Assembly (NCBI GenBank): GCA_036488585.1
Contig: DASXHH010000024.1
Coordinates: 85-64,084, forward strand
From: Candidatus Saccharimonadia bacterium
Lineage (GTDB): Bacteria > Patescibacteriota > Saccharimonadia > UBA4664
Reading direction: 5' to 3'
Length of the DNA stretch: 64,000 nucleotides
How positions within the stretch are numbered: position 1 is the first letter of the stretch; each line of letters starts with the position of its first letter. The notes beneath the pieces were generated by a model. It was given only the letters and a program-made list of their open reading frames with translations. It did not search any database and was not told the origin of the DNA. Below, piece after piece: positions 1 to 64,000 of this stretch. The translations under genes were made by a program, and so were the position numbers.

Positions 1-499
1 AAAGGGGGTGCATTTGGCGATTGGCGCGGTGCGTGAGTACAACCGGCAACACCAGGACGAGCTTGTGAAACTGAAAATTGCCGGCAAACATTACGCCGGA
101 CATAGCAAGGATTTATATTGGCAGGAGCAAATTTTGCCGGAGCTAGGGGGCGAGATTGAGTACGCGGGATTTATTCGTGGTGACGAGGAGAAACGGCGGT
201 TTTTGGCCAATGCCCGCGCGTTAATAATGCCGAGCACCTTTGCTGAGCCGTTTGGACTGGTAATGGCCGAAGCGCTGGCTTGTGGCACGCCGATAGTGGG
301 GCTGAACTCGGGAGCGGTGGCCGAAGTGGTGCGTGACGGCGAGACGGGATTGGTGGTGAAAGACGCGAGCGAGCTGGTGGGCGCACTGGGTCGAATAAGT
401 GAAATCGACCGCGGCCAATGCCGGGCCGATTTTGAGGGGCGTTTCACGCTCGAGCGGATGGTGCGTGAGCACGCCGAATTGTACAAAAGCTTAGTATAG
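1..499 (+). CDS. Glycosyltransferase family 1 (GT4-like), C-terminal fragment; 5' end lies outside the window
   Basis: ORF 8..499 is open to the window edge. Motif EPFGLVMAEALACGTPIV is typical of the GT1/GT4 C-terminal Rossmann domain. Confidence 0.6.
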   Translation, partial: KGVHLAIGAVREYNRQHQDELVKLKIAGKHYAGHSKDLYWQEQILPELGGEIEYAGFIRGDEEKRRFLANARALIMPSTFAEPFGLVMAEALACGTPIVGLNSGAVAEVVRDGETGLVVKDASELVGALGRISEIDRGQCRADFEGRFTLERMVREHAELYKSLV

Positions 500-504
500 G
501 TGGG

Positions 505-545
505 TCGTCGGCCCGGGCACGAAGGGTGCGCCCGGGCCGACAAGC
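505..545. terminator. GC-rich perfect 12-bp inverted repeat (GTCGGCCCGGGC ... GCCCGGGCCGAC) between convergent genes; putative bidirectional terminator without a U-tract
   Basis: Seen directly in the sequence between the stop at 499 (+) and the stop at 555 (-). Confidence 0.35.
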
Positions 546-554
546 GGTGGAGGG

Positions 555-986
555 TTAGGACGCGAGCAGGCGGAAGCGGAACTTGTGAAGTTCCTTCCAG
601 ACCCGGTGCAGGATGATGATGGCCTGGATGGCGCCGGCCGCGCCGAACATCTCGATAGTGGCCTCGTCGGCGGGGCCGGCGGGTCCGAGTGCGGGTACGG
701 TCACCTTGATGCTGCCATGATGCAGGGACAGGCGAGGCGCCAGATCGAAGTGGAGCGGGAACTCGGGGCTGTAGAAGCCCTCGGGAGTCGCCGGTTGGTG
801 GGGATCCACCAGGCTGAGATGGCTGGCCGCGGCCACGATCTCAACCATCTCCCTCGGCGTCATTGAGCATCCGAACCTGTCGGTGAACGCTCGCTGGATG
901 GCGGCGAGGGCATCCACCACGCTCTGGGCGGCGGTGCTGGATGTGCTGTCGTTGAAAGCCAAGGTGGGGGTCGCCGGTACGTCCAA
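555..986 (-). CDS. Hypothetical protein (143 aa), downstream of thyA on the same strand
   Basis: ORF only. No recognisable motif. I checked it against DHFR signatures and it is not DHFR-like. Confidence 0.3.
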   Translation of the reverse strand: MDVPATPTLAFNDSTSSTAAQSVVDALAAIQRAFTDRFGCSMTPREMVEIVAAASHLSLVDPHQPATPEGFYSPEFPLHFDLAPRLSLHHGSIKVTVPALGPAGPADEATIEMFGAAGAIQAIIILHRVWKELHKFRFRLLAS

Positions 987-1063
987 TGTTCCTCCTAAGA
1001 GGCCGGTGTTTTTGCCGACTATGCTTGATAAAGCGCTTATTACTTTATCATAATTCCTATTTT

Positions 1064-1915
1064 TTACAAGATGACCAAATCGGTCTTGATGCGCGGATGA
1101 GACACGTAGTCTTCGAGCACAAAATTTTCCTCTCGGAAGTCATCGATATTCTTCACGTCGCCCACGATCTTGAGCTTGGGAAGCGGGAAGGGCTTGCGGC
1201 GCAGCTGTTCTTTGGCGGCGTCGATGTGGTTCTTGTAGAGGTGGGCGTTACCGGCGGCAATTATCAGTTCGCGGGGCTCGGCGTCCACCAGATGCGCCAC
1301 CATGTGCAGGAGCATGGCGTACTGGGCGATGTTAAACGGCGCGCCCAAAAATACGTCCCACGAGCGTTGGTACAGCTGGAGCCGTAATTTGCCTTTGGTA
1401 AGGTCGAACTGGAACATGGTGTGGCACGGTGGCAGGCGCATATCGCCGTAATCATTGGGGTTCCAGCGCTTGTCGCCAATCTCACCCGCATTCCAGGCAC
1501 TCACGATTATGCCCTTAGAATCGGGGTTGGTCTTGAGTTCATTGATAGCCCAAGCCAGTTGATCGAATTCGGGTTGTCCGTCAGGTCGCTTCCAATGCCG
1601 CCATTGGACGCCGTAGACCCGGCCAAGGTCGTTCGAGTCCTCGTGTAAAAATCCGTCCCAGTAGTGAATATTGTGTTCGTGCAGATATGTGACGTCCGAG
1701 CTGCCCGAAATAAACCACAATAGCTCGTGAAGCAGGATCTTAAACGGCATCTTCTTGGTGGTGAGCAACGGGAAGCCGTGCCGCATGTCGAACCGCACTT
1801 GGGTGCCAAACACCGACTTGAGGCTATGAATGCCTCGGCTGGGCTTACTCTTGCCGTTTTTAATGATATCGGCCATGAGGCCTAAATATTCGTATTCTGG
1901 ATGCCGTGTCGGCAT
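1064..1915 (-). CDS. thyA: Thymidylate synthase ThyA (start at the internal ATG preceded by GGAGAGGAGG)
   Basis: LPPCHTMFQF active-site Cys motif. RSWDVFLGAPFNIAQYAMLL carries the dUMP-discriminating Asn (PFNIA). SD GGAGG lies upstream of the ATG at 1913-1915. Confidence 0.9.
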   Translation of the reverse strand: MPTRHPEYEYLGLMADIIKNGKSKPSRGIHSLKSVFGTQVRFDMRHGFPLLTTKKMPFKILLHELLWFISGSSDVTYLHEHNIHYWDGFLHEDSNDLGRVYGVQWRHWKRPDGQPEFDQLAWAINELKTNPDSKGIIVSAWNAGEIGDKRWNPNDYGDMRLPPCHTMFQFDLTKGKLRLQLYQRSWDVFLGAPFNIAQYAMLLHMVAHLVDAEPRELIIAAGNAHLYKNHIDAAKEQLRRKPFPLPKLKIVGDVKNIDDFREENFVLEDYVSHPRIKTDLVIL

Positions 1916-2082
1916 AGTCCCCTCCTCTCCCCCTATATACATAGGCAGTATAACAAACCTGCCAAGTTGTTAATTTGTGATCTGTACTGAGGAGAGTGTG
2001 GTTGTGTTTGCGTTGGTTGCGCGAGCTTGATTCCACTTGCGTACATCCGCGGTCTGTTCCAGACGGCGGACGGTCTTGGCGG

Positions 2083-2117
2083 AAAGAAAAACGGCTTCTC
2101 GCTGTTGCGAGAAGCCG
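2083..2117 (-). terminator. Rho-independent terminator for the 2179..3072 gene: 11-bp perfect stem CGGCTTCTCGC/GCGAGAAGCCG, loop TGTT, T-run on the minus strand
   Basis: Hairpin plus A-run (aaagaaaaa) on plus, which is a T-run on minus, immediately downstream of the stop at 2179. Confidence 0.55.
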
Positions 2118-2178
2118 TAGGTGCCAAGCCGGGGCCGTTGGCTGGTAGTGCCGCGGGCCCCAGCGGGGCGGGTGCGAG

Positions 2179-3072
2179 TTAGAGCTCGCTGGGGTCGTCC
2201 CAGTCGTCGGGGCTGATGTAGGCGAAGAACACCGGGACAGGCACGTCGGGCTTGCCGGCGGTCATGAGGAAGGGCCGGTTGAGCACGAGGGGCTCTGCGG
2301 TCGAGCCGAAGCACATCTCGTCCATGCCCATGGCCGAAGCTTCCTCGGCCCGGAAGCCCTTCTCGTTCATGGCCAGCTTGACCTGCATCTTGGCTTGTTG
2401 GATGATCCAGGCGCCCAGCGGTCCGGAGAGCCCGAGGTTGATGAGCCAGCTGACGTCGGGTTCGGTGTTCAGGTTCACCATCGGTACGTGGGCGCCGTTG
2501 TGCCCGGTGTAGCGGAAGCCCGGATTGTAGGTATGCAGGCCGCGGGCCAGGTGGGCTAGGTGGATCTGGTCCTTGGGCTCGTCGCACATGACGAACCGCA
2601 CGTCCAGCCCCTTCTTGGTGGATACCCGGACTACGGGGTTGGTGAACCACAAGGGCGGTTCGACCACGTCGCACCACTGGTCGCCCGAGAGCGCAAAGCC
2701 TTCGTAGGTCTGGTCTGCGCCGGTGATCGGTACGAGTTGGCCTGGGTTGACCCAGTGGTCGAGGATGTCGCTGACGCCGGCGACGCCGAAGTTGCGGCCG
2801 TTGTTGGGCCAGTCGTGGAGGTGGATGTCGAAGCCGTGCTCGGCCAGGAACCGGTTGATCTCCACGGCGGTTTCGGCGGCGATGCCCGAGACGTACTCGT
2901 CGTAGAAGGGCAGCGCCTGCAAGTAGTCGGGGAGCAAATTCACGAATCGGCTCTGCAGCCTGGAGCCGGGATGGGGTTGGGGTACCAACGTATAGTCCCC
3001 GGCGAACTTGTGGGCGGCGTAGAGCGCGGTCGCCAGTGTCATTGGGCTGAAGCCCATACTCTTACTACTCAT
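2179..3072 (-). CDS. Hypothetical protein (297 aa) with an HLHDW (HxHD) motif; function unknown
   Basis: Long ORF with a good SD (GGAGGAG) and its own terminator. No P-loop. I could not assign it to a family from the sequence. Confidence 0.55.
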   Translation of the reverse strand: MSSKSMGFSPMTLATALYAAHKFAGDYTLVPQPHPGSRLQSRFVNLLPDYLQALPFYDEYVSGIAAETAVEINRFLAEHGFDIHLHDWPNNGRNFGVAGVSDILDHWVNPGQLVPITGADQTYEGFALSGDQWCDVVEPPLWFTNPVVRVSTKKGLDVRFVMCDEPKDQIHLAHLARGLHTYNPGFRYTGHNGAHVPMVNLNTEPDVSWLINLGLSGPLGAWIIQQAKMQVKLAMNEKGFRAEEASAMGMDEMCFGSTAEPLVLNRPFLMTAGKPDVPVPVFFAYISPDDWDDPSEL

Positions 3073-3276
3073 CGATGCTCCTCCAAAGAGCGTCGTGGGT
3101 GATCAGATGGTAATAGTTTATACCATAAATGCGATGTCTAATCAAATTATAGATAGTGGGGATAGGTAAATTGGAGCAGGCGGCGTAGCCGGCGGAGTGG
3201 TCCTAGGCTAATTCCTGCATTTCAGTGCGGACGCTGAATGGGTCTGCTATTGTTAGGCTAATAAGCGGGACGGGGT

Positions 3277-4008
3277 ATGGAACATAAGGATTTCAGCGAT
3301 CTAAAGGCATTAATAATTAACTGTTCGATTACACACGACAAGACGAAATCGCACACGCAGAGGCTGCTCAATCGGGTGTCGGGTGTAATGGAGAAAGAGG
3401 GCGTGGAGGTGAGCCAGCTTTACATGTTGGAGCACAAGGTAGCTTTCGGGATGATCAAGGACGGGCGCGAAGAAGGCGTGGAGGACGAGTGGCCGGAAAT
3501 CCAGCGGCAGATTATGGCGGCGGACATTCTGGTGATCGGAACGCCCATTTGGCTGGGTGCTAAATCGAGCGTGGCGACGTTGGTGATCGAGCGGATGTAC
3601 GCGTATAGCGGCGACCGGAACGATAAGAGGCAATGGTTATATTACGGCAAGACCGGCGGGTGCGTGGTGACTGGTAACGAGGATGGGATTAAGGCTTGCG
3701 CGCGCGATATATTGTATTGCTTGCAGCACATCGGGTACATGATACCGCCGCAGGCGGATTGTGGCTGGATTGGCGAGGCTGGTCCCGGTCCGAGCTATGG
3801 TGACACTGAGTTTGAGGGCAAAAAGTTCGACCCGCCGGTGGGGTATGCGAATGATTTTACGAACCGGAATGCCACGTATATGGCGTGGAACCTGATGCAC
3901 ACGGCTCGGATGCTCAAGGACAACGGCGGGATTCCGGCAGTCGGCAACACGACCGAGGGCTGGGAGCACGTGACGAACGCCAAGCGGCAGAATCCGGAGT
4001 ACCGCTAG
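3277..4008 (+). CDS. Flavodoxin-like fold NAD(P)H-dependent FMN reductase / NAD(P)H:quinone oxidoreductase family protein
   Basis: N-terminal LKALIINCS ... ADILVIGTPIWLG pattern is typical of flavodoxin-like FMN reductases. Confidence 0.6.
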   Translation: MEHKDFSDLKALIINCSITHDKTKSHTQRLLNRVSGVMEKEGVEVSQLYMLEHKVAFGMIKDGREEGVEDEWPEIQRQIMAADILVIGTPIWLGAKSSVATLVIERMYAYSGDRNDKRQWLYYGKTGGCVVTGNEDGIKACARDILYCLQHIGYMIPPQADCGWIGEAGPGPSYGDTEFEGKKFDPPVGYANDFTNRNATYMAWNLMHTARMLKDNGGIPAVGNTTEGWEHVTNAKRQNPEYR

Positions 4009-4979
4009 ACCAGCCGACGGACGGTCTTGCCGGCTTGTTCGAGCATTTTGATGGCGTAGCCCGCACTGTGGTCTTCGCGGTAGACGACTTCGGCGATGGG
4101 CATGGCGGTGAACATGCGGGCGCAGGTGGGACATGGGAGCAGGTTGATGAAGACAGTGGTGCCGCGTAGGTCGAGGCCGGTAGAGACAGCTTTGGCTACG
4201 AGTTCGACCTCAGCGTGGTTAGTGTCGTAGTGGTTGAGGTCGTTCATGGGCGAGAAATTCAGTTCGCGGGTGGCGCCGTGGTGCCAGGCGTAGGTCTGAT
4301 ACGGAAGTACGCGGTTAAAGGCGATCTCTTTTAGGCGGTACTCACTCCCCTGCTTGAGCCCGAGTGCAACGCCGGTTTGGAATCCGTTGTCGAATGAATG
4401 AGTGGCAGCGAGGTTGGCTAGTTCAAGCATTTCGGCTTCGGAATACAGTCTTTCGTCAGATAGTTGTGGCAGTGCGGGTAACTCCGCTAAGTGCTCGAAG
4501 GCTTGGGCCTCGGCCTCGTCGGTGAAGGGCGAAACGTGATCGTAGGGAATGCGGCGGGTGGCTAAGGCGTAGTACGGCGGCTGAGTGTGAAAGAGATGCT
4601 TCCAGGAGCCGTTGACGAGTACGACCCGCTGGAGGTTGAGCTTCTCGAGAATAAATTTGAGGTCGCGCTGGAAATAGTTGAGGGTGGTGATGGTGTGCTT
4701 GGGTTTGGTGGCGTTGACCTTGGAGATGATAGGTCCGATGGCTTCGAGCTGGAGGGTCTTGAACTGGGGCTGGTCTTCGAGACCGAGGACGTAGGGCTCT
4801 TTGGCCAGGCCGAGGATGATGTTGGCCCTAGGTAGGTAAGTTTTGACGAGCTGCTTGAAGCGGGCTTGGCTAAGCTCGCGGGGGGCGGCGATGAAGATGG
4901 CGCTAAGATCGGTTAAGGGTTTCTTGGAGCCAAAAGCCAGATCGGTCCAATCATACTGCATCGGATTGCTCGCTGGCAT
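4005..4979 (-). CDS. Fusion protein: unknown N-terminal domain (~175 aa) plus a C-terminal cytidine/deoxycytidylate deaminase (CDA-fold, dCMP-deaminase-like) domain
   Basis: Zinc motifs HAEVELV and PCPTCARMF in the C-terminal half. Start may be M1 (4979) or M7 (4961). The 5' end overlaps the upstream HIT gene. Confidence 0.7.
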   Translation of the reverse strand: MPASNPMQYDWTDLAFGSKKPLTDLSAIFIAAPRELSQARFKQLVKTYLPRANIILGLAKEPYVLGLEDQPQFKTLQLEAIGPIISKVNATKPKHTITTLNYFQRDLKFILEKLNLQRVVLVNGSWKHLFHTQPPYYALATRRIPYDHVSPFTDEAEAQAFEHLAELPALPQLSDERLYSEAEMLELANLAATHSFDNGFQTGVALGLKQGSEYRLKEIAFNRVLPYQTYAWHHGATRELNFSPMNDLNHYDTNHAEVELVAKAVSTGLDLRGTTVFINLLPCPTCARMFTAMPIAEVVYREDHSAGYAIKMLEQAGKTVRRLV

Positions 4980-5493
4980 ATTTGGTTTCGTAGCGGGAGG
5001 AGAGATCGCGAATTTTCTTGGATTGGGTACGGAAAAGTTGGGCGTTTTCGAGCGGGGTGTACCTGAGCTTACGGTAGTTCCAGACGGACAGGTCGGGGCC
5101 GTCTGAGGGAATGCAGTGCATATGCAAGTGATCTTGGACGGTAGAGTTGACGGCCGCGCCGCCGTCTCGCACTACGTACTGAATGTCCTTGAGACCGTGG
5201 ACCTTACGGATGATTTTTTTAGCGATGTAGGTGAATTTTTGGACCGTGGCCCATTCGTCTGGTGTCAGCTCTTTGATGGATTTAACGTGGCGGCGCGGGA
5301 TGATCATGAGGTTGCCGTCGATGTAGGCAAAGAGCGGCACGGTGAGGACGACGCCGTTTTCCTCGTGCACGATGTATTTGTCGCGCAGGTCGCAGAAGAC
5401 GCATTTGCCCACCGTGGTCCAGATTTCGCCGTAGTAGCCGCCGGTGCGGGCGTCTCTATAATATTCCTGCTTTTGGCGTTCTTCGGGGCTCAA
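4951..5493 (-). CDS. HIT-family (histidine triad) nucleotide hydrolase/transferase with a ~30-aa N-terminal extension; probable TTG start 1 nt after the upstream stop
   Basis: HLHMHCIP histidine triad. AAGGAG lies 7 nt upstream of the TTG at 5491-5493. The ORF track's ATG at 5553 would overlap the upstream gene by 59 nt. Confidence 0.75.
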   Translation of the reverse strand: MSPEERQKQEYYRDARTGGYYGEIWTTVGKCVFCDLRDKYIVHEENGVVLTVPLFAYIDGNLMIIPRRHVKSIKELTPDEWATVQKFTYIAKKIIRKVHGLKDIQYVVRDGGAAVNSTVQDHLHMHCIPSDGPDLSVWNYRKLRYTPLENAQLFRTQSKKIRDLSSRYETKYASEQSDAV

Positions 5494-5494
5494 A

Positions 5495-6067
5495 TTAGCG
5501 CTCCTTGAGCGGATCTTTGCGCAGCTCCATGAAGTCCTTGAAGATGTCGCCAAGGTGGCCGCCGATGGCGCGCTGGACGATCTTGGTGGTGGAGATAGCG
5601 ATGGACTGGCGCTCGACCATTTTGACCTCCCCGCCGTAGTGGATGACGGTTTTGTACTCCTTGGAGTTTTTGTAGTCGCCAGTCCAGTCTTCTTGGACGG
5701 TCACGAACACGTCGGGCTTGAGCAGGCCGAGCGAGGGCGCACAGCTGGGCTCGGGCAGGATGGTGACAAAATCAACGCTTCTGAGGTAGGTGAGCATTTC
5801 GGCGCGGATTTTCTCGTCGAGGATAGGCTTATTGGGGCCTTTGACGCGGCGGATGGCCTCGTTGGAGCTGACGCCCGCTACTAGCACGTCGCCTTCGGCG
5901 CGAGCCTTCTCGAGGTAGCGGCACTGGCCGGCGTGAATGAGGTCCCAGGAACCAGCGGTGAACACCACTTTTTTGCTGCGAGCTTTGAGTTGCTCGTGTA
6001 GTTGCATGAGGTCACTTTGCGCGACTAAGCGCTTCTTCCAACTCTGCGCGACGGATGCGTCTGCCAT
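5495..6067 (-). CDS. Cytidylyltransferase-fold nucleotidyltransferase (TagD / ECT / RfaE-domain-II-like) with a variant HxGQ motif
   Basis: FTAGSWDLIHAGQ (HxGH-like, second His replaced by Gln) and a downstream ISTT motif characteristic of CTP-dependent cytidylyltransferases. Confidence 0.7.
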   Translation of the reverse strand: MADASVAQSWKKRLVAQSDLMQLHEQLKARSKKVVFTAGSWDLIHAGQCRYLEKARAEGDVLVAGVSSNEAIRRVKGPNKPILDEKIRAEMLTYLRSVDFVTILPEPSCAPSLGLLKPDVFVTVQEDWTGDYKNSKEYKTVIHYGGEVKMVERQSIAISTTKIVQRAIGGHLGDIFKDFMELRKDPLKER

Positions 6068-6094
6068 ACTCCACCTTCATATGCGTAACTTTAT

Positions 6095-7120
6095 CTATAA
6101 TACTGGTTTTGCTCCGGTGGGTGCAACGGGTGCTCCAGATTGGAGCAAGCCGCGGGCTTGGAGCAGGTCGCGGGTGCGGACGAAATGTTCGTTTTGGGGC
6201 AGGAATTCGTACGGGTTATGGCGCAGGAATTTATAGAAATCGTGGAATAGAAACAGGTTAATGAGCTCGTCGAGTAGGTTGAGGCGGCCGCGGATGATGG
6301 GGGCGCTGAAGGGCTTGGGGCCGCGTTTGTTATATCCCGCGACCAGGAAGTATTTTCGAACTTGGGCCTCGGTTTTGTACTTTGAGTCAACCAAGAGGAA
6401 GGCCAGGGTGCGGGCGATGTCGAAGACGGGGTGGCCGACGGCGGTCTTCTCGAAGTCCAGGATGCCGGAAATTTCGGGGCCGGCGGGGGTTTGGCGGAAC
6501 AGGATGTTCGAGCGGACAAAATCGAGATGCAGGATTTGCTGACGTGGAATCCGGCGGCAGAGATTGAGTAGCCCGGTGAAATGGGCGAATAGTTTGGGTT
6601 GGATGGTGAGCCCGAGCTTGGCCCCGACGGCGGCTTGGACTGCGGGATCATCGAAGTAGCGGACCATGTGAGCGGTGATTTCGAGGTAATCGATGGCGGC
6701 TTCGGGGAAATCTGATGGGGGCGTGAGGTCGGCGAGCTCGGCGTGGAGGTGGCTGAGGGCAGCGCCGAGGAGTTTGAGGTGACGCCGAGTGTAAGCTTCC
6801 CAGGGGATGGTGGCGCCGGGCAAGTAGGTGTAGAGCGCGGTGTAGCGCAGGTAATGATCGTTTTTGAGCTGGGTGATAGGTCCGAGTGTGCGGCGGGTGG
6901 GCAAGCCGTGAACAGCCAGCGTATCGGACACGAAGTTAGCGCGGCGGATGCGCTCGAGGATGCCCGGTTCGCGCTTGTACACGATGAGGTTCACCGGCTC
7001 GCCGCTGGTGGGTGTAATGCGGTACGAATGGTTGCGGTAACCGCTTTGGCGCTCGGCGACGGCGAGCGGTTCCAGTCCGTACTCGCGGGCGATCCTGGTG
7101 ATGAGCTCGGGGGTGGTCAT
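6095..7120 (-). CDS. Aminoglycoside phosphotransferase (APH) / choline-ethanolamine kinase-like fold small-molecule kinase
   Basis: HLDFVRSNILF (HxDxxxxN catalytic loop) and ILDFEKTAVGHPVFDIA (DFE/DFG-like motif). Confidence 0.7.
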   Translation of the reverse strand: MTTPELITRIAREYGLEPLAVAERQSGYRNHSYRITPTSGEPVNLIVYKREPGILERIRRANFVSDTLAVHGLPTRRTLGPITQLKNDHYLRYTALYTYLPGATIPWEAYTRRHLKLLGAALSHLHAELADLTPPSDFPEAAIDYLEITAHMVRYFDDPAVQAAVGAKLGLTIQPKLFAHFTGLLNLCRRIPRQQILHLDFVRSNILFRQTPAGPEISGILDFEKTAVGHPVFDIARTLAFLLVDSKYKTEAQVRKYFLVAGYNKRGPKPFSAPIIRGRLNLLDELINLFLFHDFYKFLRHNPYEFLPQNEHFVRTRDLLQARGLLQSGAPVAPTGAKPVL

Positions 7121-7140
7121 GCAGGGATTATATCTGATAG

Positions 7141-7407
7141 CTAACCGAATCGCTTGATGGCGCGAGCCTTGGCCTTGGCAGCTTCAACCCCACGGTCGCG
7201 GGGTGGGGCGGTGGTGACGAGCGCATCGATGAGGTGCCTGGCAGAATGCGAGAATTCGGCCACGGCCTGGTCGAAGGCCGGCTGGTTGACTGCTGATGGC
7301 TTGGTGAAGCCTGATAGCTTGCGAGCAAATTGCAGCGCGGCTTCGTGAATCTCAGCGTCGGTGGCGGGTGGGTCAAAATTGAATAATGGTTTAATATTTC
7401 GGCACAT
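7141..7407 (-). CDS. DUF2277-like small protein (starts MCRNIKPLFNF)
   Basis: Internal ATG at 7405-7407 preceded by AAGGAG. The MCRNI N-terminus is typical of DUF2277. The longer ORF-track start would overlap the rplA terminator. Confidence 0.55.
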   Translation of the reverse strand: MCRNIKPLFNFDPPATDAEIHEAALQFARKLSGFTKPSAVNQPAFDQAVAEFSHSARHLIDALVTTAPPRDRGVEAAKAKARAIKRFG

Positions 7408-7444
7408 AACAAAACTCCTTGATCTGTATTGTACAGACAAGGAG
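7408..7444 (-). terminator. Putative terminator after rplA: stem CTCCTTG/CAAGGAG with T-run. Its 3' arm doubles as the SD (AAGGAG) of the DUF2277 gene.
   Basis: Inverted repeat with 16-nt loop followed on minus by TTTTGTT, then the ATG. Confidence 0.45.
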
Positions 7445-7465
7445 CTTTGCTTGGTTTGTATTTGG

Positions 7466-8581
7466 TTATTTGCGGCCGGTGGAGATAGCCTGGATGGTAG
7501 CAGCGGCGTCAACTTTGATGCCGGGGCCCATCGAGGTGGTGGCGGAGAGCGCCCTCACGTAGGTGCCCTTGGCAGAGGCGGGCTTGGCCTTGAGCACTGC
7601 GCTCAGGAATGCGGTGGCGTTGGCACGCAGGTCTTCGGGCTTAAAGCTCGCTTTGCCGACCGCCTGGTGGACGATCGCGGACTTGTCGATGCGGAACTCA
7701 ACCTTACCGCCCTTGGCCTCTTTGACGGCCTTGGCGACATCGGGAGTGACGGTACCGCTCTTGGGGTTCGGCATGAGGCCGCGCGGTCCTAGGACCTTGG
7801 CGACGCGGCCGAGGGTGGCCATCTTGTCAGGAGTAGCTACGAGCATATCGAACTCGAGCTTGCCCTTCTCGATGTCGGCCAGCAGCTTGTCGGTGCCAAC
7901 TAGGTCGGCGCCGGCAGCTTTGGCATCCTCGGCAGCTTTGCCGTCTGCGAATACGGCTACACGGACGGTTTTGCCGGTGCCGTGCGGCAGGACTACGCTG
8001 GAGCGGACCATCTGGTCGGCCTGGCGCGGATCGACACCGAGGTTAATGTGAAGCTCCACGGTGGAGTCAAACTTGGTGGTAGCGGTCTTTTGGGCTAGGT
8101 CCAGAGCTTCATCGAGGGTGTAAGCCTTGCCTACTTCGATGAGCTCGGAAGCCTTACGGTATTTCTTACCGTGTTGGTGCAACGGGTTGGGTTGCTGGCG
8201 CTTGGCCTTGGGCGGAGCGTCAGCCTCAGCGGCGTCAGTTTCGGCGCGGTGCTCCTTGGCCTCCTGGCGGGACTCTTCGGCCTCTACCTCACGGACGGCT
8301 TTGGCGCTGCGCTTGCCGGCTTTAGCCGTGCCTTTGGGCTCCTCGCCCTTAGCGTCGGTGCCGGTGGCGGCGTCGGTGGGAGCGTCCGATTCACTTACGT
8401 GGTCTTCATTCTCGTCGGGGGTCGATTCCTTGGCGCCGGACCTTTCGAGGTTCTGGTCCTCGGCCACGGCTACCACGTCGTCGGTGAGGTCCACCTCGGG
8501 CGCAGTCTCCTGGATCTCGGTGATCTCATCATGAGTCTCTTCGGCGGCCATAATTTCTTCGCGGTTCTTTGATTCTGCCAT
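7466..8581 (-). CDS. rplA: 50S ribosomal protein L1 with a ~139-aa acidic low-complexity N-terminal extension
   Basis: C-terminal 232 aa align to L1 (VLPHGTGKTVRVAVF, GPRGLMPNPKSGTVT). ATG at 8579-8581 has GGAGG 12 nt upstream and overlaps the rplK stop (TAATG). Confidence 0.9.
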   Translation of the reverse strand: MAESKNREEIMAAEETHDEITEIQETAPEVDLTDDVVAVAEDQNLERSGAKESTPDENEDHVSESDAPTDAATGTDAKGEEPKGTAKAGKRSAKAVREVEAEESRQEAKEHRAETDAAEADAPPKAKRQQPNPLHQHGKKYRKASELIEVGKAYTLDEALDLAQKTATTKFDSTVELHINLGVDPRQADQMVRSSVVLPHGTGKTVRVAVFADGKAAEDAKAAGADLVGTDKLLADIEKGKLEFDMLVATPDKMATLGRVAKVLGPRGLMPNPKSGTVTPDVAKAVKEAKGGKVEFRIDKSAIVHQAVGKASFKPEDLRANATAFLSAVLKAKPASAKGTYVRALSATTSMGPGIKVDAAATIQAISTGRK

Positions 8582-9018
8582 TATTCAACAACCTCCACGC
8601 CCATGCTGCGGGCCTGGCCGGCCACGATTTTCTCGGCGGCTTCGACGCTGTGAGCGTTCATGTCCTTAAGTTTCTTCTCGGCCAACTCGGTGACCTGAGC
8701 CTTGGAGAGAGTTCCCACCTTGGTCTTGTTGGGCACGCCACTCCCCTTCTCGATACCCGCGGATTTGCGGATGAGGGTAGCAACAGTATCGCCCTTGAAG
8801 GTGAATTCGAAGGTGCGGTCCTCGAAGATCTTGACCTTCACGGTCAGCTTCTCGTCGGGCAGCTCACGGGTCTGCTCGTTGAAGGCGTTGACGAATTCCA
8901 TCATGTTTACGCCCTGCGCGCCGAGCATGGAGCCCACGGGCGGTGCCGGAGTGGCCTTGCCGGGAGCGAGGCGGAACTTAATATTGGCTTTGACTGGCTT
9001 AGCTTTGGGTACAGCCAT
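8581..9018 (-). CDS. rplK: 50S ribosomal protein L11
   Basis: MAVPKAKPVKANIKFRLAPGKATPAPPVG ... is canonical L11. Confidence 0.95.
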   Translation of the reverse strand: MAVPKAKPVKANIKFRLAPGKATPAPPVGSMLGAQGVNMMEFVNAFNEQTRELPDEKLTVKVKIFEDRTFEFTFKGDTVATLIRKSAGIEKGSGVPNKTKVGTLSKAQVTELAEKKLKDMNAHSVEAAEKIVAGQARSMGVEVVE

Positions 9019-9122
9019 AAAGTCTCCTGGTGGTGCAAACGGTTACCTACGGCAACCTCCCACGTTAAGTTAACCTAGATACTTTAACAGATTTAGGCTG
9101 GTTTGAAAAGGGGTAATTGGGA

Positions 9123-9671
9123 CTAGATTTTCTTGACTTGCAGACTATCGAGCTCGACTGGGGTTTCACGGCCGAACATATTTACGAGAACTTTGATCTT
9201 GCCCTTGTTCTCGTCGATCTCAGAGACCATGCCATCGAAGCCCTTGAAGGGGCCGTCGGTGATGTTGACGGCTTCACCGACCTGGAAGTCGATCTTGAAC
9301 TTTGGCTCCTCTACGCCCATGCGCTTCTGGATATGCTTAACCTCGTCTTCGGAGATTGGGGTGGGCGTGGTGCCGGAACCGACGAAGCCGGTGACGTTGG
9401 GGGTGTTGCGTACGACGTACCAGGAATCCTCGGTGACGTCCATTTGCACGAGCACGTAGCCCGGGAAGATACGACGCTCGACAATGCGGCGGCGACCGTT
9501 TTTGATCTCGATCTGGTTCTCTTTGGGCACAATTACGTCGAAGATTTTCTCGGCCATGTGCATAGTTTCGATGCGCTGACGCAGGTTTTCAGCCACACGG
9601 TCCTCGTAACCCGAGTAGGTGTGAATGACGTACCAATGATGGTGCTTAGTCTTGGTCTTGTCTTCGGCCAT
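9123..9671 (-). CDS. nusG: Transcription termination/antitermination factor NusG
   Basis: NGN domain (WYVIHTYSGYE) and KOW domain (FQVGEAVNITDGPFKGFDG). Confidence 0.95.
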   Translation of the reverse strand: MAEDKTKTKHHHWYVIHTYSGYEDRVAENLRQRIETMHMAEKIFDVIVPKENQIEIKNGRRRIVERRIFPGYVLVQMDVTEDSWYVVRNTPNVTGFVGSGTTPTPISEDEVKHIQKRMGVEEPKFKIDFQVGEAVNITDGPFKGFDGMVSEIDENKGKIKVLVNMFGRETPVELDSLQVKKI

Positions 9672-9673
9672 GT

Positions 9674-9862
9674 TTACCCTTTAACGATTATGCTCTGAAC
9701 CAGGTTGGAGAAGATGAAGTCCATGAATCCTAGGACCAGAGCCATTACCAACGAAAACCCAATGACCAACAGGGTCAACCGGATGGTTTGGCGGCGGTTG
9801 GGCCAGGAAACTTTGGCTAACTCGGCGCGCGAGGCGGCGAAGTAATCCATGAGCGGCTTCAT
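9674..9862 (-). CDS. secE: Preprotein translocase subunit SecE
   Basis: 62-aa single-TM protein immediately upstream of nusG, with the typical ELKKVSWP-like motif (ELAKVSWPNRRQ). Confidence 0.85.
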   Translation of the reverse strand: MKPLMDYFAASRAELAKVSWPNRRQTIRLTLLVIGFSLVMALVLGFMDFIFSNLVQSIIVKG

Positions 9863-9894
9863 GCGATGCTCTCTCCTTGTCCGCTTACGCGGGC

Positions 9895-9917
9895 AAAATT
9901 AAAAAGCCTGCGGCTTT
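9895..9917 (-). terminator. Weak hairpin (AAGCC-GCA-GGCTT) plus T-run on minus; possible terminator of the 9963..11720 gene
   Basis: Short 5-bp stem followed by TTTTTAATTTT on the minus strand. Confidence 0.3.
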
Positions 9918-9962
9918 GTGTCAATATTGCCTGAATTTAGGGCAAAAGTCAACGGTGGTGGG

Positions 9963-11720
9963 CTAAAGCTTAATCCAGGGTAGAGCCAGCACGGCAACTA
10001 CGAGGATGGTGGTGAGTGATACGAGTAGGGCGAGTGGGGCACGCTTGGCTTCGGCGGGTTGGCGGCCGGAGAGTAGGTTGACGGCGCCGTCTGTGTGATC
10101 GGCCAGTACGAGCTGGCGGTAGAGGGCGACCCACCAGGCGGCGGTGCCAGCGCCGAATAAGGCTCCGGCTAGCCAGGCGACGACCGCTACGCCGAGTGTG
10201 ACGGCGAGATGGAGGCCGGCGGGGGCGGCGGCGACAAATGCGACAGCGAGGACTGCCAGAGGTAGGGCCATGAGTAGCTCGATGGCAGCAGCCAGGAACC
10301 GCAAGCCAAGCAGTTCAAAGCGGTGGCTAAACAATCGCCATCCGAGTTTGATGGCAGATTTGGGACCATTAGCAGTGAGCGTAATTGCTACGCCGGCCAG
10401 GCCGTGGGTAATGGCCATGGCTGTGAGCAGATAGAGTAGCAGCAGGAAAGCTACGAACAGGGCGCCGATTTGCAGCTGGATATTGACGGGCCAGGTTTGG
10501 CCGCCAGTGGCGATGAGCAGGCCAACGACGGCTAGTAGAGCGAGCTGGATGCAGGCGTAAAGGCTGTCGAGAGCTAGTCGACGGCCAAAGGTGTTGATGC
10601 CGACGCCTAGCTGTTTTGAGAGCGAGACGGGGCGATGATCGGCTTCGCGGGCTACGCCATAGGTGATGGCAGCTTGTCCAACACTGCGCCCCAGGTAATA
10701 CAGGAGAGCCAGCCCGGTGAGTTGCGCTACAAGAAATGGCTCGGGGTGCTGCAAGCGGTTGGCTAGCCCGTTCGGGCCGAGGGTGAGGAACAGCCAAGTA
10801 CCGTAGCTCACCACCGCCGCGAAAGCTACGGATGCCAGACCGGCTAGGCCAAGATGACGCGGACGGGCCCGAGCTTGCAGGCTGAATTTCATTGCGGGGC
10901 CAAAATGTAGTGCAGGCACGCCGACTTTGTGGACATGGTGACGCTTGGGAGCGGATTTTGGCCAGGTGAAGAGAGGCTTGCGTTTGTGCTTGGGCTTATG
11001 GACGGGCTTGGATTTGGCTAGCTCTGGCTCTTCGGTATCGGGTTTGATGGTGACTGGACGCGGCTTGCGGGGCGCGATGTCGCTCATGCGGCGAGGTCCG
11101 GGCAGTGGTATGTCGGCGGGTGGTGCTGGTGTTGTCGGCGTAGGAACAGGGGCAGGCACTGGGCTAGGAGCTTTGGGGCTGCCGAGTTGAGGAGCGTCTG
11201 GAAGGGCAGGGGCGGTCATATTGATGCTGCGGCGAGGAGCGTCGAGCGGGCCGGACTTGGGGCGGCCCGGTTTGCGGTGCTTGGTTCTGGTGGTGTCGGT
11301 AATAATTTCCGGCTTAGAATTGTCCGACTTGGCAATGTCGGTTTCGCCTTCGGCTTCAACCACAGGCTTGATGCGCCCGCGGGATTTGAAGATGAGCGGA
11401 TGCGTCCCGCTATCAGCATCGGGTTCGGCGGTTTTGGTGGGCTTTGGGTCCATGGTTGGCTCGGGTGCTTTAACCGGTTTGTCCCTGCTCGCAGGCTTGG
11501 TGGCCTGCTTGGTGTCGACCGCGGCGGTAACGATGGCGGTGGCGGTGGTGGCTGCTGGTATGCCGGAAGCGGATAGGATTTTTACGCCTTCGGGTAAACC
11601 GCTGGCTTGCACGCCGGCCACGCCGCTGGCGGGAGCGGGCACTGCTTGGCCACAATTAATACAGAAGTGCTGCCCTTGCACCTCAATGATGTCGTCGGAA
11701 TGGCAGTTAGGACAAACCAT
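9963..11720 (-). CDS. Membrane protein: N-terminal zinc-ribbon (CPNC ... CINC), long Pro/Ala/Thr/Lys-rich disordered linker, C-terminal polytopic TM domain
   Basis: MVCPNCHSDDIIEVQGQHFCINCG has two CxxC pairs. The PAPVPTPTTPAPP linker and at least 8 hydrophobic segments in the C-terminal 330 aa. Confidence 0.6.
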   Translation of the reverse strand: MVCPNCHSDDIIEVQGQHFCINCGQAVPAPASGVAGVQASGLPEGVKILSASGIPAATTATAIVTAAVDTKQATKPASRDKPVKAPEPTMDPKPTKTAEPDADSGTHPLIFKSRGRIKPVVEAEGETDIAKSDNSKPEIITDTTRTKHRKPGRPKSGPLDAPRRSINMTAPALPDAPQLGSPKAPSPVPAPVPTPTTPAPPADIPLPGPRRMSDIAPRKPRPVTIKPDTEEPELAKSKPVHKPKHKRKPLFTWPKSAPKRHHVHKVGVPALHFGPAMKFSLQARARPRHLGLAGLASVAFAAVVSYGTWLFLTLGPNGLANRLQHPEPFLVAQLTGLALLYYLGRSVGQAAITYGVAREADHRPVSLSKQLGVGINTFGRRLALDSLYACIQLALLAVVGLLIATGGQTWPVNIQLQIGALFVAFLLLLYLLTAMAITHGLAGVAITLTANGPKSAIKLGWRLFSHRFELLGLRFLAAAIELLMALPLAVLAVAFVAAAPAGLHLAVTLGVAVVAWLAGALFGAGTAAWWVALYRQLVLADHTDGAVNLLSGRQPAEAKRAPLALLVSLTTILVVAVLALPWIKL

Positions 11721-11861
11721 TAGCTTTATTTAACCATTCTGAGCGTTATATCTCAATGCGCTTGTGCCTTGCAGTTATGCACCGCTATCCCCAGAAATTT
11801 CGTGCGTTTATACAAGCTTTGGGGGACTTGGGTTGTCATTTTGGACGATCGCTGTGGGCGC

Positions 11862-13550
11862 CTATTTTGACTGAGTGACGACTGGTTCACGCTGGGCGGT
11901 GGTGGCCACCTGTCGCGACTGTTCGCCCGGGACGTTAACGGGTACCAACACGCGGAAGGTAGAACCGTGGTTGAGCTTGGAGGTGAAGGTGATCTGTACG
12001 CCCAACTTTTCGGCTAGTTTGCGAGTGATGTACAAGCCGAGGCCAGTACCACCGGTCGCGCGGGTGCGGTAGTCCTCGGAGCGGTAGAATTTGTTGAAGA
12101 TTTTGGATTTATCGGTGGTGCTCATGCCGATGCCGGTGTCGTGAACGGCAAATTCGGTACCGTCGGGGCGGCGCTCCACTTCAAGTATCACACTACCCTT
12201 CTCGGTGTATTTAATAGCGTTGGTGATGAAGTTCTGGAGGATTTCGCGCAGATCGTGCTCGCTTGTAACCATGCTGCCGAGCTCGTGGCCCATTTGTAGC
12301 TTGAGTTCCAGCTTTTTGGCTTGGGCTTGCGGGCGGTAATCGCGGGCCAGCTGCTCCGCGAAGAGCGTGGTATTAACGATTTCACGCTCGGGCATGAGAT
12401 CGGCCCGTTCGGCCCGAGACAGGTTGGTGAGACTCTGGATGAGCTCACCGAGGAAGACGGTGTTTTCGTGGGCCTGGTCGAGTAGTTTACGGGCCTTGGG
12501 TGGAATTTTGGCGTAACCCGGCAAGAGAGCGGTAGATAGGTTGGCCTCAGCGATGGCTAGTGGCGTACGCAATTCATGCGAGGTAACGGAAATGAACTCG
12601 TCGCGTTCGTCGTCGAGAGATTTTTGCTTGGTGATGTCACGAAATACGGCCATATAGCCGCCCCAGTTTTCGTTGCGCGAGTAGCCAAACACGTGGACCG
12701 GTGAAACGGTGAGGTCGAGCACTATTTTGGAGCCGTCCGAGGCGTGGTAGAACAAGTCCTGGCGGTTTAATGGACGATCGTGCTCGGTGGCTAGGCGGAG
12801 TAAATGTACACGATCCCCGTGCGCGTTGTAGAGCGGTAGTAGCTCGTTGATGGAGCCGCCGTTGATGTCGCGGTTGGTGTTGAGGAGCTCGAGGGCGGCG
12901 GCATTGTAGAGGTAGATCTTGCCGTGCTCGTCCACAGCTAGAACTGCGCTGGAGAGGCTATTGATGAGGCTGAGCAGGCGCTGGCGCTCGTTTTCGATGC
13001 GGCGAGTGAAGCGGCTTTCGAGTAGATACTCCTCGTCACGGCTGCGCACCGATTGCTCTGCCACTAGGCTAAATACGATTAAGAAGACGAGTTTAATGAT
13101 GAATTGGAATTCCGGGGCACTCGGCTGGGGCGTGAGATCGGTTTTGAGTAAAACCAGGGTTATAAATACCTGCGCGCTGAGCGAAAACGCGAATCCGGCG
13201 ATGCCGTACGAAGCGATGGTGGCGATGATTAGAAGGAAGAAAAACGGATAGTAGGGGCTACCGAGGCCGCCGCTTACCAGCACAATCGACAGCACGAAGA
13301 TGTGGTCGACGGTAAGCGAGTTCATGCGCGAGCGGAAGAACGGCCGTTGAAGCAGTTTGGGGCTGTAGCGCAGGGCGTTATAGATGGCGGTAGGGACGAT
13401 AATCGTTATAACGATGAGACCGTAGGCAGTCTGGAAGGGGTACGTAATAAGTACTAGCCCCAAGCAAATCCAACGAGCCATTCGAGACGATGATTCGTAA
13501 TATTCCTCACGATCGAAGATGGGCCTGGAGAGTGTGGCCTTCATATGCAA
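11862..13550 (-). CDS. Sensor histidine kinase (TM N-terminus, PAS-like domain, HisKA, HATPase_c)
   Basis: HELRTPL H-box. HDTGIGM and GGTGLGLYI G-boxes. N-terminal hydrophobic segments. Confidence 0.85.
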   Translation of the reverse strand: MHMKATLSRPIFDREEYYESSSRMARWICLGLVLITYPFQTAYGLIVITIIVPTAIYNALRYSPKLLQRPFFRSRMNSLTVDHIFVLSIVLVSGGLGSPYYPFFFLLIIATIASYGIAGFAFSLSAQVFITLVLLKTDLTPQPSAPEFQFIIKLVFLIVFSLVAEQSVRSRDEEYLLESRFTRRIENERQRLLSLINSLSSAVLAVDEHGKIYLYNAAALELLNTNRDINGGSINELLPLYNAHGDRVHLLRLATEHDRPLNRQDLFYHASDGSKIVLDLTVSPVHVFGYSRNENWGGYMAVFRDITKQKSLDDERDEFISVTSHELRTPLAIAEANLSTALLPGYAKIPPKARKLLDQAHENTVFLGELIQSLTNLSRAERADLMPEREIVNTTLFAEQLARDYRPQAQAKKLELKLQMGHELGSMVTSEHDLREILQNFITNAIKYTEKGSVILEVERRPDGTEFAVHDTGIGMSTTDKSKIFNKFYRSEDYRTRATGGTGLGLYITRKLAEKLGVQITFTSKLNHGSTFRVLVPVNVPGEQSRQVATTAQREPVVTQSK

Positions 13551-13587
13551 TTAGCATAACCGCTTTGTGCGGGCAGGGCTAGAGTAT

Positions 13588-14082
13588 CTACTTGCTGCGA
13601 TGAGGGCGTAGACGGATCGTTCGCAGTGGTGCGAGCAGGCGCGGGTAGCGACGGCCGAGCAAACTGAGTGCAGTAACGATCATGCCAAACAGTAGTGACA
13701 GGCCAATCCAACCCCAGAGCGATGGCCCGGCGGCATCAGCGACTTGCACGGGCGCGCCGTCGGCTTCGCCCATTATGACTTGAAGCGTTTGATCGGATGA
13801 GGCTGGGGCCTGCAGGGCTGATCCGTTGGGTGCGGTAAGGCCGGTAGCGTCGGAGCCGGTGGACTGGAGTGGCGACCCGCCGACCGGCTGCAGTGAGCCG
13901 GAATCGTTGGTAGAGCTACCGGCGCCCGAAGTGAGCGAGCTTGGTCCCAACAGGTAGCTGGCTGATGAGGGCGCCGGCGTATCGGTGGCGGCTGGTGTGT
14001 CAGCGGGTGCAGGGGTGGCGTCGGCCAGTGCGACGACGGGCACGAAGACTAGGCTGCCGATAACCAGGAGTCGGATGAACAT
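13588..14082 (-). CDS. Secreted/anchored Ser/Thr/Pro/Ala-rich protein with signal peptide and C-terminal TM anchor (hypothetical)
   Basis: MFIRLLVIGSLVFVPVVALA signal-like N-terminus, low-complexity ST-rich middle, C-terminal LLFGMIVTALSLLGRRYPR. Confidence 0.45.
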   Translation of the reverse strand: MFIRLLVIGSLVFVPVVALADATPAPADTPAATDTPAPSSASYLLGPSSLTSGAGSSTNDSGSLQPVGGSPLQSTGSDATGLTAPNGSALQAPASSDQTLQVIMGEADGAPVQVADAAGPSLWGWIGLSLLFGMIVTALSLLGRRYPRLLAPLRTIRLRPHRSK

Positions 14083-14167
14083 GTGGTCATTGTATCGGAC
14101 TAGGGGTGGGCGGACAAACATTTATGCGAATCAGTGAAAACGGTAATGGTTAGCATATAATGAGGCT

Positions 14168-15184
14168 ATGCAGATAGCACACCACCGGCGATCACGATGG
14201 CGCATTTTGCTCTACCCAGTGCTAGGAATTGTGGTGGCAGATTTGGCGTACCAAGCGATTGTGGCCTGGCGGGCGTGGCATATTTTGGAGCGGGCGCAGC
14301 CGGAATTTTTGATTCTGGCGGTGTTAAATCAGCTAGTGGTGTACTGGATTTTGGTGCCGGCGATGCAGCGGTTTTACGGCGCAGCGGGAATTGCACTGCA
14401 TCACCGTAGGACGTTTGGCATGCTGGCTACAGGCTTGGCGGTAGCCAGGATAATTCCCGTAGGCGAATATGTGGTGTGGCGGGCGGCTACCCGTAAGTTG
14501 CGCGGAGGCGCGAGCGCTACGACGCAGTGGTTGATTTTGTATTACGCCTGGATGTTCGCGGGATTGGTGCTGCTATTCATGGTATTCCAAGTAATAACGT
14601 TCGTGGCATATCCGAACGCGCACGTAAAGAGTCTGGTTGGTTTGCTAAGATACCTGCCAGTCTTAATGGGGGTGTTGCTGGTAATAATCGGGGTATTATT
14701 GGCCACCCAGGTATCTTGGGTGCAACGGTTGATCTGGAAGGTGGCGTTCGATCGCTTTGGCAGCCGGTCGGTGTGGCCGTGGCACATCGTGCGCGACCGC
14801 AAGCTGGGACGGTACGAGTTGGGGGCACTGAGTGCGGCGGCGGTGGGCATGTGGCTGGTGGAAGGCTTCACCATGTTTTTATGCTTATACTCACTAAATA
14901 TCCGTGTGCCGCTGGTGATTGCGATGTTTGGCTTTACGTTTGCGCGATTGTTCGCTTTGCTGCCGTTGACCCCGGGTGGAATCGGGATAATTGAGACGGG
15001 TGCAGTGCTGTTCTTTGCGGCCTATGGCTACCCGGTGGGGCCCGTGTTTACAGCGGTTGTGATTTACCGTCTCATAACCTACTGGCCGGCACTGTTGGTG
15101 GGTGCAGGGGTGTATTTGGCTGATCGCGGGGTGCCAATATCGGTGGCACTGTCTGAAGGTTACGCTCGGCTGCGGGAATCATAA
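14168..15184 (+). CDS. UPF0104 / lysylphosphatidylglycerol-synthase-TM-region-like polytopic membrane protein
   Basis: Multiple TM segments and the LPLTPGGIGIIETG motif characteristic of the MprF-TM/UPF0104 family. Confidence 0.6.
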   Translation: MQIAHHRRSRWRILLYPVLGIVVADLAYQAIVAWRAWHILERAQPEFLILAVLNQLVVYWILVPAMQRFYGAAGIALHHRRTFGMLATGLAVARIIPVGEYVVWRAATRKLRGGASATTQWLILYYAWMFAGLVLLFMVFQVITFVAYPNAHVKSLVGLLRYLPVLMGVLLVIIGVLLATQVSWVQRLIWKVAFDRFGSRSVWPWHIVRDRKLGRYELGALSAAAVGMWLVEGFTMFLCLYSLNIRVPLVIAMFGFTFARLFALLPLTPGGIGIIETGAVLFFAAYGYPVGPVFTAVVIYRLITYWPALLVGAGVYLADRGVPISVALSEGYARLRES

Positions 15185-15217
15185 ACATAATAGCGTGGGG
15201 CCGGAGCCCGCAGAGGT

Positions 15218-15889
15218 TTACTCCGCGGGCCCGGCAGTGGCATCGTCATCTGGAATGCGAATTTCGATGGTTTTGCCGTTGATAGTTACCGAGATCTTGG
15301 TGCCGGGTGGGCCGACCACGGTGAAACTCGCCCACTCATGGCGGAACGTCAGTGTCCGAGGCTTCACGGGGGATTCCAGGTTGTCGAGTGTGACCTGGCC
15401 TAGCCAGGCCGCCGCCGCGACCATCATGGCATAGGAACCTGACCTCGGTTGGCGAATGCCAGCTTGGGCCAGGATCTCCCGGTTGTAGGGGTCTATATCA
15501 GTCGTACCCCAGCGGCTATCAATGGCGCGGGGATATAGATCGTATGACCCGGCAATTAGAGAGACTTGGTAGGGGCTTAGGGGGCTTCGGCTGAGAGCTC
15601 GGACGGTTTGCGTGTATGGCTGGCCGGCGGCGGTGTCCTTGATGAAGGTGGCACTGAGAAGGGCAGGGTCGAAGCGCTTTTCATTTAGCACTCGGACCAG
15701 CACACCTAGAATGCCGAGTCCGAAGTGGCGTTGGACGGCTTCGCGCCAGCGCGACAGCGAAACTTCGCCCCAGCCGAGTTTTTCGGATGCCTCCTTGATA
15801 GTAAGGCCATAGGCCAGAGCGGCCAGGACCTGCTGAGCTGGCAGTAGCAGGACGCCATCGCGATCTACGACCGCGGCGATTTTTGTCAT
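15218..15889 (-). CDS. Putative HTH (LuxR/GerE-like) DNA-binding protein with an uncharacterised C-terminal domain
   Basis: LTIKEASEKLGWGEVSLSRWREAVQRHFG resembles a LuxR-type HTH. No receiver domain. Confidence 0.4.
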   Translation of the reverse strand: MTKIAAVVDRDGVLLLPAQQVLAALAYGLTIKEASEKLGWGEVSLSRWREAVQRHFGLGILGVLVRVLNEKRFDPALLSATFIKDTAAGQPYTQTVRALSRSPLSPYQVSLIAGSYDLYPRAIDSRWGTTDIDPYNREILAQAGIRQPRSGSYAMMVAAAAWLGQVTLDNLESPVKPRTLTFRHEWASFTVVGPPGTKISVTINGKTIEIRIPDDDATAGPAE

Positions 15890-15986
15890 GGGCTCTCCCG
15901 GGCGTGATGTCGGAGTGCTGGGTTTTGGCTTTCCCTGTGCGGTACTATACCACTATTGCCGAATGGCCTGGCACGTGGTAATAATG

Positions 15987-16184
15987 GGTCTACAGGCGAT
16001 GAAGCAGCTGACACTGCCGAGCCAGGGGAAGAACATCCGTGAGTCTCACGAACTATTAGACCCCCTCGGGACCGCCCGTTATAGCGGAAAATTAAGGCCT
16101 CATCAGGCGAAGCAAGGTGGCACCACGGCAATTATGTCGTCCTTGCGGGAACACGAAACTATTTCGTGAACCGCGAGGTTTTTT
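15987..16184 (+). promoter_or_regulatory. Candidate T-box riboswitch leader of aspS: Stem-I-like helix (GGGTCTA ... TAGACCC), T-box sequence AAGCAAGGTGGCACCACGG (16109-16128), intrinsic terminator (16141-16184)
   Basis: 15 of 19 positions match the T-box consensus AATTAGGGTGGNACCGCGG. The UGGC bulge base is complementary to a G73 discriminator, as in tRNA-Asp/Asn. Terminator hairpin CCTTGCGG ... CCGCGAGG plus TTTTTT sits just before the aspS RBS. Confidence 0.5.
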
Positions 16185-16203
16185 AGTTGTAAGGAGACAA
16201 TAT

Positions 16204-17517
16204 ATGACACGGGTAATTACGAGTGAACTGGGCCATCATGTTGGCGGCGAAGTAACTGTGAAGGGTTGGTTGCATAAGCGGCGCGACCTGGGCGGCATTG
16301 TGTTTTTGGTGGTGCGCGATCGTGGTGGCGTGGTGCAGATTGTGGTGCGTAGCGAAGACGAGCAGAAGAAACTCGACGGTCTGTACGCCGGTACAGTACT
16401 TCAGGTGCGCGGCAAAGTGGTGGCCGAGCCACGGGCGGCCGGTGGAGTGGAGATTCATGAGCCGGAGCTTGAGATAATGATGCCGGTGACGGAGGTGCCG
16501 CCGATTGAGATCGATAAACCGATCGACCATAACCCAGAGAATTTCGACACGCTGTTTGAAAACCGGGTATACAACACGCGCAACCTTACGGAGCAGAAGA
16601 TTTTCCGAGTACGAGCGGGGATTTTGCGCTATATCCGCGAGTACCTGACCGAGCATGAATTTGTAGAAATCCAGACGCCGAAGCTACTGGCCGGGGCAAC
16701 AGAGGGTGGCGCCGAGGTGTTTAAGACTGATTACTTTGGCCAGGAGGCGACGCTAGCACAGTCGCCGCAGCTATACAAACAGATGATGGTGGGGGCGTTT
16801 GAGCGGGTGTTTGAGCTGGCGCCGGCGTTTCGGGCCGAGCCGAGTGTGACCACGCGGCACATGAGCGAGGTGATGATGCTCGACATCGAGATGGGCTTCA
16901 TTGATAAGCATGATGACGTACTGAAGATGACCGAGGACCTAGTGAACTACGTGATGACGAGTGTATACCGGGATTACGCGCCGGAACTGGCGGAGCTGGG
17001 AGCGCCAGAGTTAGTGCTCAAGCCGGACTTTCCGCGCTTTACGGTGGCGCAAATCCACCAGATGTTCTCAGAGGCAACTGGTGAGGACACGACGGACGAG
17101 AAAGACCTCACTCCCGCGGAGGAGCGATGGATCTGCGAGCACGCGAAGGAGAAGCTCGGTTGCGAGGCGGTGTTTGCAACCGATTTTCCGGTGGAGGCCA
17201 AGAAGTTCTACCACATGGTGAATCCGGATGACCCCAAGACGGTACTGTGGGCCGACCTATTGTTTCGCGGTATCGAGATTGCAACGGCGCCCCAGCGTGA
17301 ACACCGCTACGAGGTGTTGGTAAAACAGATGAAGGAGGCGGGTATAGATCCCGAGCACCCCGGTTACCGGTATTACCTGCAGGCGTTTCGGGCTGGTTTG
17401 CCGGCGCATGGTGGATTTGGGTTTGGGGTTGATCGGCTAGTGGAGAAGACGCTGGGACTGAGCAACGTGAAGGAGGCGGTGCTGTTTCCGCGCGATACCA
17501 GGCGCCTCACGCCCTAG
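16204..17517 (+). CDS. aspS: Aspartate--tRNA ligase, type 2 (archaeal/eukaryal-type, ~437 aa; possibly non-discriminating)
   Basis: N-terminal OB fold (VTVKGWLHKRRDLGGIVFLVVRD). Class II motifs (FRAE, GLPAHGGFGFGVDRL). AAGGAGA RBS before the ATG at 16204. Short length with no GAD insertion. Confidence 0.9.
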   Translation: MTRVITSELGHHVGGEVTVKGWLHKRRDLGGIVFLVVRDRGGVVQIVVRSEDEQKKLDGLYAGTVLQVRGKVVAEPRAAGGVEIHEPELEIMMPVTEVPPIEIDKPIDHNPENFDTLFENRVYNTRNLTEQKIFRVRAGILRYIREYLTEHEFVEIQTPKLLAGATEGGAEVFKTDYFGQEATLAQSPQLYKQMMVGAFERVFELAPAFRAEPSVTTRHMSEVMMLDIEMGFIDKHDDVLKMTEDLVNYVMTSVYRDYAPELAELGAPELVLKPDFPRFTVAQIHQMFSEATGEDTTDEKDLTPAEERWICEHAKEKLGCEAVFATDFPVEAKKFYHMVNPDDPKTVLWADLLFRGIEIATAPQREHRYEVLVKQMKEAGIDPEHPGYRYYLQAFRAGLPAHGGFGFGVDRLVEKTLGLSNVKEAVLFPRDTRRLTP

Positions 17518-18527
17518 GCGTCGGCGCGGCTAGCGGCTGGGGTCTTGGCGTGGCGGCGGGCCATGGTTTTGGCGGTGTGAGCGGCATGGTGGAGCTGGTC
17601 AAGGTAGGCGCGGATGGCCAGAGTAGCGCTTACCCCCTCCCCTACCGCGCTGGCGATCTGCCAGGTGGAGCCGGAGCGCACATCGCCGGCTGCATAAACG
17701 CCAGGCAGGCTGGTGGCGAAGTCATCTTGAGTGATTACGAAGCCGCCGGGATCAAGCTCGATGGTGGTGGCAAATGGCTGAGTGTTGGCCAAGAGCCCAA
17801 TAAACACAAAGACGGCGTCGGTACGAATATCATGCTCGTTGCCGGTAGCGGTGTCGCGGGCGTGCAGACCGGTGATGCGGGTGGTGTCGCCGCGCAGGCT
17901 ATCCACTACCGTGTTGTAGTGGAACGAGACATTGGGCAGGGCTTGCAGCTGTTCGCGTAGAATTTCAGTCCCACTCAACTGGGGCCCACGCACGAGCAGG
18001 GTAACATGTTTGGCGAACTTAGCGATAAAGAGGCTTTCTTGAATGGCGGAATTGCCGCCACCCACCACGGCGACGTCGCGGCCGCGGTAGAGTGGCGCGT
18101 CGCAGGTGGCACAAAAATGTACACCGCGTCCGATGTATTCCTGCTCGCCGGGTACACTGAGGTGTTTGTAGGTTGAGCCAGTGGCGATAAGTACGGCTTC
18201 GGCTTGGACCGCGCCGGCGGAGGTTTGAACATGAATGATGGATTCGGATCTGGTGAGGCCTTGAACCTCGACGCCGGTGTGAATTTCGGCTCCGAACCGC
18301 CGTGCGTGGTTTTCGAGATGCTCCGATAGATCAAGGCCGGAAACGCCCTGGTCGAAGCCGGGGTAATTGTCGATGCGATCGGTGATGGCAGCCAAGCCTC
18401 CCACTACGCTCTTGTCGAGCACGAGGGTACTCATACCTTCGCGGGTAGCATAAACTGCCGCCCCGAGCCCAGTTGGACCAGCGCCGATAATCACAAGTTC
18501 GTATTTGGTTTGAGCAAAAGTTGGCAT
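17514..18527 (-). CDS. trxB: Thioredoxin-disulfide reductase
   Basis: FAD site GAGPTG, redox-active CATC, NADPH site GGGNSA. Start at the internal ATG (MPTFAQTKYELVIIGAGP). Confidence 0.9.
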   Translation of the reverse strand: MPTFAQTKYELVIIGAGPTGLGAAVYATREGMSTLVLDKSVVGGLAAITDRIDNYPGFDQGVSGLDLSEHLENHARRFGAEIHTGVEVQGLTRSESIIHVQTSAGAVQAEAVLIATGSTYKHLSVPGEQEYIGRGVHFCATCDAPLYRGRDVAVVGGGNSAIQESLFIAKFAKHVTLLVRGPQLSGTEILREQLQALPNVSFHYNTVVDSLRGDTTRITGLHARDTATGNEHDIRTDAVFVFIGLLANTQPFATTIELDPGGFVITQDDFATSLPGVYAAGDVRSGSTWQIASAVGEGVSATLAIRAYLDQLHHAAHTAKTMARRHAKTPAASRADA

Positions 18528-18556
18528 GTTTTTATTGTACGCCCGCATGCAAGTCG

Positions 18557-19270
18557 CTAGGTAACGGATGTATGGAAGAGGTGGCCAATGAAGAAAGTGG
18601 CCGATGCGGCTATGATTAGTACCAAGAGTTGGCGTAGAGCCGGCCATCCTAAGTGTCCGCTCGTAATGTAGCCGAGGTAGGAGCCAATGCCTAGGGCCGC
18701 AAGTACGGATAGACCAAGCGAAACGAACACACCGGTCATGCCACTAAGGGCGAACCAGGGCGCGAGCGGAACGAAGGCGCCGATTGAGAATGTAATAAAC
18801 GATGAGGCGGCTGAACCCCAAGCGGCTCCCAGCTCGCCGGGATTAATGCCGAGCTCTCCGCGAGCATATACGGCCATGGCTTTCTCGGGATCATGGCTGA
18901 TCTCCAGGGCCGCAGCGTGGGCGGTATCTTTGGAAACACCATCGGCCATTAGAACTTTTTCGAGGGATTCATGGGCTGATTTGGGGTTGTCGTGCAACTG
19001 TTCGCGCTCGATTACGAGGACGCTTTGCAGTAGTTCTACCTGTCCACGCATTGAGATGTACTCGCCGACTGCCATTGAGCAAGCACCAGCGATGAGGCTG
19101 GCGATACCGGCTACGCGGACTAGATCTTGATGGGCTCCGGCAGCGGCCACTCCCAAGATAAGCGACACATTGGTGACGAGGCCGTCACTGATGCCGAGTA
19201 GTGCTGCCCGGGCCGTACCGCTTTGAGCGGTTTCGATTTTTCGGCGGTGAGTGTTGGAATTTTTATCCAT
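18557..19270 (-). CDS. VIT1/CCC1-family (DUF125) iron/manganese transporter-like membrane protein
   Basis: LLGISDGLVTNVSLILGVA signature of the VIT family and a C-terminal TM bundle. Start at internal MDKNSN. Confidence 0.65.
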   Translation of the reverse strand: MDKNSNTHRRKIETAQSGTARAALLGISDGLVTNVSLILGVAAAGAHQDLVRVAGIASLIAGACSMAVGEYISMRGQVELLQSVLVIEREQLHDNPKSAHESLEKVLMADGVSKDTAHAAALEISHDPEKAMAVYARGELGINPGELGAAWGSAASSFITFSIGAFVPLAPWFALSGMTGVFVSLGLSVLAALGIGSYLGYITSGHLGWPALRQLLVLIIAASATFFIGHLFHTSVT

Positions 19271-19326
19271 GCAGGTCTCCGGAATTATTATAACGCGGCC
19301 GGCAACCATGATTTGCGATTGCGGCG

Positions 19327-19518
19327 TTACATTTTGAGGAAGCTGTATAGGTGGTAGACGAGAAAGGCCGGCCACACCAAGGCCTTAAGGAGTCCAAGTA
19401 CTCCAGTCCAGAATGTGGGTGCATGTTGCAGGTAGTAGATGGCTGAGCCGATCATCCCGAGAAAATACGCTCCCCCACCGGCTCCTGAGCCGCTCCTCCA
19501 CTTTCTATCGTGCGCCAT
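19327..19518 (-). CDS. Small hypothetical membrane protein (63 aa)
   Basis: ORF with two hydrophobic helices. No known motif. Confidence 0.3.
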   Translation of the reverse strand: MAHDRKWRSGSGAGGGAYFLGMIGSAIYYLQHAPTFWTGVLGLLKALVWPAFLVYHLYSFLKM

Positions 19519-19565
19519 GGTGTGTAACCTCCTGCTCGTATTATGAGCTTTGTTTCATGGACGGA

Positions 19566-22091
19566 TCAATGGAAGTCTGACATGTGGTCTAGGGTGGTAT
19601 CGAGGTCGATGCCAGGGCCGAGCACAGGCTGCCAGAGATCGCCGACTTGATGGAGGCGATCCGGCATAGTGCGGATGGTGAAGGCTTTGGGATTGAGCTG
19701 GAGATTTACCTCGTCCCATGCTAGCGGGGTGGATACGGTGGCGCCCGGCACCGGTCGAACACAATACGGCGCGGCCATGGTTTGGCCGGCCCGGTTTTGC
19801 AGGAAGTCGAGGTAGACTTTGTGCTCGCGCTTGTCGGGATTGCGCTCCACGCTAGTGATGTCGGGTAGGCGGTCGTGGATTAGGTTCATGAGGATTTGGG
19901 CAAACTGCTTGCTTTGCTCGTAGGTATACTTGGCGCCGAGCGGGATGCAGATATGGAGGCCAGTCTTGCCGCTGGTTTTAACACAGGCGGTAACGTTGAG
20001 CTCGCCTAGAAGGCGATGGGCTTCCTGGGCCACGGTGATTATGGCGTCGAAGCCGATGGTTTTGGCGTCGAGATCGAGCAGGCAGTAATCCGGGCGGTCG
20101 GGGTCCGTAAAGCGGGAATGCCACGGGTTGAGCTCAATGCAGCCGAGGTTGGCCATATAAAGCAGGGTATCGCGGTCGTCCGCGACCAACCAGTGAATGT
20201 CTTTATGGTTTGATTCGGAGTAGAGAGGGACTGTTTTGACCCAATCGGGATGTTTTTCGACATCTTTTTGGAAAAAGCTACCACCCTCAATGCCATTGGG
20301 ATGACGATTGAGAGACTCGGGGCGATCTTTGAGGTATGGCAAAATAGTGTCTGCAATATGATCGTAGTAAGCGATGAGGTCGCCTTTGGTGAGGTGGTCG
20401 GCCGGCCAAAATAGTTTGTCTAGATGTGTGAGCTTAACTCGAGATGCCGTTGCGGTGAGCTCACTCCCCATCGCTGGCTGCGAAGAACCCTTCTCTTCGG
20501 TGTTGCCCTCAACATTGAGAGAGCCGGCTGTGTCGGGTGAACCACCTTGCGCCACGCTAGAGCTGGGTACTTCGCGTACTGCGCTTTTGGCGGGCTTGTC
20601 GTCGCGCAGGCCCTGGAATATGGGTTGGCGGAGGTGGCCGTCGGCGGTCCACTCGGCAAAGCTGATTTCGGCCAGGAGCTGGGGTTCAACCCATTGCACG
20701 GGCGTGTTGGTGGGAAATGATTCCACAAAGGGTGAGCTGGATCGTTCGAGGGGTTTTAGCCGTTCAAGCACTTCACTGAGCGTTTGATCGGTGAAGCCGC
20801 CGCCGCAATGCCCGATGTAATGGAGTTGGCCGTGCGTATCGTAGAGGCCGAGTACGAGCGCGCCGAGGTTTTTGCGGCCACCACGGGGTTCGGTATAACC
20901 GCCGATAACGGCCTCTTGGCGGAGATGGGTTTTTATTTTAAGCCAATCATGGGAACGTTTGCCGGCGCGGTAGGGACTGGAAGCGGCTTTGGCCATGATG
21001 CCTTCGAGCTGTTGGTCTTGAGCTAGCTGGAAAAACCGTTTACCCTCCCCTACCACATGATCGCTGAGGCGGGTGTGTTTGAGGGGTGCTACTAGCTGGG
21101 CAAGCAACTCTTTGCGCCGAGTTAGCGGCAGGTCGCGGAGGTCGTGGCCGCCGGCAAACGGCAGGTCGAAGACATAGTAAACAAGATTGCCGACACCGGT
21201 TTGTTGGTAGTTTTGGAGCGCACTGAAGGTGGAGCGACCATGCTCGTCGATGACCACCATTTCGCCATCGAGAATACAATCTAGACGCAAATCGGCAAGT
21301 TCGTCGGCCACCGGTTGGTAGCGGCTAGTGTAATCTTGGTGGTTGCGGGTGAGCAGCTGTACACGGCCGTCTCGCAGATGGGCCATGATGCGGTAGCCGT
21401 CCCACTTGATTTCGTAGAGCCAGTCGGGATCGTTGGTGGGCTCGTCTGCAAGAGTGGCGAGCATAGGATCAAGCACGGCAGGCTGATCGGCTTTCGGTGC
21501 GTCCGAGAGATCAAGTTGCGGCACATCAAGCCACTGACCGGGCCCTTCGGCGATTTCGCCCATGGTACGGCCGGATAATACCGAACGGTCTTGGTGAGTG
21601 ACGTCAGTTTCGGAAGCGTGTTCATCTTTGTGCTTAATGAGTAGCCAGGAGTTTTCTTCATGGCCATGGGTTTTTACGAGCACCCAGCTACCTGCCAGTT
21701 TGTGGCCATGTAGGATGAACTTGAGCTCACCTTTGTCCAGCCCCGGTGACTGCGGCTCCTCTTCCCATGTACCCTCATCCCAGACCATAACGGTACCGGC
21801 GCCATAGTTGCCCTCTGGAATGGTACCTTCGAAGTCCCGGTACTCTAACGGATGGTCTTCGACCATCATGGCTAGGCGTTTGTCTGCTGGGTTGGGCGAT
21901 GGCCCCTTAGGTACGGCCCAGCTTTTGAGTACGCCACCGAGTTCGAGCCGGAAGTCATAATGCAGGCGGCTGGCTTCGTGTTTTTGGATTACGAAGCGCA
22001 ACGGGCTTCCGACAGCGGATGCATTGGAAGCACCGGAAGGCTCGGGTGTGCTATCGAATCGGCGTTTGCGCTGGTATTCGGAGAGGCCCAT
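19566..22091 (-). CDS. ligD: Multidomain ATP-dependent DNA ligase LigD (3'-phosphoesterase, ligase, polymerase/primase domains; Pseudomonas-type order)
   Basis: PE domain (RFVIQKHEASRLHYDFRLE), ligase KxDG motif (EIKWDGYR), C-terminal LigD Pol domain (LLDLD ... KTSGKTGLHICIPL). 841 aa. Confidence 0.9.
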   Translation of the reverse strand: MGLSEYQRKRRFDSTPEPSGASNASAVGSPLRFVIQKHEASRLHYDFRLELGGVLKSWAVPKGPSPNPADKRLAMMVEDHPLEYRDFEGTIPEGNYGAGTVMVWDEGTWEEEPQSPGLDKGELKFILHGHKLAGSWVLVKTHGHEENSWLLIKHKDEHASETDVTHQDRSVLSGRTMGEIAEGPGQWLDVPQLDLSDAPKADQPAVLDPMLATLADEPTNDPDWLYEIKWDGYRIMAHLRDGRVQLLTRNHQDYTSRYQPVADELADLRLDCILDGEMVVIDEHGRSTFSALQNYQQTGVGNLVYYVFDLPFAGGHDLRDLPLTRRKELLAQLVAPLKHTRLSDHVVGEGKRFFQLAQDQQLEGIMAKAASSPYRAGKRSHDWLKIKTHLRQEAVIGGYTEPRGGRKNLGALVLGLYDTHGQLHYIGHCGGGFTDQTLSEVLERLKPLERSSSPFVESFPTNTPVQWVEPQLLAEISFAEWTADGHLRQPIFQGLRDDKPAKSAVREVPSSSVAQGGSPDTAGSLNVEGNTEEKGSSQPAMGSELTATASRVKLTHLDKLFWPADHLTKGDLIAYYDHIADTILPYLKDRPESLNRHPNGIEGGSFFQKDVEKHPDWVKTVPLYSESNHKDIHWLVADDRDTLLYMANLGCIELNPWHSRFTDPDRPDYCLLDLDAKTIGFDAIITVAQEAHRLLGELNVTACVKTSGKTGLHICIPLGAKYTYEQSKQFAQILMNLIHDRLPDITSVERNPDKREHKVYLDFLQNRAGQTMAAPYCVRPVPGATVSTPLAWDEVNLQLNPKAFTIRTMPDRLHQVGDLWQPVLGPGIDLDTTLDHMSDFH

Positions 22092-22092
22092 G

Positions 22093-22881
22093 CTACTTGC
22101 CGGTGGTCTTGGCCTTTTCCTTCTCGAGTGATTCCTTGAGCATAGCCATCAAGTCCTTGGCGGGCGTGGCAGAGGGGGCTTTGCCCTCGGCCTTGGGTGC
22201 CTTGCCCTTCAATTTGGCCTCGATCATGGCTTCTAGCTCTTCGGTATAGCTGTCTTTGTAGTCCTCGGGAACAAAGGGACCGGTGAGCTGGTCGATGAGT
22301 TTGAGGGCCATGTCGATCTCTTTGCCGGTGGCAATTTTAGCGTCGGGTAGATCGAGCTGGCGGGGTTCACGCAAATCCGAGGGAAAGCGTAGCTGGTTGA
22401 GTACCAAGGCGCGGCCCACTGGTTTAATGGCGGCCAGATGCTCGCGTTGGCGTAGCACAAACTTAGCCACCGCGATCTTGTGACTGCGCTTCAGCGCCTC
22501 ACGCAGCAGGGCGTAGGGCTTCTCGGAATTCTTGTCGGGCTCGAGATAATAGGGCTTCTCGTAATAACGCACGTCGAGCTCTTGCTCGTCCGTGAACTCC
22601 TCGATGTCGATGGTCTTAGTTTTGCGGGAATTAACCTTGTCGAAGTCTGCGTCCGTAAGCACCACGTAATCGCCATCCTGATACTCGTAACCTTTTACGA
22701 TGTCATCGTAGGGCACTTCTTGGCCGTCTTTGCGGCAGATTTTGGCATAACGAATCGGCGACAAGTCGTCTTTGTGCAGCATGTTTAACTCAATGCCACC
22801 CCGACTCTCGCTGCCACTGTAGAGCCGTACGGGAATGTTGATAAGGCCAAAACTAAGTGATCCAGTCCAAATTGCTCTCAT
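22093..22881 (-). CDS. ku: Ku protein (NHEJ DNA end-binding)
   Basis: MRAIWTGSLSFGLINIPVRLYSG is the canonical bacterial Ku N-terminus. It sits 1 nt downstream of ligD. Confidence 0.9.
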   Translation of the reverse strand: MRAIWTGSLSFGLINIPVRLYSGSESRGGIELNMLHKDDLSPIRYAKICRKDGQEVPYDDIVKGYEYQDGDYVVLTDADFDKVNSRKTKTIDIEEFTDEQELDVRYYEKPYYLEPDKNSEKPYALLREALKRSHKIAVAKFVLRQREHLAAIKPVGRALVLNQLRFPSDLREPRQLDLPDAKIATGKEIDMALKLIDQLTGPFVPEDYKDSYTEELEAMIEAKLKGKAPKAEGKAPSATPAKDLMAMLKESLEKEKAKTTGK

Positions 22882-23019
22882 GTAATAAATGTAGCATAGC
22901 CGCGGGTCGGCGTTTGGGGCATTTTGCCAATTCGCTCGGCAGTTTTGTGGGCGCGCATATGGACTTGGCTGATGGCAACGGATATAGATAGCCAGGTAGC
23001 AGAGGGTCAGGAGGACGAG

Positions 23020-24084
23020 ATGAAGATTGGTTATACGTTATCGAGTGAAGAATTTTCGGCACCGGAGTTGCTTCGTTATGCGGCTGGGGCTGAAGAGGCG
23101 GGATTTGATTTTGTGGGGATCTCGGACCATTTCGCACCCTGGACTGAGACGCAGGGTAACAGTCCGTTTTCATGGACTGTGATTGGCGCACTGTCACAGG
23201 TGACCGAGCGGATGGAAGTATTTGTGGAAGTGGTGTGCCCGATAATGCGATACCATCCGGCGATTGTGGCGCAGGCGGCGGCCACTAGCGCGTCGTTGCT
23301 GGAGGGTCGGTTTGTGCTCGGATTGGGTACCGGCGAGCTGCTGAACGAACACATCGTGGGACGGGGCTGGCCGCGCGTGGGTGTGCGCCGGGAAATGCTG
23401 TCGGAGGCGATCGATATTATTCGCAAGCTATGGCGGGGAGGAATGGTCAGCCACAACGGTCAGTATTTTCAGCTAGATGACGCGAAGATTTACAGTTTGC
23501 CACGTGAGCTGCCGAAGATCGTAGTGTCGGCGTTTGGGCCGAAGGCACTGGCACTAGCTGCGAGTAAGGGTGATGGATTGGTGTCGCTGATGCCGGATCG
23601 TAAGGTGATCGAACAATTCGACGAGCAGGGTGGTGCCGGCAAGCCAAAATATGGCCAAATGCACGTGTGCTACGCGCACGATGAGGACGAGGCGCGGCAG
23701 ACAGCATACAAATATTGGCCGGTGGCAGGTGTGGCACGGCCGCTGATGTCGGAACTGAGGCTGCCGTCGTACTTTCAGGAGGCGGCCGAGACGATCGACG
23801 AGCAGACGGCCACCAAGAGCGTAGTGCTGGGTCCGGACCCACGGACGTACGTGGAGCAGATCCGTAAATTTAGGGAGGCGGGATACGACCACGTGTATAT
23901 GCACCAGATCGGCCCGAACCAACGGGAATTCTTGGAGTTTTGCAGGCGAGAATTGAGGCCGGAGTTGGAGTCGGTGTTGGCGAATGGCGAGCAGGCCGAA
24001 AGTTGGGCTTGGCGAGCTGAAGAGCGGCAGTTGCTGTTTAGGGAGTCACTGGACGAGGCCGATCGTGACGGCGAAGCTAACTAA
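23020..24084 (+). CDS. Luciferase-like monooxygenase (LLM) family flavin/F420-dependent oxidoreductase
   Basis: TIM-barrel LLM signature (GFDFVGISDHF, LGLGTGE). AGGAGG RBS before the ATG at 23020. The ORF-track TTG start at 22924 is less likely. Confidence 0.75.
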   Translation: MKIGYTLSSEEFSAPELLRYAAGAEEAGFDFVGISDHFAPWTETQGNSPFSWTVIGALSQVTERMEVFVEVVCPIMRYHPAIVAQAAATSASLLEGRFVLGLGTGELLNEHIVGRGWPRVGVRREMLSEAIDIIRKLWRGGMVSHNGQYFQLDDAKIYSLPRELPKIVVSAFGPKALALAASKGDGLVSLMPDRKVIEQFDEQGGAGKPKYGQMHVCYAHDEDEARQTAYKYWPVAGVARPLMSELRLPSYFQEAAETIDEQTATKSVVLGPDPRTYVEQIRKFREAGYDHVYMHQIGPNQREFLEFCRRELRPELESVLANGEQAESWAWRAEERQLLFRESLDEADRDGEAN

Positions 24085-24223
24085 GCAGACTGGTCCGGGA
24101 AACGCTTGAGCACTAGGGCAGGGCCGGTCTACCAGGACGCGGTGGCCGTCAGAGAGGGTTCGGGTAGGAGGTAACCGCGTTTGATTTTGACCAGCGCACC
24201 CATTTTAGAACATAATTAGGCAT

Positions 24224-25195
24224 ATGAGTTTTCAAACAGGTATACCTCCGGCAGATTGGGATGAGACACTAGCGAAACATGGCGGGCATGTGTTGCAGAG
24301 CCGGGGTTGGGCAGAATTTCAACAGGCTTTGGGCAAGGAGATAGTGTACGCGAGCGGCGATGGCTGGTGCTGGATGGGCTACCTGGAACGGCGGCGTGGT
24401 GGGCAGTTCCTGTATACGCCTTATGGCCCTGTTGCGAAGAGTGAGTCGGCGTTGCGGCAGGCAATCCAAAATTTGAAGTCGGGTGCCGGTGATTTGCGGG
24501 TCGATTTTGTTCGGCTAGAGCCGGTGGGCGCAGCGACGCCGGCTGGTTTGCGCGCATGGGGTGGGCGCCTAGTGGACGAAAATCAACCCAGGCGCACCAT
24601 CGTGATGAATCTAGCGGACAGCGTCGATGAGCTGAAGCATGGATTGGCGCAGAGTAATCGTAACCTGATCAACACGGCTGAGGCGCGCGGAGTTCGACTG
24701 GAGCGGGCTGAGTCAGCAGAAGCAACCGGGCCGTTTATGGACCTGGTCGCCCAAACTGTACGACATCAGAAAATCCATCTCTACGATGAGCGGTACTTTA
24801 AGACATTATTTGAAACGCTTATGCCCTTGGGCATGGTTCAGCTGCACTATGCGACCTATCAGGGTAGGCATGCTGCTTCGGCAGTGACGCTTGATTTCGC
24901 GGATACTCGGTACTACCTATTTGCGGCTTCGGATTTCGAACTCAACCGAGAAGCAAAGGCGGCGGTCCCCCTGCTTTGGAGTTTGATTATGGATGCCAAA
25001 GAGGCTGGCTTGGGGCAGTTCGATTTCTACGGGATCGCGCCAACCGATGACCCGAATGACAAGAAAGCTGGTATCACCCGGTTCAAGAGGTCGTTTTGCG
25101 ATAATGTAGTAACACGCGTGGGGACCTGGGAGATCCCGGTGCGAACCATGAAGTACCACTTATACGCAGTTGCAAAGCGAGCGATGTCTAAATAA
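24224..25195 (+). CDS. FemAB-family peptidoglycan interpeptide-bridge (aminoacyl-tRNA-dependent) transferase-like protein
   Basis: Length and sequence pattern resemble FemX/FemAB (GNAT-like tandem fold). Moderate confidence from memory of family features only. Confidence 0.5.
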   Translation: MSFQTGIPPADWDETLAKHGGHVLQSRGWAEFQQALGKEIVYASGDGWCWMGYLERRRGGQFLYTPYGPVAKSESALRQAIQNLKSGAGDLRVDFVRLEPVGAATPAGLRAWGGRLVDENQPRRTIVMNLADSVDELKHGLAQSNRNLINTAEARGVRLERAESAEATGPFMDLVAQTVRHQKIHLYDERYFKTLFETLMPLGMVQLHYATYQGRHAASAVTLDFADTRYYLFAASDFELNREAKAAVPLLWSLIMDAKEAGLGQFDFYGIAPTDDPNDKKAGITRFKRSFCDNVVTRVGTWEIPVRTMKYHLYAVAKRAMSK

Positions 25196-25217
25196 GCTGC
25201 TACTAATGGGCCGTTGC

Positions 25218-26237
25218 TTAAGGGGTGAATACTCTCAGGTATTGCACTTCTTCGTAACCGGCTCCAGCCGGCCAGCTGGCGTGGTTCGGGTCATCCGCGT
25301 TCGGTCCGCTGATGCCCCAGTTGATGTACTGGCTGTTGTGGGCTAGAACGCTTGCGGGAACCGAGGCGTAGAGCTTACCGTTGATGTATACGTTGGCTCC
25401 TGCATAGTTGGCCTTGAACTCCATATCTACGACGTTCCAGCCAGGTACGGCATCGTTGGCCGGAGTGCTGGATAGTTTAGGGTTGTCCCAGCTAGCGGTA
25501 CCAATGGACTGGGGTGAACTGCTTGATCCATAGTGATACGTGACGTAGCTTTGTCCGTACTGCGTCTCGATGGCGTCAAGTTCGCCGGTAGCTGGCCAGT
25601 TAGTGCCGTCCGTCCAGTAACTAGCCCAGTCGATGAGCGTACTGCCACTTCCAGGTAACCAGACCTTCGATTCAACCACCGTACCGTTAGTGGATATCAA
25701 GCTAGCCGAGCGGATATGCCCACAGTCGGTGTTACTACCAGCCGAGGCGGCGGTACCCCGCGTTGATAATTTGACCGCATCGTTGGCTGCATCGTACGTG
25801 GTGTTGCTAGTGGGGCACGAACCCCCGCCTTCTTGGGTGTTGTTGGCATTTTGAGCCCAGTTGCCGGAAGTCATCTGGCTGGCGGTGTATGACTGCGAGA
25901 GCACGCTATAACTACTCAAAGCCGAGGCGTATGGTAGCGAGGACGAGCCGCCGCCCGTAGGGGTAGGTGTGGGTGTAGAGATTGAGGTTGGGGTAGGCGT
26001 GGAGCTAGATCCCGTTCCAAACTTGACCGCCTTACCGCCTATGGCCGTGCTGTTTGTCACAAGGGAAGCATTTCCGGCGATGGTACCAGATTGGGCGAGC
26101 ATACTAATTGCGGCGCCTGTGGCAGCGAAGGTGGCCAATACCAATACTGCCCCCGCTACCACAAAGACGATGATAAAAGGGGTCGATCTCACTCGCTTTG
26201 GTTTTAGAAGTTCGCGTACGCGTATTTTATATGCCAC
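25218..26237 (-). CDS. Membrane-anchored glycoside hydrolase family 16-like (beta-glucanase/laminarinase-type) protein
   Basis: N-terminal TM anchor, ST/P-rich linker, catalytic ExDxxE motif (GELDAIE). Confidence 0.55.
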   Translation of the reverse strand: MAYKIRVRELLKPKRVRSTPFIIVFVVAGAVLVLATFAATGAAISMLAQSGTIAGNASLVTNSTAIGGKAVKFGTGSSSTPTPTSISTPTPTPTGGGSSSLPYASALSSYSVLSQSYTASQMTSGNWAQNANNTQEGGGSCPTSNTTYDAANDAVKLSTRGTAASAGSNTDCGHIRSASLISTNGTVVESKVWLPGSGSTLIDWASYWTDGTNWPATGELDAIETQYGQSYVTYHYGSSSSPQSIGTASWDNPKLSSTPANDAVPGWNVVDMEFKANYAGANVYINGKLYASVPASVLAHNSQYINWGISGPNADDPNHASWPAGAGYEEVQYLRVFTP

Positions 26238-26326
26238 CTTTTAAGGATGTTCTGTGAACAAATTATAATGCCTGTGGTTATTCAAGCACAGGGTAACACA
26301 TTGGTGTATGAATCTTATAGTAAAGG

Positions 26327-26836
26327 GTGCGAAGCAATAATCGATCGAGTTTCAAAGTGAGTGTTGCTCAAATAACCCGCTATACTGGGGGCATGTATGA
26401 AGCCTCGGTGTCAGTGGATTTCGAGTGTAGCCGGGAGGTCGTGTACGGGATTTTGTCTAATCTCGGTCGATATCCGGAATGGAACCACGGCATGATTTAT
26501 ATCTCGCATACAGGGCCGATGTACGCGGGATTGAAATTTGAAACGCGGACACGAGTGCTGGGGCAAATCAACGCCGCTGACGTGGAGGTAGTGCATTTGG
26601 TCCCCCCTGCCTTGATTCGGCTTCAGAGTAAAACCGGACTGGTCAGCTACAACGCTGTGTACCGGCTGAAGGATAGGGCCAATGGTGGATCGATGGTGAC
26701 ATGTGACCTTAAATTCGAGTTTAGTAAGGCTGTGCTTAGTTTGGCACACGAAGCGATTGAGGGCATGGCTCGCGACCGTCTGGAGAACGACTTACTCAAG
26801 TTGGCGAAAATTTTGGATAACAAGGCTTATCACTAG
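26327..26836 (+). CDS. SRPBCC (START/Bet v1/polyketide-cyclase-like) domain protein; likely start at the internal ATG 26393
   Basis: ~145-aa domain with a pattern typical of the SRPBCC ligand-binding fold. Weak assignment. Confidence 0.4.
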   Translation: MRSNNRSSFKVSVAQITRYTGGMYEASVSVDFECSREVVYGILSNLGRYPEWNHGMIYISHTGPMYAGLKFETRTRVLGQINAADVEVVHLVPPALIRLQSKTGLVSYNAVYRLKDRANGGSMVTCDLKFEFSKAVLSLAHEAIEGMARDRLENDLLKLAKILDNKAYH

Positions 26837-26956
26837 GGAGGGGATGCAAAACAATAGTTAAGCCGACAAGTGCCAGCCGCCTGGAGATTTAATACGTGAT
26901 TCAATCTTCGGGTAGTTGTCTGCGCAAACGTGCACGGTGGGATTGGAATTGGGCGG

Positions 26957-26992
26957 AAAACAGCCGACTGCATAGCGCTAAATCGGCCGTTT
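26957..26992 (-). terminator. Putative terminator after the 27070..29016 gene: 10-bp stem AAACAGCCGA/TCGGCCGTTT (1 mismatch), large loop, short T-run on minus
   Basis: Inverted repeat seen directly. The U-tract is weak. Confidence 0.35.
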
Positions 26993-27069
26993 GAGGAGAA
27001 ATAACGCTTATGGACGCCTGGCTAGGGTTATTGGGACATTATCCGAGTACCGGTGACAGCAAAAACGCT

Positions 27070-29016
27070 CTAGAATAGCGGCGGTAGTTCTCCCAGGCCT
27101 TGGTACAAAGATTGGTCAGCACTGGAGTCGAATAATTTGGGCGGATTGAGATAGAGTTGGGGGTTCATGGCTACAACTTCGGCCTCTACGGAGCCTGAAA
27201 TAGCAGGCGGACCGAGGCGGCTGAGCAAGAGGTCGTGTGCCATTAGAAAACCCTTAACATTGAGAGTTGGTGTCACAATACCGCATGGTGCATCCGGAGT
27301 GGCAGCTTTGCCACAGGTATTAATTGTGCCGTCAGTGAACAGGTAGGCATCCACCTCGTTGACACTGCTGAGGATATCAAGATTTTGGTCAGCGATGATG
27401 CCGAGGGACGGGATATCGCTTCGGCCTGTGCCGGACCCAGGATTGAGCACGATATTACCGTTTATTACCACCCGGGAGGCATTTAATGCCACTAAAGTGA
27501 TCCTATTGGAAACAGTGCCGGAAATATCTAGCTCACCACTACCGTAGAAGTAGTAGAGGCCGGATTGGCCGTTAACACTCCAACCTGTGACTGCTCCAGC
27601 GGTTGGGATTGTCTTAATATCAGACCCAGAGTAGGCTCGGGCGAGAGAAAGTAGGTCTGGTCGACAGATTTGACCGTATCCCCCATTTGCACCAAGCGTT
27701 AACAGGTTGGTGCCGCCACTAGAGTTAAACCCGCCGATGAGACCGGTGGCCGACACAACATACTGGCCACTTGAAAGGGTGGTGCCCCTGATATTGCCGA
27801 TAACATTGCCGCCTCCAGACGCAAGACTGCACGCCAGCCCACTGCCGGCATGGATGTCGCTATTCTGCCCCGTCACTATCGGGACTACCACACCCATCAC
27901 ATTATTGGTGGTGCTGCCTGGTAGGACAAGCACGGGGCCTAAAGTGTTAGTAGCAACTCCGGTAGCGGTATTTACACCAATACCCAAACCTGTTGCCTTC
28001 ACGATGATTCTTAATGGCTGCGGCGGCCCGGTCGTCCAAGAGTCGAGTATTGCCGCGTTAGCCGGCAGGCTGAAGCTCCAAGTCAGGGTCTTAGTAGCCG
28101 GTGAGTACGTCGGCGTTGGCGCGCCCGGGGCTGGGCCTACGTAACTCATTTGCGCAGGCAAAGTATCAGTAATTGTAACACTGGTAAGCTGAATCGGTAT
28201 TGACTCCAGCCCCGTTATTGAGTAAACGATATCGTTTCCGACCGCCGTCACCCCAACCTGATCTGAACTCTTTGAAAGCTGCAGCTTAGGCGTCGGTGGC
28301 ATGGGCGGGGCAGTTACGTCCCCAGTCAAGTTGCCGCATTTATCCTTAAGAAGAAACTTGCCGCCAGGATAGTAGAATATCACCGACTTATCAACTTCCG
28401 GGTCTTCACTGTCCTTGGCAAACGCAACGTCAGGCTGGCATTGTTCCGGTGGCGCGCAGCTTAGTAAAATAACATTATTTGTAATAACGCCCCAGCCGTT
28501 CACATCTTGACCTGTAAAGTCCTGGAAAACGTTAAAATTCACAGAGTAACCCGGATATGCTCCACTATTATAGGCTGCTACCAGGGCCACCCAGTCGGCC
28601 CAATGGTCTTGGGCGTATTGAATGCCAGTTACATGTGAACCACCAAAGTCCGGGCCGTTTTTCCCGAGCATAATGTCGACAATAGACGCCACCCGGCCTT
28701 CATTCACTACCGACGTTGCATCAAACAACCTGGCATGGATATTAGAAACAAATGATGAATACGTGATATCTACAGTCGGCCAGTCCGGGGTCAAGCCCGC
28801 AAACTGGGTGGCGCCAACCGGCTCTAGCACATATGTCAGATCATTACCAATCGCCGGAGAGTTACGATTGTCAAAATAGCCGCAATTCAAGTCGCGCCCA
28901 TATGGACCAGATCCGGGGATGTTGCATGCTGCTGCTCGAGCTACCGGGCTAAACGTCACCATTGCTGCGACGCCCAATACGCATATCCCGATCGATGCTA
29001 AAAGCCATCGTTTCAT
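27070..29016 (-). CDS. Secreted 648-aa protein with signal peptide and a DUF11-like conserved-repeat beta domain (hypothetical surface protein)
   Basis: MKRWLLASIGICVLGVAAMVTFSPVARAAA signal peptide. A DUF11-like segment (VYSITGLESIPIQLTSVTITDTLPAQMSYVG). Confidence 0.5.
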   Translation of the reverse strand: MKRWLLASIGICVLGVAAMVTFSPVARAAACNIPGSGPYGRDLNCGYFDNRNSPAIGNDLTYVLEPVGATQFAGLTPDWPTVDITYSSFVSNIHARLFDATSVVNEGRVASIVDIMLGKNGPDFGGSHVTGIQYAQDHWADWVALVAAYNSGAYPGYSVNFNVFQDFTGQDVNGWGVITNNVILLSCAPPEQCQPDVAFAKDSEDPEVDKSVIFYYPGGKFLLKDKCGNLTGDVTAPPMPPTPKLQLSKSSDQVGVTAVGNDIVYSITGLESIPIQLTSVTITDTLPAQMSYVGPAPGAPTPTYSPATKTLTWSFSLPANAAILDSWTTGPPQPLRIIVKATGLGIGVNTATGVATNTLGPVLVLPGSTTNNVMGVVVPIVTGQNSDIHAGSGLACSLASGGGNVIGNIRGTTLSSGQYVVSATGLIGGFNSSGGTNLLTLGANGGYGQICRPDLLSLARAYSGSDIKTIPTAGAVTGWSVNGQSGLYYFYGSGELDISGTVSNRITLVALNASRVVINGNIVLNPGSGTGRSDIPSLGIIADQNLDILSSVNEVDAYLFTDGTINTCGKAATPDAPCGIVTPTLNVKGFLMAHDLLLSRLGPPAISGSVEAEVVAMNPQLYLNPPKLFDSSADQSLYQGLGELPPLF

Positions 29017-29534
29017 GGCTGCTTCTGCAATTCGCTAATGGCCTGCTCAAATATAGCTTTCTGGAAGGGCGCGCCCGGGAGGTTCTTGGGCATTAGGCGA
29101 ATAGCTTGCTGATAATACCCGATCGCCTGGCTCTTTTGCCCAAGCTGACTACTGGCCATGGCCGCCCCTGCCGCCTCACCAAACGTAATTCCAGTAATAG
29201 CTATGCTATTACGATACGAGTTCAAAGCTGCGCTGAAATTGCCAGCCGTCATATAATCCGCCGCTGCATTCTGCAGGGCTCGCACACGATATTGATTGCT
29301 ATGACTGCGTTGGGCCAGTGCAGTCCATTGATCGGCCGCCTTTGCAAATTTATTTGTTGATTCCAGCTGTTCAGTGATAGCCTGGGTCTCCGAAAAGTCC
29401 TGGCTGGCCAGGTGATCCTCGTAAATAATGTATCCTCTCCAGCCCCCAATAAGAAGAATCACCGCAAATAAAAAGCCACCGATAACTAAATATCGCTTGC
29501 GTCGTACGCGGCTAGCTTGTCCGACCTGTGGCAT
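29013..29534 (-). CDS. Single-pass membrane protein with TPR-like helical repeats (hypothetical); start overlaps the downstream secreted-protein gene by 4 nt
   Basis: N-terminal TM (YLVIGGFLFAVILLIGGW), then helical Ala/Gln-rich repeats. Confidence 0.4.
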   Translation of the reverse strand: MPQVGQASRVRRKRYLVIGGFLFAVILLIGGWRGYIIYEDHLASQDFSETQAITEQLESTNKFAKAADQWTALAQRSHSNQYRVRALQNAAADYMTAGNFSAALNSYRNSIAITGITFGEAAGAAMASSQLGQKSQAIGYYQQAIRLMPKNLPGAPFQKAIFEQAISELQKQP

Positions 29535-29611
29535 TGGAAACCCTATAGAATATATCGAAAATTATACTATTTATGTTCGTAAAATGCTTGTGATTCGACG
29601 GGCGAAAATGA

Positions 29612-29661
29612 ATAACCAAACAACCAAAAGACCCAGCCGATAGATGTGACGAGGGTCTTTT
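29612..29661 (-). terminator. Terminator after HAD gene 1: 9-bp perfect stem AAAAGACCC/GGGTCTTTT followed by a T-rich run on minus
   Basis: Seen directly. Downstream of the stop at 29756. Confidence 0.4.
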
Positions 29662-29755
29662 GGAGCTTAAAATGCGACCGTTAATCGAATCCTAGATCGG
29701 GAATTAGAGAAGGTTGGCGTACAGGCCATATGAAAGTTATTTACTGAGGAGCTGG

Positions 29756-30388
29756 TTACTTTTCGGGGAGTAAGCTTAATAACTGAGAGAAATCCTCAAA
29801 GGAATAGTCGGCTTTCTCGGAATGACCCCAAACCATGACAGCTATGAGCCCGAGCTGCTTAGCAGGGATTATATCCACATCCTCACGGTCGCCGACAAAG
29901 ACAAGGTTGGATGGATGAGCGTTACTACGAGTGACTACAAGTTCAAATCCTTGAGGATGGGGTTTTGGCTCTGAAATGTCATCGCTGGTCAAAATATGTG
30001 TAAACCAGGAAGGATTAATGTTCACGGTATGAAGCGTGCGCTCAACACGCTCCGGCTTGGAGTTACTGAGAAGACCAATCGGTAAAACCTCGCGAATAGT
30101 GTCAACCGTTTTGTATATGCGCTCATCAGGCCTGTAATATTGGGTCTCATCTAGCTGACCAAAATATGTTGGCCAGAAGTCCTTTGGCATTCCGAGTGCC
30201 TTAAAGACCGCCGACTTGCTCCCGTACTTTTTGTAGGCAGCGCGATAGTCATCCTTGACTTCATCACTTACATCTTGATGTGTGGCCTCAGCATAGGCTT
30301 CAAGACATAGAGCATCTTGGGCCGCAAGAAATTCGGGGGTTTGCAGAGTGAGGGTTCCGTTGAGATCAAACCACATTTCTTTAATCAT
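29756..30388 (-). CDS. HAD-superfamily hydrolase (phosphatase-like), paralog 1
   Basis: Motif I FDLNGTL (DxxGT) at the N-terminus. HAD core motifs downstream (VFVGDREDVDI). Confidence 0.7.
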   Translation of the reverse strand: MIKEMWFDLNGTLTLQTPEFLAAQDALCLEAYAEATHQDVSDEVKDDYRAAYKKYGSKSAVFKALGMPKDFWPTYFGQLDETQYYRPDERIYKTVDTIREVLPIGLLSNSKPERVERTLHTVNINPSWFTHILTSDDISEPKPHPQGFELVVTRSNAHPSNLVFVGDREDVDIIPAKQLGLIAVMVWGHSEKADYSFEDFSQLLSLLPEK

Positions 30389-30402
30389 GAGGTAATTATA
30401 TG

Positions 30403-30452
30403 CTTAAATACGCAAAATCACGCCATGTGGCGCGACTTGACAACGTTATAAA
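30403..30452 (-). promoter_or_regulatory. Conserved ~50-nt element (copy 1) immediately upstream of HAD gene 1. Contains the inverted repeat CGCCA-TG-TGGCG and TTGTCA/TTGACA hexamers. Putative promoter/operator.
   Basis: Near-identical to copy 2 at 31133..31180: AAATAC(GC)AAAATCACGCC[A/T]TGTGGCGCGACTTGACAACGT. Confidence 0.35.
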
Positions 30453-30533
30453 ACCATAGCAGGACGTTAATCGAATGATTGAGGACGATTCTGAAGCAAC
30501 TATTGATGAGGTTCGGAAATTATTGGCCGAGAG

Positions 30534-31097
30534 CTAGATGGTAACCCCTAATTGTGTAAGGTCCGTCTTCAGTTGTTCCGCCGATTTGAATTGAGTGGAA
30601 TTAATACCTATATTTGCAGCTGCTTCAACGTGACGGATATTGTCATCGATAAAAACGGATTCTGCAGGAGCTACGTGTAGTTTTTTGAGGGCTAGATGAA
30701 AAATCTCTGGGCTAGGCTTGACCATCCCCACTTCACTCGAAACCACAATAACGTCAAAATATTGTTCTAAATTATTTTCAGCAAGAATGCCTCGGATTAG
30801 TTTTGACGGTGCGTTAGAAATTAGCGCCATCTTATACTCTTTGCTGAGCTTAGAAACAATATTGACTACGGCGTTATCTACGGTAGCAGCGCCATCTACT
30901 TCTTCAAAGGTAACTTCCCGTCCCGTTAGTTCGCTTAATGTGGTTAAAAATTGTTCAGTCGTAATAGCGCCGATATCCTGCTGATGGGAAGCATCAAAAT
31001 ACGGTCCTTCGTGAGGAATTTTATTCGATGCCAGCCAGGCTTTGTAGGCATCGGTACGAATAACATCAAAGAAATCGAAAATGAGAGCTTTGATCAT
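30534..31097 (-). CDS. HAD-superfamily hydrolase, paralog 2
   Basis: MIKALIFDFFDVI N-terminal motif I, and a C-terminal VFIDDNIRHVEAA motif. Confidence 0.7.
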   Translation of the reverse strand: MIKALIFDFFDVIRTDAYKAWLASNKIPHEGPYFDASHQQDIGAITTEQFLTTLSELTGREVTFEEVDGAATVDNAVVNIVSKLSKEYKMALISNAPSKLIRGILAENNLEQYFDVIVVSSEVGMVKPSPEIFHLALKKLHVAPAESVFIDDNIRHVEAAANIGINSTQFKSAEQLKTDLTQLGVTI

Positions 31098-31132
31098 TGA
31101 GTAAGTATATCAAGAATGGGAGAAGACCATGC

Positions 31133-31180
31133 GAAATACAAAATCACGCCTTGTGGCGCGACTTGACAACGTATAATAAC
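31133..31180 (-). promoter_or_regulatory. Conserved ~50-nt element (copy 2) upstream of HAD gene 2 and directly downstream of tRNA-Trp
   Basis: Sequence conservation with copy 1 (see 30403..30452). Confidence 0.35.
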
Positions 31181-31181
31181 A

Positions 31182-31257
31182 TGGCAGGGGTGGCAGGACT
31201 CGAACCCACGACACGCGGTTTTGGAGACCGCTGCTCTACCAACTGAGCTACACCCCT
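31182..31257 (-). tRNA. tRNA-Trp (anticodon CCA), CCA end encoded
   Basis: Manual fold: acceptor AGGGGTG/CACCCCT, D-arm GCTC/GAGC, anticodon stem GCGGT/ACCGC with loop CTCCAAA, T-loop TTCGAGT. Similar to E. coli tRNA-Trp. Confidence 0.9.
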
Positions 31258-31292
31258 ACGATGAAGGCGCCGGGAAGCGCCTTCTTATTTTG

Positions 31293-31454
31293 CTATTTAC
31301 TTTCTTTGAACTCAACTACTTTGCGTAGGAGCCGAGAGTACTTGCGGGCGACGATGCGCTCGGTAGTATTCTTGGGGTTCTTGGAGGTGGTATACACCGT
31401 GGTGGGGTCCTCCTCCGAACGCAGAGTGATGACTGGGCGGTTTTTCTTAGCCAT
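31293..31454 (-). CDS. rpmG: 50S ribosomal protein L33 (53 aa, non-Cys type); missed by the ORF track because it is under 60 aa
   Basis: Manual translation: MAKKNRPVITLRSEEDPTTVYTTSKNPKNTTERIVARKYSRLLRKVVEFKESK. Confidence 0.8.
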   Translation of the reverse strand: MAKKNRPVITLRSEEDPTTVYTTSKNPKNTTERIVARKYSRLLRKVVEFKESK

Positions 31455-31455
31455 T

Positions 31456-31653
31456 TTAGGTTACTTCTCCTTCTTTGGGGGTGATGGCGCTAGCGATCAA
31501 ATAAATGAAGACTCCGGGAAGGACGGTGGTCATGACGGTGACGGTGAGCACAATCAGACGGACCACGGTGACGTCCACTTCGATGTAGTCGGCGATGCCG
31601 GCACAGAGCCCCGAGATTTTTTTACCTTTTTCCTTGAGGACGAGGCGCTTCAT
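31456..31653 (-). CDS. PspC-domain small membrane protein (65 aa)
   Basis: MKRLVLKEKGKKISGLCAGIADYIEVDVTVVRLIV matches the PspC N-terminal motif plus one TM. The ORF-track extension upstream runs into tRNA-Thr and is not coding. Confidence 0.55.
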   Translation of the reverse strand: MKRLVLKEKGKKISGLCAGIADYIEVDVTVVRLIVLTVTVMTTVLPGVFIYLIASAITPKEGEVT

Positions 31654-31680
31654 TGGGGATAAATCCTTTAATTCTTTAAA

Positions 31681-31755
31681 TGGAGCCCAAGGTGGGGATT
31701 GAACCCACGACCCCTTCCTTACCATGGAAGTGCTCTGCCACTGAGCTACTTGGGC
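31681..31755 (-). tRNA. tRNA-Thr (anticodon GGT), CCA encoded
   Basis: Manual fold: GCCCAAG acceptor, GCTC/GAGC D-arm, anticodon loop ATGGTAA, T-arm GTGGG/CCCAC with loop TTCAATC. Confidence 0.9.
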
Positions 31756-32020
31756 ATGTGCAACTGTCAAACCATAGCACAAATCGCTTGATACGGCAAC
31801 CCATTGAGGACGGGTGACTCGGGTCTCTCGCTAGTTCAAAGCCAGCCCAATTTTTGAGCATAACCGGGTTGAGCCTCAGGTATAAATTTGGTAAAATTTA
31901 AACGTAAGTAGTTTGTGAGGAACAGGTCTGAACACCCGGCGTTTTATACGTATAGGGATCTCGTCAAGAAAACTGCTTACTGCCCTGGCCCTCGCGGCGA
32001 CTGGGCTAGTTTGGGTTGGA

Positions 32021-35000
32021 GTGCTAGTTGGGACTGCCCAGCCTGCTCAGGCCGCGGCCGGCATCAACCAACAGATCAACTTCCAGGGTCGGCTGCTGAC
32101 CGCTAGCGGAGCGGTGGTGGCGGATGGCACTTACAACATGGAGTTCCAAATCTGGCAGGACGGCAATGGCTGCGTTACCGGCTGTACCAGTGCAAATGCC
32201 AACACCAGTAACGGTGGTACCCTGAAGTGGACTGAGGATTGGATCTATGGCACCGGCTCACCTGACAACCGGGTGACCGTTAAGAACGGTTACTATTCAG
32301 TGTCTCTGGGCTCAATCACCTCATTGTCGAGCGTTGACTTCAACCAGAACACCCTGTGGCTATCCATGAACGTTGGTGACACCTCAAACCAGGCCTCCTT
32401 CGCTACTTCCGGTGGTTATCTCATTCCGTTTAAGCGCCTAGCGAGTGCGGTGTACGCTTTGCAGGCGGCTAATTCCAGTGCCCTTGGTAACGTTGCGGCC
32501 GCTAACTATGTGCAATTTGGCACCGGTACCCTCCAGGCTGACAATTCCACCAACTCCAGCATCTATTTCAATAAGACCAACACTGGGAATCTGCTGCAAC
32601 TACAGACCGGCGGCACAAATGCCTTTGTGCTAGATAACTTGGGCAACCTACAATTTGGCAACAACTCAGACAAGACGATCTCGGTGGCCACCGCCAGCTC
32701 GGCCAACGGTAATAGCCTAACGGTGGTGGCTGGTTCGGGCAACGGGACTAGTAAGAACGGCGGGAACCTGGTGTTGGAGGCTGGAGCGGCGACCAGTGGT
32801 GGCACCGGGGGTAGCATTATCGTCAAACCCCTTACCGACTCCACTGCGGCCTTCCAGATCAAAAATGCTGCCGGTAACACTTTCGTCAGCGCCGATTCGA
32901 CGATCAGCAAGCTCACCGTCACGAGCGCCGGCGCGCCGGCCGTCACGGGCTCAGAACTCATAACCACCACTGCCTTCAATAACGCTGCCTGGACATCCGC
33001 CGGCTGGACCACGACCTCTACCACCGCCGCCCATAACACCGGCAACACTTCGCCCCTGTCCACCGGCCAGTTCAGTGCCGTTTCGGGGACTACCTACCAA
33101 GTCACCTTTACCGTCACTGGTAGCCCTACTGCCGGCCAAACCATTACCCCCTGTATCGGCACCACCTGTGGCCAGGCCGTAGCGGGTAACACCACCGGCC
33201 AGGTCGAGCTCATCACGGCCGGGAGCACGCTCACCCCGGCCCTCCAATTCGAGCCCACCACCTCAACCTGGAATGGCACCATCTCCGCCGTCTCGGTCAA
33301 GGCCATCACCGCCGCCTCCGCCGGCCTTTCCGTCACTGATGCTACCTCATCCTTCCCGATTGAGCTACGCAGTAGCGGCGCCTTCGGCAATACCTTTATC
33401 GGCACCTCCTCTGGCTCCTTCGACACCACCGGCTCCCGCAACACCGCCGAGGGCTGGGGCGCCCTGGGCTCCGTCACCACCGGCACCGAAAACACCGCTT
33501 CCGGTTATAACACCCTCCAGGACAACACCACCGGTGGCCAAAACGCGGCCTTTGGTCGCTGGGGTCTACAACTCAACACCACCGGCTCGGGCAATACGGC
33601 GCTTGGCTACGCGGCCGGGCTCAACAACGTCACCGGATCCAACAACACCTTCCTTGGCGCTGGGGCCAGCGAGGACTCATCGGCGGTAGGAGCCCTCCAA
33701 AACGCCACCGCCATTGGAGTGAACTCATTGGTCGCTCAATCCGATAGCCTAGTCCTTGGCTGCATCAACGGTCAAAACAGCTGTACCGCCACCACCAAGG
33801 TCGGTATCGGCACCTCGGCCCCAACCGCCACTCTGGATGTACGCGGCGATACCCAGATCACCAGCGCTTCAACCACTTCCTTCCAGGTGCAGGGTAGCTC
33901 CAGCAGCGCTGTGTTTACAGTGGATACCAGCTCCAACTCCGGCCAGGGCCAGATAATCCTCGGCAAGCCTTCCACTAACAAGGGCGTGATCGTCTTTGAT
34001 GATTCGGTCTCGGCTAATACCGCTTCGCTGAGCGTCGCTGGCAACTCTAATGGTGGCGGTGCTTTTACCTTGCCCAACCTGTCCGGCGCCCAGACCATCT
34101 GCACAAGCAACGCTACCAGTTGTAGCGGTACCTATCTGACGGCTGGTAACTATCTGCAGCAGGCGCCGTCTAGTAGTGCGACCAACACCATCTCGCCGAC
34201 CGGCGCTTCCACCACCGGCCTCATAGTGCAGCAAACCTCCACTTCCGGCGGAGCACCCGACATCTTTGATGTTTACGGCACCTCGAGTGCTACCAAGTTT
34301 ATCCAGGTAACTGGAACTGCATCCAACGCCGGTGCAATTAATATTACGTCCCAAGGGGCCGGCAACGCCGTAACCATTCAAGGTGCGGGCAACGTTAACC
34401 TCGTCACTAATAGTGCCAGCACTGGTACGATCGTTAAGAACTCCACCAACTCCACTTCCGGCTTCCAGGTTCAGCGATCTACCGGTGACACTCTGCTGGG
34501 AGTTGATACCGTTAACAGCAACGTGAACATTCAGGGTGCCAACCTGGTGACGCCTTATGGTGGTCTCGGGATCTACCAGAACTTGCTCAAGTATACCGAG
34601 CAGTTTGATCAGGCGGGTACTTGGGCTGTTTCCGGAACTTTGACAGTGGCGGCAAATTCGACTTCAGCGCCGAATAACCAGACGACTGCGGATACACTTC
34701 CGGCCACTAGTTCCGGTGCTAGCGTCGCTCAGACCTCAACAACCGCCGTGGCCAACACAAACTTTACCTTTAGCGTCTGGATGAGAACCTCCAGTGGTAC
34801 GCAAAACGCGAACCTGCGGATTGATGGCTCCGGTGGTGGCACCGGCACATCGAGCGCGGCGACAGTGACCGCCAACTGGCAGCGCTTTAGTGTGACGCAA
34901 AACCTTAACCCGGGTTCGGGCTTCAGTGGCAATGCCAAGGTGCTGATTTTCCCCGGTACCACCGCTGGCACTGGAACAGTTATAGCCTGGGGGGCTCAGC

Positions 35001-38000
35001 TTGAGCAGGCCAGCACACCTTCAAACTATGCGGCCATGGGCAATGGTGTTTCTACCGCCAGCCAGGTGTTTGGCCAAGTGGTCGACGGCTCGGCATTGTT
35101 CCGCACCTCAAGTGATAACTCGGCTGCCTTCCAGATCCAAAATTCCGCGGGTACAAATCTGTTTTCGGCCAATACGAGCACCGGTCAGCTGGTGGTTGGT
35201 AGTTCCAATAGCCTTAACGGTACGCTGGTGTTTGCCGATAGCGGCGATTCGCAGACCATTACAGTGGGCACCGATAGCAGTGGATCGCTCAATGTGGCGG
35301 TGCCAGGCGGCGGCGGTACCAACCTGCCTCAACTCGATTATGCCGCGCACTTTGCGCAGACAGCTGCAAACACGCCAGCTCTTCCATGGAGCAACACCTA
35401 CAACGTCAATGGTGCCAATAATCCTAACGGTAATACCGATACATATTTGCTCGTGGGGATTATTGACCATAATAGTTGCACAAATACAATCTCTTCCGTG
35501 CAATTCAACTCTACCTCCATGACGCTGATAGGATCCAATACCAAGGGTACCGGGAGCGCTACCTGTTACTACTTGTACGGTTTGGCTGGTGCTACTGGGT
35601 CCCATTCATTGACTATTTCTGGTGCTGGGACCGCTGAAATATATTCAGTCAATGTCACGAGTTGGTATAACGTCAACCAAACGACCCCGTACGGTAGCTT
35701 CCAAACTGCTGCCGGTGGTTTTTCACAGGCGCCAGCGATTAACTATAATTGGCCCGCTGGGCGCGTAGTGGTGGATAACATGAGTGCGTATTTGTATATA
35801 ACTAACGTTTCGACGTCGAGTCTTTGCCAGATGGGACCGGTGGCGCCGCAAAAAGTTGCAGCTGTCGGTGGCGCTACCTCCGAGGTATGTGTTAACGGTA
35901 CTGGTGGAGATATTTTTAGCACTGACGGGGCAAGCTACGCTGATAGCAACGGTAGGAATATGCAAATGGCCTGGACATCGGCCGGTGCTATTGCGACGGG
36001 GTTTTCAGACCCCAGTAATAGTAATGACACTGTGGGTCAGTGGGTTACAGGTGCGGTTGACCTGATAGGTGATACTGGCGGTACGGCAACATTTGGCAAT
36101 AGCAATACCGGTGGTACGTCAGATGGTGGCAACGATGTGAAACAATGGGAGTGTAGCAGCTATGTCTCAACCGCTACTGGTACCGTTTCGTCAATAACCT
36201 CGCAATTTGCCAGCATAGATACGGCTGCCACGGGGGCTGATGGCGTTAACCCGGCGAAAGATGCCGAAGCAGCCGTCTATAGCAACTTTGCTGGGAATAA
36301 CAATATCGGCGGTGAGCCAGGACGTCCGTTGGCGCAAAGCTCTATTGTGCAGTTGGTGGCAGGGGCGAATACATTCAATATGACCAGCAGTACGCAGGTA
36401 TACGCCGGTACACAGTACTGGTTGTGCATAACTAGTAACACAAACTCGGCTACAAGCAACACACTCTTGGAGGATGCGAACCAAAATGTGCCCTATGAAT
36501 ACTTTAAAGCTAGCCCAAGTTCATGGAGTTTTGGTAGCTGGCCGAGCAATATGTCGTCAACTACAAATATAGGTACTTTTGTAGGAGAAGGTTTAGAAAT
36601 TTATGCAACCGTAACTAGGAATACTCCTTCCGGAACGGTAATGAATCTATCTAACTCCGGCCAACTTACGCTCCAAAATGCTAGCGATAGCACAAGCGCC
36701 TTCCAGGTTCAAAACGCCAGCGGTAACGCCCTGATTAACGTCGATACCCAGGACAACCAGGTAAACATTAACGGTGCGCTGTCTGGCTCGGTCGTGCGTT
36801 ATGCTGATTACGGCACTGGAAGTGGTACATTTAATATTCCGATAGTTTCAGCCGGGGTGGGATACAATCTTTCGAGCAATTTCTACACCTCTTCGGGAGG
36901 TGGAACCTACATGAGCCAGTTCAATATTACGGGGTTGCCACAGGTCGAGGGGACGATTGTCTACATAATGACCACTGCTAATAAGCAGACGACCGCTACA
37001 AGCGGCAATGATGAGGTTCAGGTTGAGATAAACGGTACGCTAATAAGCAGTTTGACAGCGTTGGCTGCGTCCGGCACCGGTACTGGTACGACCCATGAGG
37101 ACTACACTCTGATGTATAGCGGGGGGGTTTGGCACATCGTGGGTTATGGACCGGATGCGACCAACGGTACCACCGGTGGCACAAATACAAACGGAACTTT
37201 TGACGGTGCTGACTATGCTGAATACATTGACTACAGCGGTGACATTGCGCCGCAGCCAGGCGACGTACTGACTGTGGGCGGCAACTTTACAACGGTGAAG
37301 GACTCAACGGGAGCATACGACTCACATCTCATGGGCGTAGTGTCTACTGCCCCGTACACGGTGGGTGGTAAGGACGATGGACATGCGGTGGTCTTGGCGC
37401 TAACTGGACGTGTGCCTGTTAAGGTATCGGCAGAAAACGGAGCGATTTCGCCCGGGGACCCACTCACCTCTTCGTCTCTTCCGGGGGTGGCTATGAAGGC
37501 GACCAAGCCGGGTAATATTATTGGAACGGCGCTTGAGGCCTACGACGGCACGGAAACGAGTAACGAAATTAATGTTCAGCTGCATGTGGGCTACGATGAC
37601 CCAACAGCCGGTCAATTGGGTGACCAGATCCAAGGCGATATGCAGCTATCAGGTAACCTTAATATAGGCGGCAGCGCTACGATCGGGGGCGATTTAACAG
37701 TAGCTGGGACTACGACCACTAAAACGCTTGTGGTGACGGGCGACGCGAATGTGAAAGGGGGTTTGACGGTCGGCGGTACAACTAACCTCGCCGATATCAG
37801 TGTAAACGGTCATATTGTTACCGGCGGCAGCACGCCGACGATTAGTGCGCTCACGGCGGCTGGTTTGCAGGGCGCTTCAGCGCAGGTGGATGGCAATGAT
37901 ACGTCAGGTACAGTCACCATTACTACTGGGAGCGCCGGGGCGAGCGGTATGACGCCGGGCGATTTGGCGCAACTTACGTTTAATAAGGCATTTGGCGCCG

Positions 38001-38152
38001 CGCCGCGGGCGGTAGTATCGGCCAACAATGCGGCTAGTGCGCAGCTGGGTGTGTTCACTACCAGTATTACCCCACAATCGTTCAACTTGTCGGTGGCCGG
38101 TAAGCCCGAGCCGAATACTACTTACGTCTTTACTTATATCGTGCTGCAGTAG
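32021..38152 (+). CDS. Giant (2043 aa) secreted Gly/Thr/Ser/Asn/Ala-rich repeat protein, predicted beta-helix/fibre-like adhesin or surface protein; true start probably upstream at a non-canonical codon
   Basis: Single 6.1-kb ORF. Recurrent ~30-aa motif [ST]xAFQ[IV][QK]N[AS]xG(N/T)x(L/F)... at least six times. In-frame upstream codons encode SSRKLLTALALAATGLVWVGVLVGTAQPAQA|AAG (signal peptide) but contain no ATG/GTG/TTG. Confidence 0.8.
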   Translation: MLVGTAQPAQAAAGINQQINFQGRLLTASGAVVADGTYNMEFQIWQDGNGCVTGCTSANANTSNGGTLKWTEDWIYGTGSPDNRVTVKNGYYSVSLGSITSLSSVDFNQNTLWLSMNVGDTSNQASFATSGGYLIPFKRLASAVYALQAANSSALGNVAAANYVQFGTGTLQADNSTNSSIYFNKTNTGNLLQLQTGGTNAFVLDNLGNLQFGNNSDKTISVATASSANGNSLTVVAGSGNGTSKNGGNLVLEAGAATSGGTGGSIIVKPLTDSTAAFQIKNAAGNTFVSADSTISKLTVTSAGAPAVTGSELITTTAFNNAAWTSAGWTTTSTTAAHNTGNTSPLSTGQFSAVSGTTYQVTFTVTGSPTAGQTITPCIGTTCGQAVAGNTTGQVELITAGSTLTPALQFEPTTSTWNGTISAVSVKAITAASAGLSVTDATSSFPIELRSSGAFGNTFIGTSSGSFDTTGSRNTAEGWGALGSVTTGTENTASGYNTLQDNTTGGQNAAFGRWGLQLNTTGSGNTALGYAAGLNNVTGSNNTFLGAGASEDSSAVGALQNATAIGVNSLVAQSDSLVLGCINGQNSCTATTKVGIGTSAPTATLDVRGDTQITSASTTSFQVQGSSSSAVFTVDTSSNSGQGQIILGKPSTNKGVIVFDDSVSANTASLSVAGNSNGGGAFTLPNLSGAQTICTSNATSCSGTYLTAGNYLQQAPSSSATNTISPTGASTTGLIVQQTSTSGGAPDIFDVYGTSSATKFIQVTGTASNAGAINITSQGAGNAVTIQGAGNVNLVTNSASTGTIVKNSTNSTSGFQVQRSTGDTLLGVDTVNSNVNIQGANLVTPYGGLGIYQNLLKYTEQFDQAGTWAVSGTLTVAANSTSAPNNQTTADTLPATSSGASVAQTSTTAVANTNFTFSVWMRTSSGTQNANLRIDGSGGGTGTSSAATVTANWQRFSVTQNLNPGSGFSGNAKVLIFPGTTAGTGTVIAWGAQLEQASTPSNYAAMGNGVSTASQVFGQVVDGSALFRTSSDNSAAFQIQNSAGTNLFSANTSTGQLVVGSSNSLNGTLVFADSGDSQTITVGTDSSGSLNVAVPGGGGTNLPQLDYAAHFAQTAANTPALPWSNTYNVNGANNPNGNTDTYLLVGIIDHNSCTNTISSVQFNSTSMTLIGSNTKGTGSATCYYLYGLAGATGSHSLTISGAGTAEIYSVNVTSWYNVNQTTPYGSFQTAAGGFSQAPAINYNWPAGRVVVDNMSAYLYITNVSTSSLCQMGPVAPQKVAAVGGATSEVCVNGTGGDIFSTDGASYADSNGRNMQMAWTSAGAIATGFSDPSNSNDTVGQWVTGAVDLIGDTGGTATFGNSNTGGTSDGGNDVKQWECSSYVSTATGTVSSITSQFASIDTAATGADGVNPAKDAEAAVYSNFAGNNNIGGEPGRPLAQSSIVQLVAGANTFNMTSSTQVYAGTQYWLCITSNTNSATSNTLLEDANQNVPYEYFKASPSSWSFGSWPSNMSSTTNIGTFVGEGLEIYATVTRNTPSGTVMNLSNSGQLTLQNASDSTSAFQVQNASGNALINVDTQDNQVNINGALSGSVVRYADYGTGSGTFNIPIVSAGVGYNLSSNFYTSSGGGTYMSQFNITGLPQVEGTIVYIMTTANKQTTATSGNDEVQVEINGTLISSLTALAASGTGTGTTHEDYTLMYSGGVWHIVGYGPDATNGTTGGTNTNGTFDGADYAEYIDYSGDIAPQPGDVLTVGGNFTTVKDSTGAYDSHLMGVVSTAPYTVGGKDDGHAVVLALTGRVPVKVSAENGAISPGDPLTSSSLPGVAMKATKPGNIIGTALEAYDGTETSNEINVQLHVGYDDPTAGQLGDQIQGDMQLSGNLNIGGSATIGGDLTVAGTTTTKTLVVTGDANVKGGLTVGGTTNLADISVNGHIVTGGSTPTISALTAAGLQGASAQVDGNDTSGTVTITTGSAGASGMTPGDLAQLTFNKAFGAAPRAVVSANNAASAQLGVFTTSITPQSFNLSVAGKPEPNTTYVFTYIVLQ

Positions 38153-38186
38153 ATGCTCTGTACGTCATAAATGTATGTCGCAAAAT

Positions 38187-38213
38187 AAAAAGAGCCGTTA
38201 CCGACTCTTTTTG
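38187..38213 (+). terminator. Rho-independent terminator of the giant gene (stem AAGAGCCG/CGACTCTT with one mismatch, loop TTAC, then TTTTT)
   Basis: 35 nt downstream of the stop at 38152. Confidence 0.55.
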
Positions 38214-38224
38214 AATAAGGACTA

Positions 38225-38310
38225 TGGTGCCGGGTGAGAGATTCGAACTCCCGAAGACTAATGTCAGCTGATTTACAGTCAGCCCTCGTTGGCCACTTGA
38301 GTAACCCGGC
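38225..38310 (-). tRNA. tRNA-Tyr (anticodon GTA), type II with long variable arm, CCA encoded
   Basis: Manual fold: acceptor GCCGGGT/ACCCGGC, anticodon loop CTGTAAA, long variable arm, T-loop TTCGAAT. Confidence 0.9.
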
Positions 38311-38320
38311 GCGATTTCTC

Positions 38321-38396
38321 TGGAGCCGACGACAGGAATCGAACCCGCAACCTACAGTTTACAAAACTGTTGCTCTGCCAGTTGAGCTACGTCGGC
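38321..38396 (-). tRNA. tRNA-Thr (anticodon TGT), CCA encoded
   Basis: Manual fold: acceptor GCCGACG/CGTCGGC, anticodon stem ACAGT/ACTGT with loop TTTGTAA, T-loop TTCGATT. Confidence 0.9.
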
Positions 38397-38447
38397 CTAT
38401 CGTCTGGTTCTAGCGTTTTCAACCACGTAATAGTAACAGATTTCGGG

Positions 38448-39089
38448 CTATGAGGCAACGGTATGAGGCGCAGCGGATGGCGCACTTTGGCGCCGGCGAG
38501 TGGCGATGGCTTTGTCTTTAAGGCCGGCTTCTTCGTAGGCCTCGGCCAGGGTTTCGAGGATGCGGGCGGTGGGATCGAGGGCGGCGGCTTTTTCGAGGGC
38601 ATCGACGCTTGCGGGGAGGTTGGACAGCTTGCGGTGAGCACGGCTTAGACCCACGTAGCGCTGGGCAGTAGGCTCAAACATGATGGCCTTTTCGAACGCG
38701 GCGATGGATTTGATGTAATTGTGGTTGTCGAAGAAGGCCAGGCCGAGGTTTTGGAGGGTGGTGCCAGACGGGTGCAGCCGGGCGGCAATCTCGAAGCACT
38801 CGATGGCGTCGGGCATGTTCTTTTGGGTGGAGTAGATGATGCCGAGATGGCTGTAGGCGGTGACGTTTTTGTGGTCGACTTTTAGGACGGCTAGATAGGC
38901 CTTCTCGGCCGCCAGCCACTTCTTCTCGGCGAACAAGCGGTCGGCGTAGGTGGTCATTTGGGCGAGCCGAGCCGAGTTGCGGTGCGGAGCCAGGGTAACG
39001 GCAGCCATGGCGGCGCCCGAGGCTTCAAGTGAGCGAAGCTGCCGGTACAAGACGAACATAGCCAGAGCTATTACCAGAATCCCAAGCAT
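38448..39089 (-). CDS. Membrane-anchored TPR-repeat protein
   Basis: N-terminal TM plus several TPR-like repeats (AYSHLGIIYSTQKNMPDAIECFEIAARL ...). Confidence 0.55.
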   Translation of the reverse strand: MLGILVIALAMFVLYRQLRSLEASGAAMAAVTLAPHRNSARLAQMTTYADRLFAEKKWLAAEKAYLAVLKVDHKNVTAYSHLGIIYSTQKNMPDAIECFEIAARLHPSGTTLQNLGLAFFDNHNYIKSIAAFEKAIMFEPTAQRYVGLSRAHRKLSNLPASVDALEKAAALDPTARILETLAEAYEEAGLKDKAIATRRRQSAPSAAPHTVAS

Positions 39090-39090
39090 T

Positions 39091-39978
39091 TTATAGTTCC
39101 AACATTAGTTTTTCTAAGGCCACGCGGGGCGCCACCTTGGCCTGGAGCTGCAGCCGGAACTGCTCCAAAGCTTGGAGCTGGTCGGCAATGGCTGGCAACG
39201 ACTGGCCCTGGTGGAGCTGGGCCACCAACGAGGCGTGGACGAGACGGCCGAAGCGAGATATGTCGGCTTTGTCATCGATGAGGCGTTTGGCTAGGATGAG
39301 GCGCTTAAAGAGACTAAGGCTGGGTGTATCCGTGGCCCAAGCGGCGAGCTGAAGCTCAGAGCTAGCAACATCGGGCTGCGTGGCCAGGTTGATGGCCGCG
39401 CCGGGAGCGCCACCCGAAGCTGCGGCCAAGTCTTTGGCCTGGGGACCGGGTACACCATGGTGCTGAACGAGCCAGGACTCGATGTCGGCGGCAGGCACCG
39501 GGGCAAAGTAGACAGCGGCGCAACGAGACCGGATCGTAACCAGCAGCGACTCAGGGTTTTCGGTGACGAGGATAAACATGGTACGGGCGGGCGGCTCCTC
39601 GATGAGCTTGAGCAGGGCATTTTGTGCTTCTCGCGTGAGGGCAGTGGCATCATCGGCAATAATTACGCGCATGCCGGATTCTACATAGGTACTCATTGAG
39701 AGCGAATGAATTACGCCGCGAACTTGTTCGATAGTGATACTCGGTTTATCCTCAGGGGCGAGCATTATGAGATCCGGGTAGGCACCGGCCTGAAACCGAC
39801 GACAGGCAGCACAGAGCCCAGTGTCGTCGCCTTGACAGTTGAGCCGGCGGGCAAGCTCCAGGGCCGCGGTGGCTTTGCCGATGTTGCGTGGGCCGTGAAA
39901 GATGAAGCTGCGCGAGGCCGGCTCGATGGCGTCGAGTCGGGCGCGGGTCTGAGGATGCAAAAGGGGTGGCATAGGCAT
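39091..39978 (-). CDS. holB: DNA polymerase III subunit delta' (clamp-loader AAA+ fold)
   Basis: FHGPRNIGKATAALELARRLNC plus a CxxC zinc module and the SRC motif (TIRSRCAAVYF). Confidence 0.8.
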   Translation of the reverse strand: MPMPPLLHPQTRARLDAIEPASRSFIFHGPRNIGKATAALELARRLNCQGDDTGLCAACRRFQAGAYPDLIMLAPEDKPSITIEQVRGVIHSLSMSTYVESGMRVIIADDATALTREAQNALLKLIEEPPARTMFILVTENPESLLVTIRSRCAAVYFAPVPAADIESWLVQHHGVPGPQAKDLAAASGGAPGAAINLATQPDVASSELQLAAWATDTPSLSLFKRLILAKRLIDDKADISRFGRLVHASLVAQLHQGQSLPAIADQLQALEQFRLQLQAKVAPRVALEKLMLEL

Positions 39979-39979
39979 A

Positions 39980-40873
39980 TTATACCTGTTTCTCGAGTTC
40001 GCGTCTGATATTCACCAGATCGGGAGGCAATGGGCTTTCGAGCTGGAGGTGCTGGCCGGAGGGGGCGGTAAACTCTAGGGCTGAGGCATGCAAAAACTGT
40101 CGGTTTAACCCGAGGGGCCGCCGGGGCGGGCCATAGAGTGTATCGCCAGCTACCGGATGTCCAATGCTAGCCAGATGCACACGGATCTGATGGGTGCGGC
40201 CGGTTTCGGGGTTAGCCTCAAGCAGTGCGTAGCCCGGATAGGTCTGAAGGGTGCGATAACGCGTGACGGCTTCGCGGCCGCCGGGGATTACCGATCGGCG
40301 CAAGGGCCGGGCGGGGTCGCGATCGAGAGGCAGGCGGATGACGGCCTCGGCTGGGGACGGGCGGCCTACCACCAACGTGGTATAGGTTTTATGAACGGCC
40401 CGGCTGGCAAACTGTTGCTGAAGGTAGGCCTTGGATTCCGAGGTTTTAGCCAAGATGACAAGGCCGGAGGTATCAAGGTCGAGGCGGTGCACGATGCCGG
40501 GCCGCTCAGGATCGGGATCGGTGGTGTGGTGACGCGCGAAATCCGCCACTGTTGGCTCCCCTTCTAGACCTGATCCTGGATGCATGGCAAGTCCGGCAGG
40601 TTTGTTAACGACGAGCAGATCGTCGTCTTCATAAATTATATTGAGTTGCGGGGCTGGGGCTGGAGTGACGGTGGGTGTTTCCTCATTCACTTCCAGCCGG
40701 TCGCCGGGCTGTACTTGGTAGCTGGGGCGCTCTGGCTCGCCATTTACGGTTACCGCCGCGGCCTGCAGGAGTTTTTGAACCCGATTGCGCGGTAGACTGA
40801 GCGCGGCCGCCAAGTACACATCGAGCCGCTCACTGGCGGCTCCCTCCGGCACAGTTAGGTGGCGCCTTGTCAC
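39980..40873 (-). CDS. RluA-family 23S rRNA pseudouridine synthase (RluD-like, S4 domain plus catalytic domain)
   Basis: Catalytic HRLDLDTSGLVILAKT motif. N-terminal S4-like region. Confidence 0.85.
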   Translation of the reverse strand: MTRRHLTVPEGAASERLDVYLAAALSLPRNRVQKLLQAAAVTVNGEPERPSYQVQPGDRLEVNEETPTVTPAPAPQLNIIYEDDDLLVVNKPAGLAMHPGSGLEGEPTVADFARHHTTDPDPERPGIVHRLDLDTSGLVILAKTSESKAYLQQQFASRAVHKTYTTLVVGRPSPAEAVIRLPLDRDPARPLRRSVIPGGREAVTRYRTLQTYPGYALLEANPETGRTHQIRVHLASIGHPVAGDTLYGPPRRPLGLNRQFLHASALEFTAPSGQHLQLESPLPPDLVNIRRELEKQV

Positions 40874-41862
40874 CTAATGAGCTCCGAGGCCCCGGTAAGG
40901 TCACGTTTGGAGCCCAATATAATGAGTCGGTCGCCGGGATAAATAATTTCTTTGCCGGTGGGACGGACGCGGCTAGTGCCATCGGCGCCGTTAATGGCAA
41001 TCACGGTGGCACCGATTTCACCCTCGGCCAGCGCTTTGCCGAGACGCCGGCCGGCCAGGCGCGAGTGCTCCCCCACCACCATCTCCTCTACCTCCAGCTC
41101 CGTAACGCCGTTTTTTGACATAATGTCCATGTAGTCGACCACGTTGGGACGCAAAGCCATAGAGGCCATATGGTAGCCGCCAATCTGGTACGGCATGGCG
41201 ACACGGTTGGCACCGGCGCGTTTGAGCTTGAGCTCGTTTTCGGGGCGATTGGCTCGGGCCACAATATACAGATTGGGGTTGAGTGAGCGGGCGGCCAGAA
41301 CCACAAACAGGTTGAGCGAATCTTCGCCGAGGCACGCCACCAGTCCGGCAGCGCGATCGATGCCTACTTCGGTGAGCGATTCCTCGACCGTGGAGTCGTA
41401 AGGCAATGCCAGATAGCCCTTCGCCAGGGCATCATCAACTTTGGCCGTGTCCTTGTCGAGGCCAACGAAAGGCACGCCCTCGTGGAACATTTCACCGGCC
41501 ACCTGGGCGCCGACACGGCCGAGGCCACACACAATGTAGTGGTCTTTGAGTTTTTCAACTTTTGTCTTCACGCGTAATTTTCGTACATTATTGGTTAAGC
41601 CCATCATATATTCGGCTAACCACTTAAGCAAATAAGCGATTAGTCCCAGGCTGGAGATGGTCAGTAAGATAACCAGAGTGCGAGCAACGGGATCGGTAAA
41701 TGTTACGTTGCTATAACGGTCGAGCAGAATGATGAGAGTTTCATAGAGGGCATCACCGAGAGCCATGTGTCCGTACACAGTAAAGCCGGCCGTACCAACC
41801 AGCACTACAGCGATGGCGGCCAAGGCAAAGCGCCTGACTGTTCTAGCGTTATGCTCCTCCAC
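40870..41862 (-). CDS. RCK/TrkA-domain membrane protein (K+ channel/transporter-like; no canonical TVGYG filter seen)
   Basis: N-terminal TM helices, then the Rossmann motif YIVCGLGRVGAQVA (TrkA-N) and a TrkA-C domain. Confidence 0.65.
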   Translation of the reverse strand: MEEHNARTVRRFALAAIAVVLVGTAGFTVYGHMALGDALYETLIILLDRYSNVTFTDPVARTLVILLTISSLGLIAYLLKWLAEYMMGLTNNVRKLRVKTKVEKLKDHYIVCGLGRVGAQVAGEMFHEGVPFVGLDKDTAKVDDALAKGYLALPYDSTVEESLTEVGIDRAAGLVACLGEDSLNLFVVLAARSLNPNLYIVARANRPENELKLKRAGANRVAMPYQIGGYHMASMALRPNVVDYMDIMSKNGVTELEVEEMVVGEHSRLAGRRLGKALAEGEIGATVIAINGADGTSRVRPTGKEIIYPGDRLIILGSKRDLTGASELIR

Positions 41863-41954
41863 TAGAAAGTATTATAACGCTAAAGCTCCAGCGTTGTCTG
41901 CTGGAGCGGGTACTATGACAACTGAGCACGACGTACGTCAAAATTTTATATCTG

Positions 41955-41988
41955 TGAAACAAAGAAACACCCTGATGTGGGGTGTTTC
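41955..41988 (-). terminator. Terminator after rpsI: 9-bp perfect stem GAAACACCC/GGGTGTTTC with T-run on minus
   Basis: Seen directly, just downstream of the rpsI stop at 42009. Confidence 0.5.
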
Positions 41989-42008
41989 TGAGTGATCGAG
42001 AAAGATCG

Positions 42009-42407
42009 TTAGCGCTTGGAGAACTGCGGAGCCTTGCGGGCGCGCTTGAGGCCAGGCTTCTTGCGCTCTTTCTCACGCGGGTCGCGGGTAAGCAGACCAG
42101 CTTTCTTGAGAGTGGGGCGCAGATCGTCGGCCATCACAATGAGTGCGCGAGCGATCGCGAGGCGGGCAGCGTCGGCCTGACCGCGCTTGCCGCCACCCTT
42201 GAGGTGTAGGCTGATGCGAAATTTCTGCTCCTGACCGGCCAGTTTGAGCGGCCGCTCCACAGTAGTGATGAGCGCGGAGTTGTTGAAGTAATCGGCTGCA
42301 GTCTGGTCGCCGACCACGATCTCACCCTTGCCAGGGTACAAACGGGCGGTGGCGATGGCCTCCTTGCGGCGGCCGCGAGCGTAGTGGTAGTGGTTAGTTT
42401 CGGCCAT
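42009..42407 (-). CDS. rpsI: 30S ribosomal protein S9
   Basis: Canonical S9 with the C-terminal PQFSKR. Confidence 0.95.
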   Translation of the reverse strand: MAETNHYHYARGRRKEAIATARLYPGKGEIVVGDQTAADYFNNSALITTVERPLKLAGQEQKFRISLHLKGGGKRGQADAARLAIARALIVMADDLRPTLKKAGLLTRDPREKERKKPGLKRARKAPQFSKR

Positions 42408-42847
42408 TATTTAGTCTCTCCTAGTGCTTTGGGATTCTGGCCCGCGTGCGGGTGCTCGGTGCCGGCGTAAACTTTGAGGCGGCGCATACGGTCCTCTTGA
42501 AGGCGATTTTTCGGCAGCATGCCAGCTACGGCGTGCTCGATGGCCTGGGCGGGGTTGCGCTGTAGCAGGGCTGCGAGGCTAGTTTCCTTGATGCCGCCGG
42601 GGTAGCCGGAGTGGCGGTAGTACTTCTTGTCCTCGAGCTTGTTGCCGGTAACCTGAACATTGGCAGCGTTGATGATCACAACGTTGTCGCCGCAGTCGAG
42701 GTGGGCGCTGTACCGCACCTTGTGCTTGCCTAAAACGTAGGTCGCGGTCAGGGTGGCGAGGCGGCCAAGGGTGTAGTGGCTGGCGTCGATGACGTACCAA
42801 TCATGGGTTAGTTCTTGGGGTTTGGGGGAATAGGTTTTGGTGATCAT
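42407..42847 (-). CDS. rplM: 50S ribosomal protein L13
   Basis: Canonical L13 N-terminus (KTYSPKPQELTHDWYVIDA). Confidence 0.95.
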   Translation of the reverse strand: MITKTYSPKPQELTHDWYVIDASHYTLGRLATLTATYVLGKHKVRYSAHLDCGDNVVIINAANVQVTGNKLEDKKYYRHSGYPGGIKETSLAALLQRNPAQAIEHAVAGMLPKNRLQEDRMRRLKVYAGTEHPHAGQNPKALGETK

Positions 42848-43332
42848 TTTGCTGCCTCTACAGTTTCACGCTCAGGAGCCTGAGCTTTGGGAGCCTCAGT
42901 TTTGGTGGCAACCTCGGCTTTGGGAGCCTTAGCCTTGGTAGCTTTGGCGGGTTTGGCCTCTAGCTTGGTGACCTCGTTGAGCACGAGCTCGACACGGGCC
43001 ATGGAGGCGTTGTCGCCGCGGCGATTCTCGAGCTTGATGATGCGCGTGTAACCGCCCTGGCGGCCTTCAAAAGCAGGCTTTAGTTCCTGCAGCATCTTCT
43101 GGACCGCATTCTCAGTGAGGAGCTCACGGCGTAGAGAACGGCCGCCGGCCAGGGTGCCCTTCTTAGCGTAAGTTACTAGACGTTCGAACTTGGGTGCCAC
43201 TTCTTTGGCTTTAGCCTCGGTTGTGGAGATGGCTTCGTGCAGCACGAGCGAGGTCAGCTGGCCGCGGATCAAAGCGCGGCGCGGACCGGCGGCGAGCTGG
43301 AGCTTGCGTCCTTGATATCCGTGGCGATGCAT
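42844..43332 (-). CDS. rplQ: 50S ribosomal protein L17 with a K/A/E-rich C-terminal extension
   Basis: MHRHGYQGRKL ... canonical L17, plus a ~45-aa AKPAKATKAKAPKAE tail. Confidence 0.9.
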   Translation of the reverse strand: MHRHGYQGRKLQLAAGPRRALIRGQLTSLVLHEAISTTEAKAKEVAPKFERLVTYAKKGTLAGGRSLRRELLTENAVQKMLQELKPAFEGRQGGYTRIIKLENRRGDNASMARVELVLNEVTKLEAKPAKATKAKAPKAEVATKTEAPKAQAPERETVEAAK

Positions 43333-43333
43333 A

Positions 43334-44266
43334 TTAGCCTACCTTCTCCGCCGTAAAGCCGAGCTCGGTGATCTTTTCCTTGACCTCATCGTAGGCCTTG
43401 GAACCGAAGCCCTTGAGCTCACGCAGTTCGGAATCTGAGAGCTTGAGCAGGTCTTTTACGGTCTTAATGTCATTATTAATAAGCGCGTTGGTAGTGCGCG
43501 GGCTGAGGTTGATCTCCTCGATATTAATCTTGGCCGCACCGGAGTCGGCGCGGTCGTCGCGGGCGGACGACTCGCTGGCGGTGCTGTGGCCGGCTACAAC
43601 CTGGAAGTGCTCCACGAGAACCTCAGACGCCTGGCGGATAGCCTCGGCCGGCGAGATAGTGCCGTCGGTCTCGATCTCGATCACCAGCTTGTCGAGATCG
43701 GTCATCTGGCCAACGCGGGTGTTCTCGACGTTGTAGCGTACACGCTGCACTGGCGAGTACAGGGCGTCGACGGCGATCATGCCGACTTCCAGCTTCTCGG
43801 CCTCGCGGCTCTCTACGGGCACGTAGCCACGGCCCTTCTCGACCTTGATCTCCATACCGAGCTTGACCTTGGCGTCGTCGAGGGTGGCGATAACCTGGTC
43901 TGGGTTAACAATCTCGACATCTGAGGTGGTCTTGATGCTCGAAGCCTTAACTGGGCCTTTGCCGCTGGCGGTGAGCACCAGGAATTGCGGCTCATCGGAG
44001 AATACACGGAAGCGCAGCCTCTTGAGGTTCAAAATGACCTCAACTACATCTTCCTTAACGCCCTCGATGGTCGAGAACTCGTGGGCTACTGAGTCGATCT
44101 TAACGGCCGTGACGGCAGCGCCGCCAAGGCTCGAAAGGATGACCCGGCGGAGCGAGTTGCCGAGCGTCATGCCGTAGCCGGAGTGTAGCGGCTCGATGAC
44201 GAACGTGGCTTTGTTGCCCTCTTCTTGTACCGTTTTTAGCTCGGGGAGCTGAATCGGATGTAACAC
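43334..44266 (-). CDS. rpoA: DNA-directed RNA polymerase subunit alpha
   Basis: Canonical NTD and CTD (…LKLSDSELRELKGFGSKA…). Confidence 0.95.
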   Translation of the reverse strand: MLHPIQLPELKTVQEEGNKATFVIEPLHSGYGMTLGNSLRRVILSSLGGAAVTAVKIDSVAHEFSTIEGVKEDVVEVILNLKRLRFRVFSDEPQFLVLTASGKGPVKASSIKTTSDVEIVNPDQVIATLDDAKVKLGMEIKVEKGRGYVPVESREAEKLEVGMIAVDALYSPVQRVRYNVENTRVGQMTDLDKLVIEIETDGTISPAEAIRQASEVLVEHFQVVAGHSTASESSARDDRADSGAAKINIEEINLSPRTTNALINNDIKTVKDLLKLSDSELRELKGFGSKAYDEVKEKITELGFTAEKVG

Positions 44267-44282
44267 TTTAGTCGTCCTTTCC

Positions 44283-44900
44283 TTACCTTGAGTAAAACTC
44301 GATGATTAAGTTTTCGTGGATCTCTTCTTGCACGTCTTCGCGGGCCGGTAGGCCAGTAACCTTGGCGGTCATTTTCTTCGCGTCAAAGGACAACCAGCGC
44401 GTCTCGGTGGCATTACCGGCCAGATCAGTAGCAATTTGCTTGAAGTAGACGTTGCCGGCGCTCTTGGGACGGATAGAAAACTCGTCACCGGGCTTGAGTG
44501 TGATAGAGGGGATGTCCACGCGGCGACCATTTAGCATGAAGTGGCCATGTGTAACCAGCTGACGAGCCGACTGACGGCTAGGAGCCAGTCCCAGGCGGTA
44601 AACGGCGTTGTCGAAGCGCTGCTCGAGCAGGGTGATCATGACATCGCCGGTGTTACCGGTGCGACGGTCGGCCTCGCGGACCAACTTGGAAAACTGCTTC
44701 TCGAGCAGACCGTACATGCGCTTCACCTTCTGCTTCTCGCGCAACTGTACAGAATATTGACTGGGCTTGTGACGGCCACCAGTGGGGCCATGCTGGCCGG
44801 GCTTGTAGGGATGCTTGGTGATGCCCTTGATGGCCTTGGGGTGTAGAGCGGTGCCTTCGCGACGGCTCTGCTTAACAATGGGGGTAAGATTGCGTGCCAT
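44283..44900 (-). CDS. rpsD: 30S ribosomal protein S4
   Basis: Canonical S4. Confidence 0.95.
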   Translation of the reverse strand: MARNLTPIVKQSRREGTALHPKAIKGITKHPYKPGQHGPTGGRHKPSQYSVQLREKQKVKRMYGLLEKQFSKLVREADRRTGNTGDVMITLLEQRFDNAVYRLGLAPSRQSARQLVTHGHFMLNGRRVDIPSITLKPGDEFSIRPKSAGNVYFKQIATDLAGNATETRWLSFDAKKMTAKVTGLPAREDVQEEIHENLIIEFYSR

Positions 44901-44909
44901 AATTTGCTC

Positions 44910-45320
44910 CTAGACCCTCCGTGCCTTACGCGGGCGGCAGCCGCCATGCGGGATACCTGTAACGTCTTTAATACTGGCGACCGCAATGCCCAGGGCGCCC
45001 AAGGCGCGGATTGCGGACTCGCGGCCGGAACCGACGCCGTTCACGAGGACGTCTACACGGCTCAGGCCGTAATCCTTGGCGGCAGTGGCGGCGCGCTCGG
45101 TGGCAGTCTGGGCGGCGTATGGGGTACTCTTGCGGGAGCCCTTGAAGCCGGCCGAACCAGCGCTAGCCCAACTCAGGGCGTTGCCGCGCTCGTCGGTGAA
45201 GGTCACGATGGTGTTGTTGAACGTGGCCTGGACGTGCATCTGGCCGGTTGCCACGGTGCGCTTAACCTTGCGGCGGCGGGCAGCCGAGGTGGTAGTTTTG
45301 GATTTGGTGGGGGTTGCCAT
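44910..45320 (-). CDS. rpsK: 30S ribosomal protein S11
   Basis: Canonical S11. Confidence 0.95.
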
Positions 45321-45336
45321 CTATGCTGCTCCTATC

Positions 45337-45723
45337 CTAAGTCTTTGCTGTGGATTTCTTACGGCCGGAACCCATGGTGACCTTCTTGCCGCGCTTGGTG
45401 CGGGCGTTGGTCTTGGTGCGCTGGCCGTGTACCGGCAGGTTGGCCTTGTGGCGCAAGCCGCGATACGAGTTGATCTCTTTGAGGCGCTTGATGTTTAGGC
45501 TGACCTCGCGCTGAAGATCGCCCTCCACACGGAGGTTCTTGTCGATGTGTTCACGCAGTTTGCTCACCTCGGGTTCGGTCAGGTCCTTCACCCGGGTGTC
45601 GGGGTTAATATTGGTAGCCGCCAGAATGTTGCGGCTTGCGGTGATACCAATGCCGTAGATGTAGGTGAGGGCCACCTCTACGCGCTTGGCATCGGGAACG
45701 TTAACTCCAGCAATACGTGCCAT
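45337..45723 (-). CDS. rpsM: 30S ribosomal protein S13
   Basis: [26 protein letters not shown] is canonical S13. Confidence 0.95.
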
Positions 45724-45839
45724 TAACCCTGCCTCTGCTTATGACGAGGCTTCACAGAGCAAATCACACGCACTACACCTTCGCGGCGCACGACTTTGCA
45801 CTGGTCGCAAATTTTCTTAACGCTGGCGCGTACCTTCAC
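45723..45839 (-). CDS. rpmJ: 50S ribosomal protein L36 (38 aa, GTG start); absent from the ORF track
   Basis: Manual translation: (M)[37 protein letters not shown]. The stop overlaps the rpsM ATG (TAATG). Confidence 0.85.
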
Positions 45840-45864
45840 TGGATGTTCCTCGCGGTTAAATTAA

Positions 45865-46125
45865 TTATCTGTGTCTGTAAGTGATACGGCCCTTGGTGAG
45901 GTCGTATGGGGTCATTTCCAAGGCTACACGGTCGCCGGGGATGATGCGGATGTAGTGCATGCGCATTTTACCCGAGATGTGAGCTAACACAACGTGCCCG
46001 TTCTCAAGCTCCACCTTAAACAATGCGTTTGGTAGAGTCTCGAGGACGGTGCCTTCGAGTTCAATTACTTCCTTTGTAGGCTTTTTGCCGGAAGTGCCCG
46101 ACTGATTGCGATTGCGTGCTGACAT
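45865..46125 (-). CDS. infA: Translation initiation factor IF-1 (with a short N-terminal extension)
   Basis: S1-like OB core ([36 protein letters not shown]). Confidence 0.9.
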
Positions 46126-46296
46126 ATCAATGACTACAGTTGATGATTATAGGCAATTGTTTCGTGATTGTAAACCCCTTTCTATCTGTTTTTTGCACCG
46201 GAATGCGGGCTATGGACCGCAATTTATTATAGTAAACGATGTAAACAGCTAGTTTTGTGGCCAGTAGGCCGTTAGTATGTCTTGCTAGAGCAGAAA

Positions 46297-47610
46297 TCAG
46301 TACTGCTCGTAGCTAGTGGTGATGGCCTGGGCTTCGATCTGCTTGAGGGTCTCGATGGCCACTGAGACGACGATGAGGAGCCCAGTGCCGCCGAAGGTGA
46401 GCACCTGGCTCTTGGTGAAGCCCTGGGCGATGAACGGCAGAATGGCGATGATGCCGAGGCCGACGGCGCCGGCAAGTGTGATGCGGTTGATGACGCGCTT
46501 GAGGTAGCTGGCGGTCTGGCTGCCGGGCCGGATGCCGGGAATGAAGCCGCCCTGCTTCTGGAGGTTTTCGGCGATATCTTTGGGGTTGAAGACGACTGAG
46601 GTGTAGAAGTAGGTGAAGCCAACTACCAGAACGAAGTAGGCTACCGCGTAGAACCAGCCGTTGGGCGAGAACAGAGTGACGGTGTTTTTGGCGATACTGG
46701 CCACCCAGGGCGTCTTGGCATTGGACAGGACCTGGCCAAGCAAGCCCGGTACGCTCAGGAAGGCCAGCGCGAAGATGATCGGGATAACGCCGGCAGTAAT
46801 GACGCGTAGAGGCAAGTGGGTGTCGACGCCCGCGTATACGCGGTTGCCGCGGGTACGTTTGGCATATGACACCGGAATGTTGCGGGTGCCTTCGTTGAGC
46901 AAAACCACGAACCCGATGATGAGCAGGGTGGCCGCGAGAAACAAGATGAGAGTGATGATCTTGCCGGCGTCGCCTGAAGCCAGGGTCGCGAACTGGCCAG
47001 CCGAGGTGGGCAGTCGGCTTATGATGCCGCAGAAGATGATGAGCGAGATACCATTACCAATCCCCTTTTCGGTGATGATTTCACCCATCCACATCAGCAG
47101 CATGGTGCCAGCGGTAATGGTCATAACCATGAGTAGCCACTGGAACAGGTTAGGATGGCCGATAATATCGGTATTGTTGACGCGCAATGAGGTTTGCTGA
47201 ATGAGTAACACCATGCCGAACGATTGAATGAGCGCTAGCGGCAGGGTGAGCATGCGAGTGTATTGGTTGAGCTTGCGGCGGCCCATTTCACCCTCTTTGG
47301 AGAGCGATTCGAAGTGCGGAATAACCTGCTGGAGTAACTGAATAATAATTGAGGCGTTAATGTACGGCCCGACACCCATCATGATGATGGAGAAGTTGGC
47401 TAGTGCGCCGCCGGAAAAAACGTCAGCAAAGCCCAGTACCTTGTTGGACTCGAAGATGCTCTTGAGAAAGTTGGCGAGAGCAGCGTTATCTGGGACCGGT
47501 ACGGGGACGTGTGCAAGGAAGCGGAAAATAACCAGGAGCCCGAGTACAGTGAGTACGCGACGCCGCAGATCAGGAGAACGATAGATCTGCTTGAGGCTCG
47601 TTAGGTTCAT
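46297..47610 (-). CDS. secY: Preprotein translocase subunit SecY
   Basis: 437-aa 10-TM protein with canonical SecY motifs. Directly downstream of rplO. Confidence 0.95.
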   Translation of the reverse strand: MNLTSLKQIYRSPDLRRRVLTVLGLLVIFRFLAHVPVPVPDNAALANFLKSIFESNKVLGFADVFSGGALANFSIIMMGVGPYINASIIIQLLQQVIPHFESLSKEGEMGRRKLNQYTRMLTLPLALIQSFGMVLLIQQTSLRVNNTDIIGHPNLFQWLLMVMTITAGTMLLMWMGEIITEKGIGNGISLIIFCGIISRLPTSAGQFATLASGDAGKIITLILFLAATLLIIGFVVLLNEGTRNIPVSYAKRTRGNRVYAGVDTHLPLRVITAGVIPIIFALAFLSVPGLLGQVLSNAKTPWVASIAKNTVTLFSPNGWFYAVAYFVLVVGFTYFYTSVVFNPKDIAENLQKQGGFIPGIRPGSQTASYLKRVINRITLAGAVGLGIIAILPFIAQGFTKSQVLTFGGTGLLIVVSVAIETLKQIEAQAITTSYEQY

Positions 47611-48113
47611 TAGCTAGCCGCCTGCTCCGAAGTCTTCTCGGGGCGGGTGGCTTTCTTGGCAGGGGTCTTCGGGGCTTCCACCAGCTCCAGAGTGCCGCCA
47701 GCTTTTTCGACCGCCGCTTTGGCGGCTGCGCTAGCAGCGTGAACCTTCACAGTTAACTTCTTGCTGAGTTCACCGCGGGCCAGCAGCTTTACGCGCCGAT
47801 CGGCGTGTTTGATGAGGCCGGCACCGGCGAGCACGGAGACGTCAACGGCGGCTCCATCGTTGAGGCGGTCGAGCTCGCCCAGGTTTACTACCTGGTACTC
47901 AACGCGCGACAGGGGCGCGAAACCGCGCTTCTTCGGCAGACGCTTGGCAAGCGGGTTCTGGCCGCCCTCGAAGCCGGGACGGACACCGCCGCCAGTGCGA
48001 GCGTTCTGGCCCTTGGTACCGCGGCCGGCGGTCTTGCCGTAGCCGGATCCGATACCACGGCCGACCCGCTTGCGGTCTGGGGTAGATGAAATGTTTAGTT
48101 CGTGAATCTTCAT
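47610..48113 (-). CDS. rplO: 50S ribosomal protein L15 (C-terminal K/A-rich tail)
   Basis: Canonical L15 Gly/Arg-rich N-terminus. Confidence 0.9.
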   Translation of the reverse strand: MKIHELNISSTPDRKRVGRGIGSGYGKTAGRGTKGQNARTGGGVRPGFEGGQNPLAKRLPKKRGFAPLSRVEYQVVNLGELDRLNDGAAVDVSVLAGAGLIKHADRRVKLLARGELSKKLTVKVHAASAAAKAAVEKAGGTLELVEAPKTPAKKATRPEKTSEQAAS

Positions 48114-48122
48114 GATTAATTC

Positions 48123-48626
48123 CTAGGCAGCCACTTTAGCGGTTTTCTCTACCTTATCCTTCTTTTGCTTAACGGGACTGGATTTGAGCTGGGACAGCGC
48201 CATGGCCGTGGCGTAGGCGTTGTTAACCTTGTTGCTAGAACCCATGGACTTTGTAAGGACGTCGTGAATACCGGCGACCTCTACGACGTTGCGGACCGCA
48301 CCGCCGGCGATCACACCGGTACCAGCCGAAGCGGGCTTGAGTAGCACCTGAGCGCCGGCAAAGCGCACCTGGACCTCGTGCGGGATAGTGCGACCGTCTT
48401 TGAGCGGCACGGTGATCATTTGGCTCTTGGCGCGGGAAACGGCCTTGGCGATGGAGGTCATAACCTCGCCACCCTTGCCGACGCCGACACCAACGCGGCC
48501 TTTGCCATCACCAACTACTACTGTAGCGCGGAAGCGGAAGCGGCGTCCACCCTTAACCACGCGAGCCACACGGTCGATGGCGATCACTTTTTCTTCGAAT
48601 TCTTTGGGTTGCTGTTCGATTGCCAT
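48123..48626 (-). CDS. rpsE: 30S ribosomal protein S5 (no rpmD/L30 between it and rplO)
   Basis: Canonical S5 (RFRFRATVVVGDGKGRVGVGVGK). Confidence 0.95.
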   Translation of the reverse strand: MAIEQQPKEFEEKVIAIDRVARVVKGGRRFRFRATVVVGDGKGRVGVGVGKGGEVMTSIAKAVSRAKSQMITVPLKDGRTIPHEVQVRFAGAQVLLKPASAGTGVIAGGAVRNVVEVAGIHDVLTKSMGSSNKVNNAYATAMALSQLKSSPVKQKKDKVEKTAKVAA

Positions 48627-48627
48627 G

Positions 48628-48978
48628 CTAAAACTCCAATCCTGCTTGGCGGGCGGCCTCGGCTAGGGCGTGCAGACGGCCGTGGTAGATGCGACCGTTG
48701 CGGTCGAATACTACTTTGCTGATCTTCTTGGCCTTGGCAGCGGTGGCGATGTGCTCACCTGCCCAAGCGGCCTTGTCGGTGAGACTGCCCTTGGCGTCCT
48801 TGTGGCCAACCGTTGAGATATAAGCTAGCGTGGTGCCCTTGGTGTCATCAATGACTTGGGCGATGATGTGCACGTTAGAGACCTTCACCGACAAGCGCGG
48901 ACGTTCGGTGGTACCGGTAACGGTGGCACGCACGCGGGCGCGGCGGCGATTTAACTTGTTGAGTGTTGCGTTTGCCAT
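48628..48978 (-). CDS. rplR: 50S ribosomal protein L18
   Basis: Canonical L18. Confidence 0.95.
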   Translation of the reverse strand: MANATLNKLNRRRARVRATVTGTTERPRLSVKVSNVHIIAQVIDDTKGTTLAYISTVGHKDAKGSLTDKAAWAGEHIATAAKAKKISKVVFDRNGRIYHGRLHALAEAARQAGLEF

Positions 48979-48982
48979 AATT

Positions 48983-49522
48983 TTAACCCTTTGTAGCGGT
49001 CTTACCGGCCTTGCGGCGGATCCGCTCCTCTACATACTTGATACCCTTGCCCTTGTACGGCTCCGGCTTCTTGAGCGCCCGAAGGTTGGCGGCAGTCTGG
49101 CCGACCACCTGCTTGTCGTAGCCACTGAGGGTGATAACGTTCTTTTCAACCTTAGCTTCGACGCCTTGCGGCAGCTGGAATACCACTGGGTGCGAGAAGC
49201 CGAGCGACAGGTTGATGGTCTGGCCCTGCACCGCGGCACGGAAGCCGACCCCATTAATCTCGAGCGCGCGGGTGTAGCCCTGGCTCACACCTACCACCAT
49301 GTTGTTGATGAGGGTGCGCATAAGACCATAGGAGGCCTGAGTGTCGGCGTTCTCAACTTCTTTGGAAAGGCTGAGACTACCTCCATCCTGCTCGAGCTTG
49401 AGACCTGGCAGAAGATCTAGCTCCAAGGTGCCTTTGGCGCCCTTGACCGTCACGTGACGGTCATCGAGCTCAACGGTGACGCCGGCGGGTACTGTAATTG
49501 GTTTGCGTCCAATTCGACTCAT
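48983..49522 (-). CDS. rplF: 50S ribosomal protein L6
   Basis: MSRIGRKPITVPAGV is canonical L6. Confidence 0.95.
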   Translation of the reverse strand: MSRIGRKPITVPAGVTVELDDRHVTVKGAKGTLELDLLPGLKLEQDGGSLSLSKEVENADTQASYGLMRTLINNMVVGVSQGYTRALEINGVGFRAAVQGQTINLSLGFSHPVVFQLPQGVEAKVEKNVITLSGYDKQVVGQTAANLRALKKPEPYKGKGIKYVEERIRRKAGKTATKG

Positions 49523-49523
49523 C

Positions 49524-49910
49524 TTACCATACCTTGCACATTAATTCGCCGCCCAAGCCCTTTTGACGAGCTTCCCGACCGGTCATAACGCCACCGGAGG
49601 TGGAGAGTATAACCAGACCGCGGCCACCCAGCACCAGCGGGATGTCCTTGGCTGAGGTATAAACGCGGCGGCCGGGCTTGCTCACACGGACCAATGAGGT
49701 AATGGCCTCGGGGTCGGAACTGAGCTCGATCTCTAGTGTCTTAAAGCCGCCGGCGGCGGCAACCTTGACGTCCTGCACGAAGCCACTGTCTTTGAGAATG
49801 CCAGCCACCTGCTCCTTGAGCTTGGAGTACGGCATCACGACGGACTGCTTGCGGGCCGTGGAGGCGTTCCGGATACGGGTCAACAGGTCTGCGATAGAAT
49901 CGTTAAACAT
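49524..49910 (-). CDS. rpsH: 30S ribosomal protein S8 (start at the internal ATG with AAGGAGGAGG SD; the ORF-track ATG 49931 lies inside the SD)
   Basis: MFNDSIADLLTRIRNA is the canonical S8 N-terminus. Confidence 0.9.
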   Translation of the reverse strand: MFNDSIADLLTRIRNASTARKQSVVMPYSKLKEQVAGILKDSGFVQDVKVAAAGGFKTLEIELSSDPEAITSLVRVSKPGRRVYTSAKDIPLVLGGRGLVILSTSGGVMTGREARQKGLGGELMCKVW

Positions 49911-49924
49911 ATTCGTCCTCCTCC

Positions 49925-50110
49925 TTACCAACTGGCCTTAGTTACGCCCGGGATCTGCCCCTTGGAGGCAAACTCACGGAAGCAAACGCGGCAAAGACCG
50001 AATTTACGAATATAACCGCGCGGACGACCACAAACCTGGCACCGACGCACAATGCGCGTCGAGAACTTCGGTTTCCGCTTGGCTTTTACTACTAATGCAA
50101 CACGTGCCAT
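49925..50110 (-). CDS. rpsN: 30S ribosomal protein S14 type Z (61 aa, zinc-binding)
   Basis: [20 protein letters not shown] is the Z-type S14 signature. Confidence 0.95.
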
Positions 50111-50658
50111 TACACGTTCCTCCTAAAGGGAAAGCCCATTAACTCTAGTAACCGCTTGCCCTCGGCAGCAGATTTGGCGGTGGTAACAATATTGACCTGT
50201 AAGCCGTGGGTGGCACCAACCTCCTCGAACGGAATTTGCGGAAAGATGGATTGATCGGTGAGACCCAGGCTGTAATTGCCAAAGGGATCGAAGGCGGTGC
50301 CAGAGATGCCCCGGAAGTCCCGGATGCGAGGTAATACCACGCTCACGAGCAGATCCAGGAACTCATCGGCGCGAGTCCCGCGCAGGGTGACTGTGGTGCC
50401 GACCTTGTTACCTTCGCGCAGTTTGAAGCTGGCGATGGACTTGCGGGCCACCGTGGTAACAGGATGCTGGCCAGTGACACGAGTGATGGTGTCGGCGGCG
50501 GCCTCGAGGTGCTTGGCATCCTGGACGGCGCGACCAACACCGGCGCTTACCACCACCTTCACGATGCTAGGCACCTGGTGTGGGTTGGTGTAGCCGAACT
50601 CTTTGGTGAGCACGGGCACGGCATCCTTAATGTATTTTTCCTTAAACCTGTTCATCAC
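50110..50658 (-). CDS. rplE: 50S ribosomal protein L5
   Basis: Canonical L5. Confidence 0.95.
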
Positions 50659-51056
50659 TTCTTCTCCGCCTTCTTGTCCGTGGCTTTCGCGGCGGGTTTT
50701 TTAGCTTGTTTATCGGTCTTTTTATCAGCCTTGGGGGCCTTCTCGGCCTTGTCGTGGTTGGCGCTAACCTTGAATACACGCTCCTTGGAGCCGTCGGGCT
50801 TGATCTCGTAGCCAACCCGGGCCGGCTTGCCAGAATGCGGGTCGAGCACCATCACTTTGGAGATGTCGATTGGCTTGGTGATCTCCAGAATGCCGCCACG
50901 GGGCTGCTTCTGGGAAGGCTTGGTGTGACGTTTGACCACGTTAATGTTTTCAACTACAACCTTGTTTTCCTGCGGTAGGACGGCCAGGATGGTGCCGGTT
51001 TTACCTTTGTCGCGGCCGGTAATTACGACCACTTTGTCATCACGCCGGAGTTTCAT
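50655..51056 (-). CDS. rplX: 50S ribosomal protein L24 (KOW) with a Lys-rich C-terminal extension
   Basis: [21 protein letters not shown] is canonical L24. ~35-aa [16 protein letters not shown] tail. Confidence 0.9.
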   Translation of the reverse strand: MKLRRDDKVVVITGRDKGKTGTILAVLPQENKVVVENINVVKRHTKPSQKQPRGGILEITKPIDISKVMVLDPHSGKPARVGYEIKPDGSKERVFKVSANHDKAEKAPKADKKTDKQAKKPAAKATDKKAEKK

Positions 51057-51424
51057 TACAGCACCTCCGGAGCGAGCGAAATAATCTTCATGTAGCCGCC
51101 GTCGCGCAGCTCGCGCGCAATGGGACCAAAGATGCGGGTGCCGCGAGGCTGACCGTCTTTGCTGATCAGTACAGCCGCGTTCTCGTCGAAGCGGATAGAA
51201 CTACCGTCAGCACGCTTGGTGGGCTGGGTGGTACGGACGACCACGCAGCGAACCACGTCCTTTTTCTTGACGCCAGCGCCGGGCAGGGCGGACTTGACGC
51301 TGCAGGTGATGATGTCACCCACGCGAGCATACCGTCGGCGCGAACCACCGAGCACCTTGATGCACAGCAGGTCCTTGGCGCCGGAGTTGTCGGCGACTCT
51401 GAGTCGGGTTTCAGCCTGAATCAT
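51056..51424 (-). CDS. rplN: 50S ribosomal protein L14
   Basis: [17 protein letters not shown] is canonical L14. Confidence 0.95.
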
Positions 51425-51425
51425 G

Positions 51426-51677
51426 TTATGCCTCCAGCTCCTTAGCGGTTACTTTGCGGGCCACCTGCCAGCGCTTGTCGCGACTGAGCGGGCGGGTCTC
51501 GGTGATCTCCACCAAATCGCCGACATGGCAGGTGTTCTCGGCGTCGTGAGCCTTGAACTTGGTGGTCACCTTGTACTTCTTGCGGTAAATCGGGTGCTCC
51601 TTGAGGGCGTTAACCGCGACCACCACGGTCTTGTCCATCTTGTCGGAGACGACGGTCCCTCGTAGTGTGCGGATCAT
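51426..51677 (-). CDS. rpsQ: 30S ribosomal protein S17
   Basis: Canonical S17. Confidence 0.95.
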
Positions 51678-51907
51678 TCTGCGGCCTCCTTAGCGGCTGA
51701 CACGGCAGCCTCAACTTTTGCAATTTCGCGCTCGCGGGTAACAGTGAGAGCGCGGGCGATCGCCTTCTTGTGCGCGGTCAGGATCTTCACGTTCTTCACC
51801 TCTTTGGTGCGGCTGTCGATGACGGCTTGCTCCAGAGCTTTGCGCTCAGTGGCGATGAACTCAGTGAGTTCCTGGTCGGTTTTTTTAGTAATATCTTGCA
51901 GTTTCAT
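51674..51907 (-). CDS. rpmC: 50S ribosomal protein L29
   Basis: Canonical L29. Confidence 0.9.
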
Positions 51908-52332
51908 TATTCAACCTCTCCCGGCACTTCGCGGATGATAAAGCGGGTGCGAACCGGCAGTTTGTGGGCGGCCAAGCGCATGGCCTCCTTGGCGATATCT
52001 TCGGCCACGCCGTCCATCTCGAACATAACCCTGCCCGGCTGGACTTTGGCGGCGTAGTGATCAACGGAACCTTTGCCCGAACCCATGCGGACTTCCGCCG
52101 GCTTCTTGGTAATGGGCGTATCAGGAAAAATGCGGATCCAGATTTTGCCACCACGCTTGACGTAGCGCGTCATGGCGCGACGGGCAGCCTCGATTTGGCG
52201 GCTCGTGATGCGCTCGGCGGTCTCAGCCTTGAGGCCGTACTGGCCGAAGGCGATCTCGGTGCCGCGGCTGGCGTTGCCATTGTTGCGGCCCTTCATTTGT
52301 TTGCGGTATTTGGTCTTCTTAGGCAGCAGCAT
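51907..52332 (-). CDS. rplP: 50S ribosomal protein L16
   Basis: [16 protein letters not shown] is canonical L16. Confidence 0.95.
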
Positions 52333-52970
52333 TACTTCTTCTCCTCGAACTTGGTGCCTTTGTAGACCCAGACCTTCACGCCGATCACACCGTAGGTGGT
52401 GCGGGCGAGCGCATGGGCAAAGTCGATGTCGGCGCGGAGGGTGTGTAGGGGGATGCTGCCCTGGGAGACCGACTCGCGACGGGCCATTTCAGCGCCATTG
52501 AGGCGACCAGCGATGGCCACCTTGGCACCTTGGGCGCCGTTCTTCATGGCGTTCTCCACGCTCATTTTCATGGCGCGGCGGAAGCTGATGCGGCGCTCGA
52601 GCTGACCAGCGACGTTCTCGGCGACCAGGGTAGCATTGGTTTCGGGCTTCTTTACCTCTTCGATCGAGACCTTGATGGGGCCGCCGGTAATCTTGGAAAG
52701 CATGCTCTTGAGCTCTTCGGCGCCAGAACCACCGCGGCCGATCACTACACCGGGCTTGGAAGTGTGGATGGTGACCACTACTTGGCCGGGCGAGCGCTCG
52801 ATATCCACCCGGGCCACACCGGCGCGCTTCGAGAGTTTGCCGGCAATAGCCTTGCGGATGCTGAGGTCTTGGATTAATTGCGTTGCGTAATCACGGTCGG
52901 CGTACCAGCGAGATTGCCAGTCGTGATCGACCTGGAGGCGCATGCTGCGGGGATTAACTTTCTGACCCAT
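52332..52970 (-). CDS. rpsC: 30S ribosomal protein S3
   Basis: [14 protein letters not shown] is canonical S3 (KH domain). Confidence 0.95.
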
Positions 52971-53389
52971 TACTTGGCCTCCTCCTTCTTAGTATCTTTG
53001 GCTTCAGTGGTTTTAGGCTTAGTTGCAGGCTTAGAGCTCACCAACTTGGCTGCGGCCTTGCCATCGTTAACGATTACAGTAATGTGGCTGGAGCGCTTGC
53101 GGATAGCACTCGCCGAGCCCTTAGCGCGCGGCATTGAGCGTTTGAGCGTAGGGCCGGGGCCGATCAATACAGATTCCACCACCAGGTCGGCGAGCTTGGC
53201 GCCGTGGTTGTTCTCGGCGTTGGCCACGGCCGAAGCCAGGACCTTGCCGACTGGGCCGGTTGCACGTTTGTTGGCGTTCGCGAGAATGTGCTGGGCCTCA
53301 ATGGCGCGGCGGCCGCGGATGAGCTGCGCTACCAGGCCCGTCTTGCGAGCCGAGGTGCCGACAAATTTTGCGGTTGCTTGTGTTCTCAT
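52970..53389 (-). CDS. rplV: 50S ribosomal protein L22 with a Lys/Ala-rich C-terminal tail
   Basis: Canonical L22 core, plus AAKLVSSKPATKPKTTEAKDTKKEEAK. Confidence 0.9.
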   Translation of the reverse strand: MRTQATAKFVGTSARKTGLVAQLIRGRRAIEAQHILANANKRATGPVGKVLASAVANAENNHGAKLADLVVESVLIGPGPTLKRSMPRAKGSASAIRKRSSHITVIVNDGKAAAKLVSSKPATKPKTTEAKDTKKEEAK

Positions 53390-53661
53390 TACTTACCCTT
53401 CGCCAATTTACCGCCGTGGCTGCGGAACTTGCGCGTTGGCGAGAATTCACCGAGCTTGTGGCCCACCATGTTCTCCGAAACAAATACCGGCACGTGCATG
53501 CGTCCGTTGTGTACCGCAATGGTGTGACCGACCATCTCGGGAGAAATGGTTGAGCTACGAGCCCAGGTCTTTAATACAGACTTGTCACCCGCGGGCAGCG
53601 CCACAATGCGCTTCAGCAGGCGCTCGTCAACGTATGGTCCTTTTTTGAGTGAGCGACTCAT
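53389..53661 (-). CDS. rpsS: 30S ribosomal protein S19
   Basis: [19 protein letters not shown] is canonical S19. Confidence 0.95.
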
Positions 53662-54513
53662 CTAGCGTCTCCTACCTTTACCACGGCCGCGGATGATCAT
53701 AGCGTTGGTGGCCTTGCGGCGGCGGGTCTTGAGACCCAGCGCCGGCTTACCCCAAGGCGTCTTCTGGCCGTATTTATAAATAGCTGTGGGCTGTTGGCCC
53801 TCACCACCACCGTGCGGGTGGTCCACTGGGTTCATGGCTTTACCACGAACCTGCGGACGCCAACCGAGGTGACGGCGGCGGCCGGCCGAGCCATACTTGA
53901 TGTTTTGGTGCTGCTCGTTGCCGACGGTGCCAATGGTGGCCTGGCATTTCTCGTTAACGAGGCGTACCTCGCCAGAGGGCAGGCGCACCTGCACGAAGCC
54001 GGCCTTGGGCGACTCCTTAGACACCAGGCTGGCCTTGGCGCCAGCGGAGCGAGCGATTTGACCGCCCTTGCCAAGCACCAGCTCAATATTGTAGATCTGG
54101 GTGCCGGCCGGGATGTCCTTGAGGGCCAAGCGGTGACCGGCGCGGATGGCGGCGTCGGCACCAGAGGCGAGCTGATCGCCAACCTTCATGCCGGAGCCAG
54201 CCAGTACGTAGGCCGGCTTGCCTCCATCCAGGCGGACGAGAGCGATGTGAGCGGTGCGGTTGGGGTCGTACTCGATAGCTTCAACCACGGCGGATTTCAC
54301 ACCGGCGAAATCAAAATCAACCAGGCGGTAGAAGCGCTTCACGCCGCCGCCGCGGTGGCGAATGGTGATCTTGCCCTGGTTGTTGCGGCCAGAGCCGGTC
54401 TTCTTGGCTACGACCAGCGAGCGGGTTGGCTTTTTCTTGGTTATGACTTCGGTGTCAGCGGTGGTCATACCGCGGCGGCCGTTGGTCGTGGGCTTGTAGA
54501 GCTTGATAGCCAT
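53662..54513 (-). CDS. rplB: 50S ribosomal protein L2
   Basis: Canonical L2. Confidence 0.95.
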   Translation of the reverse strand: MAIKLYKPTTNGRRGMTTADTEVITKKKPTRSLVVAKKTGSGRNNQGKITIRHRGGGVKRFYRLVDFDFAGVKSAVVEAIEYDPNRTAHIALVRLDGGKPAYVLAGSGMKVGDQLASGADAAIRAGHRLALKDIPAGTQIYNIELVLGKGGQIARSAGAKASLVSKESPKAGFVQVRLPSGEVRLVNEKCQATIGTVGNEQHQNIKYGSAGRRRHLGWRPQVRGKAMNPVDHPHGGGEGQQPTAIYKYGQKTPWGKPALGLKTRRRKATNAMIIRGRGKGRRR

Positions 54514-54812
54514 TATTTTGCTCCCTCAAACAGCGCGATCGACTGACCGGCCTTTAGTTTAACCATAGCTTTCTTGGTGTCTTTCTGGCGACCCAGGACC
54601 TGGCGGAAACGCTTGAGTTTGCCCTTGTGGACGATCATATTCACGTCCACAACGTTGACCTTGAAAGTGGCCTCGATGGCCTTGGCGACCTCGATCTTGT
54701 TGGCGCTGGTGGGTACCTCAAAAACGTAGATGCCACGCTCGGCCAGGTAGATGGCCTTCTCGGAAATTTTCGGGGTAAGCAGTAACTGGCTCATTATTTC
54801 TCTCCCAACCAA
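54513..54812 (-). CDS. rplW: 50S ribosomal protein L23
   Basis: Canonical L23. Confidence 0.9.
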   Translation of the reverse strand: MVGREIMSQLLLTPKISEKAIYLAERGIYVFEVPTSANKIEVAKAIEATFKVNVVDVNMIVHKGKLKRFRQVLGRQKDTKKAMVKLKAGQSIALFEGAK

Positions 54813-55429
54813 CTCTTAACTTGCTCCAACGCGTCGGCGGTGAAGATGATATGGTCGGCATTCATTACGGTGTAGACGTTCAGGTACTTGGCGCTCACGA
54901 GTTCCAGGCTCTCAACGTTACGGGTGGCACGCTCCAGCAGGTCGGACTTTTCGGTAACTACCAGCATGACGTTGCCCTCGAGGCGCATTTTGCCAAGCAG
55001 CTCGAGGGTGGGCTTAACCTTGCCGTCGGTAGAGGCAAAGGCCTCAATAATGGCAATATGGCCGGTGGCCGCCTGTAGGCTGAGCGCGTGACGGATAGCC
55101 AGACGCTTCATGCGCATAGGGAGGGTGAGGGTGTGGTTCTCTGACCCGGTGGGGCCAAATACCACGCCGCCGCCTTTCCATTGCGGGACGCGAATGGAGC
55201 CCACACGGGCACGGCCGGTGCCTTTTTGGCGCCACGGCTTCTTGCCGCCGCCTCTGACCTCGCCGCGCTTGAGCGTCTTGGCGCTGGACAAGCGACCGTT
55301 AGCGAGGTAGGTACGATAGGCTTGGCCAACCAGCCCGTGGTTGGCCTCGAGGCCAAAGATTTGTTGGTCGAGCTTAACGTCGGCTTCGCGCTTAGCGCCG
55401 GTCTTGGAATATGAAACCGCATTTGCCAT
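54794..55429 (-). CDS. rplD: 50S ribosomal protein L4
   Basis: Canonical L4 (…KKPWRQKGTGRARVGSIR…). Confidence 0.95.
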   Translation of the reverse strand: MANAVSYSKTGAKREADVKLDQQIFGLEANHGLVGQAYRTYLANGRLSSAKTLKRGEVRGGGKKPWRQKGTGRARVGSIRVPQWKGGGVVFGPTGSENHTLTLPMRMKRLAIRHALSLQAATGHIAIIEAFASTDGKVKPTLELLGKMRLEGNVMLVVTEKSDLLERATRNVESLELVSAKYLNVYTVMNADHIIFTADALEQVKSWLGEK

Positions 55430-56046
55430 TATTTGGCTCCTTCCGTTGCCTTAACCATCACCAGACCGCGCTTGGGGCCGGGAACGGCGCCCGAAATGGC
55501 CAGCACGCCGAGCTTCTCGTCGACGGCAACAACCTTGAGGCCCTTCACTGTGACCTGGTCGTGGCCCATGTGGCCAGCCATGCGCATGCCTTTAAACACG
55601 TGCTCAGGGTAGCCGGAACCGATAGAACCGGGGGCGCGGTAGTTGTGCGAACCGTGAGTTTTCGGACCGCGGGAAAAGTTGTGGCGCTTAATGGTACCAG
55701 CAAAGCCCTTACCCTTAGAGGTGCCTGTTACCTGCACCTTATCGCCGGCCTCGAACTCAGTGAGCTCGAGCTTCGCGCCAACCTGCAGCTCCGGAAGGGC
55801 TTCAACGCGAACCTCCCGCATGGTGCGGGAGTTGGCGCCAGAGGCCTTGAGGTGGCCGGTTTGCGGCTTGAGTGGGTGCTTGGCCTCGCCAAAGCCAAGT
55901 TGGACGGCGTTGTAGCCGTCTTTTTCGGTCGTCTTTAGCTGTGTAACCACGCACGGCCCCGCCTGGATCAGCGTGACGCGTGCCACGTTGCCATCAGCGT
56001 CGAAGAGCTGTGTCATTCCGAGTTTTGTGCCGAGAAGCGCCTTCAT
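55429..56046 (-). CDS. rplC: 50S ribosomal protein L3 (first gene of this operon block; rpsJ is not adjacent)
   Basis: MKALLGTKLGMTQLFDADGN is canonical L3. Confidence 0.95.
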   Translation of the reverse strand: MKALLGTKLGMTQLFDADGNVARVTLIQAGPCVVTQLKTTEKDGYNAVQLGFGEAKHPLKPQTGHLKASGANSRTMREVRVEALPELQVGAKLELTEFEAGDKVQVTGTSKGKGFAGTIKRHNFSRGPKTHGSHNYRAPGSIGSGYPEHVFKGMRMAGHMGHDQVTVKGLKVVAVDEKLGVLAISGAVPGPKRGLVMVKATEGAK

Positions 56047-56222
56047 GATGGTCTAACCTTACGTTTACATAAATAATCGCCAGGCCGTGGTGGTATCTCT
56101 ATATCTGGAGACCTACACACTTCCTAGTCATTGAACCGCTGCCTGAGGCCGGGCGGCAAAATACTATGTGACTATAGCCTATCTGGGGCCCTGATGTCAA
56201 CAGCTGGCGCTTGAAACTACTT

Positions 56223-56549
56223 CTAGCGCTTTTTTCGAGAAAGAACCCGGATTTCCTGTCCGAGCCCACGATTCATGAGAATTAATCCGGTAATAGAGAG
56301 AGTGGCGGCGATGAGGTAAGAGATGAGCCACCAACGATTTTGGACGAAGATGCGCCGCTCGACTACGGCTGGGGTAAACGCAAAGATAGTCGAAATATTG
56401 CCGAGCCACCAACCCTTTACGAGTTGCTCCGGTTTTTTGACACGACGATGACGCGCCAAGCGATGGACTTTTAGGTATTTGAGCGATACCTGGAGGTTCA
56501 GGAAAATGATTATTGGCAGCGGCAGGTTAGCAAGAATAAATACCAGCAT
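56223..56549 (-). CDS. Hypothetical small membrane protein
   Basis: ORF with hydrophobic helices only. The true start is uncertain. Confidence 0.3.
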   Translation of the reverse strand: MLVFILANLPLPIIIFLNLQVSLKYLKVHRLARHRRVKKPEQLVKGWWLGNISTIFAFTPAVVERRIFVQNRWWLISYLIAATLSITGLILMNRGLGQEIRVLSRKKR

Positions 56550-56642
56550 ACGTAAGTATTATAACTTGGAATTTCGCTCGTAATGCCTTGACATTTATTA
56601 GTTCTTATGGTAATATGTGTCAATTCCTAAGAGGAAGACGTT

Positions 56643-56837
56643 ATGTATGACTACAACGAGTACAACTTCACTAAGCGCCTGGCAGTACTGCTGGGCACCG
56701 ACATCGCTATCGCAATTCTGGACAGTTTTATACCGCAGGAGCTAAGCCCGGTCCGGTCGGTCGTTGGATTAGTTGAATTTGGCTTCATGGCCGCGACCAT
56801 GTGGCTCACTGTCCGCCGTGTGCTCAAGGATTACTAA
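56643..56837 (+). CDS. Hypothetical small protein (64 aa, one TM)
   Basis: ORF only. Confidence 0.25.
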   Translation: MYDYNEYNFTKRLAVLLGTDIAIAILDSFIPQELSPVRSVVGLVEFGFMAATMWLTVRRVLKDY

Positions 56838-57094
56838 GCCGCTAAGGCGATATAGAGACCCCATCCCGCAAGACCGAGTATGGCCGATACGAGTAGTATC
56901 GCGTACTCGATTTTGCGGTCTATAGCGAAGTGATCTTTTTGTGCTATGACTACGCCCAAGATGAGTCCAAACGGAAATACGATATAGCCGTTGAACTTCA
57001 CCCAGATAGTGCCGAGGATAAAATAGATTAAGATCTTGAGAAAATAGACGTTATCGGTCTCTTTGGGGGCCGATTTTTTGGTGCTCTTTGCCAT
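56834..57094 (-). CDS. Hypothetical small membrane protein (86 aa, 2-3 TM)
   Basis: ORF with hydrophobic helices. No motif. Confidence 0.3.
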   Translation of the reverse strand: MAKSTKKSAPKETDNVYFLKILIYFILGTIWVKFNGYIVFPFGLILGVVIAQKDHFAIDRKIEYAILLVSAILGLAGWGLYIALAA

Positions 57095-57126
57095 GTTTGT
57101 ATTTAAACATAACCGCTTTATAGGCG

Positions 57127-58341
57127 CTAGTGCTGAGAGCGATTGGGGCGGTAGAACTGCTCGCCATCGAGCTCATCCGGCAAAAAACCTTTGGTGTGCT
57201 CGAAGCCGGGTTCCCAGCGGTAATCCTTGCCGTAGTCCAGCTCCTTCATGAGCTTGGTGGGGGCATTGCGCAGATGTAGCGGCACTTCGGCGCTGGGGTG
57301 CTCGCGAGCGGCGGTGAGGGCCCGGCCAATGGCATCGTAGGCGTCGCGATTTTTGGAGGCCTCGGCCAGCGCGATGGTGGCATGAGACAAGATAATACGA
57401 CCTTCGGGCAAGCCAATGCGTTCAATGGCCTGGAATGTTGAGGTGGCTAGGGTGAGCATGGAGCTATCGGCCAGACCGACGTCTTCGGAGGCGAAGATGA
57501 CCAGCCGGCGGGAGATAAATTTGGGGTCCTCACCGCCTTCGAGCATGCGCGCAAGGTAAAAGAGCGCGGCATCGACGGCCCCGCCGCGCATCGACTTGAT
57601 GTAGGCCGAGATTAGATTGTAATGGTACTCGCCGCCCTTGTCGTACTTGAGACTAGTTTTTTGCATGGCCTGCTTGATGTGTTCGCGGGTGATGTTGGTG
57701 TCGGCGATGGCGGCGGCGGTTTCGAGACCGCCCAAGGCTACGCGAGCGTCACCGGCCGAGAGTTCTGCGAGCAAGCGACGCGCACTGGTCTCGAGGGTAC
57801 GGTCAGGTAGCTTGCTCAGCGCACGATCGATGATGCGCTCCAGTTGCTCGACTGAGAGCGATTCGAGCACCACCACCCGGCTGCGCGACAGTAGCGGGCC
57901 GATCACCTCGAACGACGGGTTTTCGGTGGTAGCGCCGATTAGCACGATGGTGCCGGCCTCCACGTGCGGCAGGAAGGCGTCTTGCTGGGCCTTGTTGAAG
58001 CGGTGGATTTCGTCCACAAACAACAGCGTGGACCCGCCGGTACGACGACGCTCAGCGGCTCGTTCAATCACCTTTTTGACCTCGGGCAGGCCGCTAGTGA
58101 CGGCCGAGATTTCCTCGAAGGCAAAATTGCCACTCGCGGAGATGATGCGCGCTAGGGTGGTTTTGCCGGTGCCGGGTGGCCCCCACAGGATCAGGGAGGT
58201 GGGGCGGCCGCTCGCGATCATGCTGCGCAAGAATTGCCCCTCCCCCACTACCTGCTGCTGACCCTCGAATTCCTCGAGGGTTTTGGGCCGAACGCGGTCA
58301 GCTAGGGGCCGGGGTTGTTCTTGGGGTGAAAACAAGTTCAT
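57127..58341 (-). CDS. rarA: Replication-associated recombination protein A (RarA/MgsA AAA+ ATPase)
   Basis: Walker A LWGPPGTGKTTLA, Walker B LLFVDEIHRFNK. N-terminus MNLFSPQEQPRPLADRVRP is typical of RarA. Confidence 0.9.
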   Translation of the reverse strand: MNLFSPQEQPRPLADRVRPKTLEEFEGQQQVVGEGQFLRSMIASGRPTSLILWGPPGTGKTTLARIISASGNFAFEEISAVTSGLPEVKKVIERAAERRRTGGSTLLFVDEIHRFNKAQQDAFLPHVEAGTIVLIGATTENPSFEVIGPLLSRSRVVVLESLSVEQLERIIDRALSKLPDRTLETSARRLLAELSAGDARVALGGLETAAAIADTNITREHIKQAMQKTSLKYDKGGEYHYNLISAYIKSMRGGAVDAALFYLARMLEGGEDPKFISRRLVIFASEDVGLADSSMLTLATSTFQAIERIGLPEGRIILSHATIALAEASKNRDAYDAIGRALTAAREHPSAEVPLHLRNAPTKLMKELDYGKDYRWEPGFEHTKGFLPDELDGEQFYRPNRSQH

Positions 58342-58423
58342 GGGTTAATTATAGTCTCCCAAAACGGAGGAGAGGCGCCCAGGGTGGTAATCCCGGACGC
58401 CTCAAGGTGAACCTTATAGATCG

Positions 58424-59122
58424 CTATGGTGTAATCTGGCTTGGTGGATGCATGCAACCCGCCGCGCCGATCGCGGCATAGGGTCGGGAGTCGCAGGCCT
58501 TGCAGCCGCGTCTGGTAATTACGTGATGTCCGCCACCGAGTCCAGAGCTGGGCGAGATGGTGCTGGGCTTTACATGTTTTGCGCCAAGGGCGCGCCACAG
58601 CAATCTGTCGAAGAAGCCGGGCTCGGTGTCGGCGCGGTAATGATGGCCCAGGGCATACCAGCGACCGCGGCCGGCCGACCGGTAGATTAGAGGCGGCGGC
58701 GATTGCTGGTCTTCGGACAGGCCGACACCGATCCTGAAGGTCCCGGTGTCGATGGTCCCTCGCGGTAGGTTGGCGAAAACGCCGATCCTGGTGGGCTGAC
58801 GCTGGTATCGACTCTGACCCAGTTGGGGCCAATAGGAGTCGTCAGCTGCGCCCAGGGCGTAGACTCCCGATGACTGGATTCCCCACCAGTGGGAATCGAT
58901 CTGCTGCGGGGTTTTACCGGAACGCTTGAACGCTCCCGCCCACATGAACGCGAGGGTAAGTTCCTCGAGGCTCGGGTCGTGAAGGCCCAGGACCCGGAGG
59001 ATGTCCTCGACGGTCAGGCTCGGAGTTGTGAGGGCCGGAAGATAGGTGGACACATGGTCGGGTTCTGTAGGCCACAGTCGGAGACGCTGGATGGCGCCAC
59101 TGAGCATCCTGCTGCTACGCAT
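58424..59122 (-). CDS. Hypothetical protein (232 aa) with a C-terminal Cys/His cluster (GGGHHVITRRGCKACDSRPYAAIGAAGCMHPP)
   Basis: ATG preceded by GGGAGAG. No family recognised. An Arg-rich ORF in another frame (58338..58832) is taken as an artefact. Confidence 0.4.
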   Translation of the reverse strand: MRSSRMLSGAIQRLRLWPTEPDHVSTYLPALTTPSLTVEDILRVLGLHDPSLEELTLAFMWAGAFKRSGKTPQQIDSHWWGIQSSGVYALGAADDSYWPQLGQSRYQRQPTRIGVFANLPRGTIDTGTFRIGVGLSEDQQSPPPLIYRSAGRGRWYALGHHYRADTEPGFFDRLLWRALGAKHVKPSTISPSSGLGGGHHVITRRGCKACDSRPYAAIGAAGCMHPPSQITP

Positions 59123-59249
59123 GCTGCTCTCCCTAGGAACAGGTGTGCCGAACGATTGTGCTCAAAAGAGCATAAGGATTGTAGCTCGTTTTGCTAGTTT
59201 TGACAATTATTTATGACAGAAGCAACAAAAATGCTGTAAAAGATGGGTG

Positions 59250-59537
59250 CTAGTCGTCGAAAAGCCGGGCCTGCGGAACGGGCGGCAACGAGTTGAGCAT
59301 GGGGCGCAAGTCGGCTTCGGGGGCGTCAATTTCGATCAGTTTATGAGTGGAGGTGTGGCCGCGCACCAGCTTGATGAGGCTACGTGACACGCGCAAACTG
59401 CCGGATAAAAACTTAACGAGGTACTCGTTGGCCTGGCCGTCTTGAGGCACGGCGCGAATTTGCACGAATAGGCCGTCGCCCTCGCGCCAGAGGCCGTCAC
59501 GGTGGGCGCCAGCTTTTACACGTACCCCCAACTTCAC
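59250..59537 (-). CDS. DUF167 (YggU-like) protein
   Basis: VPQDGQANEYLVKFLSGSLRVSRSLIKLVRGHTSTHKLIEI matches the YggU/DUF167 pattern. Confidence 0.7.
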   Translation of the reverse strand: MKLGVRVKAGAHRDGLWREGDGLFVQIRAVPQDGQANEYLVKFLSGSLRVSRSLIKLVRGHTSTHKLIEIDAPEADLRPMLNSLPPVPQARLFDD

Positions 59538-59540
59538 CGG

Positions 59541-59870
59541 CTAAACCTTTTCGATCCGCACGGCGGTGCCATAGGCGGCAACTTCGTTCATGACGCCCCC
59601 GATGTCGCCCGTGTCGAAGCGCATGGCAAGTACAGCATTGGCGCCGCGGGCCTTGGCGGCCTCACGCAGGCGAGCCACGGCTTGCTGCCGACTCTCGGAC
59701 AACAGTTTAGTGTAGCCGCCGACTTCACCGCCGAAAATTGTTCGAAAGCTGGCGCCCATGTTGGAAAACAGGTTGCGCGAACGCACTATCAAGCCAAAGA
59801 CTTCGCCATAGGTCTCTACGACTTTGTAGCCAGGTACATCGTTGGTGGTAACAATTAGGATCTCGTCCAC
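59541..59870 (-). CDS. YbjQ/UPF0145-family (putative heavy-metal-binding) protein; GTG start with GGGAGG SD
   Basis: ILIVTTNDVPGYKVVETYGEVFGLIVRSRN ... AVLAMRFD resembles E. coli YbjQ. The ORF-track ATG would overlap the upstream gene by 70 nt, whereas the GTG at 59868-70 has a good SD. Confidence 0.7.
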   Translation of the reverse strand: MDEILIVTTNDVPGYKVVETYGEVFGLIVRSRNLFSNMGASFRTIFGGEVGGYTKLLSESRQQAVARLREAAKARGANAVLAMRFDTGDIGGVMNEVAAYGTAVRIEKV

Positions 59871-60361
59871 GGTAGGCCTCCCTTGTCGTAATAATATTCG
59901 ATCGCGATTTGGGCGAGGGCCCACACCACACGTGCAACCACGTAGGTGAAACTAAACAGCACCAGGTATAGCGGCCACAGATAAATGGTACGGCCTATAT
60001 GCAGGAGATGGGCGTCGATCCACTCTACGAGCAACACGAGAAAGTAGACGCCGAAGATATTAATGGAAGCGTCGTAGAAAAATTGCGAGACCTTGGCACT
60101 GAGGGGGAAGCGGTCTACATAGCGCCGCCCCTGATATTTGAGCGCCGACGCCACGCTCAGTAGGTAGGCAAAGCCCAACCCAGCCGAAAGACCGAGCACT
60201 GTGGTAGCGGCGCCGGTTCCGGTGGGGCTCAGAAAGGCCCCAAGATTGTGGGTGGCCGACAGAGCCGCAAAGAAGGTGGCGATCACAATGCCACAAAAGG
60301 TAATGCGCAGTAGTTCCTGATCGAGGCGGGCGCTGAGCGGAAATTCGGGTTCGGATCTCAT
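59855..60361 (-). CDS. Hypothetical polytopic membrane protein (168 aa)
   Basis: Four or five hydrophobic helices. No motif. Confidence 0.4.
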   Translation of the reverse strand: MRSEPEFPLSARLDQELLRITFCGIVIATFFAALSATHNLGAFLSPTGTGAATTVLGLSAGLGFAYLLSVASALKYQGRRYVDRFPLSAKVSQFFYDASINIFGVYFLVLLVEWIDAHLLHIGRTIYLWPLYLVLFSFTYVVARVVWALAQIAIEYYYDKGGLPWTRS

Positions 60362-60365
60362 GTTG

Positions 60366-60950
60366 CTATATTACCTCTATCTGAGTGCTCTGGGGGGTCA
60401 CTACACCTAGAGCGACGTGGTTACCCAGCGCCGCGGGCCAGCGCAGCTTGGTGGTGGAGAGGCATTCCTTGACGAGGGCCTTGAGTTGCTCGACGCCGAC
60501 TTCGCTGTAATTGTGCCCGCTCAGCAGGCCGGGGATGGCCGCGGTGGCGCCGGCAGCCACAGCGTCGCCCTGCACGATCTGGAGGTGAAACTCCTGCGCG
60601 CTGTCGAGATAGTAGAGGTCAGGCTGCCGGGTGTGACGTACAGGGTCGATGCCGGCCACGATCAGCTCGATGCGGCCCTTCAGGTCGCCCAACTTCGGCG
60701 CCCATTCCAGCGTAAAGGCGGCGTGCAGCAGATTCGCGAGGCCGGCAGCGCTGAGACTAGGCGTAATCCTCGGCAGCACCGTATCCGTGATGGTTTGGCG
60801 AACGGCCTCAACGTTGCCGGCCAGCAGCAGCACACAATGGTTGGGAAGCGTCATGAGCTGACCATACGAGCCAGGTTGATGGGCGGTGCTATTGGTATCG
60901 GAGGCTACCACAATCGAGTTTAAATTCTTGATAGCAACTACTAGCGGCAT
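60366..60950 (-). CDS. Proteasome-beta/HslV-like Ntn-hydrolase-fold protein lacking the N-terminal catalytic Thr (Pro at the aligned position); function unknown
   Basis: MPLVVAIKNLNSIVVASDTNST ... CVLLLAGNVEAVRQ aligns with the TTIVGIK..DGVVLAADTRAT ... AG..AD.Q pattern of proteasome beta subunits. Pro2 takes the place of Thr1. Confidence 0.4.
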   Translation of the reverse strand: MPLVVAIKNLNSIVVASDTNSTAHQPGSYGQLMTLPNHCVLLLAGNVEAVRQTITDTVLPRITPSLSAAGLANLLHAAFTLEWAPKLGDLKGRIELIVAGIDPVRHTRQPDLYYLDSAQEFHLQIVQGDAVAAGATAAIPGLLSGHNYSEVGVEQLKALVKECLSTTKLRWPAALGNHVALGVVTPQSTQIEVI

Positions 60951-61000
60951 GTCAGGATTTTTTACCTTGGTTATGTCTTTATTTTAGCGCCGAATGGCTT

Positions 61001-61546
61001 CTAAAACGAGACAAGGCGCCCAGGCTCCCGTAACGGGAGGCCCGGACGCCAGGTAGTGGCCCCGGATAAGTCGCGCAGTATCGCGGCAGTTGTGGCCATG
61101 ACCATCTGAACTGCGTTACCCAGCCGCAGGGCGACATCGGCGGGGGTGAATATGCCCTGCATGGTGCCCTGTTGCGGCCAATGCAGCTGATAGGTCGGGC
61201 GGAGGCCTGAGATCGGATTGGCGATGATCAGCGGCTTGGGGCCGTTTGGGGTGACGCTGCGGTACACGATGCTCGACTGGTTGCGGTGAGCGATTGCCAG
61301 CTCGAGTTTCAGCCCATCGCGAACCGCGGTGCGGACAGCGAAGAAGGCGTCTTCATTGAACTGGACGACTTCGCTCGGGCGGTCGAGCATGCCCGACAAT
61401 TGGACGGCGGCGCAGTAGTCGTAGACGAGCGGGGCGAGCAGATCCAGTTCATCGTGGTTTGGCCACGAAATTGTGACAAAGAACGCTTCGACAAGAGAAC
61501 GCAGTTCGCTGATGTCCGTCGGCCCATTTGCCCGGGTATCCGCCAT
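61001..61546 (-). CDS. Hypothetical protein (181 aa)
   Basis: ORF only. Immediately upstream (same strand) of the proteasome-like gene. Confidence 0.35.
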   Translation of the reverse strand: MADTRANGPTDISELRSLVEAFFVTISWPNHDELDLLAPLVYDYCAAVQLSGMLDRPSEVVQFNEDAFFAVRTAVRDGLKLELAIAHRNQSSIVYRSVTPNGPKPLIIANPISGLRPTYQLHWPQQGTMQGIFTPADVALRLGNAVQMVMATTAAILRDLSGATTWRPGLPLREPGRLVSF

Positions 61547-61650
61547 CGTGATCCTTTCCTGTGCGATCGATGTTTGGTACGAGGCTAAGGATAAAAATAA
61601 AAGCCCAGCACCTATATGTCAACGCTGTTTGGCGCACATAACATTACATT

Positions 61651-61677
61651 AACCAAAAACCGCCCCGGAGGGCGGCC
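61651..61677 (-). terminator. Terminator after rpsJ (stem CCGCCC/GGGCGG, loop with CCGGAGG core, T-run on minus); near-duplicate of the tuf terminator
   Basis: Seen directly: ATTAACCAAAAACCGCCCCGGAGGGCGG on plus. Confidence 0.5.
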
Positions 61678-61689
61678 TTTGAGCAAGAG

Positions 61690-62022
61690 TTACATCTTGA
61701 TTTCGATATCGACGCCGGCAGGGAGGTTGAGGTTCATGAGAGCGTCAACGGTTTTGGGGGTGGGCTCGGTGATGTCGATGAGACGCTTGTGGGTGCGCAT
61801 CTCGAACTGCTCACGGGCATCCTTGTAGATGTGCGGGCTGCGGAGGACGGTCATCGAGTTTTTCTCGGTGGGAAGAGGGATCGGACCGGCCACGGAGGCG
61901 CCGGTGCGGGTAGCGGTGTCAATTATTTGCTTGGCGCTCTGGTCGATGACCTTTGAATCGTAGGCCTTGAGGCGAATACGAATGCGCTGCTTTTCCTGGG
62001 TCTTAGCTTCTGCTGTAGCCAT
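61690..62022 (-). CDS. rpsJ: 30S ribosomal protein S10 (start at the internal ATG; the ORF-track N-terminal extension is Arg/Pro-rich junk)
   Basis: [37 protein letters not shown] ... [13 protein letters not shown] is canonical S10. Confidence 0.9.
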
Positions 62023-62186
62023 ATGAGGTGCGTTAGGTTGGTAACCTAAAAAACTCCACTTAATTACCTTGTGCTGGAAGGAATTAAAGCATGAGATACG
62101 GATGCTTGTCAATGTAAGGCCTGAAATTGCCCTGAGAAACGCAACGAGCCCCAACGAGAGGGCGGCCAAGAGGCTCGCGCGGCCCG

Positions 62187-62477
62187 TTAGGGCTGAGTGG
62201 TGGAACCGTCGGCCCGGTAGACGCGGCCGGTGACGGTGGGGGTGTGCTCCGGGTCGGCCACCTGGGCGGTTTTCCGGGCCCGAGAGATGAGGATGTGCCT
62301 GAGCACGTGATGCGAGCCAAGCGCATAGCACAGGACACACACGGCGATTAGAAGCGCGTGGTGGACGATGAAAGCGATGGCCAGGAGGGCCAGTCCGATC
62401 GCGCCGACTAGCATCAGCAGCCTGGCGGCCGTAGCCGGGTTGAACTTGCGATTCAACTTACCTCTCCAATCTGGCAA
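62187..62477 (-). CDS. Hypothetical small membrane protein (96 aa, 2 TM)
   Basis: ORF with two hydrophobic helices. Overlaps the upstream gene by 20 nt. Confidence 0.3.
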
Positions 62478-62973
62478 TGTGAGCCCGGATGGGCCGCATG
62501 GAGGTGTTGCCGGTCGGATGGTTCAGCGGCGTAAGCAGGTAGCCCTGGCGCGTGCACCAATTTGAGAGGTGCCGGGTGAACCAGGGCATGGTGCTGTCGA
62601 CCACGACGCCGTCAGAGTCGACCGTGATGCTGACACTGACCGCGCGTTGGTCAACCTGCCAGTTGTACATTTCGACCCACATGTGGCCAGCTTCGTAGGC
62701 CAGGAGGGCTCGCTGAACTTCGGGGATGAGCAGCTGGTCGACGTAGCTGAACGCCTGGCCCTCGGTGGGCTCAGAGTCGTTGGAGACGTGGCCGGATTCG
62801 GACTGGGAAGTTGGGGTGGGCCGGCGGAGGTTTCCTAGATCGGCACGTTGTTTAGGATCTCCGAGCCGGTCGATTGGATCTGGCAGCAAGTTCCAGAGCC
62901 TGCGTTCGAGATCGGCGGCACGTTTTTCAAGATCTCGGAGCCGGTCTTCGGCCGGATCTGGTGAGTCGTTCAT
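62458..62973 (-). CDS. Hypothetical protein with an N-terminal coiled-coil-like segment (EDRLRDLEKRAADLERRL), inserted between tuf and rpsJ
   Basis: ORF only. Start taken at internal MNDSPD. The function is unknown. Confidence 0.35.
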   Translation of the reverse strand: MNDSPDPAEDRLRDLEKRAADLERRLWNLLPDPIDRLGDPKQRADLGNLRRPTPTSQSESGHVSNDSEPTEGQAFSYVDQLLIPEVQRALLAYEAGHMWVEMYNWQVDQRAVSVSITVDSDGVVVDSTMPWFTRHLSNWCTRQGYLLTPLNHPTGNTSMRPIRAHIARLER

Positions 62974-63100
62974 GTGACCCCTTCCAGGTGAGCACGAGTA
63001 TTTCCGATGGCTTGGTTTTACCATATCTCGGCTATGTTTGCAATGGTACTTGGGCGCTGAAGCTCCCCTGGCTACCGCCCAGGGTTTATCACCTGATTAA

Positions 63101-63124
63101 CCAAAAAACGGCCCGGAGGCCGTT
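63101..63124 (-). terminator. Rho-independent terminator after tuf (stem AACGGCC/GGCCGTT, loop CGGA, TTTTTT on minus)
   Basis: Seen directly, 25 nt downstream of the tuf stop. Confidence 0.6.
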
Positions 63125-63148
63125 AGCTGGAACAGAATTTGAGGTCTG

Positions 63149-64000
63149 TTACTTGAGGATCTTGGTCACGACACCAGCACCCACGGTGCGGCCACCTTCG
63201 CGAATAGCGAAGCGCTGTCCATCTTCCATGGCGATCGGAGCGATGAGCTCGACCTTCATCTTGATGTCGTCGCCAGGCATTACCATCTCGACGCCTTCAG
63301 GCAGGGTGACAGAGCCGGTGACGTCGGTTGTGCGGATGTAGAACTGAGGCTTGTAGCCCTTGAAGAACGGGGTGTGGCGGCCGCCCTCGTCTTTGTTTAG
63401 GACATAGACCTGAGCCTCAAACTCGGTGTGCGGGGTGATGCTACCGGGCTTGGCCAGAACCTGACCGCGCTCGATGTCAGCGCGCTCAATGCCGCGCAGC
63501 AGAGCGCCGATGTTGTCGCCGGCCTGAGCGTCGGGGAGCAGTTTCTTGAACATCTCAACACCGGTCACTACGGTCTTCTTGGTGGGACGGATACCGACGA
63601 TTTCAACTTCGTCGTTTACCTTTAGTACGCCCTGGTCAATACGGCCAGTGGCCACTGTGCCGCGGCCCTTGATGGAGAAGACATCTTCAATGGCCATCAG
63701 GAAGGGCTTGTCAACCTCGCGCTTGGGCTCGGGGAAGTAGTCGTCCATGGCGGCGACGAGGTCCAGGATGGACTTCTCGTTGTCAGCGTCGCCCTCGAGG
63801 GCCTTCAGAGCGGAACCCTTGATGATGGGGGCGTTCTCGTCGAAGTCGTACTTGGCCAAGAGTTCGCGAATTTCCATTTCAACCAGCTCAGCCAGCTCAG
63901 GGTCGGCCATGTCCATCTTGTTCATGTAAACGAGGATGGACGGCACGCCCACCTGCTTGGCCAACAGGATGTGCTCACGGGTCTGAGGCATGGGGCCGTC
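63149..64000 (-). CDS. tuf: Elongation factor Tu, C-terminal ~280 aa (5' part of the gene lies beyond the window end)
   Basis: Domains II/III of EF-Tu (…[25 protein letters not shown] … [14 protein letters not shown]). Confidence 0.95.

What the first reader, a model, noticed from the sequence alone, without database searches (positions are those of the whole stretch)
4005..7407. Tightly coupled operon: DUF2277, APH-fold kinase, HxGQ cytidylyltransferase, HIT protein, novel N-domain::CDA-deaminase fusion
Five consecutive minus-strand genes with 1-nt spacing or overlaps (HIT TTG start 1 nt after the cytidylyltransferase stop with a perfect AAGGAG; the deaminase start overlaps the HIT stop). 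This implies co-translation and a shared pathway. The pieces are: (i) a small-molecule kinase of the APH/choline-ethanolamine-kinase fold; (ii) a CTP-type nucleotidyltransferase with ISTT motif but an unusual HxGQ instead of HxGH; (iii) a HIT nucleotide hydrolase/transferase with an extra N-terminal segment; (iv) a CDA-superfamily zinc deaminase (HAE ... PCxxC) fused C-terminally to an uncharacterised ~175-aa domain. A kinase plus cytidylyltransferase is the logic of Kennedy-type CDP-alcohol activation (CDP-choline/ethanolamine) or nucleotide-sugar formation. Adding a HIT enzyme and a cytosine-nucleotide deaminase suggests the product is, or is made via, a cytidine-nucleotide conjugate that is further edited. 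I do not recognise this combination as a described pathway.
Basis: partly seen in the sequence, partly recalled or inferred. Interest (0 to 1): 0.75.

Follow-up and report, generated by a model that had tools for sequence, protein, structure and literature searches.

The report
Conserved kinase–nucleotidyltransferase–HIT unit feeding thymidylate synthesis
In this Saccharibacteria genome, and across other ultrasmall Patescibacteria, an unstudied kinase, nucleotidyltransferase and HIT enzyme are locked (sometimes fused) to dCMP deaminase and thymidylate synthase, pointing to an undescribed step in how these bacteria make the DNA base thymine.

Summary
The genes are real, but only two of the four junctions are tight (CT-HIT 1 nt, HIT-deaminase overlap). 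The other two gaps are 20 and 27 nt. Tight spacing is common in this genome and proves little alone.

Independent evidence shows the genes work together. In 29 non-identical loci from Saccharibacteria and other Patescibacteria, this subtype of cytidylyltransferase-like enzyme (CT) is always followed by a HIT or Nudix domain. A dCMP deaminase and then thymidylate synthase follow wherever the contig reaches. Natural fusions exist: kinase-CT-CT-HIT, kinase-CT, CT-HIT, CT-CT-HIT and ATP-cone-CT-Nudix-dCMP deaminase. One genome has NrdD-NrdG-kinase-CT-CT-HIT-deaminase-TS in a row. A cultured Saccharibacterium without the unit has a dCTP deaminase (Dcd) beside Tmk, DHFR and ThyA.

DUF2277, the 297-aa protein and the FMN reductase are not conserved parts. 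The "novel" N-domain of the deaminase is probably a degenerate CT-fold domain.

Best reading (about 0.4): the kinase makes X-phosphate, CT makes (d)CDP-X from a pyrimidine (d)NTP, and HIT or Nudix releases the monophosphate for deaminase and ThyA. This would be an alternative to the Dcd/dUTPase or dCTPase routes. X and the nucleotide are unknown. I found no description of this unit in the literature.

The parts
6095..7120 (-). Kin: APH/eukaryotic-like-kinase-fold small-molecule kinase (341 aa). Proposed to make X-phosphate.
   Evidence: - PF01636: E 1.2e-19, 71.4 bits.
- HLDFVRSN and DFE catalytic motifs.
- AF2 model: pLDDT 92.4.
- Shorter orthologues sit beside or are fused to CT in other Patescibacteria (HMM E 1e-22 to 1e-26).
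5495..6067 (-). CT: HxGH-superfamily nucleotidyltransferase (190 aa; HAGQ, RQSxxISTT, invariant EDW). It is the most conserved protein of the unit.
   Evidence: - PF01467: 44.1 bits.
- TIGR02199 rfaE_dom_II: 115.9 bits, below the 181.5 cutoff.
- Best PDB sequence hit: human ethanolamine-phosphate cytidylyltransferase, 3.2e-16.
- 71-80% identical among Saccharibacteria.
- Only 28 clusters at E<=1e-30 among 1.84e9 representatives. Of the top hits I examined, most are module fusions.
4951..5493 (-). HIT: histidine-triad nucleotidyl hydrolase/transferase (180 aa, TTG start) with a conserved ~25-aa N-terminal extension.
   Evidence: - PF01230: 42 bits.
- HLHMHCI motif.
- Closest solved relatives: Ap4A phosphorylase 3ano 4e-8, and Fhit.
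- Fused to CT in P0242, P0249, P0252, P0263 and P0264.
- Fused to Nudix in L005.
4473..4961 (-). N-terminal domain of the deaminase protein (~165 aa). Probably a degenerate CT-fold (Rossmann-like) domain without HxGH or ISTT.
   Evidence: - No Pfam or PDB sequence hit.
- Model pLDDT mostly above 90.
- hhalign against the CT profile: score 28, P 0.0013, 133 collinear columns. Controls score 11-20.
- Many invariant polar residues.
- Absent from the deaminases of other Patescibacteria and of L031/L034.
4005..4472 (-). C-terminal dCMP-deaminase-type zinc deaminase domain (HAE ... PCPTC).
   Evidence: - PF00383: 33.1 bits.
- H249, E251, C277 and C280 are invariant.
- Immediately followed by ThyA in L002, L004, L006, L007 and most other loci.
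1064..1942 (-). ThyA thymidylate synthase (292 aa). The conserved last gene of the unit, displaced here by an insertion.
   Evidence: - PF00303: E 7.9e-97.
- The catalytic LPPCH and the dUMP-specifying PFNIA Asn are read from the sequence.
- Adjacent to or overlapping the deaminase in 24 of 29 module loci.
7141..7407 (-). DUF2277 (88 aa). A neighbour, not a conserved member.
   Evidence: - PF10041: E 2.5e-34.
- Found only in the window and L003 among all loci.
2179..4008 (.). Window-specific insertion between the deaminase and ThyA: FMN reductase (3277-4008, +) and a 297-aa protein of unknown family (2179-3072, -).
   Evidence: - No homologue in any of the related loci.
- The 297-aa protein has no significant Pfam, NCBIfam or PDB hit.
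- A terminator-like hairpin lies at 2118-2091 on the minus strand.

Best explanation
The locus is the Saccharibacterial version of a conserved Patescibacterial thymidylate-supply module. Its parts are a kinase, a nucleotidyltransferase (CT), a HIT (or Nudix) enzyme, dCMP deaminase and thymidylate synthase.

Proposed mechanism (all steps inferred):
1. The APH-fold kinase phosphorylates a small alcohol X. X is most likely an amino-alcohol or sugar.
2. CT condenses X-P with a pyrimidine (deoxy)nucleoside triphosphate. This is most likely dCTP, the product of an NTP-reducing ribonucleotide reductase. The products are dCDP-X and PPi.
3. The HIT enzyme (Nudix in one lineage) cleaves the pyrophosphate bond. 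This releases dCMP and regenerates X-P.
4. The zinc deaminase converts dCMP to dUMP.
5. ThyA, with DHFR or SHMT, converts dUMP to dTMP.

The net effect is dCTP to dUMP without free dUTP. That is the job done elsewhere by Dcd plus Dut, or by a dCTPase plus dCMP deaminase.

The N-terminal domain of the deaminase is a degenerate CT-fold domain. It may pair with the dimer-forming CT and tether the deaminase to it.

Shown: the folds, the catalytic motifs, the conserved order and the fusions. Inferred: the substrates, the direction of flux, the identity of X and the tethering role.
For: 1. Conserved order. In 29 non-identical loci, the module-type CT (HMM score >=230) is always followed by HIT (25 loci) or Nudix (4 loci). 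dCMP deaminase follows in 25 of 25 loci with enough flank. TS follows in 24. The kinase is present in 21 of 23 HIT-type loci with upstream flank. Seventy HldE-like CT loci (score <=190) lack the unit.
2. Independent fusions, all in the same N-to-C order:
   - Kin-CT-CT-HIT (P0249, P0252)
   - Kin-CT and CT-HIT (L021)
   - CT-CT-HIT (P0242)
   - CT-HIT (P0263, P0264)
   - HIT-Nudix (L005, L030)
   - ATP-cone-CT-Nudix-dCMP deaminase (P0259 and 5 further clusters)
3. Pathway-ordered neighbours:
   - L018: NrdD-NrdG-Kin-CT-CT-HIT-Deam-TS
   - L012...Deam-TS-Tmk
   - L022...TS-SHMT...FolD
   - L008, L009, L106: TS followed by dNK, TK and Tmk
   - Saccharibacteria: dNMP kinase and DHFR upstream
4. 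The ATP-cone is the dATP/ATP sensor of ribonucleotide reductases. It is fused to CT-Nudix-Deam.
5. HIT and Nudix both cleave NMP-pyrophosphate-X bonds. They substitute for each other after CT. The HIT is nearest to the Ap4A-phosphorylase/Fhit branch, whose substrates have phosphate-ester leaving groups.
6. In-situ displacement. Southlakia epibionticum has Tmk-Dcd-DHFR-ThyA. Its annotation table has no PF01636, no PF00383 and only one unrelated small PF01467 protein (PMC10633639 supplement).
7. The closest solved CT relative is ethanolamine-phosphate cytidylyltransferase. An enzyme of that type (T. brucei ECT) accepts dCTP, and dCDP-ethanolamine and dCDP-choline occur in nature (PMC2784872, PMC10505902).
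8. The kinase's nearest structural neighbours phosphorylate small amino-alcohols or sugars.
Against: - No substrate was tested or can be predicted. The nucleotide could be CTP, dUTP or ATP.
- A three-enzyme cycle is a roundabout way to do what a single dCTPase or Nudix does. The Nudix domain resembles MutT/NudG-type NTP pyrophosphatases. It might therefore hydrolyse dCTP directly and leave CT with another role.
- The ATP-cone/Nudix lineage has no kinase nearby. L019/L020 lacks one too.
- Patescibacteria may obtain dCMP directly from salvaged DNA. That would make a dCTP-to-dCMP route less necessary.
- The Dcd complementarity rests on one genome.
- A GT-B glycosyltransferase recurs next to the unit in two lineages. 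This hints at an NDP-sugar role.
Confidence: 0.4

Rival explanations
1. The kinase and CT activate a small molecule (sugar-1-P, glycerol-P, or phospho-ethanolamine/choline) as NDP-X for envelope or glycoconjugate synthesis, perhaps used by the neighbouring GT-B glycosyltransferase. HIT or Nudix proofreads or recycles NDP-X. The deaminase and ThyA only recycle the released cytidine nucleotide into the thymidylate pool.
For: - Kinase plus nucleotidyltransferase is the classical activation pair.
- CT is closest to HldE domain II, ECT and TagD.
- A conserved GT4 flanks ThyA in all Saccharibacterial loci. A GlgA-like GT overlaps the start of the fusion gene in L012, L044 and L021.
- NahK, an anomeric sugar kinase, is the second-best structural match of the kinase.
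Against: - The two GT groups are barely similar (28% over 124 aa).
- The GT is absent from L017, L018, L019, L022 and the ATP-cone lineage.
- No CDP-alcohol phosphotransferase, LicD or TagF-type transferase appeared among the annotated neighbours.
- The invariant partners are the deaminase and TS, not a transferase.
- Fusion of CT to an ATP-cone and a dCMP deaminase is hard to explain for an envelope pathway.
Confidence: 0.2
2. The unit acts on dUTP rather than dCTP. CT plus HIT or Nudix would be a dUTPase analogue. It converts dUTP, made by NTP-reducing RNR, to dUMP for ThyA and keeps uracil out of DNA. The deaminase supplies a parallel dCMP-derived stream.
For: - The same context evidence applies as for the main model.
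- NrdD/NrdG sit next to the unit in L018.
- The displaced enzyme in S. epibionticum belongs to the dUTPase-like Dcd family.
- Nudix and HIT both yield NMP.
Against: - The CT domain is fused to a dCMP deaminase (P0259). The invariant order CT, HIT, Deam, TS suggests the deaminase acts on the product of HIT or Nudix.
- Characterised relatives of this CT use CTP or ATP, not UTP.
Confidence: 0.12
3. The unit makes and degrades a regulatory or cofactor-like nucleotide conjugate. Examples would be an allosteric effector of the deaminase or TS, or a dinucleoside polyphosphate. It would not carry bulk flux.
For: - The HIT is nearest to Ap4A phosphorylase and Fhit.
- The ATP-cone fusion shows the unit is wired to nucleotide-pool sensing.
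- CT is unusually conserved.
Against: - A synthase, a hydrolase and a target enzyme fused in one polypeptide is more typical of sequential metabolism.
- The need for a small-molecule kinase is unexplained.
- No precedent is known to me.
Confidence: 0.08
4. The genes are functionally unrelated housekeeping genes. They stay together only because of the strong synteny and gene packing of reduced Saccharibacterial genomes.
For: Unrelated genes in this window are equally tightly packed.
Against: - There are several distinct fusion architectures that join kinase, CT, HIT, Nudix and deaminase domains.
- The order is conserved in lineages with different flanks: dprA-topA, secE-nusG-rplK, or nrdDG.
- The kinase is retained in the cluster after rearrangement in L005.
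Confidence: 0.03

Closest known systems
Dcd (dCTP deaminase) plus Dut, or bifunctional Dcd-Dut: the usual bacterial route from dCTP to dUMP
   Same: It has the same proposed net function, pyrimidine dNTP to dUMP for ThyA. It also has the same genomic niche. In S. epibionticum, Dcd sits between Tmk and DHFR/ThyA.
   Different: There is no homology. Dcd and Dut are dUTPase-fold trimers acting at the triphosphate level. Here there is a kinase, an HxGH nucleotidyltransferase, a HIT or Nudix enzyme and a zinc dCMP deaminase.
Phage T4 / Gram-positive / eukaryotic route: dCTPase (gp56, DCTPP1, NudG-type Nudix) plus dCMP deaminase plus thymidylate synthase
   Different: The conserved nucleotidyltransferase and kinase have no counterpart. 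The deaminase scores far below the ComEB equivalog cutoff (24.9 versus 219 bits). In this window it also carries an extra N-domain.
Kennedy pathway enzymes (choline/ethanolamine kinase plus CCT/ECT)
   Same: - The kinase has the APH/choline-kinase fold.
- The CT is of the same HxGH family.
- The best solved sequence match is human ECT.
- Other Patescibacteria have a tandem CT-CT like ECT.
- A characterised ECT (T. brucei) accepts dCTP (PMC2784872).
   Different: No CDP-alcohol phosphotransferase partner was seen. The partners are HIT, Nudix, deaminase and TS. The context is deoxynucleotide metabolism, not lipids.
HldE/HldC (RfaE domain II), heptose-1-phosphate adenylyltransferase. This is the name given to these proteins by automatic annotation.
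   Same: It is the best NCBIfam model (TIGR02199, E 1.3e-33). The KGxxRP, VD and STT motif layout is shared.
   Different: - The score of 115.9 is below the 181.5 cutoff.
- There is no PfkB kinase partner in any of 29 module loci, versus 25 of 70 HldE-like loci.
- Family-specific EDW and RQS motifs are present.
- HldE proper appears only at E about 1e-25 in the representative search.
NadM-Nudix (NMN adenylyltransferase fused to ADP-ribose pyrophosphatase)
   Same: An HxGH nucleotidyltransferase fused to a Nudix hydrolase, both acting on NDP-X compounds of one pathway. The Nudix domains give weak hits to this family.
   Different: The CT subfamily is different. There is no NAD-related context. 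Here the fusion continues into a dCMP deaminase and is preceded by an ATP-cone.

Membership tests
APH / eukaryotic-like kinase fold small-molecule kinases (PF01636) | Pfam score above the gathering cutoff; catalytic HxDxxxxN loop and DFE/DFG metal-binding motif; bilobal kinase fold | tested here: met
Homoserine kinase type II (ThrB2) | NCBIfam equivalog score above the cutoff | tested here: not met
   PRK05231 scores 40.4 bits versus a cutoff of 271. TIGR00938 scores 17.5 versus 255.9.
HldE domain II / HldC heptose-1-P adenylyltransferase | TIGR02199 score >= 181.5 | tested here: not met
   115.9 bits.
HldE domain II / HldC heptose-1-P adenylyltransferase | Fused to or next to a PfkB heptose-7-P kinase (and GmhA/GmhB) | tested here: not met
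   0 of 29 module loci have a PfkB domain nearby, versus 25 of 70 HldE-like loci.
HxGH cytidylyltransferase superfamily (PF01467) | Pfam score above cutoff; HxGH and (R)xxxxSTT motifs | tested here: met
   44.1 bits versus 21. The second His is Gln (HAGQ) in most Saccharibacteria, but it is HPGH in L003 and HxGH in other lineages. RQSxxISTT is present.
Kennedy-type CDP-alcohol pathway | A CDP-alcohol phosphotransferase (or LicD-type transferase) that consumes the CDP-alcohol | tested here: not met
   None appeared among the annotated neighbours of the loci whose gene tables I read or in the parts of the window I annotated. The rest of each genome was not searchable.
Kennedy-type CDP-alcohol pathway | CTP plus phosphocholine or phosphoethanolamine as substrates | not testable with these tools
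   This needs enzyme assays.
LicA/LicC choline decoration | LicC is a GlmU-like NTP_transferase-fold enzyme | tested here: not met
   The CT is PF01467 (HxGH fold), with no NTP_transferase hit.
HIT superfamily | HxHxHxx histidine triad; Pfam HIT score above cutoff | tested here: met
   HLHMHCI. 42 bits versus 21.5. L003 has HLHFQCI, a GalT-like third position.
Ap4A phosphorylase / ATP adenylyltransferase branch of HIT | NCBIfam NF052622 score above cutoff; phosphorolytic activity | tested here: not met
   46.3 bits versus a cutoff of 290. It is the nearest branch only. The activity is not testable here.
dCMP deaminase (ComEB / T4 Cd type) | CDA fold with HAE and PCxxC zinc site | tested here: met
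dCMP deaminase (ComEB / T4 Cd type) | Equivalog-level sequence score (TIGR02571 >= 219) | tested here: not met
   24.9 bits. This is a divergent branch.
dCMP deaminase (ComEB / T4 Cd type) | Works with thymidylate synthase (genomic coupling) | tested here: met
   ThyA is adjacent or overlapping in 24 of 29 loci.
Anti-phage dCTP deaminase (NF041025) | Equivalog score >= 400; kinase-like N-domain of that family | tested here: not met
   22.3 bits. The setting is a housekeeping one, next to ribosomal protein genes.

The most novel reading that the evidence does not exclude
Patescibacteria make their thymidylate precursor through a previously unknown nucleotide-conjugate shuttle. A dedicated kinase supplies a small phospho-alcohol. 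A cytidylyltransferase loads the dCMP moiety of dCTP onto it, giving a dCDP-X intermediate. A HIT or Nudix enzyme then unloads dCMP directly to a tethered deaminase and ThyA. This would be the first physiological pathway role for a deoxy-CDP-alcohol. It would also be a third route from dCTP to dUMP, alongside Dcd/Dut and dCTPase/dCMP deaminase.
Probability: 0.3. Interest if true: 0.85.

Novelty: new variant of a known kind. Interest (0 to 1): 0.72.

Why it matters
Patescibacteria (CPR) are a very large and mostly uncultured part of bacterial diversity. They lack de novo nucleotide synthesis, so how they balance their dNTP pools is an open question.

- **A core, unexplained function.** Here three enzymes of unknown substrate are hard-wired into thymidylate synthesis. 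They are as conserved as ThyA itself and sit next to ribosomal protein genes.
- **A possible new route.** If the proposed shuttle is right, it adds a new route to dUMP. It would also give a function to deoxy-CDP-alcohols, which have been known for decades without a role.
- **Annotation errors.** These proteins are currently named RfaE/heptose adenylyltransferase, RdoA Ser/Thr kinase or homoserine kinase across thousands of MAGs. Those names are not supported.
- **An easy experimental entry point.** The natural fusion proteins (Kin-CT-CT-HIT and ATP-cone-CT-Nudix-deaminase) are single polypeptides that can be tested directly.

Tried and rejected
- **Kennedy or LicA/LicC reading.** Rejected as membership. 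No CDP-alcohol transferase partner was seen and LicC has a different fold.
- **ADP-heptose (HldE) reading.** Rejected. The score is below the cutoff and there is no PfkB partner.
- **Sequence searches of solved structures.** The kinase alone gave nothing. Its family profile gave only weak APH hits (E >= 0.009). The N-domain and the 297-aa protein gave nothing significant.
- **First hhalign of the N-domain against CT1 and CT2 (-M first).** It gave probability 1.7%. A rerun with a broader CT profile and controls gave a modest, collinear best hit. I treat this as suggestive only.
- **tblastn of the HIT protein against phage records.** Only generic HIT hits.
- **Viral contigs scan with the CT profile.** Only HldE-like relatives, with a maximum HMM score of 131, and no module.
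- **Hypermodified-DNA idea** (T4-like dNMP kinase, TS homologue and GT together). Set aside. ThyA keeps the dUMP-specifying Asn and is accompanied by DHFR or SHMT, as expected for a true methylase.
- **GT as a core member.** Not supported. The two GT groups are barely similar and the GT is absent from several lineages. GlgA-HldC adjacency in unrelated low-GC genomes (L042, L060, L087) looks like separate synteny.
- **Literature searches** for the combination found nothing.
- **MAG taxon labels** are unreliable. One module protein is labelled Clostridia and one deaminase Magnetospirillaceae.

Full report
**1. What is in the window**

The window comes from a Saccharibacterium (TM7, Patescibacteria). 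Every relative of the deaminase protein found in the genome collection is labelled Saccharibacteria or Saccharimonadales, or is an unnamed MAG.

On the minus strand, downstream of secE-nusG-rplK-rplA, lie these genes:
- DUF2277 (7141-7407)
- an APH-fold kinase, Kin (6095-7120)
- a CTP_transf_like nucleotidyltransferase, CT (5495-6067)
- a HIT protein (4951-5493, TTG start preceded by AAGGAG)
- a two-domain protein ending in a CDA-type zinc deaminase, Deam (4005-4961)

The gaps between them are 20 nt, 27 nt, 1 nt and an 11-nt overlap. The tight-coupling claim therefore holds for CT-HIT-Deam only.

Tight spacing is ordinary in this genome. A TPR protein, DNA pol III delta', a pseudouridine synthase and TrkA (38448-41862) are also 1 nt apart or overlapping.

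A very stable hairpin followed by U-rich sequence separates rplA from DUF2277 (dG -26.3 kcal/mol, z -7.35). Its 3' arm contains the DUF2277 Shine-Dalgarno sequence.

**2.

In seven related Saccharibacterial loci the order is Kin-CT-HIT-Deam-ThyA. Four-nucleotide overlaps occur between HIT, Deam and ThyA.

In the window, ThyA (1064-1942) is separated from Deam by an insertion. The insertion holds an FMN reductase and a 297-aa protein. Neither has a homologue in any related locus.

DUF2277 occurs only here and in L003.

Genes that recur around the unit in Saccharibacteria:
- a T4-gp1-like dNMP kinase
- DHFR
- SHMT
- a Tmk/ThyX-like fusion
- a nucleoside deoxyribosyltransferase-like protein
- a GT4 glycosyltransferase

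**3. Evidence that the genes work together**

*Representative search.* I searched CT against 1.84 billion representative proteins. Only 28 clusters reached E<=1e-30. True HldE appears only at about 1e-25.

*Fusions.* Many of the best hits are multidomain proteins:
- Kin-CT-CT-HIT (744 and 730 aa)
- CT-CT-HIT (543 aa)
- CT-HIT (340 and 347 aa)
- Kin-CT (468 aa)
- tandem CT-CT (365-412 aa)
- ATP-cone-CT-Nudix-dCMP deaminase (558-570 aa, several clusters)
- ATP-cone-CT-Nudix (399 aa)

In L005 the Saccharibacterial HIT is itself fused to a Nudix domain.

*Contexts of these proteins.*

| Locus | Gene order |
|---|---|
| L018 | NrdD-NrdG-Kin-CT-CT-HIT-Deam-TS |
| L017 | CT-CT-HIT-Deam-TS, with Kin on the other strand |
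| L012 | GT-[Kin-CT-CT-HIT]-Deam-TS-Tmk |
| L021 | [Kin-CT][CT-HIT]-Deam-TS |
| L022 | Kin-CT-[CT-HIT]-Deam-TS-SHMT...FolD |
| L008, L009, L015, L106 | [ATP-cone-CT-Nudix-Deam]-TS, then dNK/TK or Tmk (L008, L009, L106) |

In L015, L016 and L106 the fusion gene sits directly after secE-nusG-rplK, as the unit does in the window.

*Wider scan.* I scanned metagenome contigs with a CT alignment, then ran an HMM scan of 106 loci. The CT scores were bimodal.
- Module-type CT (score >=230) occurs in 29 non-identical loci.
- HIT follows in 25 of them and Nudix in 4.
- Deam follows in 25 of 25 loci with enough downstream sequence, and TS in 24.
- Kin is present in 21 of 23 HIT-type loci with upstream flank.
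- Seventy lower-scoring CT loci lack the unit. Twenty-five of these sit next to a PfkB kinase, as real HldE does.
- Viral contigs hold no module-type CT.

**4. What the parts are**

*CT.* It is an HxGH-superfamily enzyme. Its motifs are KGxx(K/R)P, VDxV, an invariant (E/D)xW and RQSxxxS(T/S)(T/S). It scores below the RfaE-domain-II cutoff. Its best solved sequence match is human ethanolamine-phosphate cytidylyltransferase. HxGQ is a tolerated variant.

*HIT.* It has the canonical triad. It is nearest to the Ap4A-phosphorylase/Fhit branch, whose substrates are NMP-pyrophosphate-X compounds.

*Deam, N-domain (~165 aa).*
- It has no Pfam or PDB sequence match.
- A profile-profile comparison ranks CT first (score 28, P 0.0013, 133 collinear columns). 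Nine control profiles score 11-20.
- It lacks HxGH and STT.
- Other Patescibacteria have two CT domains and a short deaminase. This Saccharibacterial clade has one CT plus this extra domain on the deaminase.
- I therefore read it as a degenerate CT-fold domain.
- Enzymes of this family work as dimers or internal pseudo-dimers (established for TagD, CCT and ECT). It may therefore tether the deaminase to CT. This is inference.
- L031 and L034 show that some Saccharibacteria-like genomes do without it.

*ThyA.* It keeps the catalytic Cys and the dUMP-specifying Asn, and is accompanied by DHFR in relatives. It is a true thymidylate synthase.

**5. Mechanism**

CT, HIT and Nudix all make or break the pyrophosphate bond of an NDP-X compound. 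The kinase fits as the supplier of X-P.

The domain and gene order is always Kin, CT, HIT or Nudix, Deam, TS. In L018 the order is preceded by the NTP-reducing ribonucleotide reductase NrdD/NrdG. Elsewhere it is followed by Tmk.

One lineage adds the ATP-cone, the ATP/dATP sensor of ribonucleotide reductases.

The cultured Saccharibacterium Southlakia epibionticum lacks the unit. It has a dCTP deaminase between Tmk and DHFR/ThyA (PMC10633639 supplementary tables).

Together these observations suggest that the unit does what Dcd does elsewhere. It would move a pyrimidine deoxynucleotide from the triphosphate level to dUMP:

dCTP + X-P → dCDP-X + PPi (CT); dCDP-X → dCMP + X-P (HIT or Nudix); dCMP → dUMP (Deam); dUMP → dTMP (ThyA).

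Enzymes of the ECT type accept dCTP, and dCDP-ethanolamine and dCDP-choline exist in nature (PMC2784872, PMC10505902).

I put this at about 0.4. The main weaknesses are:
- No substrate is known.
- The Nudix domain might hydrolyse dCTP directly.
- The ATP-cone lineage has no nearby kinase.
- The Dcd complementarity is a single case.

Rivals:
- NDP-X made for envelope synthesis, with nucleotide recycling (0.2). This is prompted by recurring but non-orthologous GT-B neighbours.
- A dUTP-directed version (0.12).
- A regulatory conjugate (0.08).
- Mere synteny (0.03), which the fusions contradict.

**6. Comparison with known systems and novelty**

The unit works like Dcd/Dut or like T4's dCTPase-Cd-Td trio. 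It shares only the deaminase and TS with the latter. It borrows the Kennedy-pathway enzyme types but not their partners or context. It is not HldE.

Searches of the held literature found no description of this combination.

I class it as a new variant of a known kind. It is a thymidylate-supply pathway with an undescribed three-enzyme front end. It is widely conserved in Patescibacteria and currently mis-annotated.

Noticed in passing
window 7410-7451 (-), between rplA and DUF2277: There is a near-perfect 20-bp hairpin (one bulge, 3-nt loop) followed by UUUUGUU. Its dG is -26.3 kcal/mol and z is -7.35 against shuffles. The 3' arm contains the AAGGAG Shine-Dalgarno of DUF2277. It is terminator-like or a translational attenuator. 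The consensus terminator scan missed it.
   Followed up: partly
window 2179-3072 (-) and 3277-4008 (+): A 297-aa protein has no family, PDB or locus homologue. An NADPH-dependent FMN reductase lies next to it. Together they form a window-specific insertion between the deaminase and ThyA. L003 and L027 carry different insertions at the same place, so this junction is an insertion hotspot. A strong terminator-like hairpin follows the 297-aa gene at 2118-2091 (-).
   Followed up: partly
window 8-499 (+); L001-L007, L026, L031-L035: A GT4 glycosyltransferase (~390 aa, 52-61% identical across full-length Saccharibacterial copies) flanks ThyA in every Saccharibacterial locus. It is usually convergent with ThyA. 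In L005 it overlaps the kinase gene on the same strand. Its relation to the unit is unresolved.
   Followed up: partly
L012 6785-8008, L044 3603-4805, L021 1-1263; L042, L060, L087: A GlgA-like (Glyco_transf_5) glycosyltransferase overlaps the start of the Kin-CT... gene in one Patescibacterial lineage. In unrelated low-GC genomes, GlgA is followed by a standalone HldC-like CT, and in L042 and L087 it is also preceded by Tmk.
   Followed up: partly
L008-L023, L044, L106 (TS genes): Outside Saccharibacteria the thymidylate synthase of the unit is a 475-502-aa protein. It is fused to MtrA-like and pterin-binding (DUF4346) domains. This suggests an unusual C1 carrier or cofactor handling. Saccharibacteria instead have a plain ThyA plus DHFR.
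   Followed up: no
L003 6893-8004: L003 is the one Saccharibacterial orthologue set with canonical HPGH in CT. It is also the only one whose HIT motif is HLHFQ, a GalT-like Gln at the third position. This may be a co-variation between the two enzymes, but it is a single case.
   Followed up: no
L031 7101-7514, L034 2756-3265: Two Saccharibacteria-like loci (CT 74% identical to the window's) carry a short deaminase without the N-terminal domain. L031's is 137 aa and L034's is 169 aa by its longest ORF. The N-domain is therefore clade-specific and dispensable.
   Followed up: partly
window 7466-8581 (-): Ribosomal protein L1 carries a ~150-residue acidic, low-complexity N-terminal extension rich in E, D, A and K. 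In tblastn, the relatives other than L003 match only from about residue 85-125 onwards.
   Followed up: no
window 26000-38200: A low-GC stretch (0.47-0.51 versus about 0.57 elsewhere) holds a 648-aa ORF (27070-29016, -) with no Pfam hit and two HAD hydrolases. It is followed by a giant 2043-aa ORF (32021-38152, +) with no Pfam hit. This may be horizontally acquired or a surface-protein region.
   Followed up: no
window 19566-22881 (-): A complete three-domain LigD (phosphoesterase, ligase, primase-polymerase; 841 aa) lies next to Ku. This is a full NHEJ pair in a reduced genome.
   Followed up: no
L106 13724-15019: A thymidylate kinase fused to a DeoC (deoxyribose-phosphate aldolase) domain lies downstream of the ATP-cone-CT-Nudix-deaminase gene and TS.
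   Followed up: no

What the first reader, a model, noticed from the sequence alone, without database searches (positions are those of the whole stretch)
4005..4979. Unusual domain architecture: unknown N-terminal domain fused upstream of a dCMP-deaminase-like CDA domain
Stand-alone dCMP deaminases (ComEB-like) are ~150 aa. RibD has the deaminase N-terminal to a reductase. Here the deaminase is C-terminal to an unrelated ~175-aa domain, with no HxE/PCxxC in the N-part. The fusion sits in the operon above and 3 kb from thyA, so it may be the dUMP-supplying deaminase with a regulatory or targeting domain. Alternatively it may be a deaminase for another cytosine-containing substrate.
Basis: partly seen in the sequence, partly recalled or inferred. 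Interest (0 to 1): 0.55.

Follow-up and report, generated by a model that had tools for sequence, protein, structure and literature searches.

The report
Saccharibacterial dCMP-deaminase-like enzyme with novel N-domain
This gene encodes a zinc deaminase of the dCMP-deaminase type that carries an undescribed 160-residue nucleotide-binding-like domain in front; the fusion is conserved across Saccharibacteria, sits in a fixed gene cassette beside thymidylate synthase, and probably supplies dUMP for thymidine synthesis in bacteria that cannot make nucleotides de novo.

Summary
Window 4005..4979 (-) is one ORF. The likely start is ATG 4961, which gives 318 aa.

- **Deaminase domain.** Residues ~174-318 form a cytidine-deaminase-fold (CDA) domain with intact HAE and PCxxC motifs. 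Its best sequence and structure matches are dCMP deaminases (DCTDs): T4, human, S-TIM5, S. mutans and PBCV-1.
- **N-terminal domain.** Residues 1-~158 match nothing in Pfam, NCBIfam, PHROGs, PADLOC or PDB sequences. AlphaFold2 models them confidently as a Rossmann-like beta/alpha domain. Foldseek gives only weak resemblance (TM up to 0.52) to HUP nucleotidyltransferases and SLOG domains.
- **Distribution.** An N-domain profile found only 71 clusters among 1.84 billion representatives. Essentially all of them are the same fusion. The fusion occurs in >800 proteins and 79 genomes, nearly all labelled Saccharibacteria or Patescibacteria.
- **Synteny.** A HIT gene lies directly upstream in 73/76 loci and a cytidylyltransferase-like gene lies upstream in 73/75. 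thyA lies within 6 kb in 51/55, often with DHFR.
- **Comparison.** An oral saccharibacterium without this gene has dCTP deaminase (Dcd) in its own Tmk-DHFR-ThyA cluster.

Best reading: a lineage-specific DCTD-like deaminase that feeds ThyA, with the N-domain acting as an integrated nucleotide-binding accessory module. The canonical DCTD allosteric motif is not kept. Substrate and N-domain role are untested. This is a new variant of a known kind, of moderate interest.

The parts
4005..4961 (-). Whole gene for the N-domain + CDA deaminase (318 aa + stop). An alternative upstream ATG at 4979 gives the 324-aa form annotated by NCBI.
   Evidence: ORF list; 100% identical P0001 (318 aa) and P0192 (324 aa); homologues start at MxxDW; junction sequence.
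4488..4961 (-). N-terminal Rossmann-like domain (residues 1-158 of the 318-aa form): beta0 plus five beta-alpha units. Near-universal residues are W5, G51, E55, Y58, G60, E62, F67, Y96, G118-S119-W120, H125, S144-P-F146, E149 and E151-A152.
   Evidence: AF2 pLDDT 92.7, pTM 0.87. No Pfam or PDB sequence hit. Foldseek found nothing at E<1e-3; the best matches are HUP nucleotidyltransferases and SLOG domains. Conservation. By the secondary-structure string, the conserved residues fall in the loops that follow the strands.
4443..4487 (-). Variable inter-domain linker (residues 159-173).
   Evidence: Mean pairwise identity 22%, against 59% and 66% for the two domains.
4008..4442 (-). DCTD-like cytidine-deaminase-fold domain (residues 174-318).
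   Evidence: Pfam PF00383, 33.1 bits. PDB sequence and profile searches: five DCTDs at E 2e-7 to 5e-5, TadA at 2e-3. Foldseek: T4 1vq2 at 2.4e-8, 2w4l, 4p9c, 2hvw, 7fh4, with TM normalised to target 0.63-0.79.
4209..4217 (-). H249-A250-E251: zinc ligand and catalytic glutamate.
   Evidence: Motif scan. H and E are conserved in 55/55 diverse family members.
4122..4136 (-). P276-C277-P278-T279-C280: PCxxC zinc ligands.
   Evidence: Motif scan. C277 and C280 are conserved in 55/55.
4311..4322 (-). A214-F215-N216-R217, at the position of the DCTD allosteric-site motif G(Y/W)N(A/G). Only the Asn is invariant; the fourth position is mostly K/R in the family.
   Evidence: Motif frequencies; motif definition from PMC12088426.
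4951..5553 (-). HIT-family gene directly upstream, overlapping the deaminase start. It has the HxHxHxx and CxFC motifs. Its closest solved relatives are Ap4A phosphorylases.
   Evidence: Pfam HIT; PDB 3ano at 5e-8. Directly upstream in 73/76 loci and also in deep-branching members. Motifs.
5495..6067 (-). Cytidylyltransferase-like (HldC/ECT/GCT-like) HUP nucleotidyltransferase. Its signature reads HxGQ instead of HxGH.
   Evidence: Pfam PF01467; TIGR02199 at 115.9 bits, below its cut-off; PDB 3elb, 5x9q. Upstream in 73/75 loci. HxGQ in about 70/76.
6095..7120 (-). APH-family (kinase-fold) phosphotransferase, first gene of the cassette.
   Evidence: Pfam APH at 1.2e-19. The order APH-CTPtr-HIT-deaminase holds in 57/68 loci.
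1064..1942 (-). Thymidylate synthase ThyA, the presumed consumer of the dUMP produced.
   Evidence: Pfam at 324 bits. TIGR03284 equivalog at 302.8 bits, cut-off 108. thyA lies within the locus in 51/55 genomes.

Best explanation
The gene encodes the lineage-specific, DCTD-type zinc deaminase of environmental Saccharibacteria. Its C-terminal domain hydrolytically deaminates a deoxycytidine nucleotide to the uracil nucleotide. The substrate is most likely dCMP; dCDP or dCTP are not excluded. The product feeds the neighbouring ThyA/DHFR thymidylate cycle in an organism that lives on salvaged nucleotides.

The N-terminal 160 residues are a previously undescribed Rossmann-like domain that packs rigidly against the deaminase domain. 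It most likely acts as a non-catalytic nucleotide-binding module for effector sensing and/or assembly. In that role it would take over from the inter-subunit allosteric site of canonical hexameric DCTDs, whose signature motif is not conserved here.

The HIT enzyme, which is translationally coupled directly upstream, plausibly delivers the monophosphate substrate, for example (d)CMP from a (d)CMP-X compound such as dCTP.

**Shown:** the architecture, the fold class, the intact catalytic motifs, the DCTD affinity, the narrow taxonomic range and the synteny.

**Inferred:** the substrate, the role of the N-domain and the coupling to HIT.
For: **DCTD affinity.**
- The CDA domain ranks DCTDs first. 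A PDB sequence profile gives E 2e-7 to 5e-5 for five DCTDs and 2e-3 for TadA.
- Foldseek gives 2.4e-8 to 1.5e-6 for DCTDs and about 1e-4 for TadA.
- PHROGs gives 'dCMP deaminase' at 4e-8.
- HAE and PCxxC are conserved in 55/55 diverse members.

**Context.**
- ThyA is a bona fide equivalog and lies in 51/55 loci: 26 directly downstream and co-directional, 20 divergent at the cassette's 5' end.
- DHFR, SHMT and a dNMP kinase lie nearby. Deep-branching members keep HIT-deaminase-DHFR-thyA.
- S. epibionticum has a Tmk-Dcd-DHFR-ThyA cluster. No PF00383 and no PF01636 hit was found in its annotation tables. Dcd is therefore a positional analogue.
- Saccharibacteria lack de novo nucleotide synthesis (PMC6031116).

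**N-domain.**
- The model is confident (pLDDT 92.7).
- The full-length pTM of 0.86 argues for a fixed inter-domain arrangement.
- The nearest folds are nucleotide-binding HUP and SLOG domains.
- It is as conserved as the catalytic domain.
- It is never found with another partner.
- The allosteric motif G(Y/W)N(A/G) reads x(F/Y/H)N(K/R) in this family.
Against: - No biochemical data exist.
- The CDA domain is only 17-21% identical to solved DCTDs. It scores far below the ComEB equivalog cut-off, 24.9 against 219 bits, so the substrate could differ.
- The N-domain fold matches are all non-significant (E>3e-3, TM<=0.52), and no known nucleotide-binding motif is present.
- Its conserved Glu, Ser and His residues would also fit catalysis.
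- I could not inspect coordinates or PAE, so the domain interface and the position of the conserved residues relative to the active site are unknown.
- The most constant neighbours are the HIT and cytidylyltransferase-like genes, whose link to dTMP synthesis is not obvious. A GT4 glycosyltransferase also recurs nearby, which hints at an envelope theme.
- Complementarity with Dcd rests on one genome.
Confidence: 0.45

Rival explanations
1. Bifunctional enzyme. The N-domain is a second catalytic domain. It could be, for example, a nucleotide hydrolase, pyrophosphatase, N-glycosidase or esterase. It would act before or after the deamination step, within a pathway run by the kinase / nucleotidyltransferase / HIT cassette.
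For: - The near-universal residues are polar or aromatic (E55, Y58, E62, Y96, S119, W120, H125, S144, E149, E151). By the secondary-structure string they follow the beta-strands, which is where Rossmann-like enzymes place active sites.
- Conservation equals that of the catalytic CDA domain.
- The nearest folds include enzymes: HUP nucleotidyltransferases, PP-loop enzymes and LOG/SLOG domains.
Against: - No catalytic signature of any of those families is present: no HxGH, SGGxDS, PGGxGTxxE or P-loop.
- There are no significant sequence or fold matches.
- Several basic residues that are conserved in the core clade (R28, K13/K14) vary in deep-branching members.
Confidence: 0.2
2. The deaminase works on a different cytosine compound generated by the upstream genes, not on dCMP. 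Candidates are a CDP-alcohol, a CDP-sugar, CMP or CTP from the cytidylyltransferase/HIT steps. The N-domain would then recognise the non-nucleoside part of that compound.
For: - HIT lies directly upstream in 73/76 loci and the cytidylyltransferase-like gene upstream in 73/75, at least as constant as thyA. Divergent members keep one or the other.
- The CDA domain is strongly diverged from DCTDs.
- The family has its own invariant DHSxGY motif near the pocket and lacks the DCTD allosteric motif.
- The nucleotidyltransferase's nearest solved relatives make CDP-ethanolamine, CDP-glycerol, CDP-choline or ADP-heptose.
Against: - All the best hits are dCMP deaminases.
- thyA flanks the cassette at either end in 46/55 loci, and DHFR, SHMT and a dNMP kinase cluster with it.
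- No known CDA-fold enzyme deaminates CDP-alcohols (own knowledge).
- Dcd occupies the comparable cluster in S. epibionticum.
Confidence: 0.2
3. Nucleic-acid-editing or toxin-type deaminase (TadA-like, MafB19-like or APOBEC-like), with the N-domain serving as a targeting or immunity-related module.
For: Pfam MafB19-deam scores 28.1 bits (cut-off 27) and APOBEC3 scores 18.5 bits over the zinc-motif region. PADLOC 'dCTPase' scores 22 bits.
Against: - These hits cover only the shared HAE..PCxxC core.
- TadA and APOBEC rank 3-4 orders of magnitude below the DCTDs.
- The C-terminal strand-helix region aligns with DCTDs.
- The syntenic context is housekeeping, next to ribosomal-protein and thymidylate genes, in about 79 genomes. 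There is no toxin-immunity, secretion or defence-island context.
- There is one copy per locus.
Confidence: 0.04
4. Artefact: two adjacent genes merged by a sequencing or annotation error, or an over-extended start.
For: One locus (L084) shows the N-domain and the CDA domain as separate ORFs. The 324-aa and 318-aa starts differ between annotations.
Against: - More than 800 proteins, and loci in 79 genomes, carry the single ORF.
- The L084 split sits just after an A7 homopolymer. A one-base indel there would restore the frame, and thyA is also split on that contig.
- AF2 models one compact two-domain protein.
Confidence: 0.01

Closest known systems
Canonical dCMP deaminases (DCTD/ComEB; T4 Cd 1VQ2, human DCTD 2W4L, S. 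mutans 2HVW, cyanophage S-TIM5 4P9C, PBCV-1 7FH4)
   Same: - CDA fold with HAE and PCxxC zinc site.
- An insertion of dCMP-deaminase length before HAE.
- A C-terminal strand-helix region that aligns with DCTDs.
- Best sequence and structure matches.
- Genomic association with thymidylate synthesis.
   Different: - About 160 extra N-terminal residues forming a separate Rossmann-like domain.
- Only 17-21% identity over the aligned columns.
- The allosteric G(Y/W)N(A/G) motif is replaced by x(F/Y/H)N(K/R).
- A family-specific DHSxGY motif.
- Fails the ComEB equivalog cut-off.
- Oligomeric state unknown.
DcdV / anti-phage dCTP deaminase (N-terminal P-loop-kinase-like domain + C-terminal DCTD-like domain; NF041025, PADLOC dCTPase)
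   Same: The same order of modules: an N-terminal alpha/beta domain that could bind nucleotides, followed by a DCTD-like deaminase.
   Different: - The N-domain has no P-loop and no sequence match.
- Only the zinc-motif region hits, at 22 bits.
- The context is housekeeping and thymidylate-related, not a defence island.
[quoted passage not shown]
   Same: A DCTD-like catalytic domain permanently fused to a non-catalytic N-terminal partner. The authors suggest the fusion may have made canonical allostery obsolete (PMC12088426). This is a useful model for how the fusion here might work.
   Different: The N-terminal partner here is a Rossmann-like beta/alpha domain, not a CDA fold. The lineages are unrelated.
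RibD (riboflavin deaminase-reductase)
   Same: A CDA-fold deaminase fused to a second alpha/beta domain.
   Different: The order is reversed. The reductase is DHFR-like, whereas Foldseek aligns only the CDA part of RibD 2hxv (150 columns). No riboflavin genes are seen nearby.
dCTP deaminase Dcd (dUTPase fold) of oral Saccharibacteria
   Same: It sits in a comparable genomic neighbourhood (Tmk-Dcd-DHFR-ThyA in S. epibionticum) and probably plays the same physiological role of dUMP supply.
   Different: The fold and chemistry are unrelated: no zinc and a trimeric dUTPase-like structure.
Stand-alone regulatory nucleotide-binding Rossmann-like modules (USP/HUP domains, MGS-like allosteric domain of carbamoyl-phosphate synthetase, SLOG domains)
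   Same: A three-layer alpha/beta/alpha domain with conserved residues after the beta-strands. These are the nearest, though weak, fold neighbours.
   Different: No significant structural or sequence match, and none of their signature motifs. Ligand binding has not been shown.

Membership tests
CDA superfamily (PF00383 dCMP_cyt_deam_1) | H(C)xE ... PCxxC zinc-binding and catalytic motifs, and a score above the Pfam gathering threshold | tested here: met
   33.1 bits against a cut-off of 25. HAE at 249-251 and PCPTC at 276-280. Conserved in 55/55.
dCMP deaminase (DCTD/ComEB) | Closest relatives by sequence and fold are characterised dCMP deaminases rather than TadA, CDD, RibD or APOBEC | tested here: met
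   The top five PDB sequences are all DCTDs (2e-7 to 5e-5), with TadA at 2e-3. The top 15 Foldseek chains are all DCTDs.
dCMP deaminase (DCTD/ComEB) | Allosteric-site motif G(Y/W)N(A/G) (PMC12088426) | tested here: not met
   The motif reads A-F-N-R here. Across 120 close homologues it is mostly [SAT]FN[KR], and only the Asn is invariant.
dCMP deaminase (DCTD/ComEB) | NCBIfam equivalog TIGR02571 (ComEB) trusted cut-off | tested here: not met
   24.9 bits against 219.45.
dCMP deaminase (DCTD/ComEB) | Single-domain protomer of about 15-20 kDa forming a ring-shaped homohexamer | tested here: not met
   The protomer has two domains and 318 aa. The oligomeric state cannot be tested with these tools.
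dCMP deaminase (DCTD/ComEB) | [quoted passage not shown] | not testable with these tools
   Only contextual support: thyA/DHFR synteny and Dcd as positional analogue.
DcdV / anti-phage dCTP deaminase (NF041025) | N-terminal P-loop kinase-like domain, and a full-length match to the family model | tested here: not met
   No GxxxxGK[ST] motif. NF041025 scores 22.3 bits against a cut-off of 400, over profile positions 338-401 only. PADLOC scores 22.4 bits over the zinc motif only.
RibD | Deaminase N-terminal to a DHFR-like reductase domain (RibD_C) | tested here: not met
   The order is reversed. No RibD_C hit in Pfam. Foldseek aligns only the CDA part of 2hxv.
HUP-class nucleotidyltransferases (PF01467) for the N-domain | (H/T)xGH motif after beta1, ISTT-type motif, and a significant profile or fold match | tested here: not met
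   No Pfam hit at E<=10. Foldseek E>=3.5e-3 and TM<=0.52. hhalign against the neighbouring PF01467 protein gives probability 2-10% for a local 'GSW..H' match only.
MafB19 / toxin deaminases | Polymorphic-toxin context (N-terminal secretion or toxin-delivery domains, adjacent immunity gene) | tested here: not met
   The Pfam hit is marginal, 28.1 against 27. The context is a conserved housekeeping cassette in about 79 genomes.

The most novel reading that the evidence does not exclude
HIT + N-domain-deaminase would form an unrecognised two-step route from dCTP (or another dCMP-X compound) through dCMP to dUMP. In environmental Saccharibacteria this route would replace the Dcd/Dut route used by oral relatives. 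The N-domain would be a new nucleotide-sensing or substrate-channelling fold that docks the HIT enzyme or senses dCTP/dTTP. It would replace the inter-subunit allosteric site of classical dCMP deaminases. The co-transcribed kinase and HxGQ nucleotidyltransferase would then belong to the same deoxypyrimidine salvage line.
Probability: 0.2. Interest if true: 0.65.

Novelty: new variant of a known kind. Interest (0 to 1): 0.45.

Why it matters
Saccharibacteria and other Patescibacteria cannot make nucleotides and must rebalance salvaged pools. How they make dTMP is part of what their parasitic lifestyle depends on.

This family appears to be their main CDA-type route to dUMP. It carries a conserved domain that is absent from domain databases, and it sits in a cassette of four co-transcribed genes with no assigned pathway.

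Defining the N-domain's ligand would add a new domain family. It might also reveal a new way of regulating dCMP deaminases. It would give a foothold for assigning functions to the kinase, nucleotidyltransferase and HIT genes. It would also correct the present blanket annotation 'deoxycytidylate deaminase' / 'deaminase'.

Tried and rejected
1. **N-domain as a known family by sequence.** Pfam (E<=10 on 32 members), NCBIfam, PHROGs, PADLOC and PDB profile searches found nothing.
2. **N-domain as a promiscuous domain with other partners.** A profile search of 1.84 billion representatives found only the fusion family and fragments of it.
3. **N-domain as a diverged paralogue of the neighbouring cytidylyltransferase.** hhalign gave only a local 'GSW..H' match, with probability 10% against the single sequence and 1.8% profile-to-profile. 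Rejected as unsupported.
4. **N-domain as a degenerate CDA, a RibD reductase or a P-loop kinase.** The secondary structure is beta-alpha repeats, there is no P-loop, and Foldseek aligns RibD only over the CDA part.
5. **Natural split of the two domains (L084, P0165).** Explained by an A7 homopolymer frameshift on an error-prone contig.
6. **HIT-deaminase fusion P0122 as Rosetta-stone evidence.** It is a singleton cluster on one contig, so it carries little weight.
8. **Literature.** Searches for the fusion in Saccharibacteria/Patescibacteria found no description.
9. **dUTPase/Dcd motif scan.** A regular-expression scan of the window and 81 loci found nothing in the window and one doubtful hit in L011. 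This is heuristic and not decisive.
Full report
**1. What is at the coordinates**

Window 4005..4979 (-) is a single ORF of 324 aa.
- An identical 318-aa protein (P0001, JGI 'deoxycytidylate deaminase') and the 324-aa form (NCBI HEY2004703.1, 'deaminase [Candidatus Saccharimonadia bacterium]', on a 64,108-bp contig) are in public collections.
- Homologues begin at the equivalent of Met7 (M-x-x-D-W).
- That ATG (4961) overlaps the TGA of the upstream HIT gene by 11 nt. I therefore use 318-aa numbering below.
- Pfam sees only the zinc-motif half of a CDA domain: PF00383 at 33.1 bits (cut-off 25), and MafB19-deam at 28.1 bits. It sees nothing in the first ~175 residues.
- The window has a single H[AS]E...PCxxC motif, at 4122..4217.
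- The N-part has no HxE, no CxxC, no cysteine and no P-loop.

**2. The fusion is real and is a conserved family**

- A search of 5.8 billion proteins gave more than 833 homologues. The best 120 are all about 316 aa and cover 97-100% of the query.
- A genome scan gave 79 loci. Nearly all are from Saccharibacteria/Saccharimonadales MAGs. One is the closed genome CP025011.1, which matches the 1.45-Mb genome completed in PMC6031116.
- Mean pairwise identity among 120 homologues is 59% for the N-domain, 66% for the CDA domain and 22% for the linker. Both domains are under comparable purifying selection.
- One apparent natural split (L084: a 177-aa N-domain ORF followed by a 136-aa CDA ORF) sits just after an A7 homopolymer. 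A one-base indel there restores the frame, and thyA is also broken on that contig. It is an assembly artefact.
- One 531-aa HIT + N-domain + CDA protein (P0122) is a singleton and carries little weight.

**3. The C-terminal domain**

- AF2 on a 37-sequence alignment gives mean pLDDT 92.5 and pTM 0.86.
- Foldseek against the PDB ranks 15 dCMP-deaminase chains first. These are T4 1vq2 (2.4e-8), human 2w4l, S-TIM5 4p9c/4p9e, S. mutans 2hvw/2hvv/5c2o and PBCV-1 7fh4, with TM normalised to target of 0.63-0.79. TadA, ADAT2, RibD, yeast cytosine deaminase and APOBEC domains follow at 1e-4 or worse.
- A family profile against PDB sequences gives the same order: five DCTDs at 2e-7 to 5e-5 and TadA at 2e-3.
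- PHROGs gives 'dCMP deaminase' at 4e-8.
- His249 and Glu251 of HAE are conserved in 55/55 diverse members and Ala250 in 53/55. Cys277 and Cys280 are conserved in 55/55. The domain should therefore be catalytically competent.
- It is nevertheless an outlier:
  - identity to solved DCTDs is 17-21% over the aligned columns;
  - the ComEB equivalog scores 24.9 bits against a cut-off of 219;
  - the DCTD allosteric-site signature G(Y/W)N(A/G) (PMC12088426) reads A-F-N-R here and mostly [SAT]-F-N-[KR] in the family, with only the Asn invariant;
  - the family has its own invariant D-H-S-x-G-Y after the PCxxC strand;
  - a highly conserved insertion before HAE is modelled with low confidence (pLDDT 58-71 for residues ~231-250).

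**4. The N-terminal domain**

- Modelled alone from 32 sequences, it gives pLDDT 92.7 and pTM 0.87. The order of elements is b0-(a)-b1-a-b2-a-b3-a-b4-a-b5-a, which is Rossmann-like.
- The near-universal residues are W5, G51, E55, Y58, G60, E62, F67, Y96, G118-S119-W120, H125, S144-P-F146, E149 and E151-A152. By the secondary-structure string they lie in the segments that follow the strands. That is where Rossmann-like proteins bind ligands. This placement is an inference, because coordinates are not exposed.
- Foldseek found no significant neighbour in the PDB, with a best E of 3.5e-3. The top of the list holds HUP-class nucleotidyltransferases: PPAT, HldC 5xf2 (TM 0.52/0.60) and the Fom1 cytidylyltransferase domain. 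After them come PP-loop enzymes, E1-like TcdA/MccB, type II dehydroquinase and MgsA.
- BFVD gave the same picture: SLOG/YspA, cytidylyltransferase and LOG-like 'Rossmann-fold nucleotide-binding protein', all with E>=5e-3.
- No Pfam family matched any of 32 members even at E<=10, and no PDB sequence matched the profile.
- A profile scan of 1.84 billion representatives found just 71 clusters. Most are 293-411 aa with the N-domain at the N-terminus; the full-length ones that were aligned carry the CDA motifs. The rest are shorter fragments, plus the singleton HIT fusion.
- The domain is therefore new to the databases, is restricted to this lineage, and is never combined with anything but this deaminase.
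- The full-length pTM (0.86) is as high as that of the isolated domain. This argues for a fixed inter-domain packing rather than beads on a string.

**5. Context**

Pfam and NCBIfam assign the neighbours as follows:
- a GT4 glycosyltransferase fragment at 8..499 (+);
- ThyA at 1064..1942 (-), which passes TIGR03284;
- an unassigned ORF at 2179..3072 (-);
- an FMN-reductase-like gene at 3277..4008 (+);
- the deaminase;
- a HIT gene at 4951..5553 (-);
- a cytidylyltransferase-like gene at 5495..6067 (-);
- an APH-family kinase at 6095..7120 (-);
- DUF2277, then L1, L11, NusG and SecE.

Across the 79 loci:
- HIT is directly upstream in 73/76;
- the cytidylyltransferase-like gene is upstream in 73/75;
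- the full order APH-CTPtr-HIT-deaminase holds in 57/68, and in several others the kinase has moved just downstream;
- thyA is present in 51/55 loci with enough flank: 26 directly downstream and co-directional, 20 divergent at the cassette's 5' end.

Further context:
- DHFR, SHMT and a T4-type dNMP kinase occur next to the cassette.
- Deep-branching, low-GC members keep HIT-deaminase with DHFR, thyA and GT4, or CTPtr-deaminase.
- The HIT protein has the full HxHxHxx motif plus CxFC. Its nearest solved relatives are Ap4A phosphorylases (3ano, 5e-8).
- The nucleotidyltransferase is nearest to ethanolamine-phosphate, glycerol-3-phosphate and choline-phosphate cytidylyltransferases and to HldC. 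Its signature reads HxGQ in about 70/76 members.

**6. An informative comparison**

- In Southlakia epibionticum, an oral saccharibacterium, the gene table lists dTMP kinase, dCTP deaminase (Dcd, dUTPase-like), DHFR and thymidylate synthase side by side (SEML1_0409-0412).
- Searches of its sequence- and structure-based annotation tables found no PF00383 and no PF01636 hit (PMC10633639 supplements).
- A non-homologous deoxycytidine-nucleotide deaminase thus sits in a comparable neighbourhood in a relative that lacks this gene.
- This is the strongest contextual argument that the protein studied here supplies dUMP to ThyA.
- Saccharibacteria lack de novo nucleotide synthesis and depend on salvage (PMC6031116).

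**7. Most likely mechanism**

- *Shown:* a two-domain protein with a catalytically intact DCTD-like domain. It has a conserved, rigidly attached, Rossmann-like N-domain that resembles nucleotide-binding folds. It is co-transcribed with HIT, nucleotidyltransferase and kinase genes and is linked to thyA and DHFR.
- *Inferred:* the CDA domain deaminates a deoxycytidine nucleotide (most likely dCMP) to feed ThyA.
- *Inferred:* the N-domain binds a nucleotide effector and/or fixes the assembly. It would compensate for the non-conserved canonical allosteric motif. This is analogous in logic to CDADC1, where the authors suggest that a fused N-terminal partner may have made classical allostery obsolete.
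- *Inferred:* the HIT enzyme may generate the monophosphate substrate from a (d)CMP-X compound.
- I put about 0.45 on this package.

Rivals:
- The N-domain is catalytic, which would make the enzyme bifunctional (0.2).
- The substrate is another cytosine compound made by the cytidylyltransferase/HIT steps (0.2).
- It is an editing or toxin deaminase (0.04).
- It is an artefact (0.01).

**8. Comparison with known systems and novelty**

- The protein belongs to the CDA superfamily, and DCTDs are its nearest relatives.
- It fails three DCTD membership features: the allosteric motif, the ComEB equivalog score and the single-domain protomer. I file it as 'DCTD-like', not as a ComEB orthologue.
- It is not a DcdV-type anti-phage deaminase: it has no P-loop domain and no full-length model match.
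- It is not RibD: the order is reversed and there is no RibD_C.
- It is not CDADC1-like in fold.
- No paper found describes the fusion. Databases label it simply 'deaminase' or 'deoxycytidylate deaminase'.
- Verdict: a new variant of a known kind, with a genuinely undescribed accessory domain and an uncharacterised conserved cassette. It is of moderate interest (0.45). It is real and conserved, and it is relevant to how nucleotide-auxotrophic Patescibacteria make thymidylate. The core chemistry is expected, and the novel part has no demonstrated function yet.

Noticed in passing
window 4951..7120 (-) and loci L003-L081: A four-gene, co-directional cassette is conserved across about 79 Saccharibacteria genomes: APH-family kinase, cytidylyltransferase-like gene, HIT gene, then the N-domain deaminase. 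Adjacent genes overlap at their ends. thyA abuts either end of the cassette, and a GT4 glycosyltransferase often lies nearby. No pathway is assigned to the first three genes.
   Followed up: partly
window 5495..6067 (-): The cytidylyltransferase-like neighbour carries GSWDL(I/L)H(A/V)GQ, that is HxGQ instead of the canonical HxGH nucleotidyltransferase signature. About 70 of 76 orthologues share this. The ISTT-type motif is kept.
   Followed up: partly
P0122 (531 aa, Logan contig of 19.9 kb): A single protein fuses the HIT enzyme to the N-domain deaminase. It is a singleton cluster on one contig, so it may be a frameshift artefact rather than a true Rosetta-stone fusion.
   Followed up: partly
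L084 6001..6968: A deep-branching low-GC relative shows the N-domain and the CDA domain as separate ORFs. The break follows an A7 homopolymer, and thyA is also split on the same contig, so indel errors are the likely cause. This relative has GEYANDLGY where the core clade has EDHSxGY.
   Followed up: yes
PMC10633639 supplementary tables (Southlakia epibionticum SEML1_0409-0412): This oral saccharibacterium has a Tmk-Dcd-DHFR-ThyA cluster. Searches of its annotation tables found no PF00383 and no PF01636 hit. All four genes are scored non-essential in Tn-seq. This suggests non-orthologous displacement between Dcd and the N-domain deaminase within the phylum.
   Followed up: partly
window 2179..3072 (-): A 297-aa ORF lies between thyA and the FMN-reductase-like gene. 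It has only a faint C-terminal serpin match (E 0.0099, below threshold) and no NCBIfam hit. It is not a conserved neighbour in other loci.
   Followed up: no
window 3277..4008 (+): An NADPH-dependent FMN-reductase-like gene converges on the deaminase gene and overlaps its stop by 4 nt. It interrupts the deaminase-thyA adjacency that is seen in many other genomes.
   Followed up: no
window 7466..8581 (-): Ribosomal protein L1 is 371 aa, with a roughly 140-residue acidic/lysine-rich low-complexity N-terminal extension. Orthologues in L001 and L002 are also long, at 328 and 366 aa.
   Followed up: no
window 26000..38200: G+C drops to 0.47-0.51 at 26-32 kb, against about 0.57 elsewhere. Two tRNA genes lie there, at 31185 and 31684. 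A 2043-aa ORF (32021..38152, +) follows, in a stretch where the GC skew reverses.
   Followed up: no
window 9963..11720 (-): A 585-aa ORF has an N-terminal CxxC...CxxC zinc-ribbon-like motif, a long proline/lysine-rich segment and a C-terminal multi-pass hydrophobic region. It lies next to secE-nusG.
   Followed up: no
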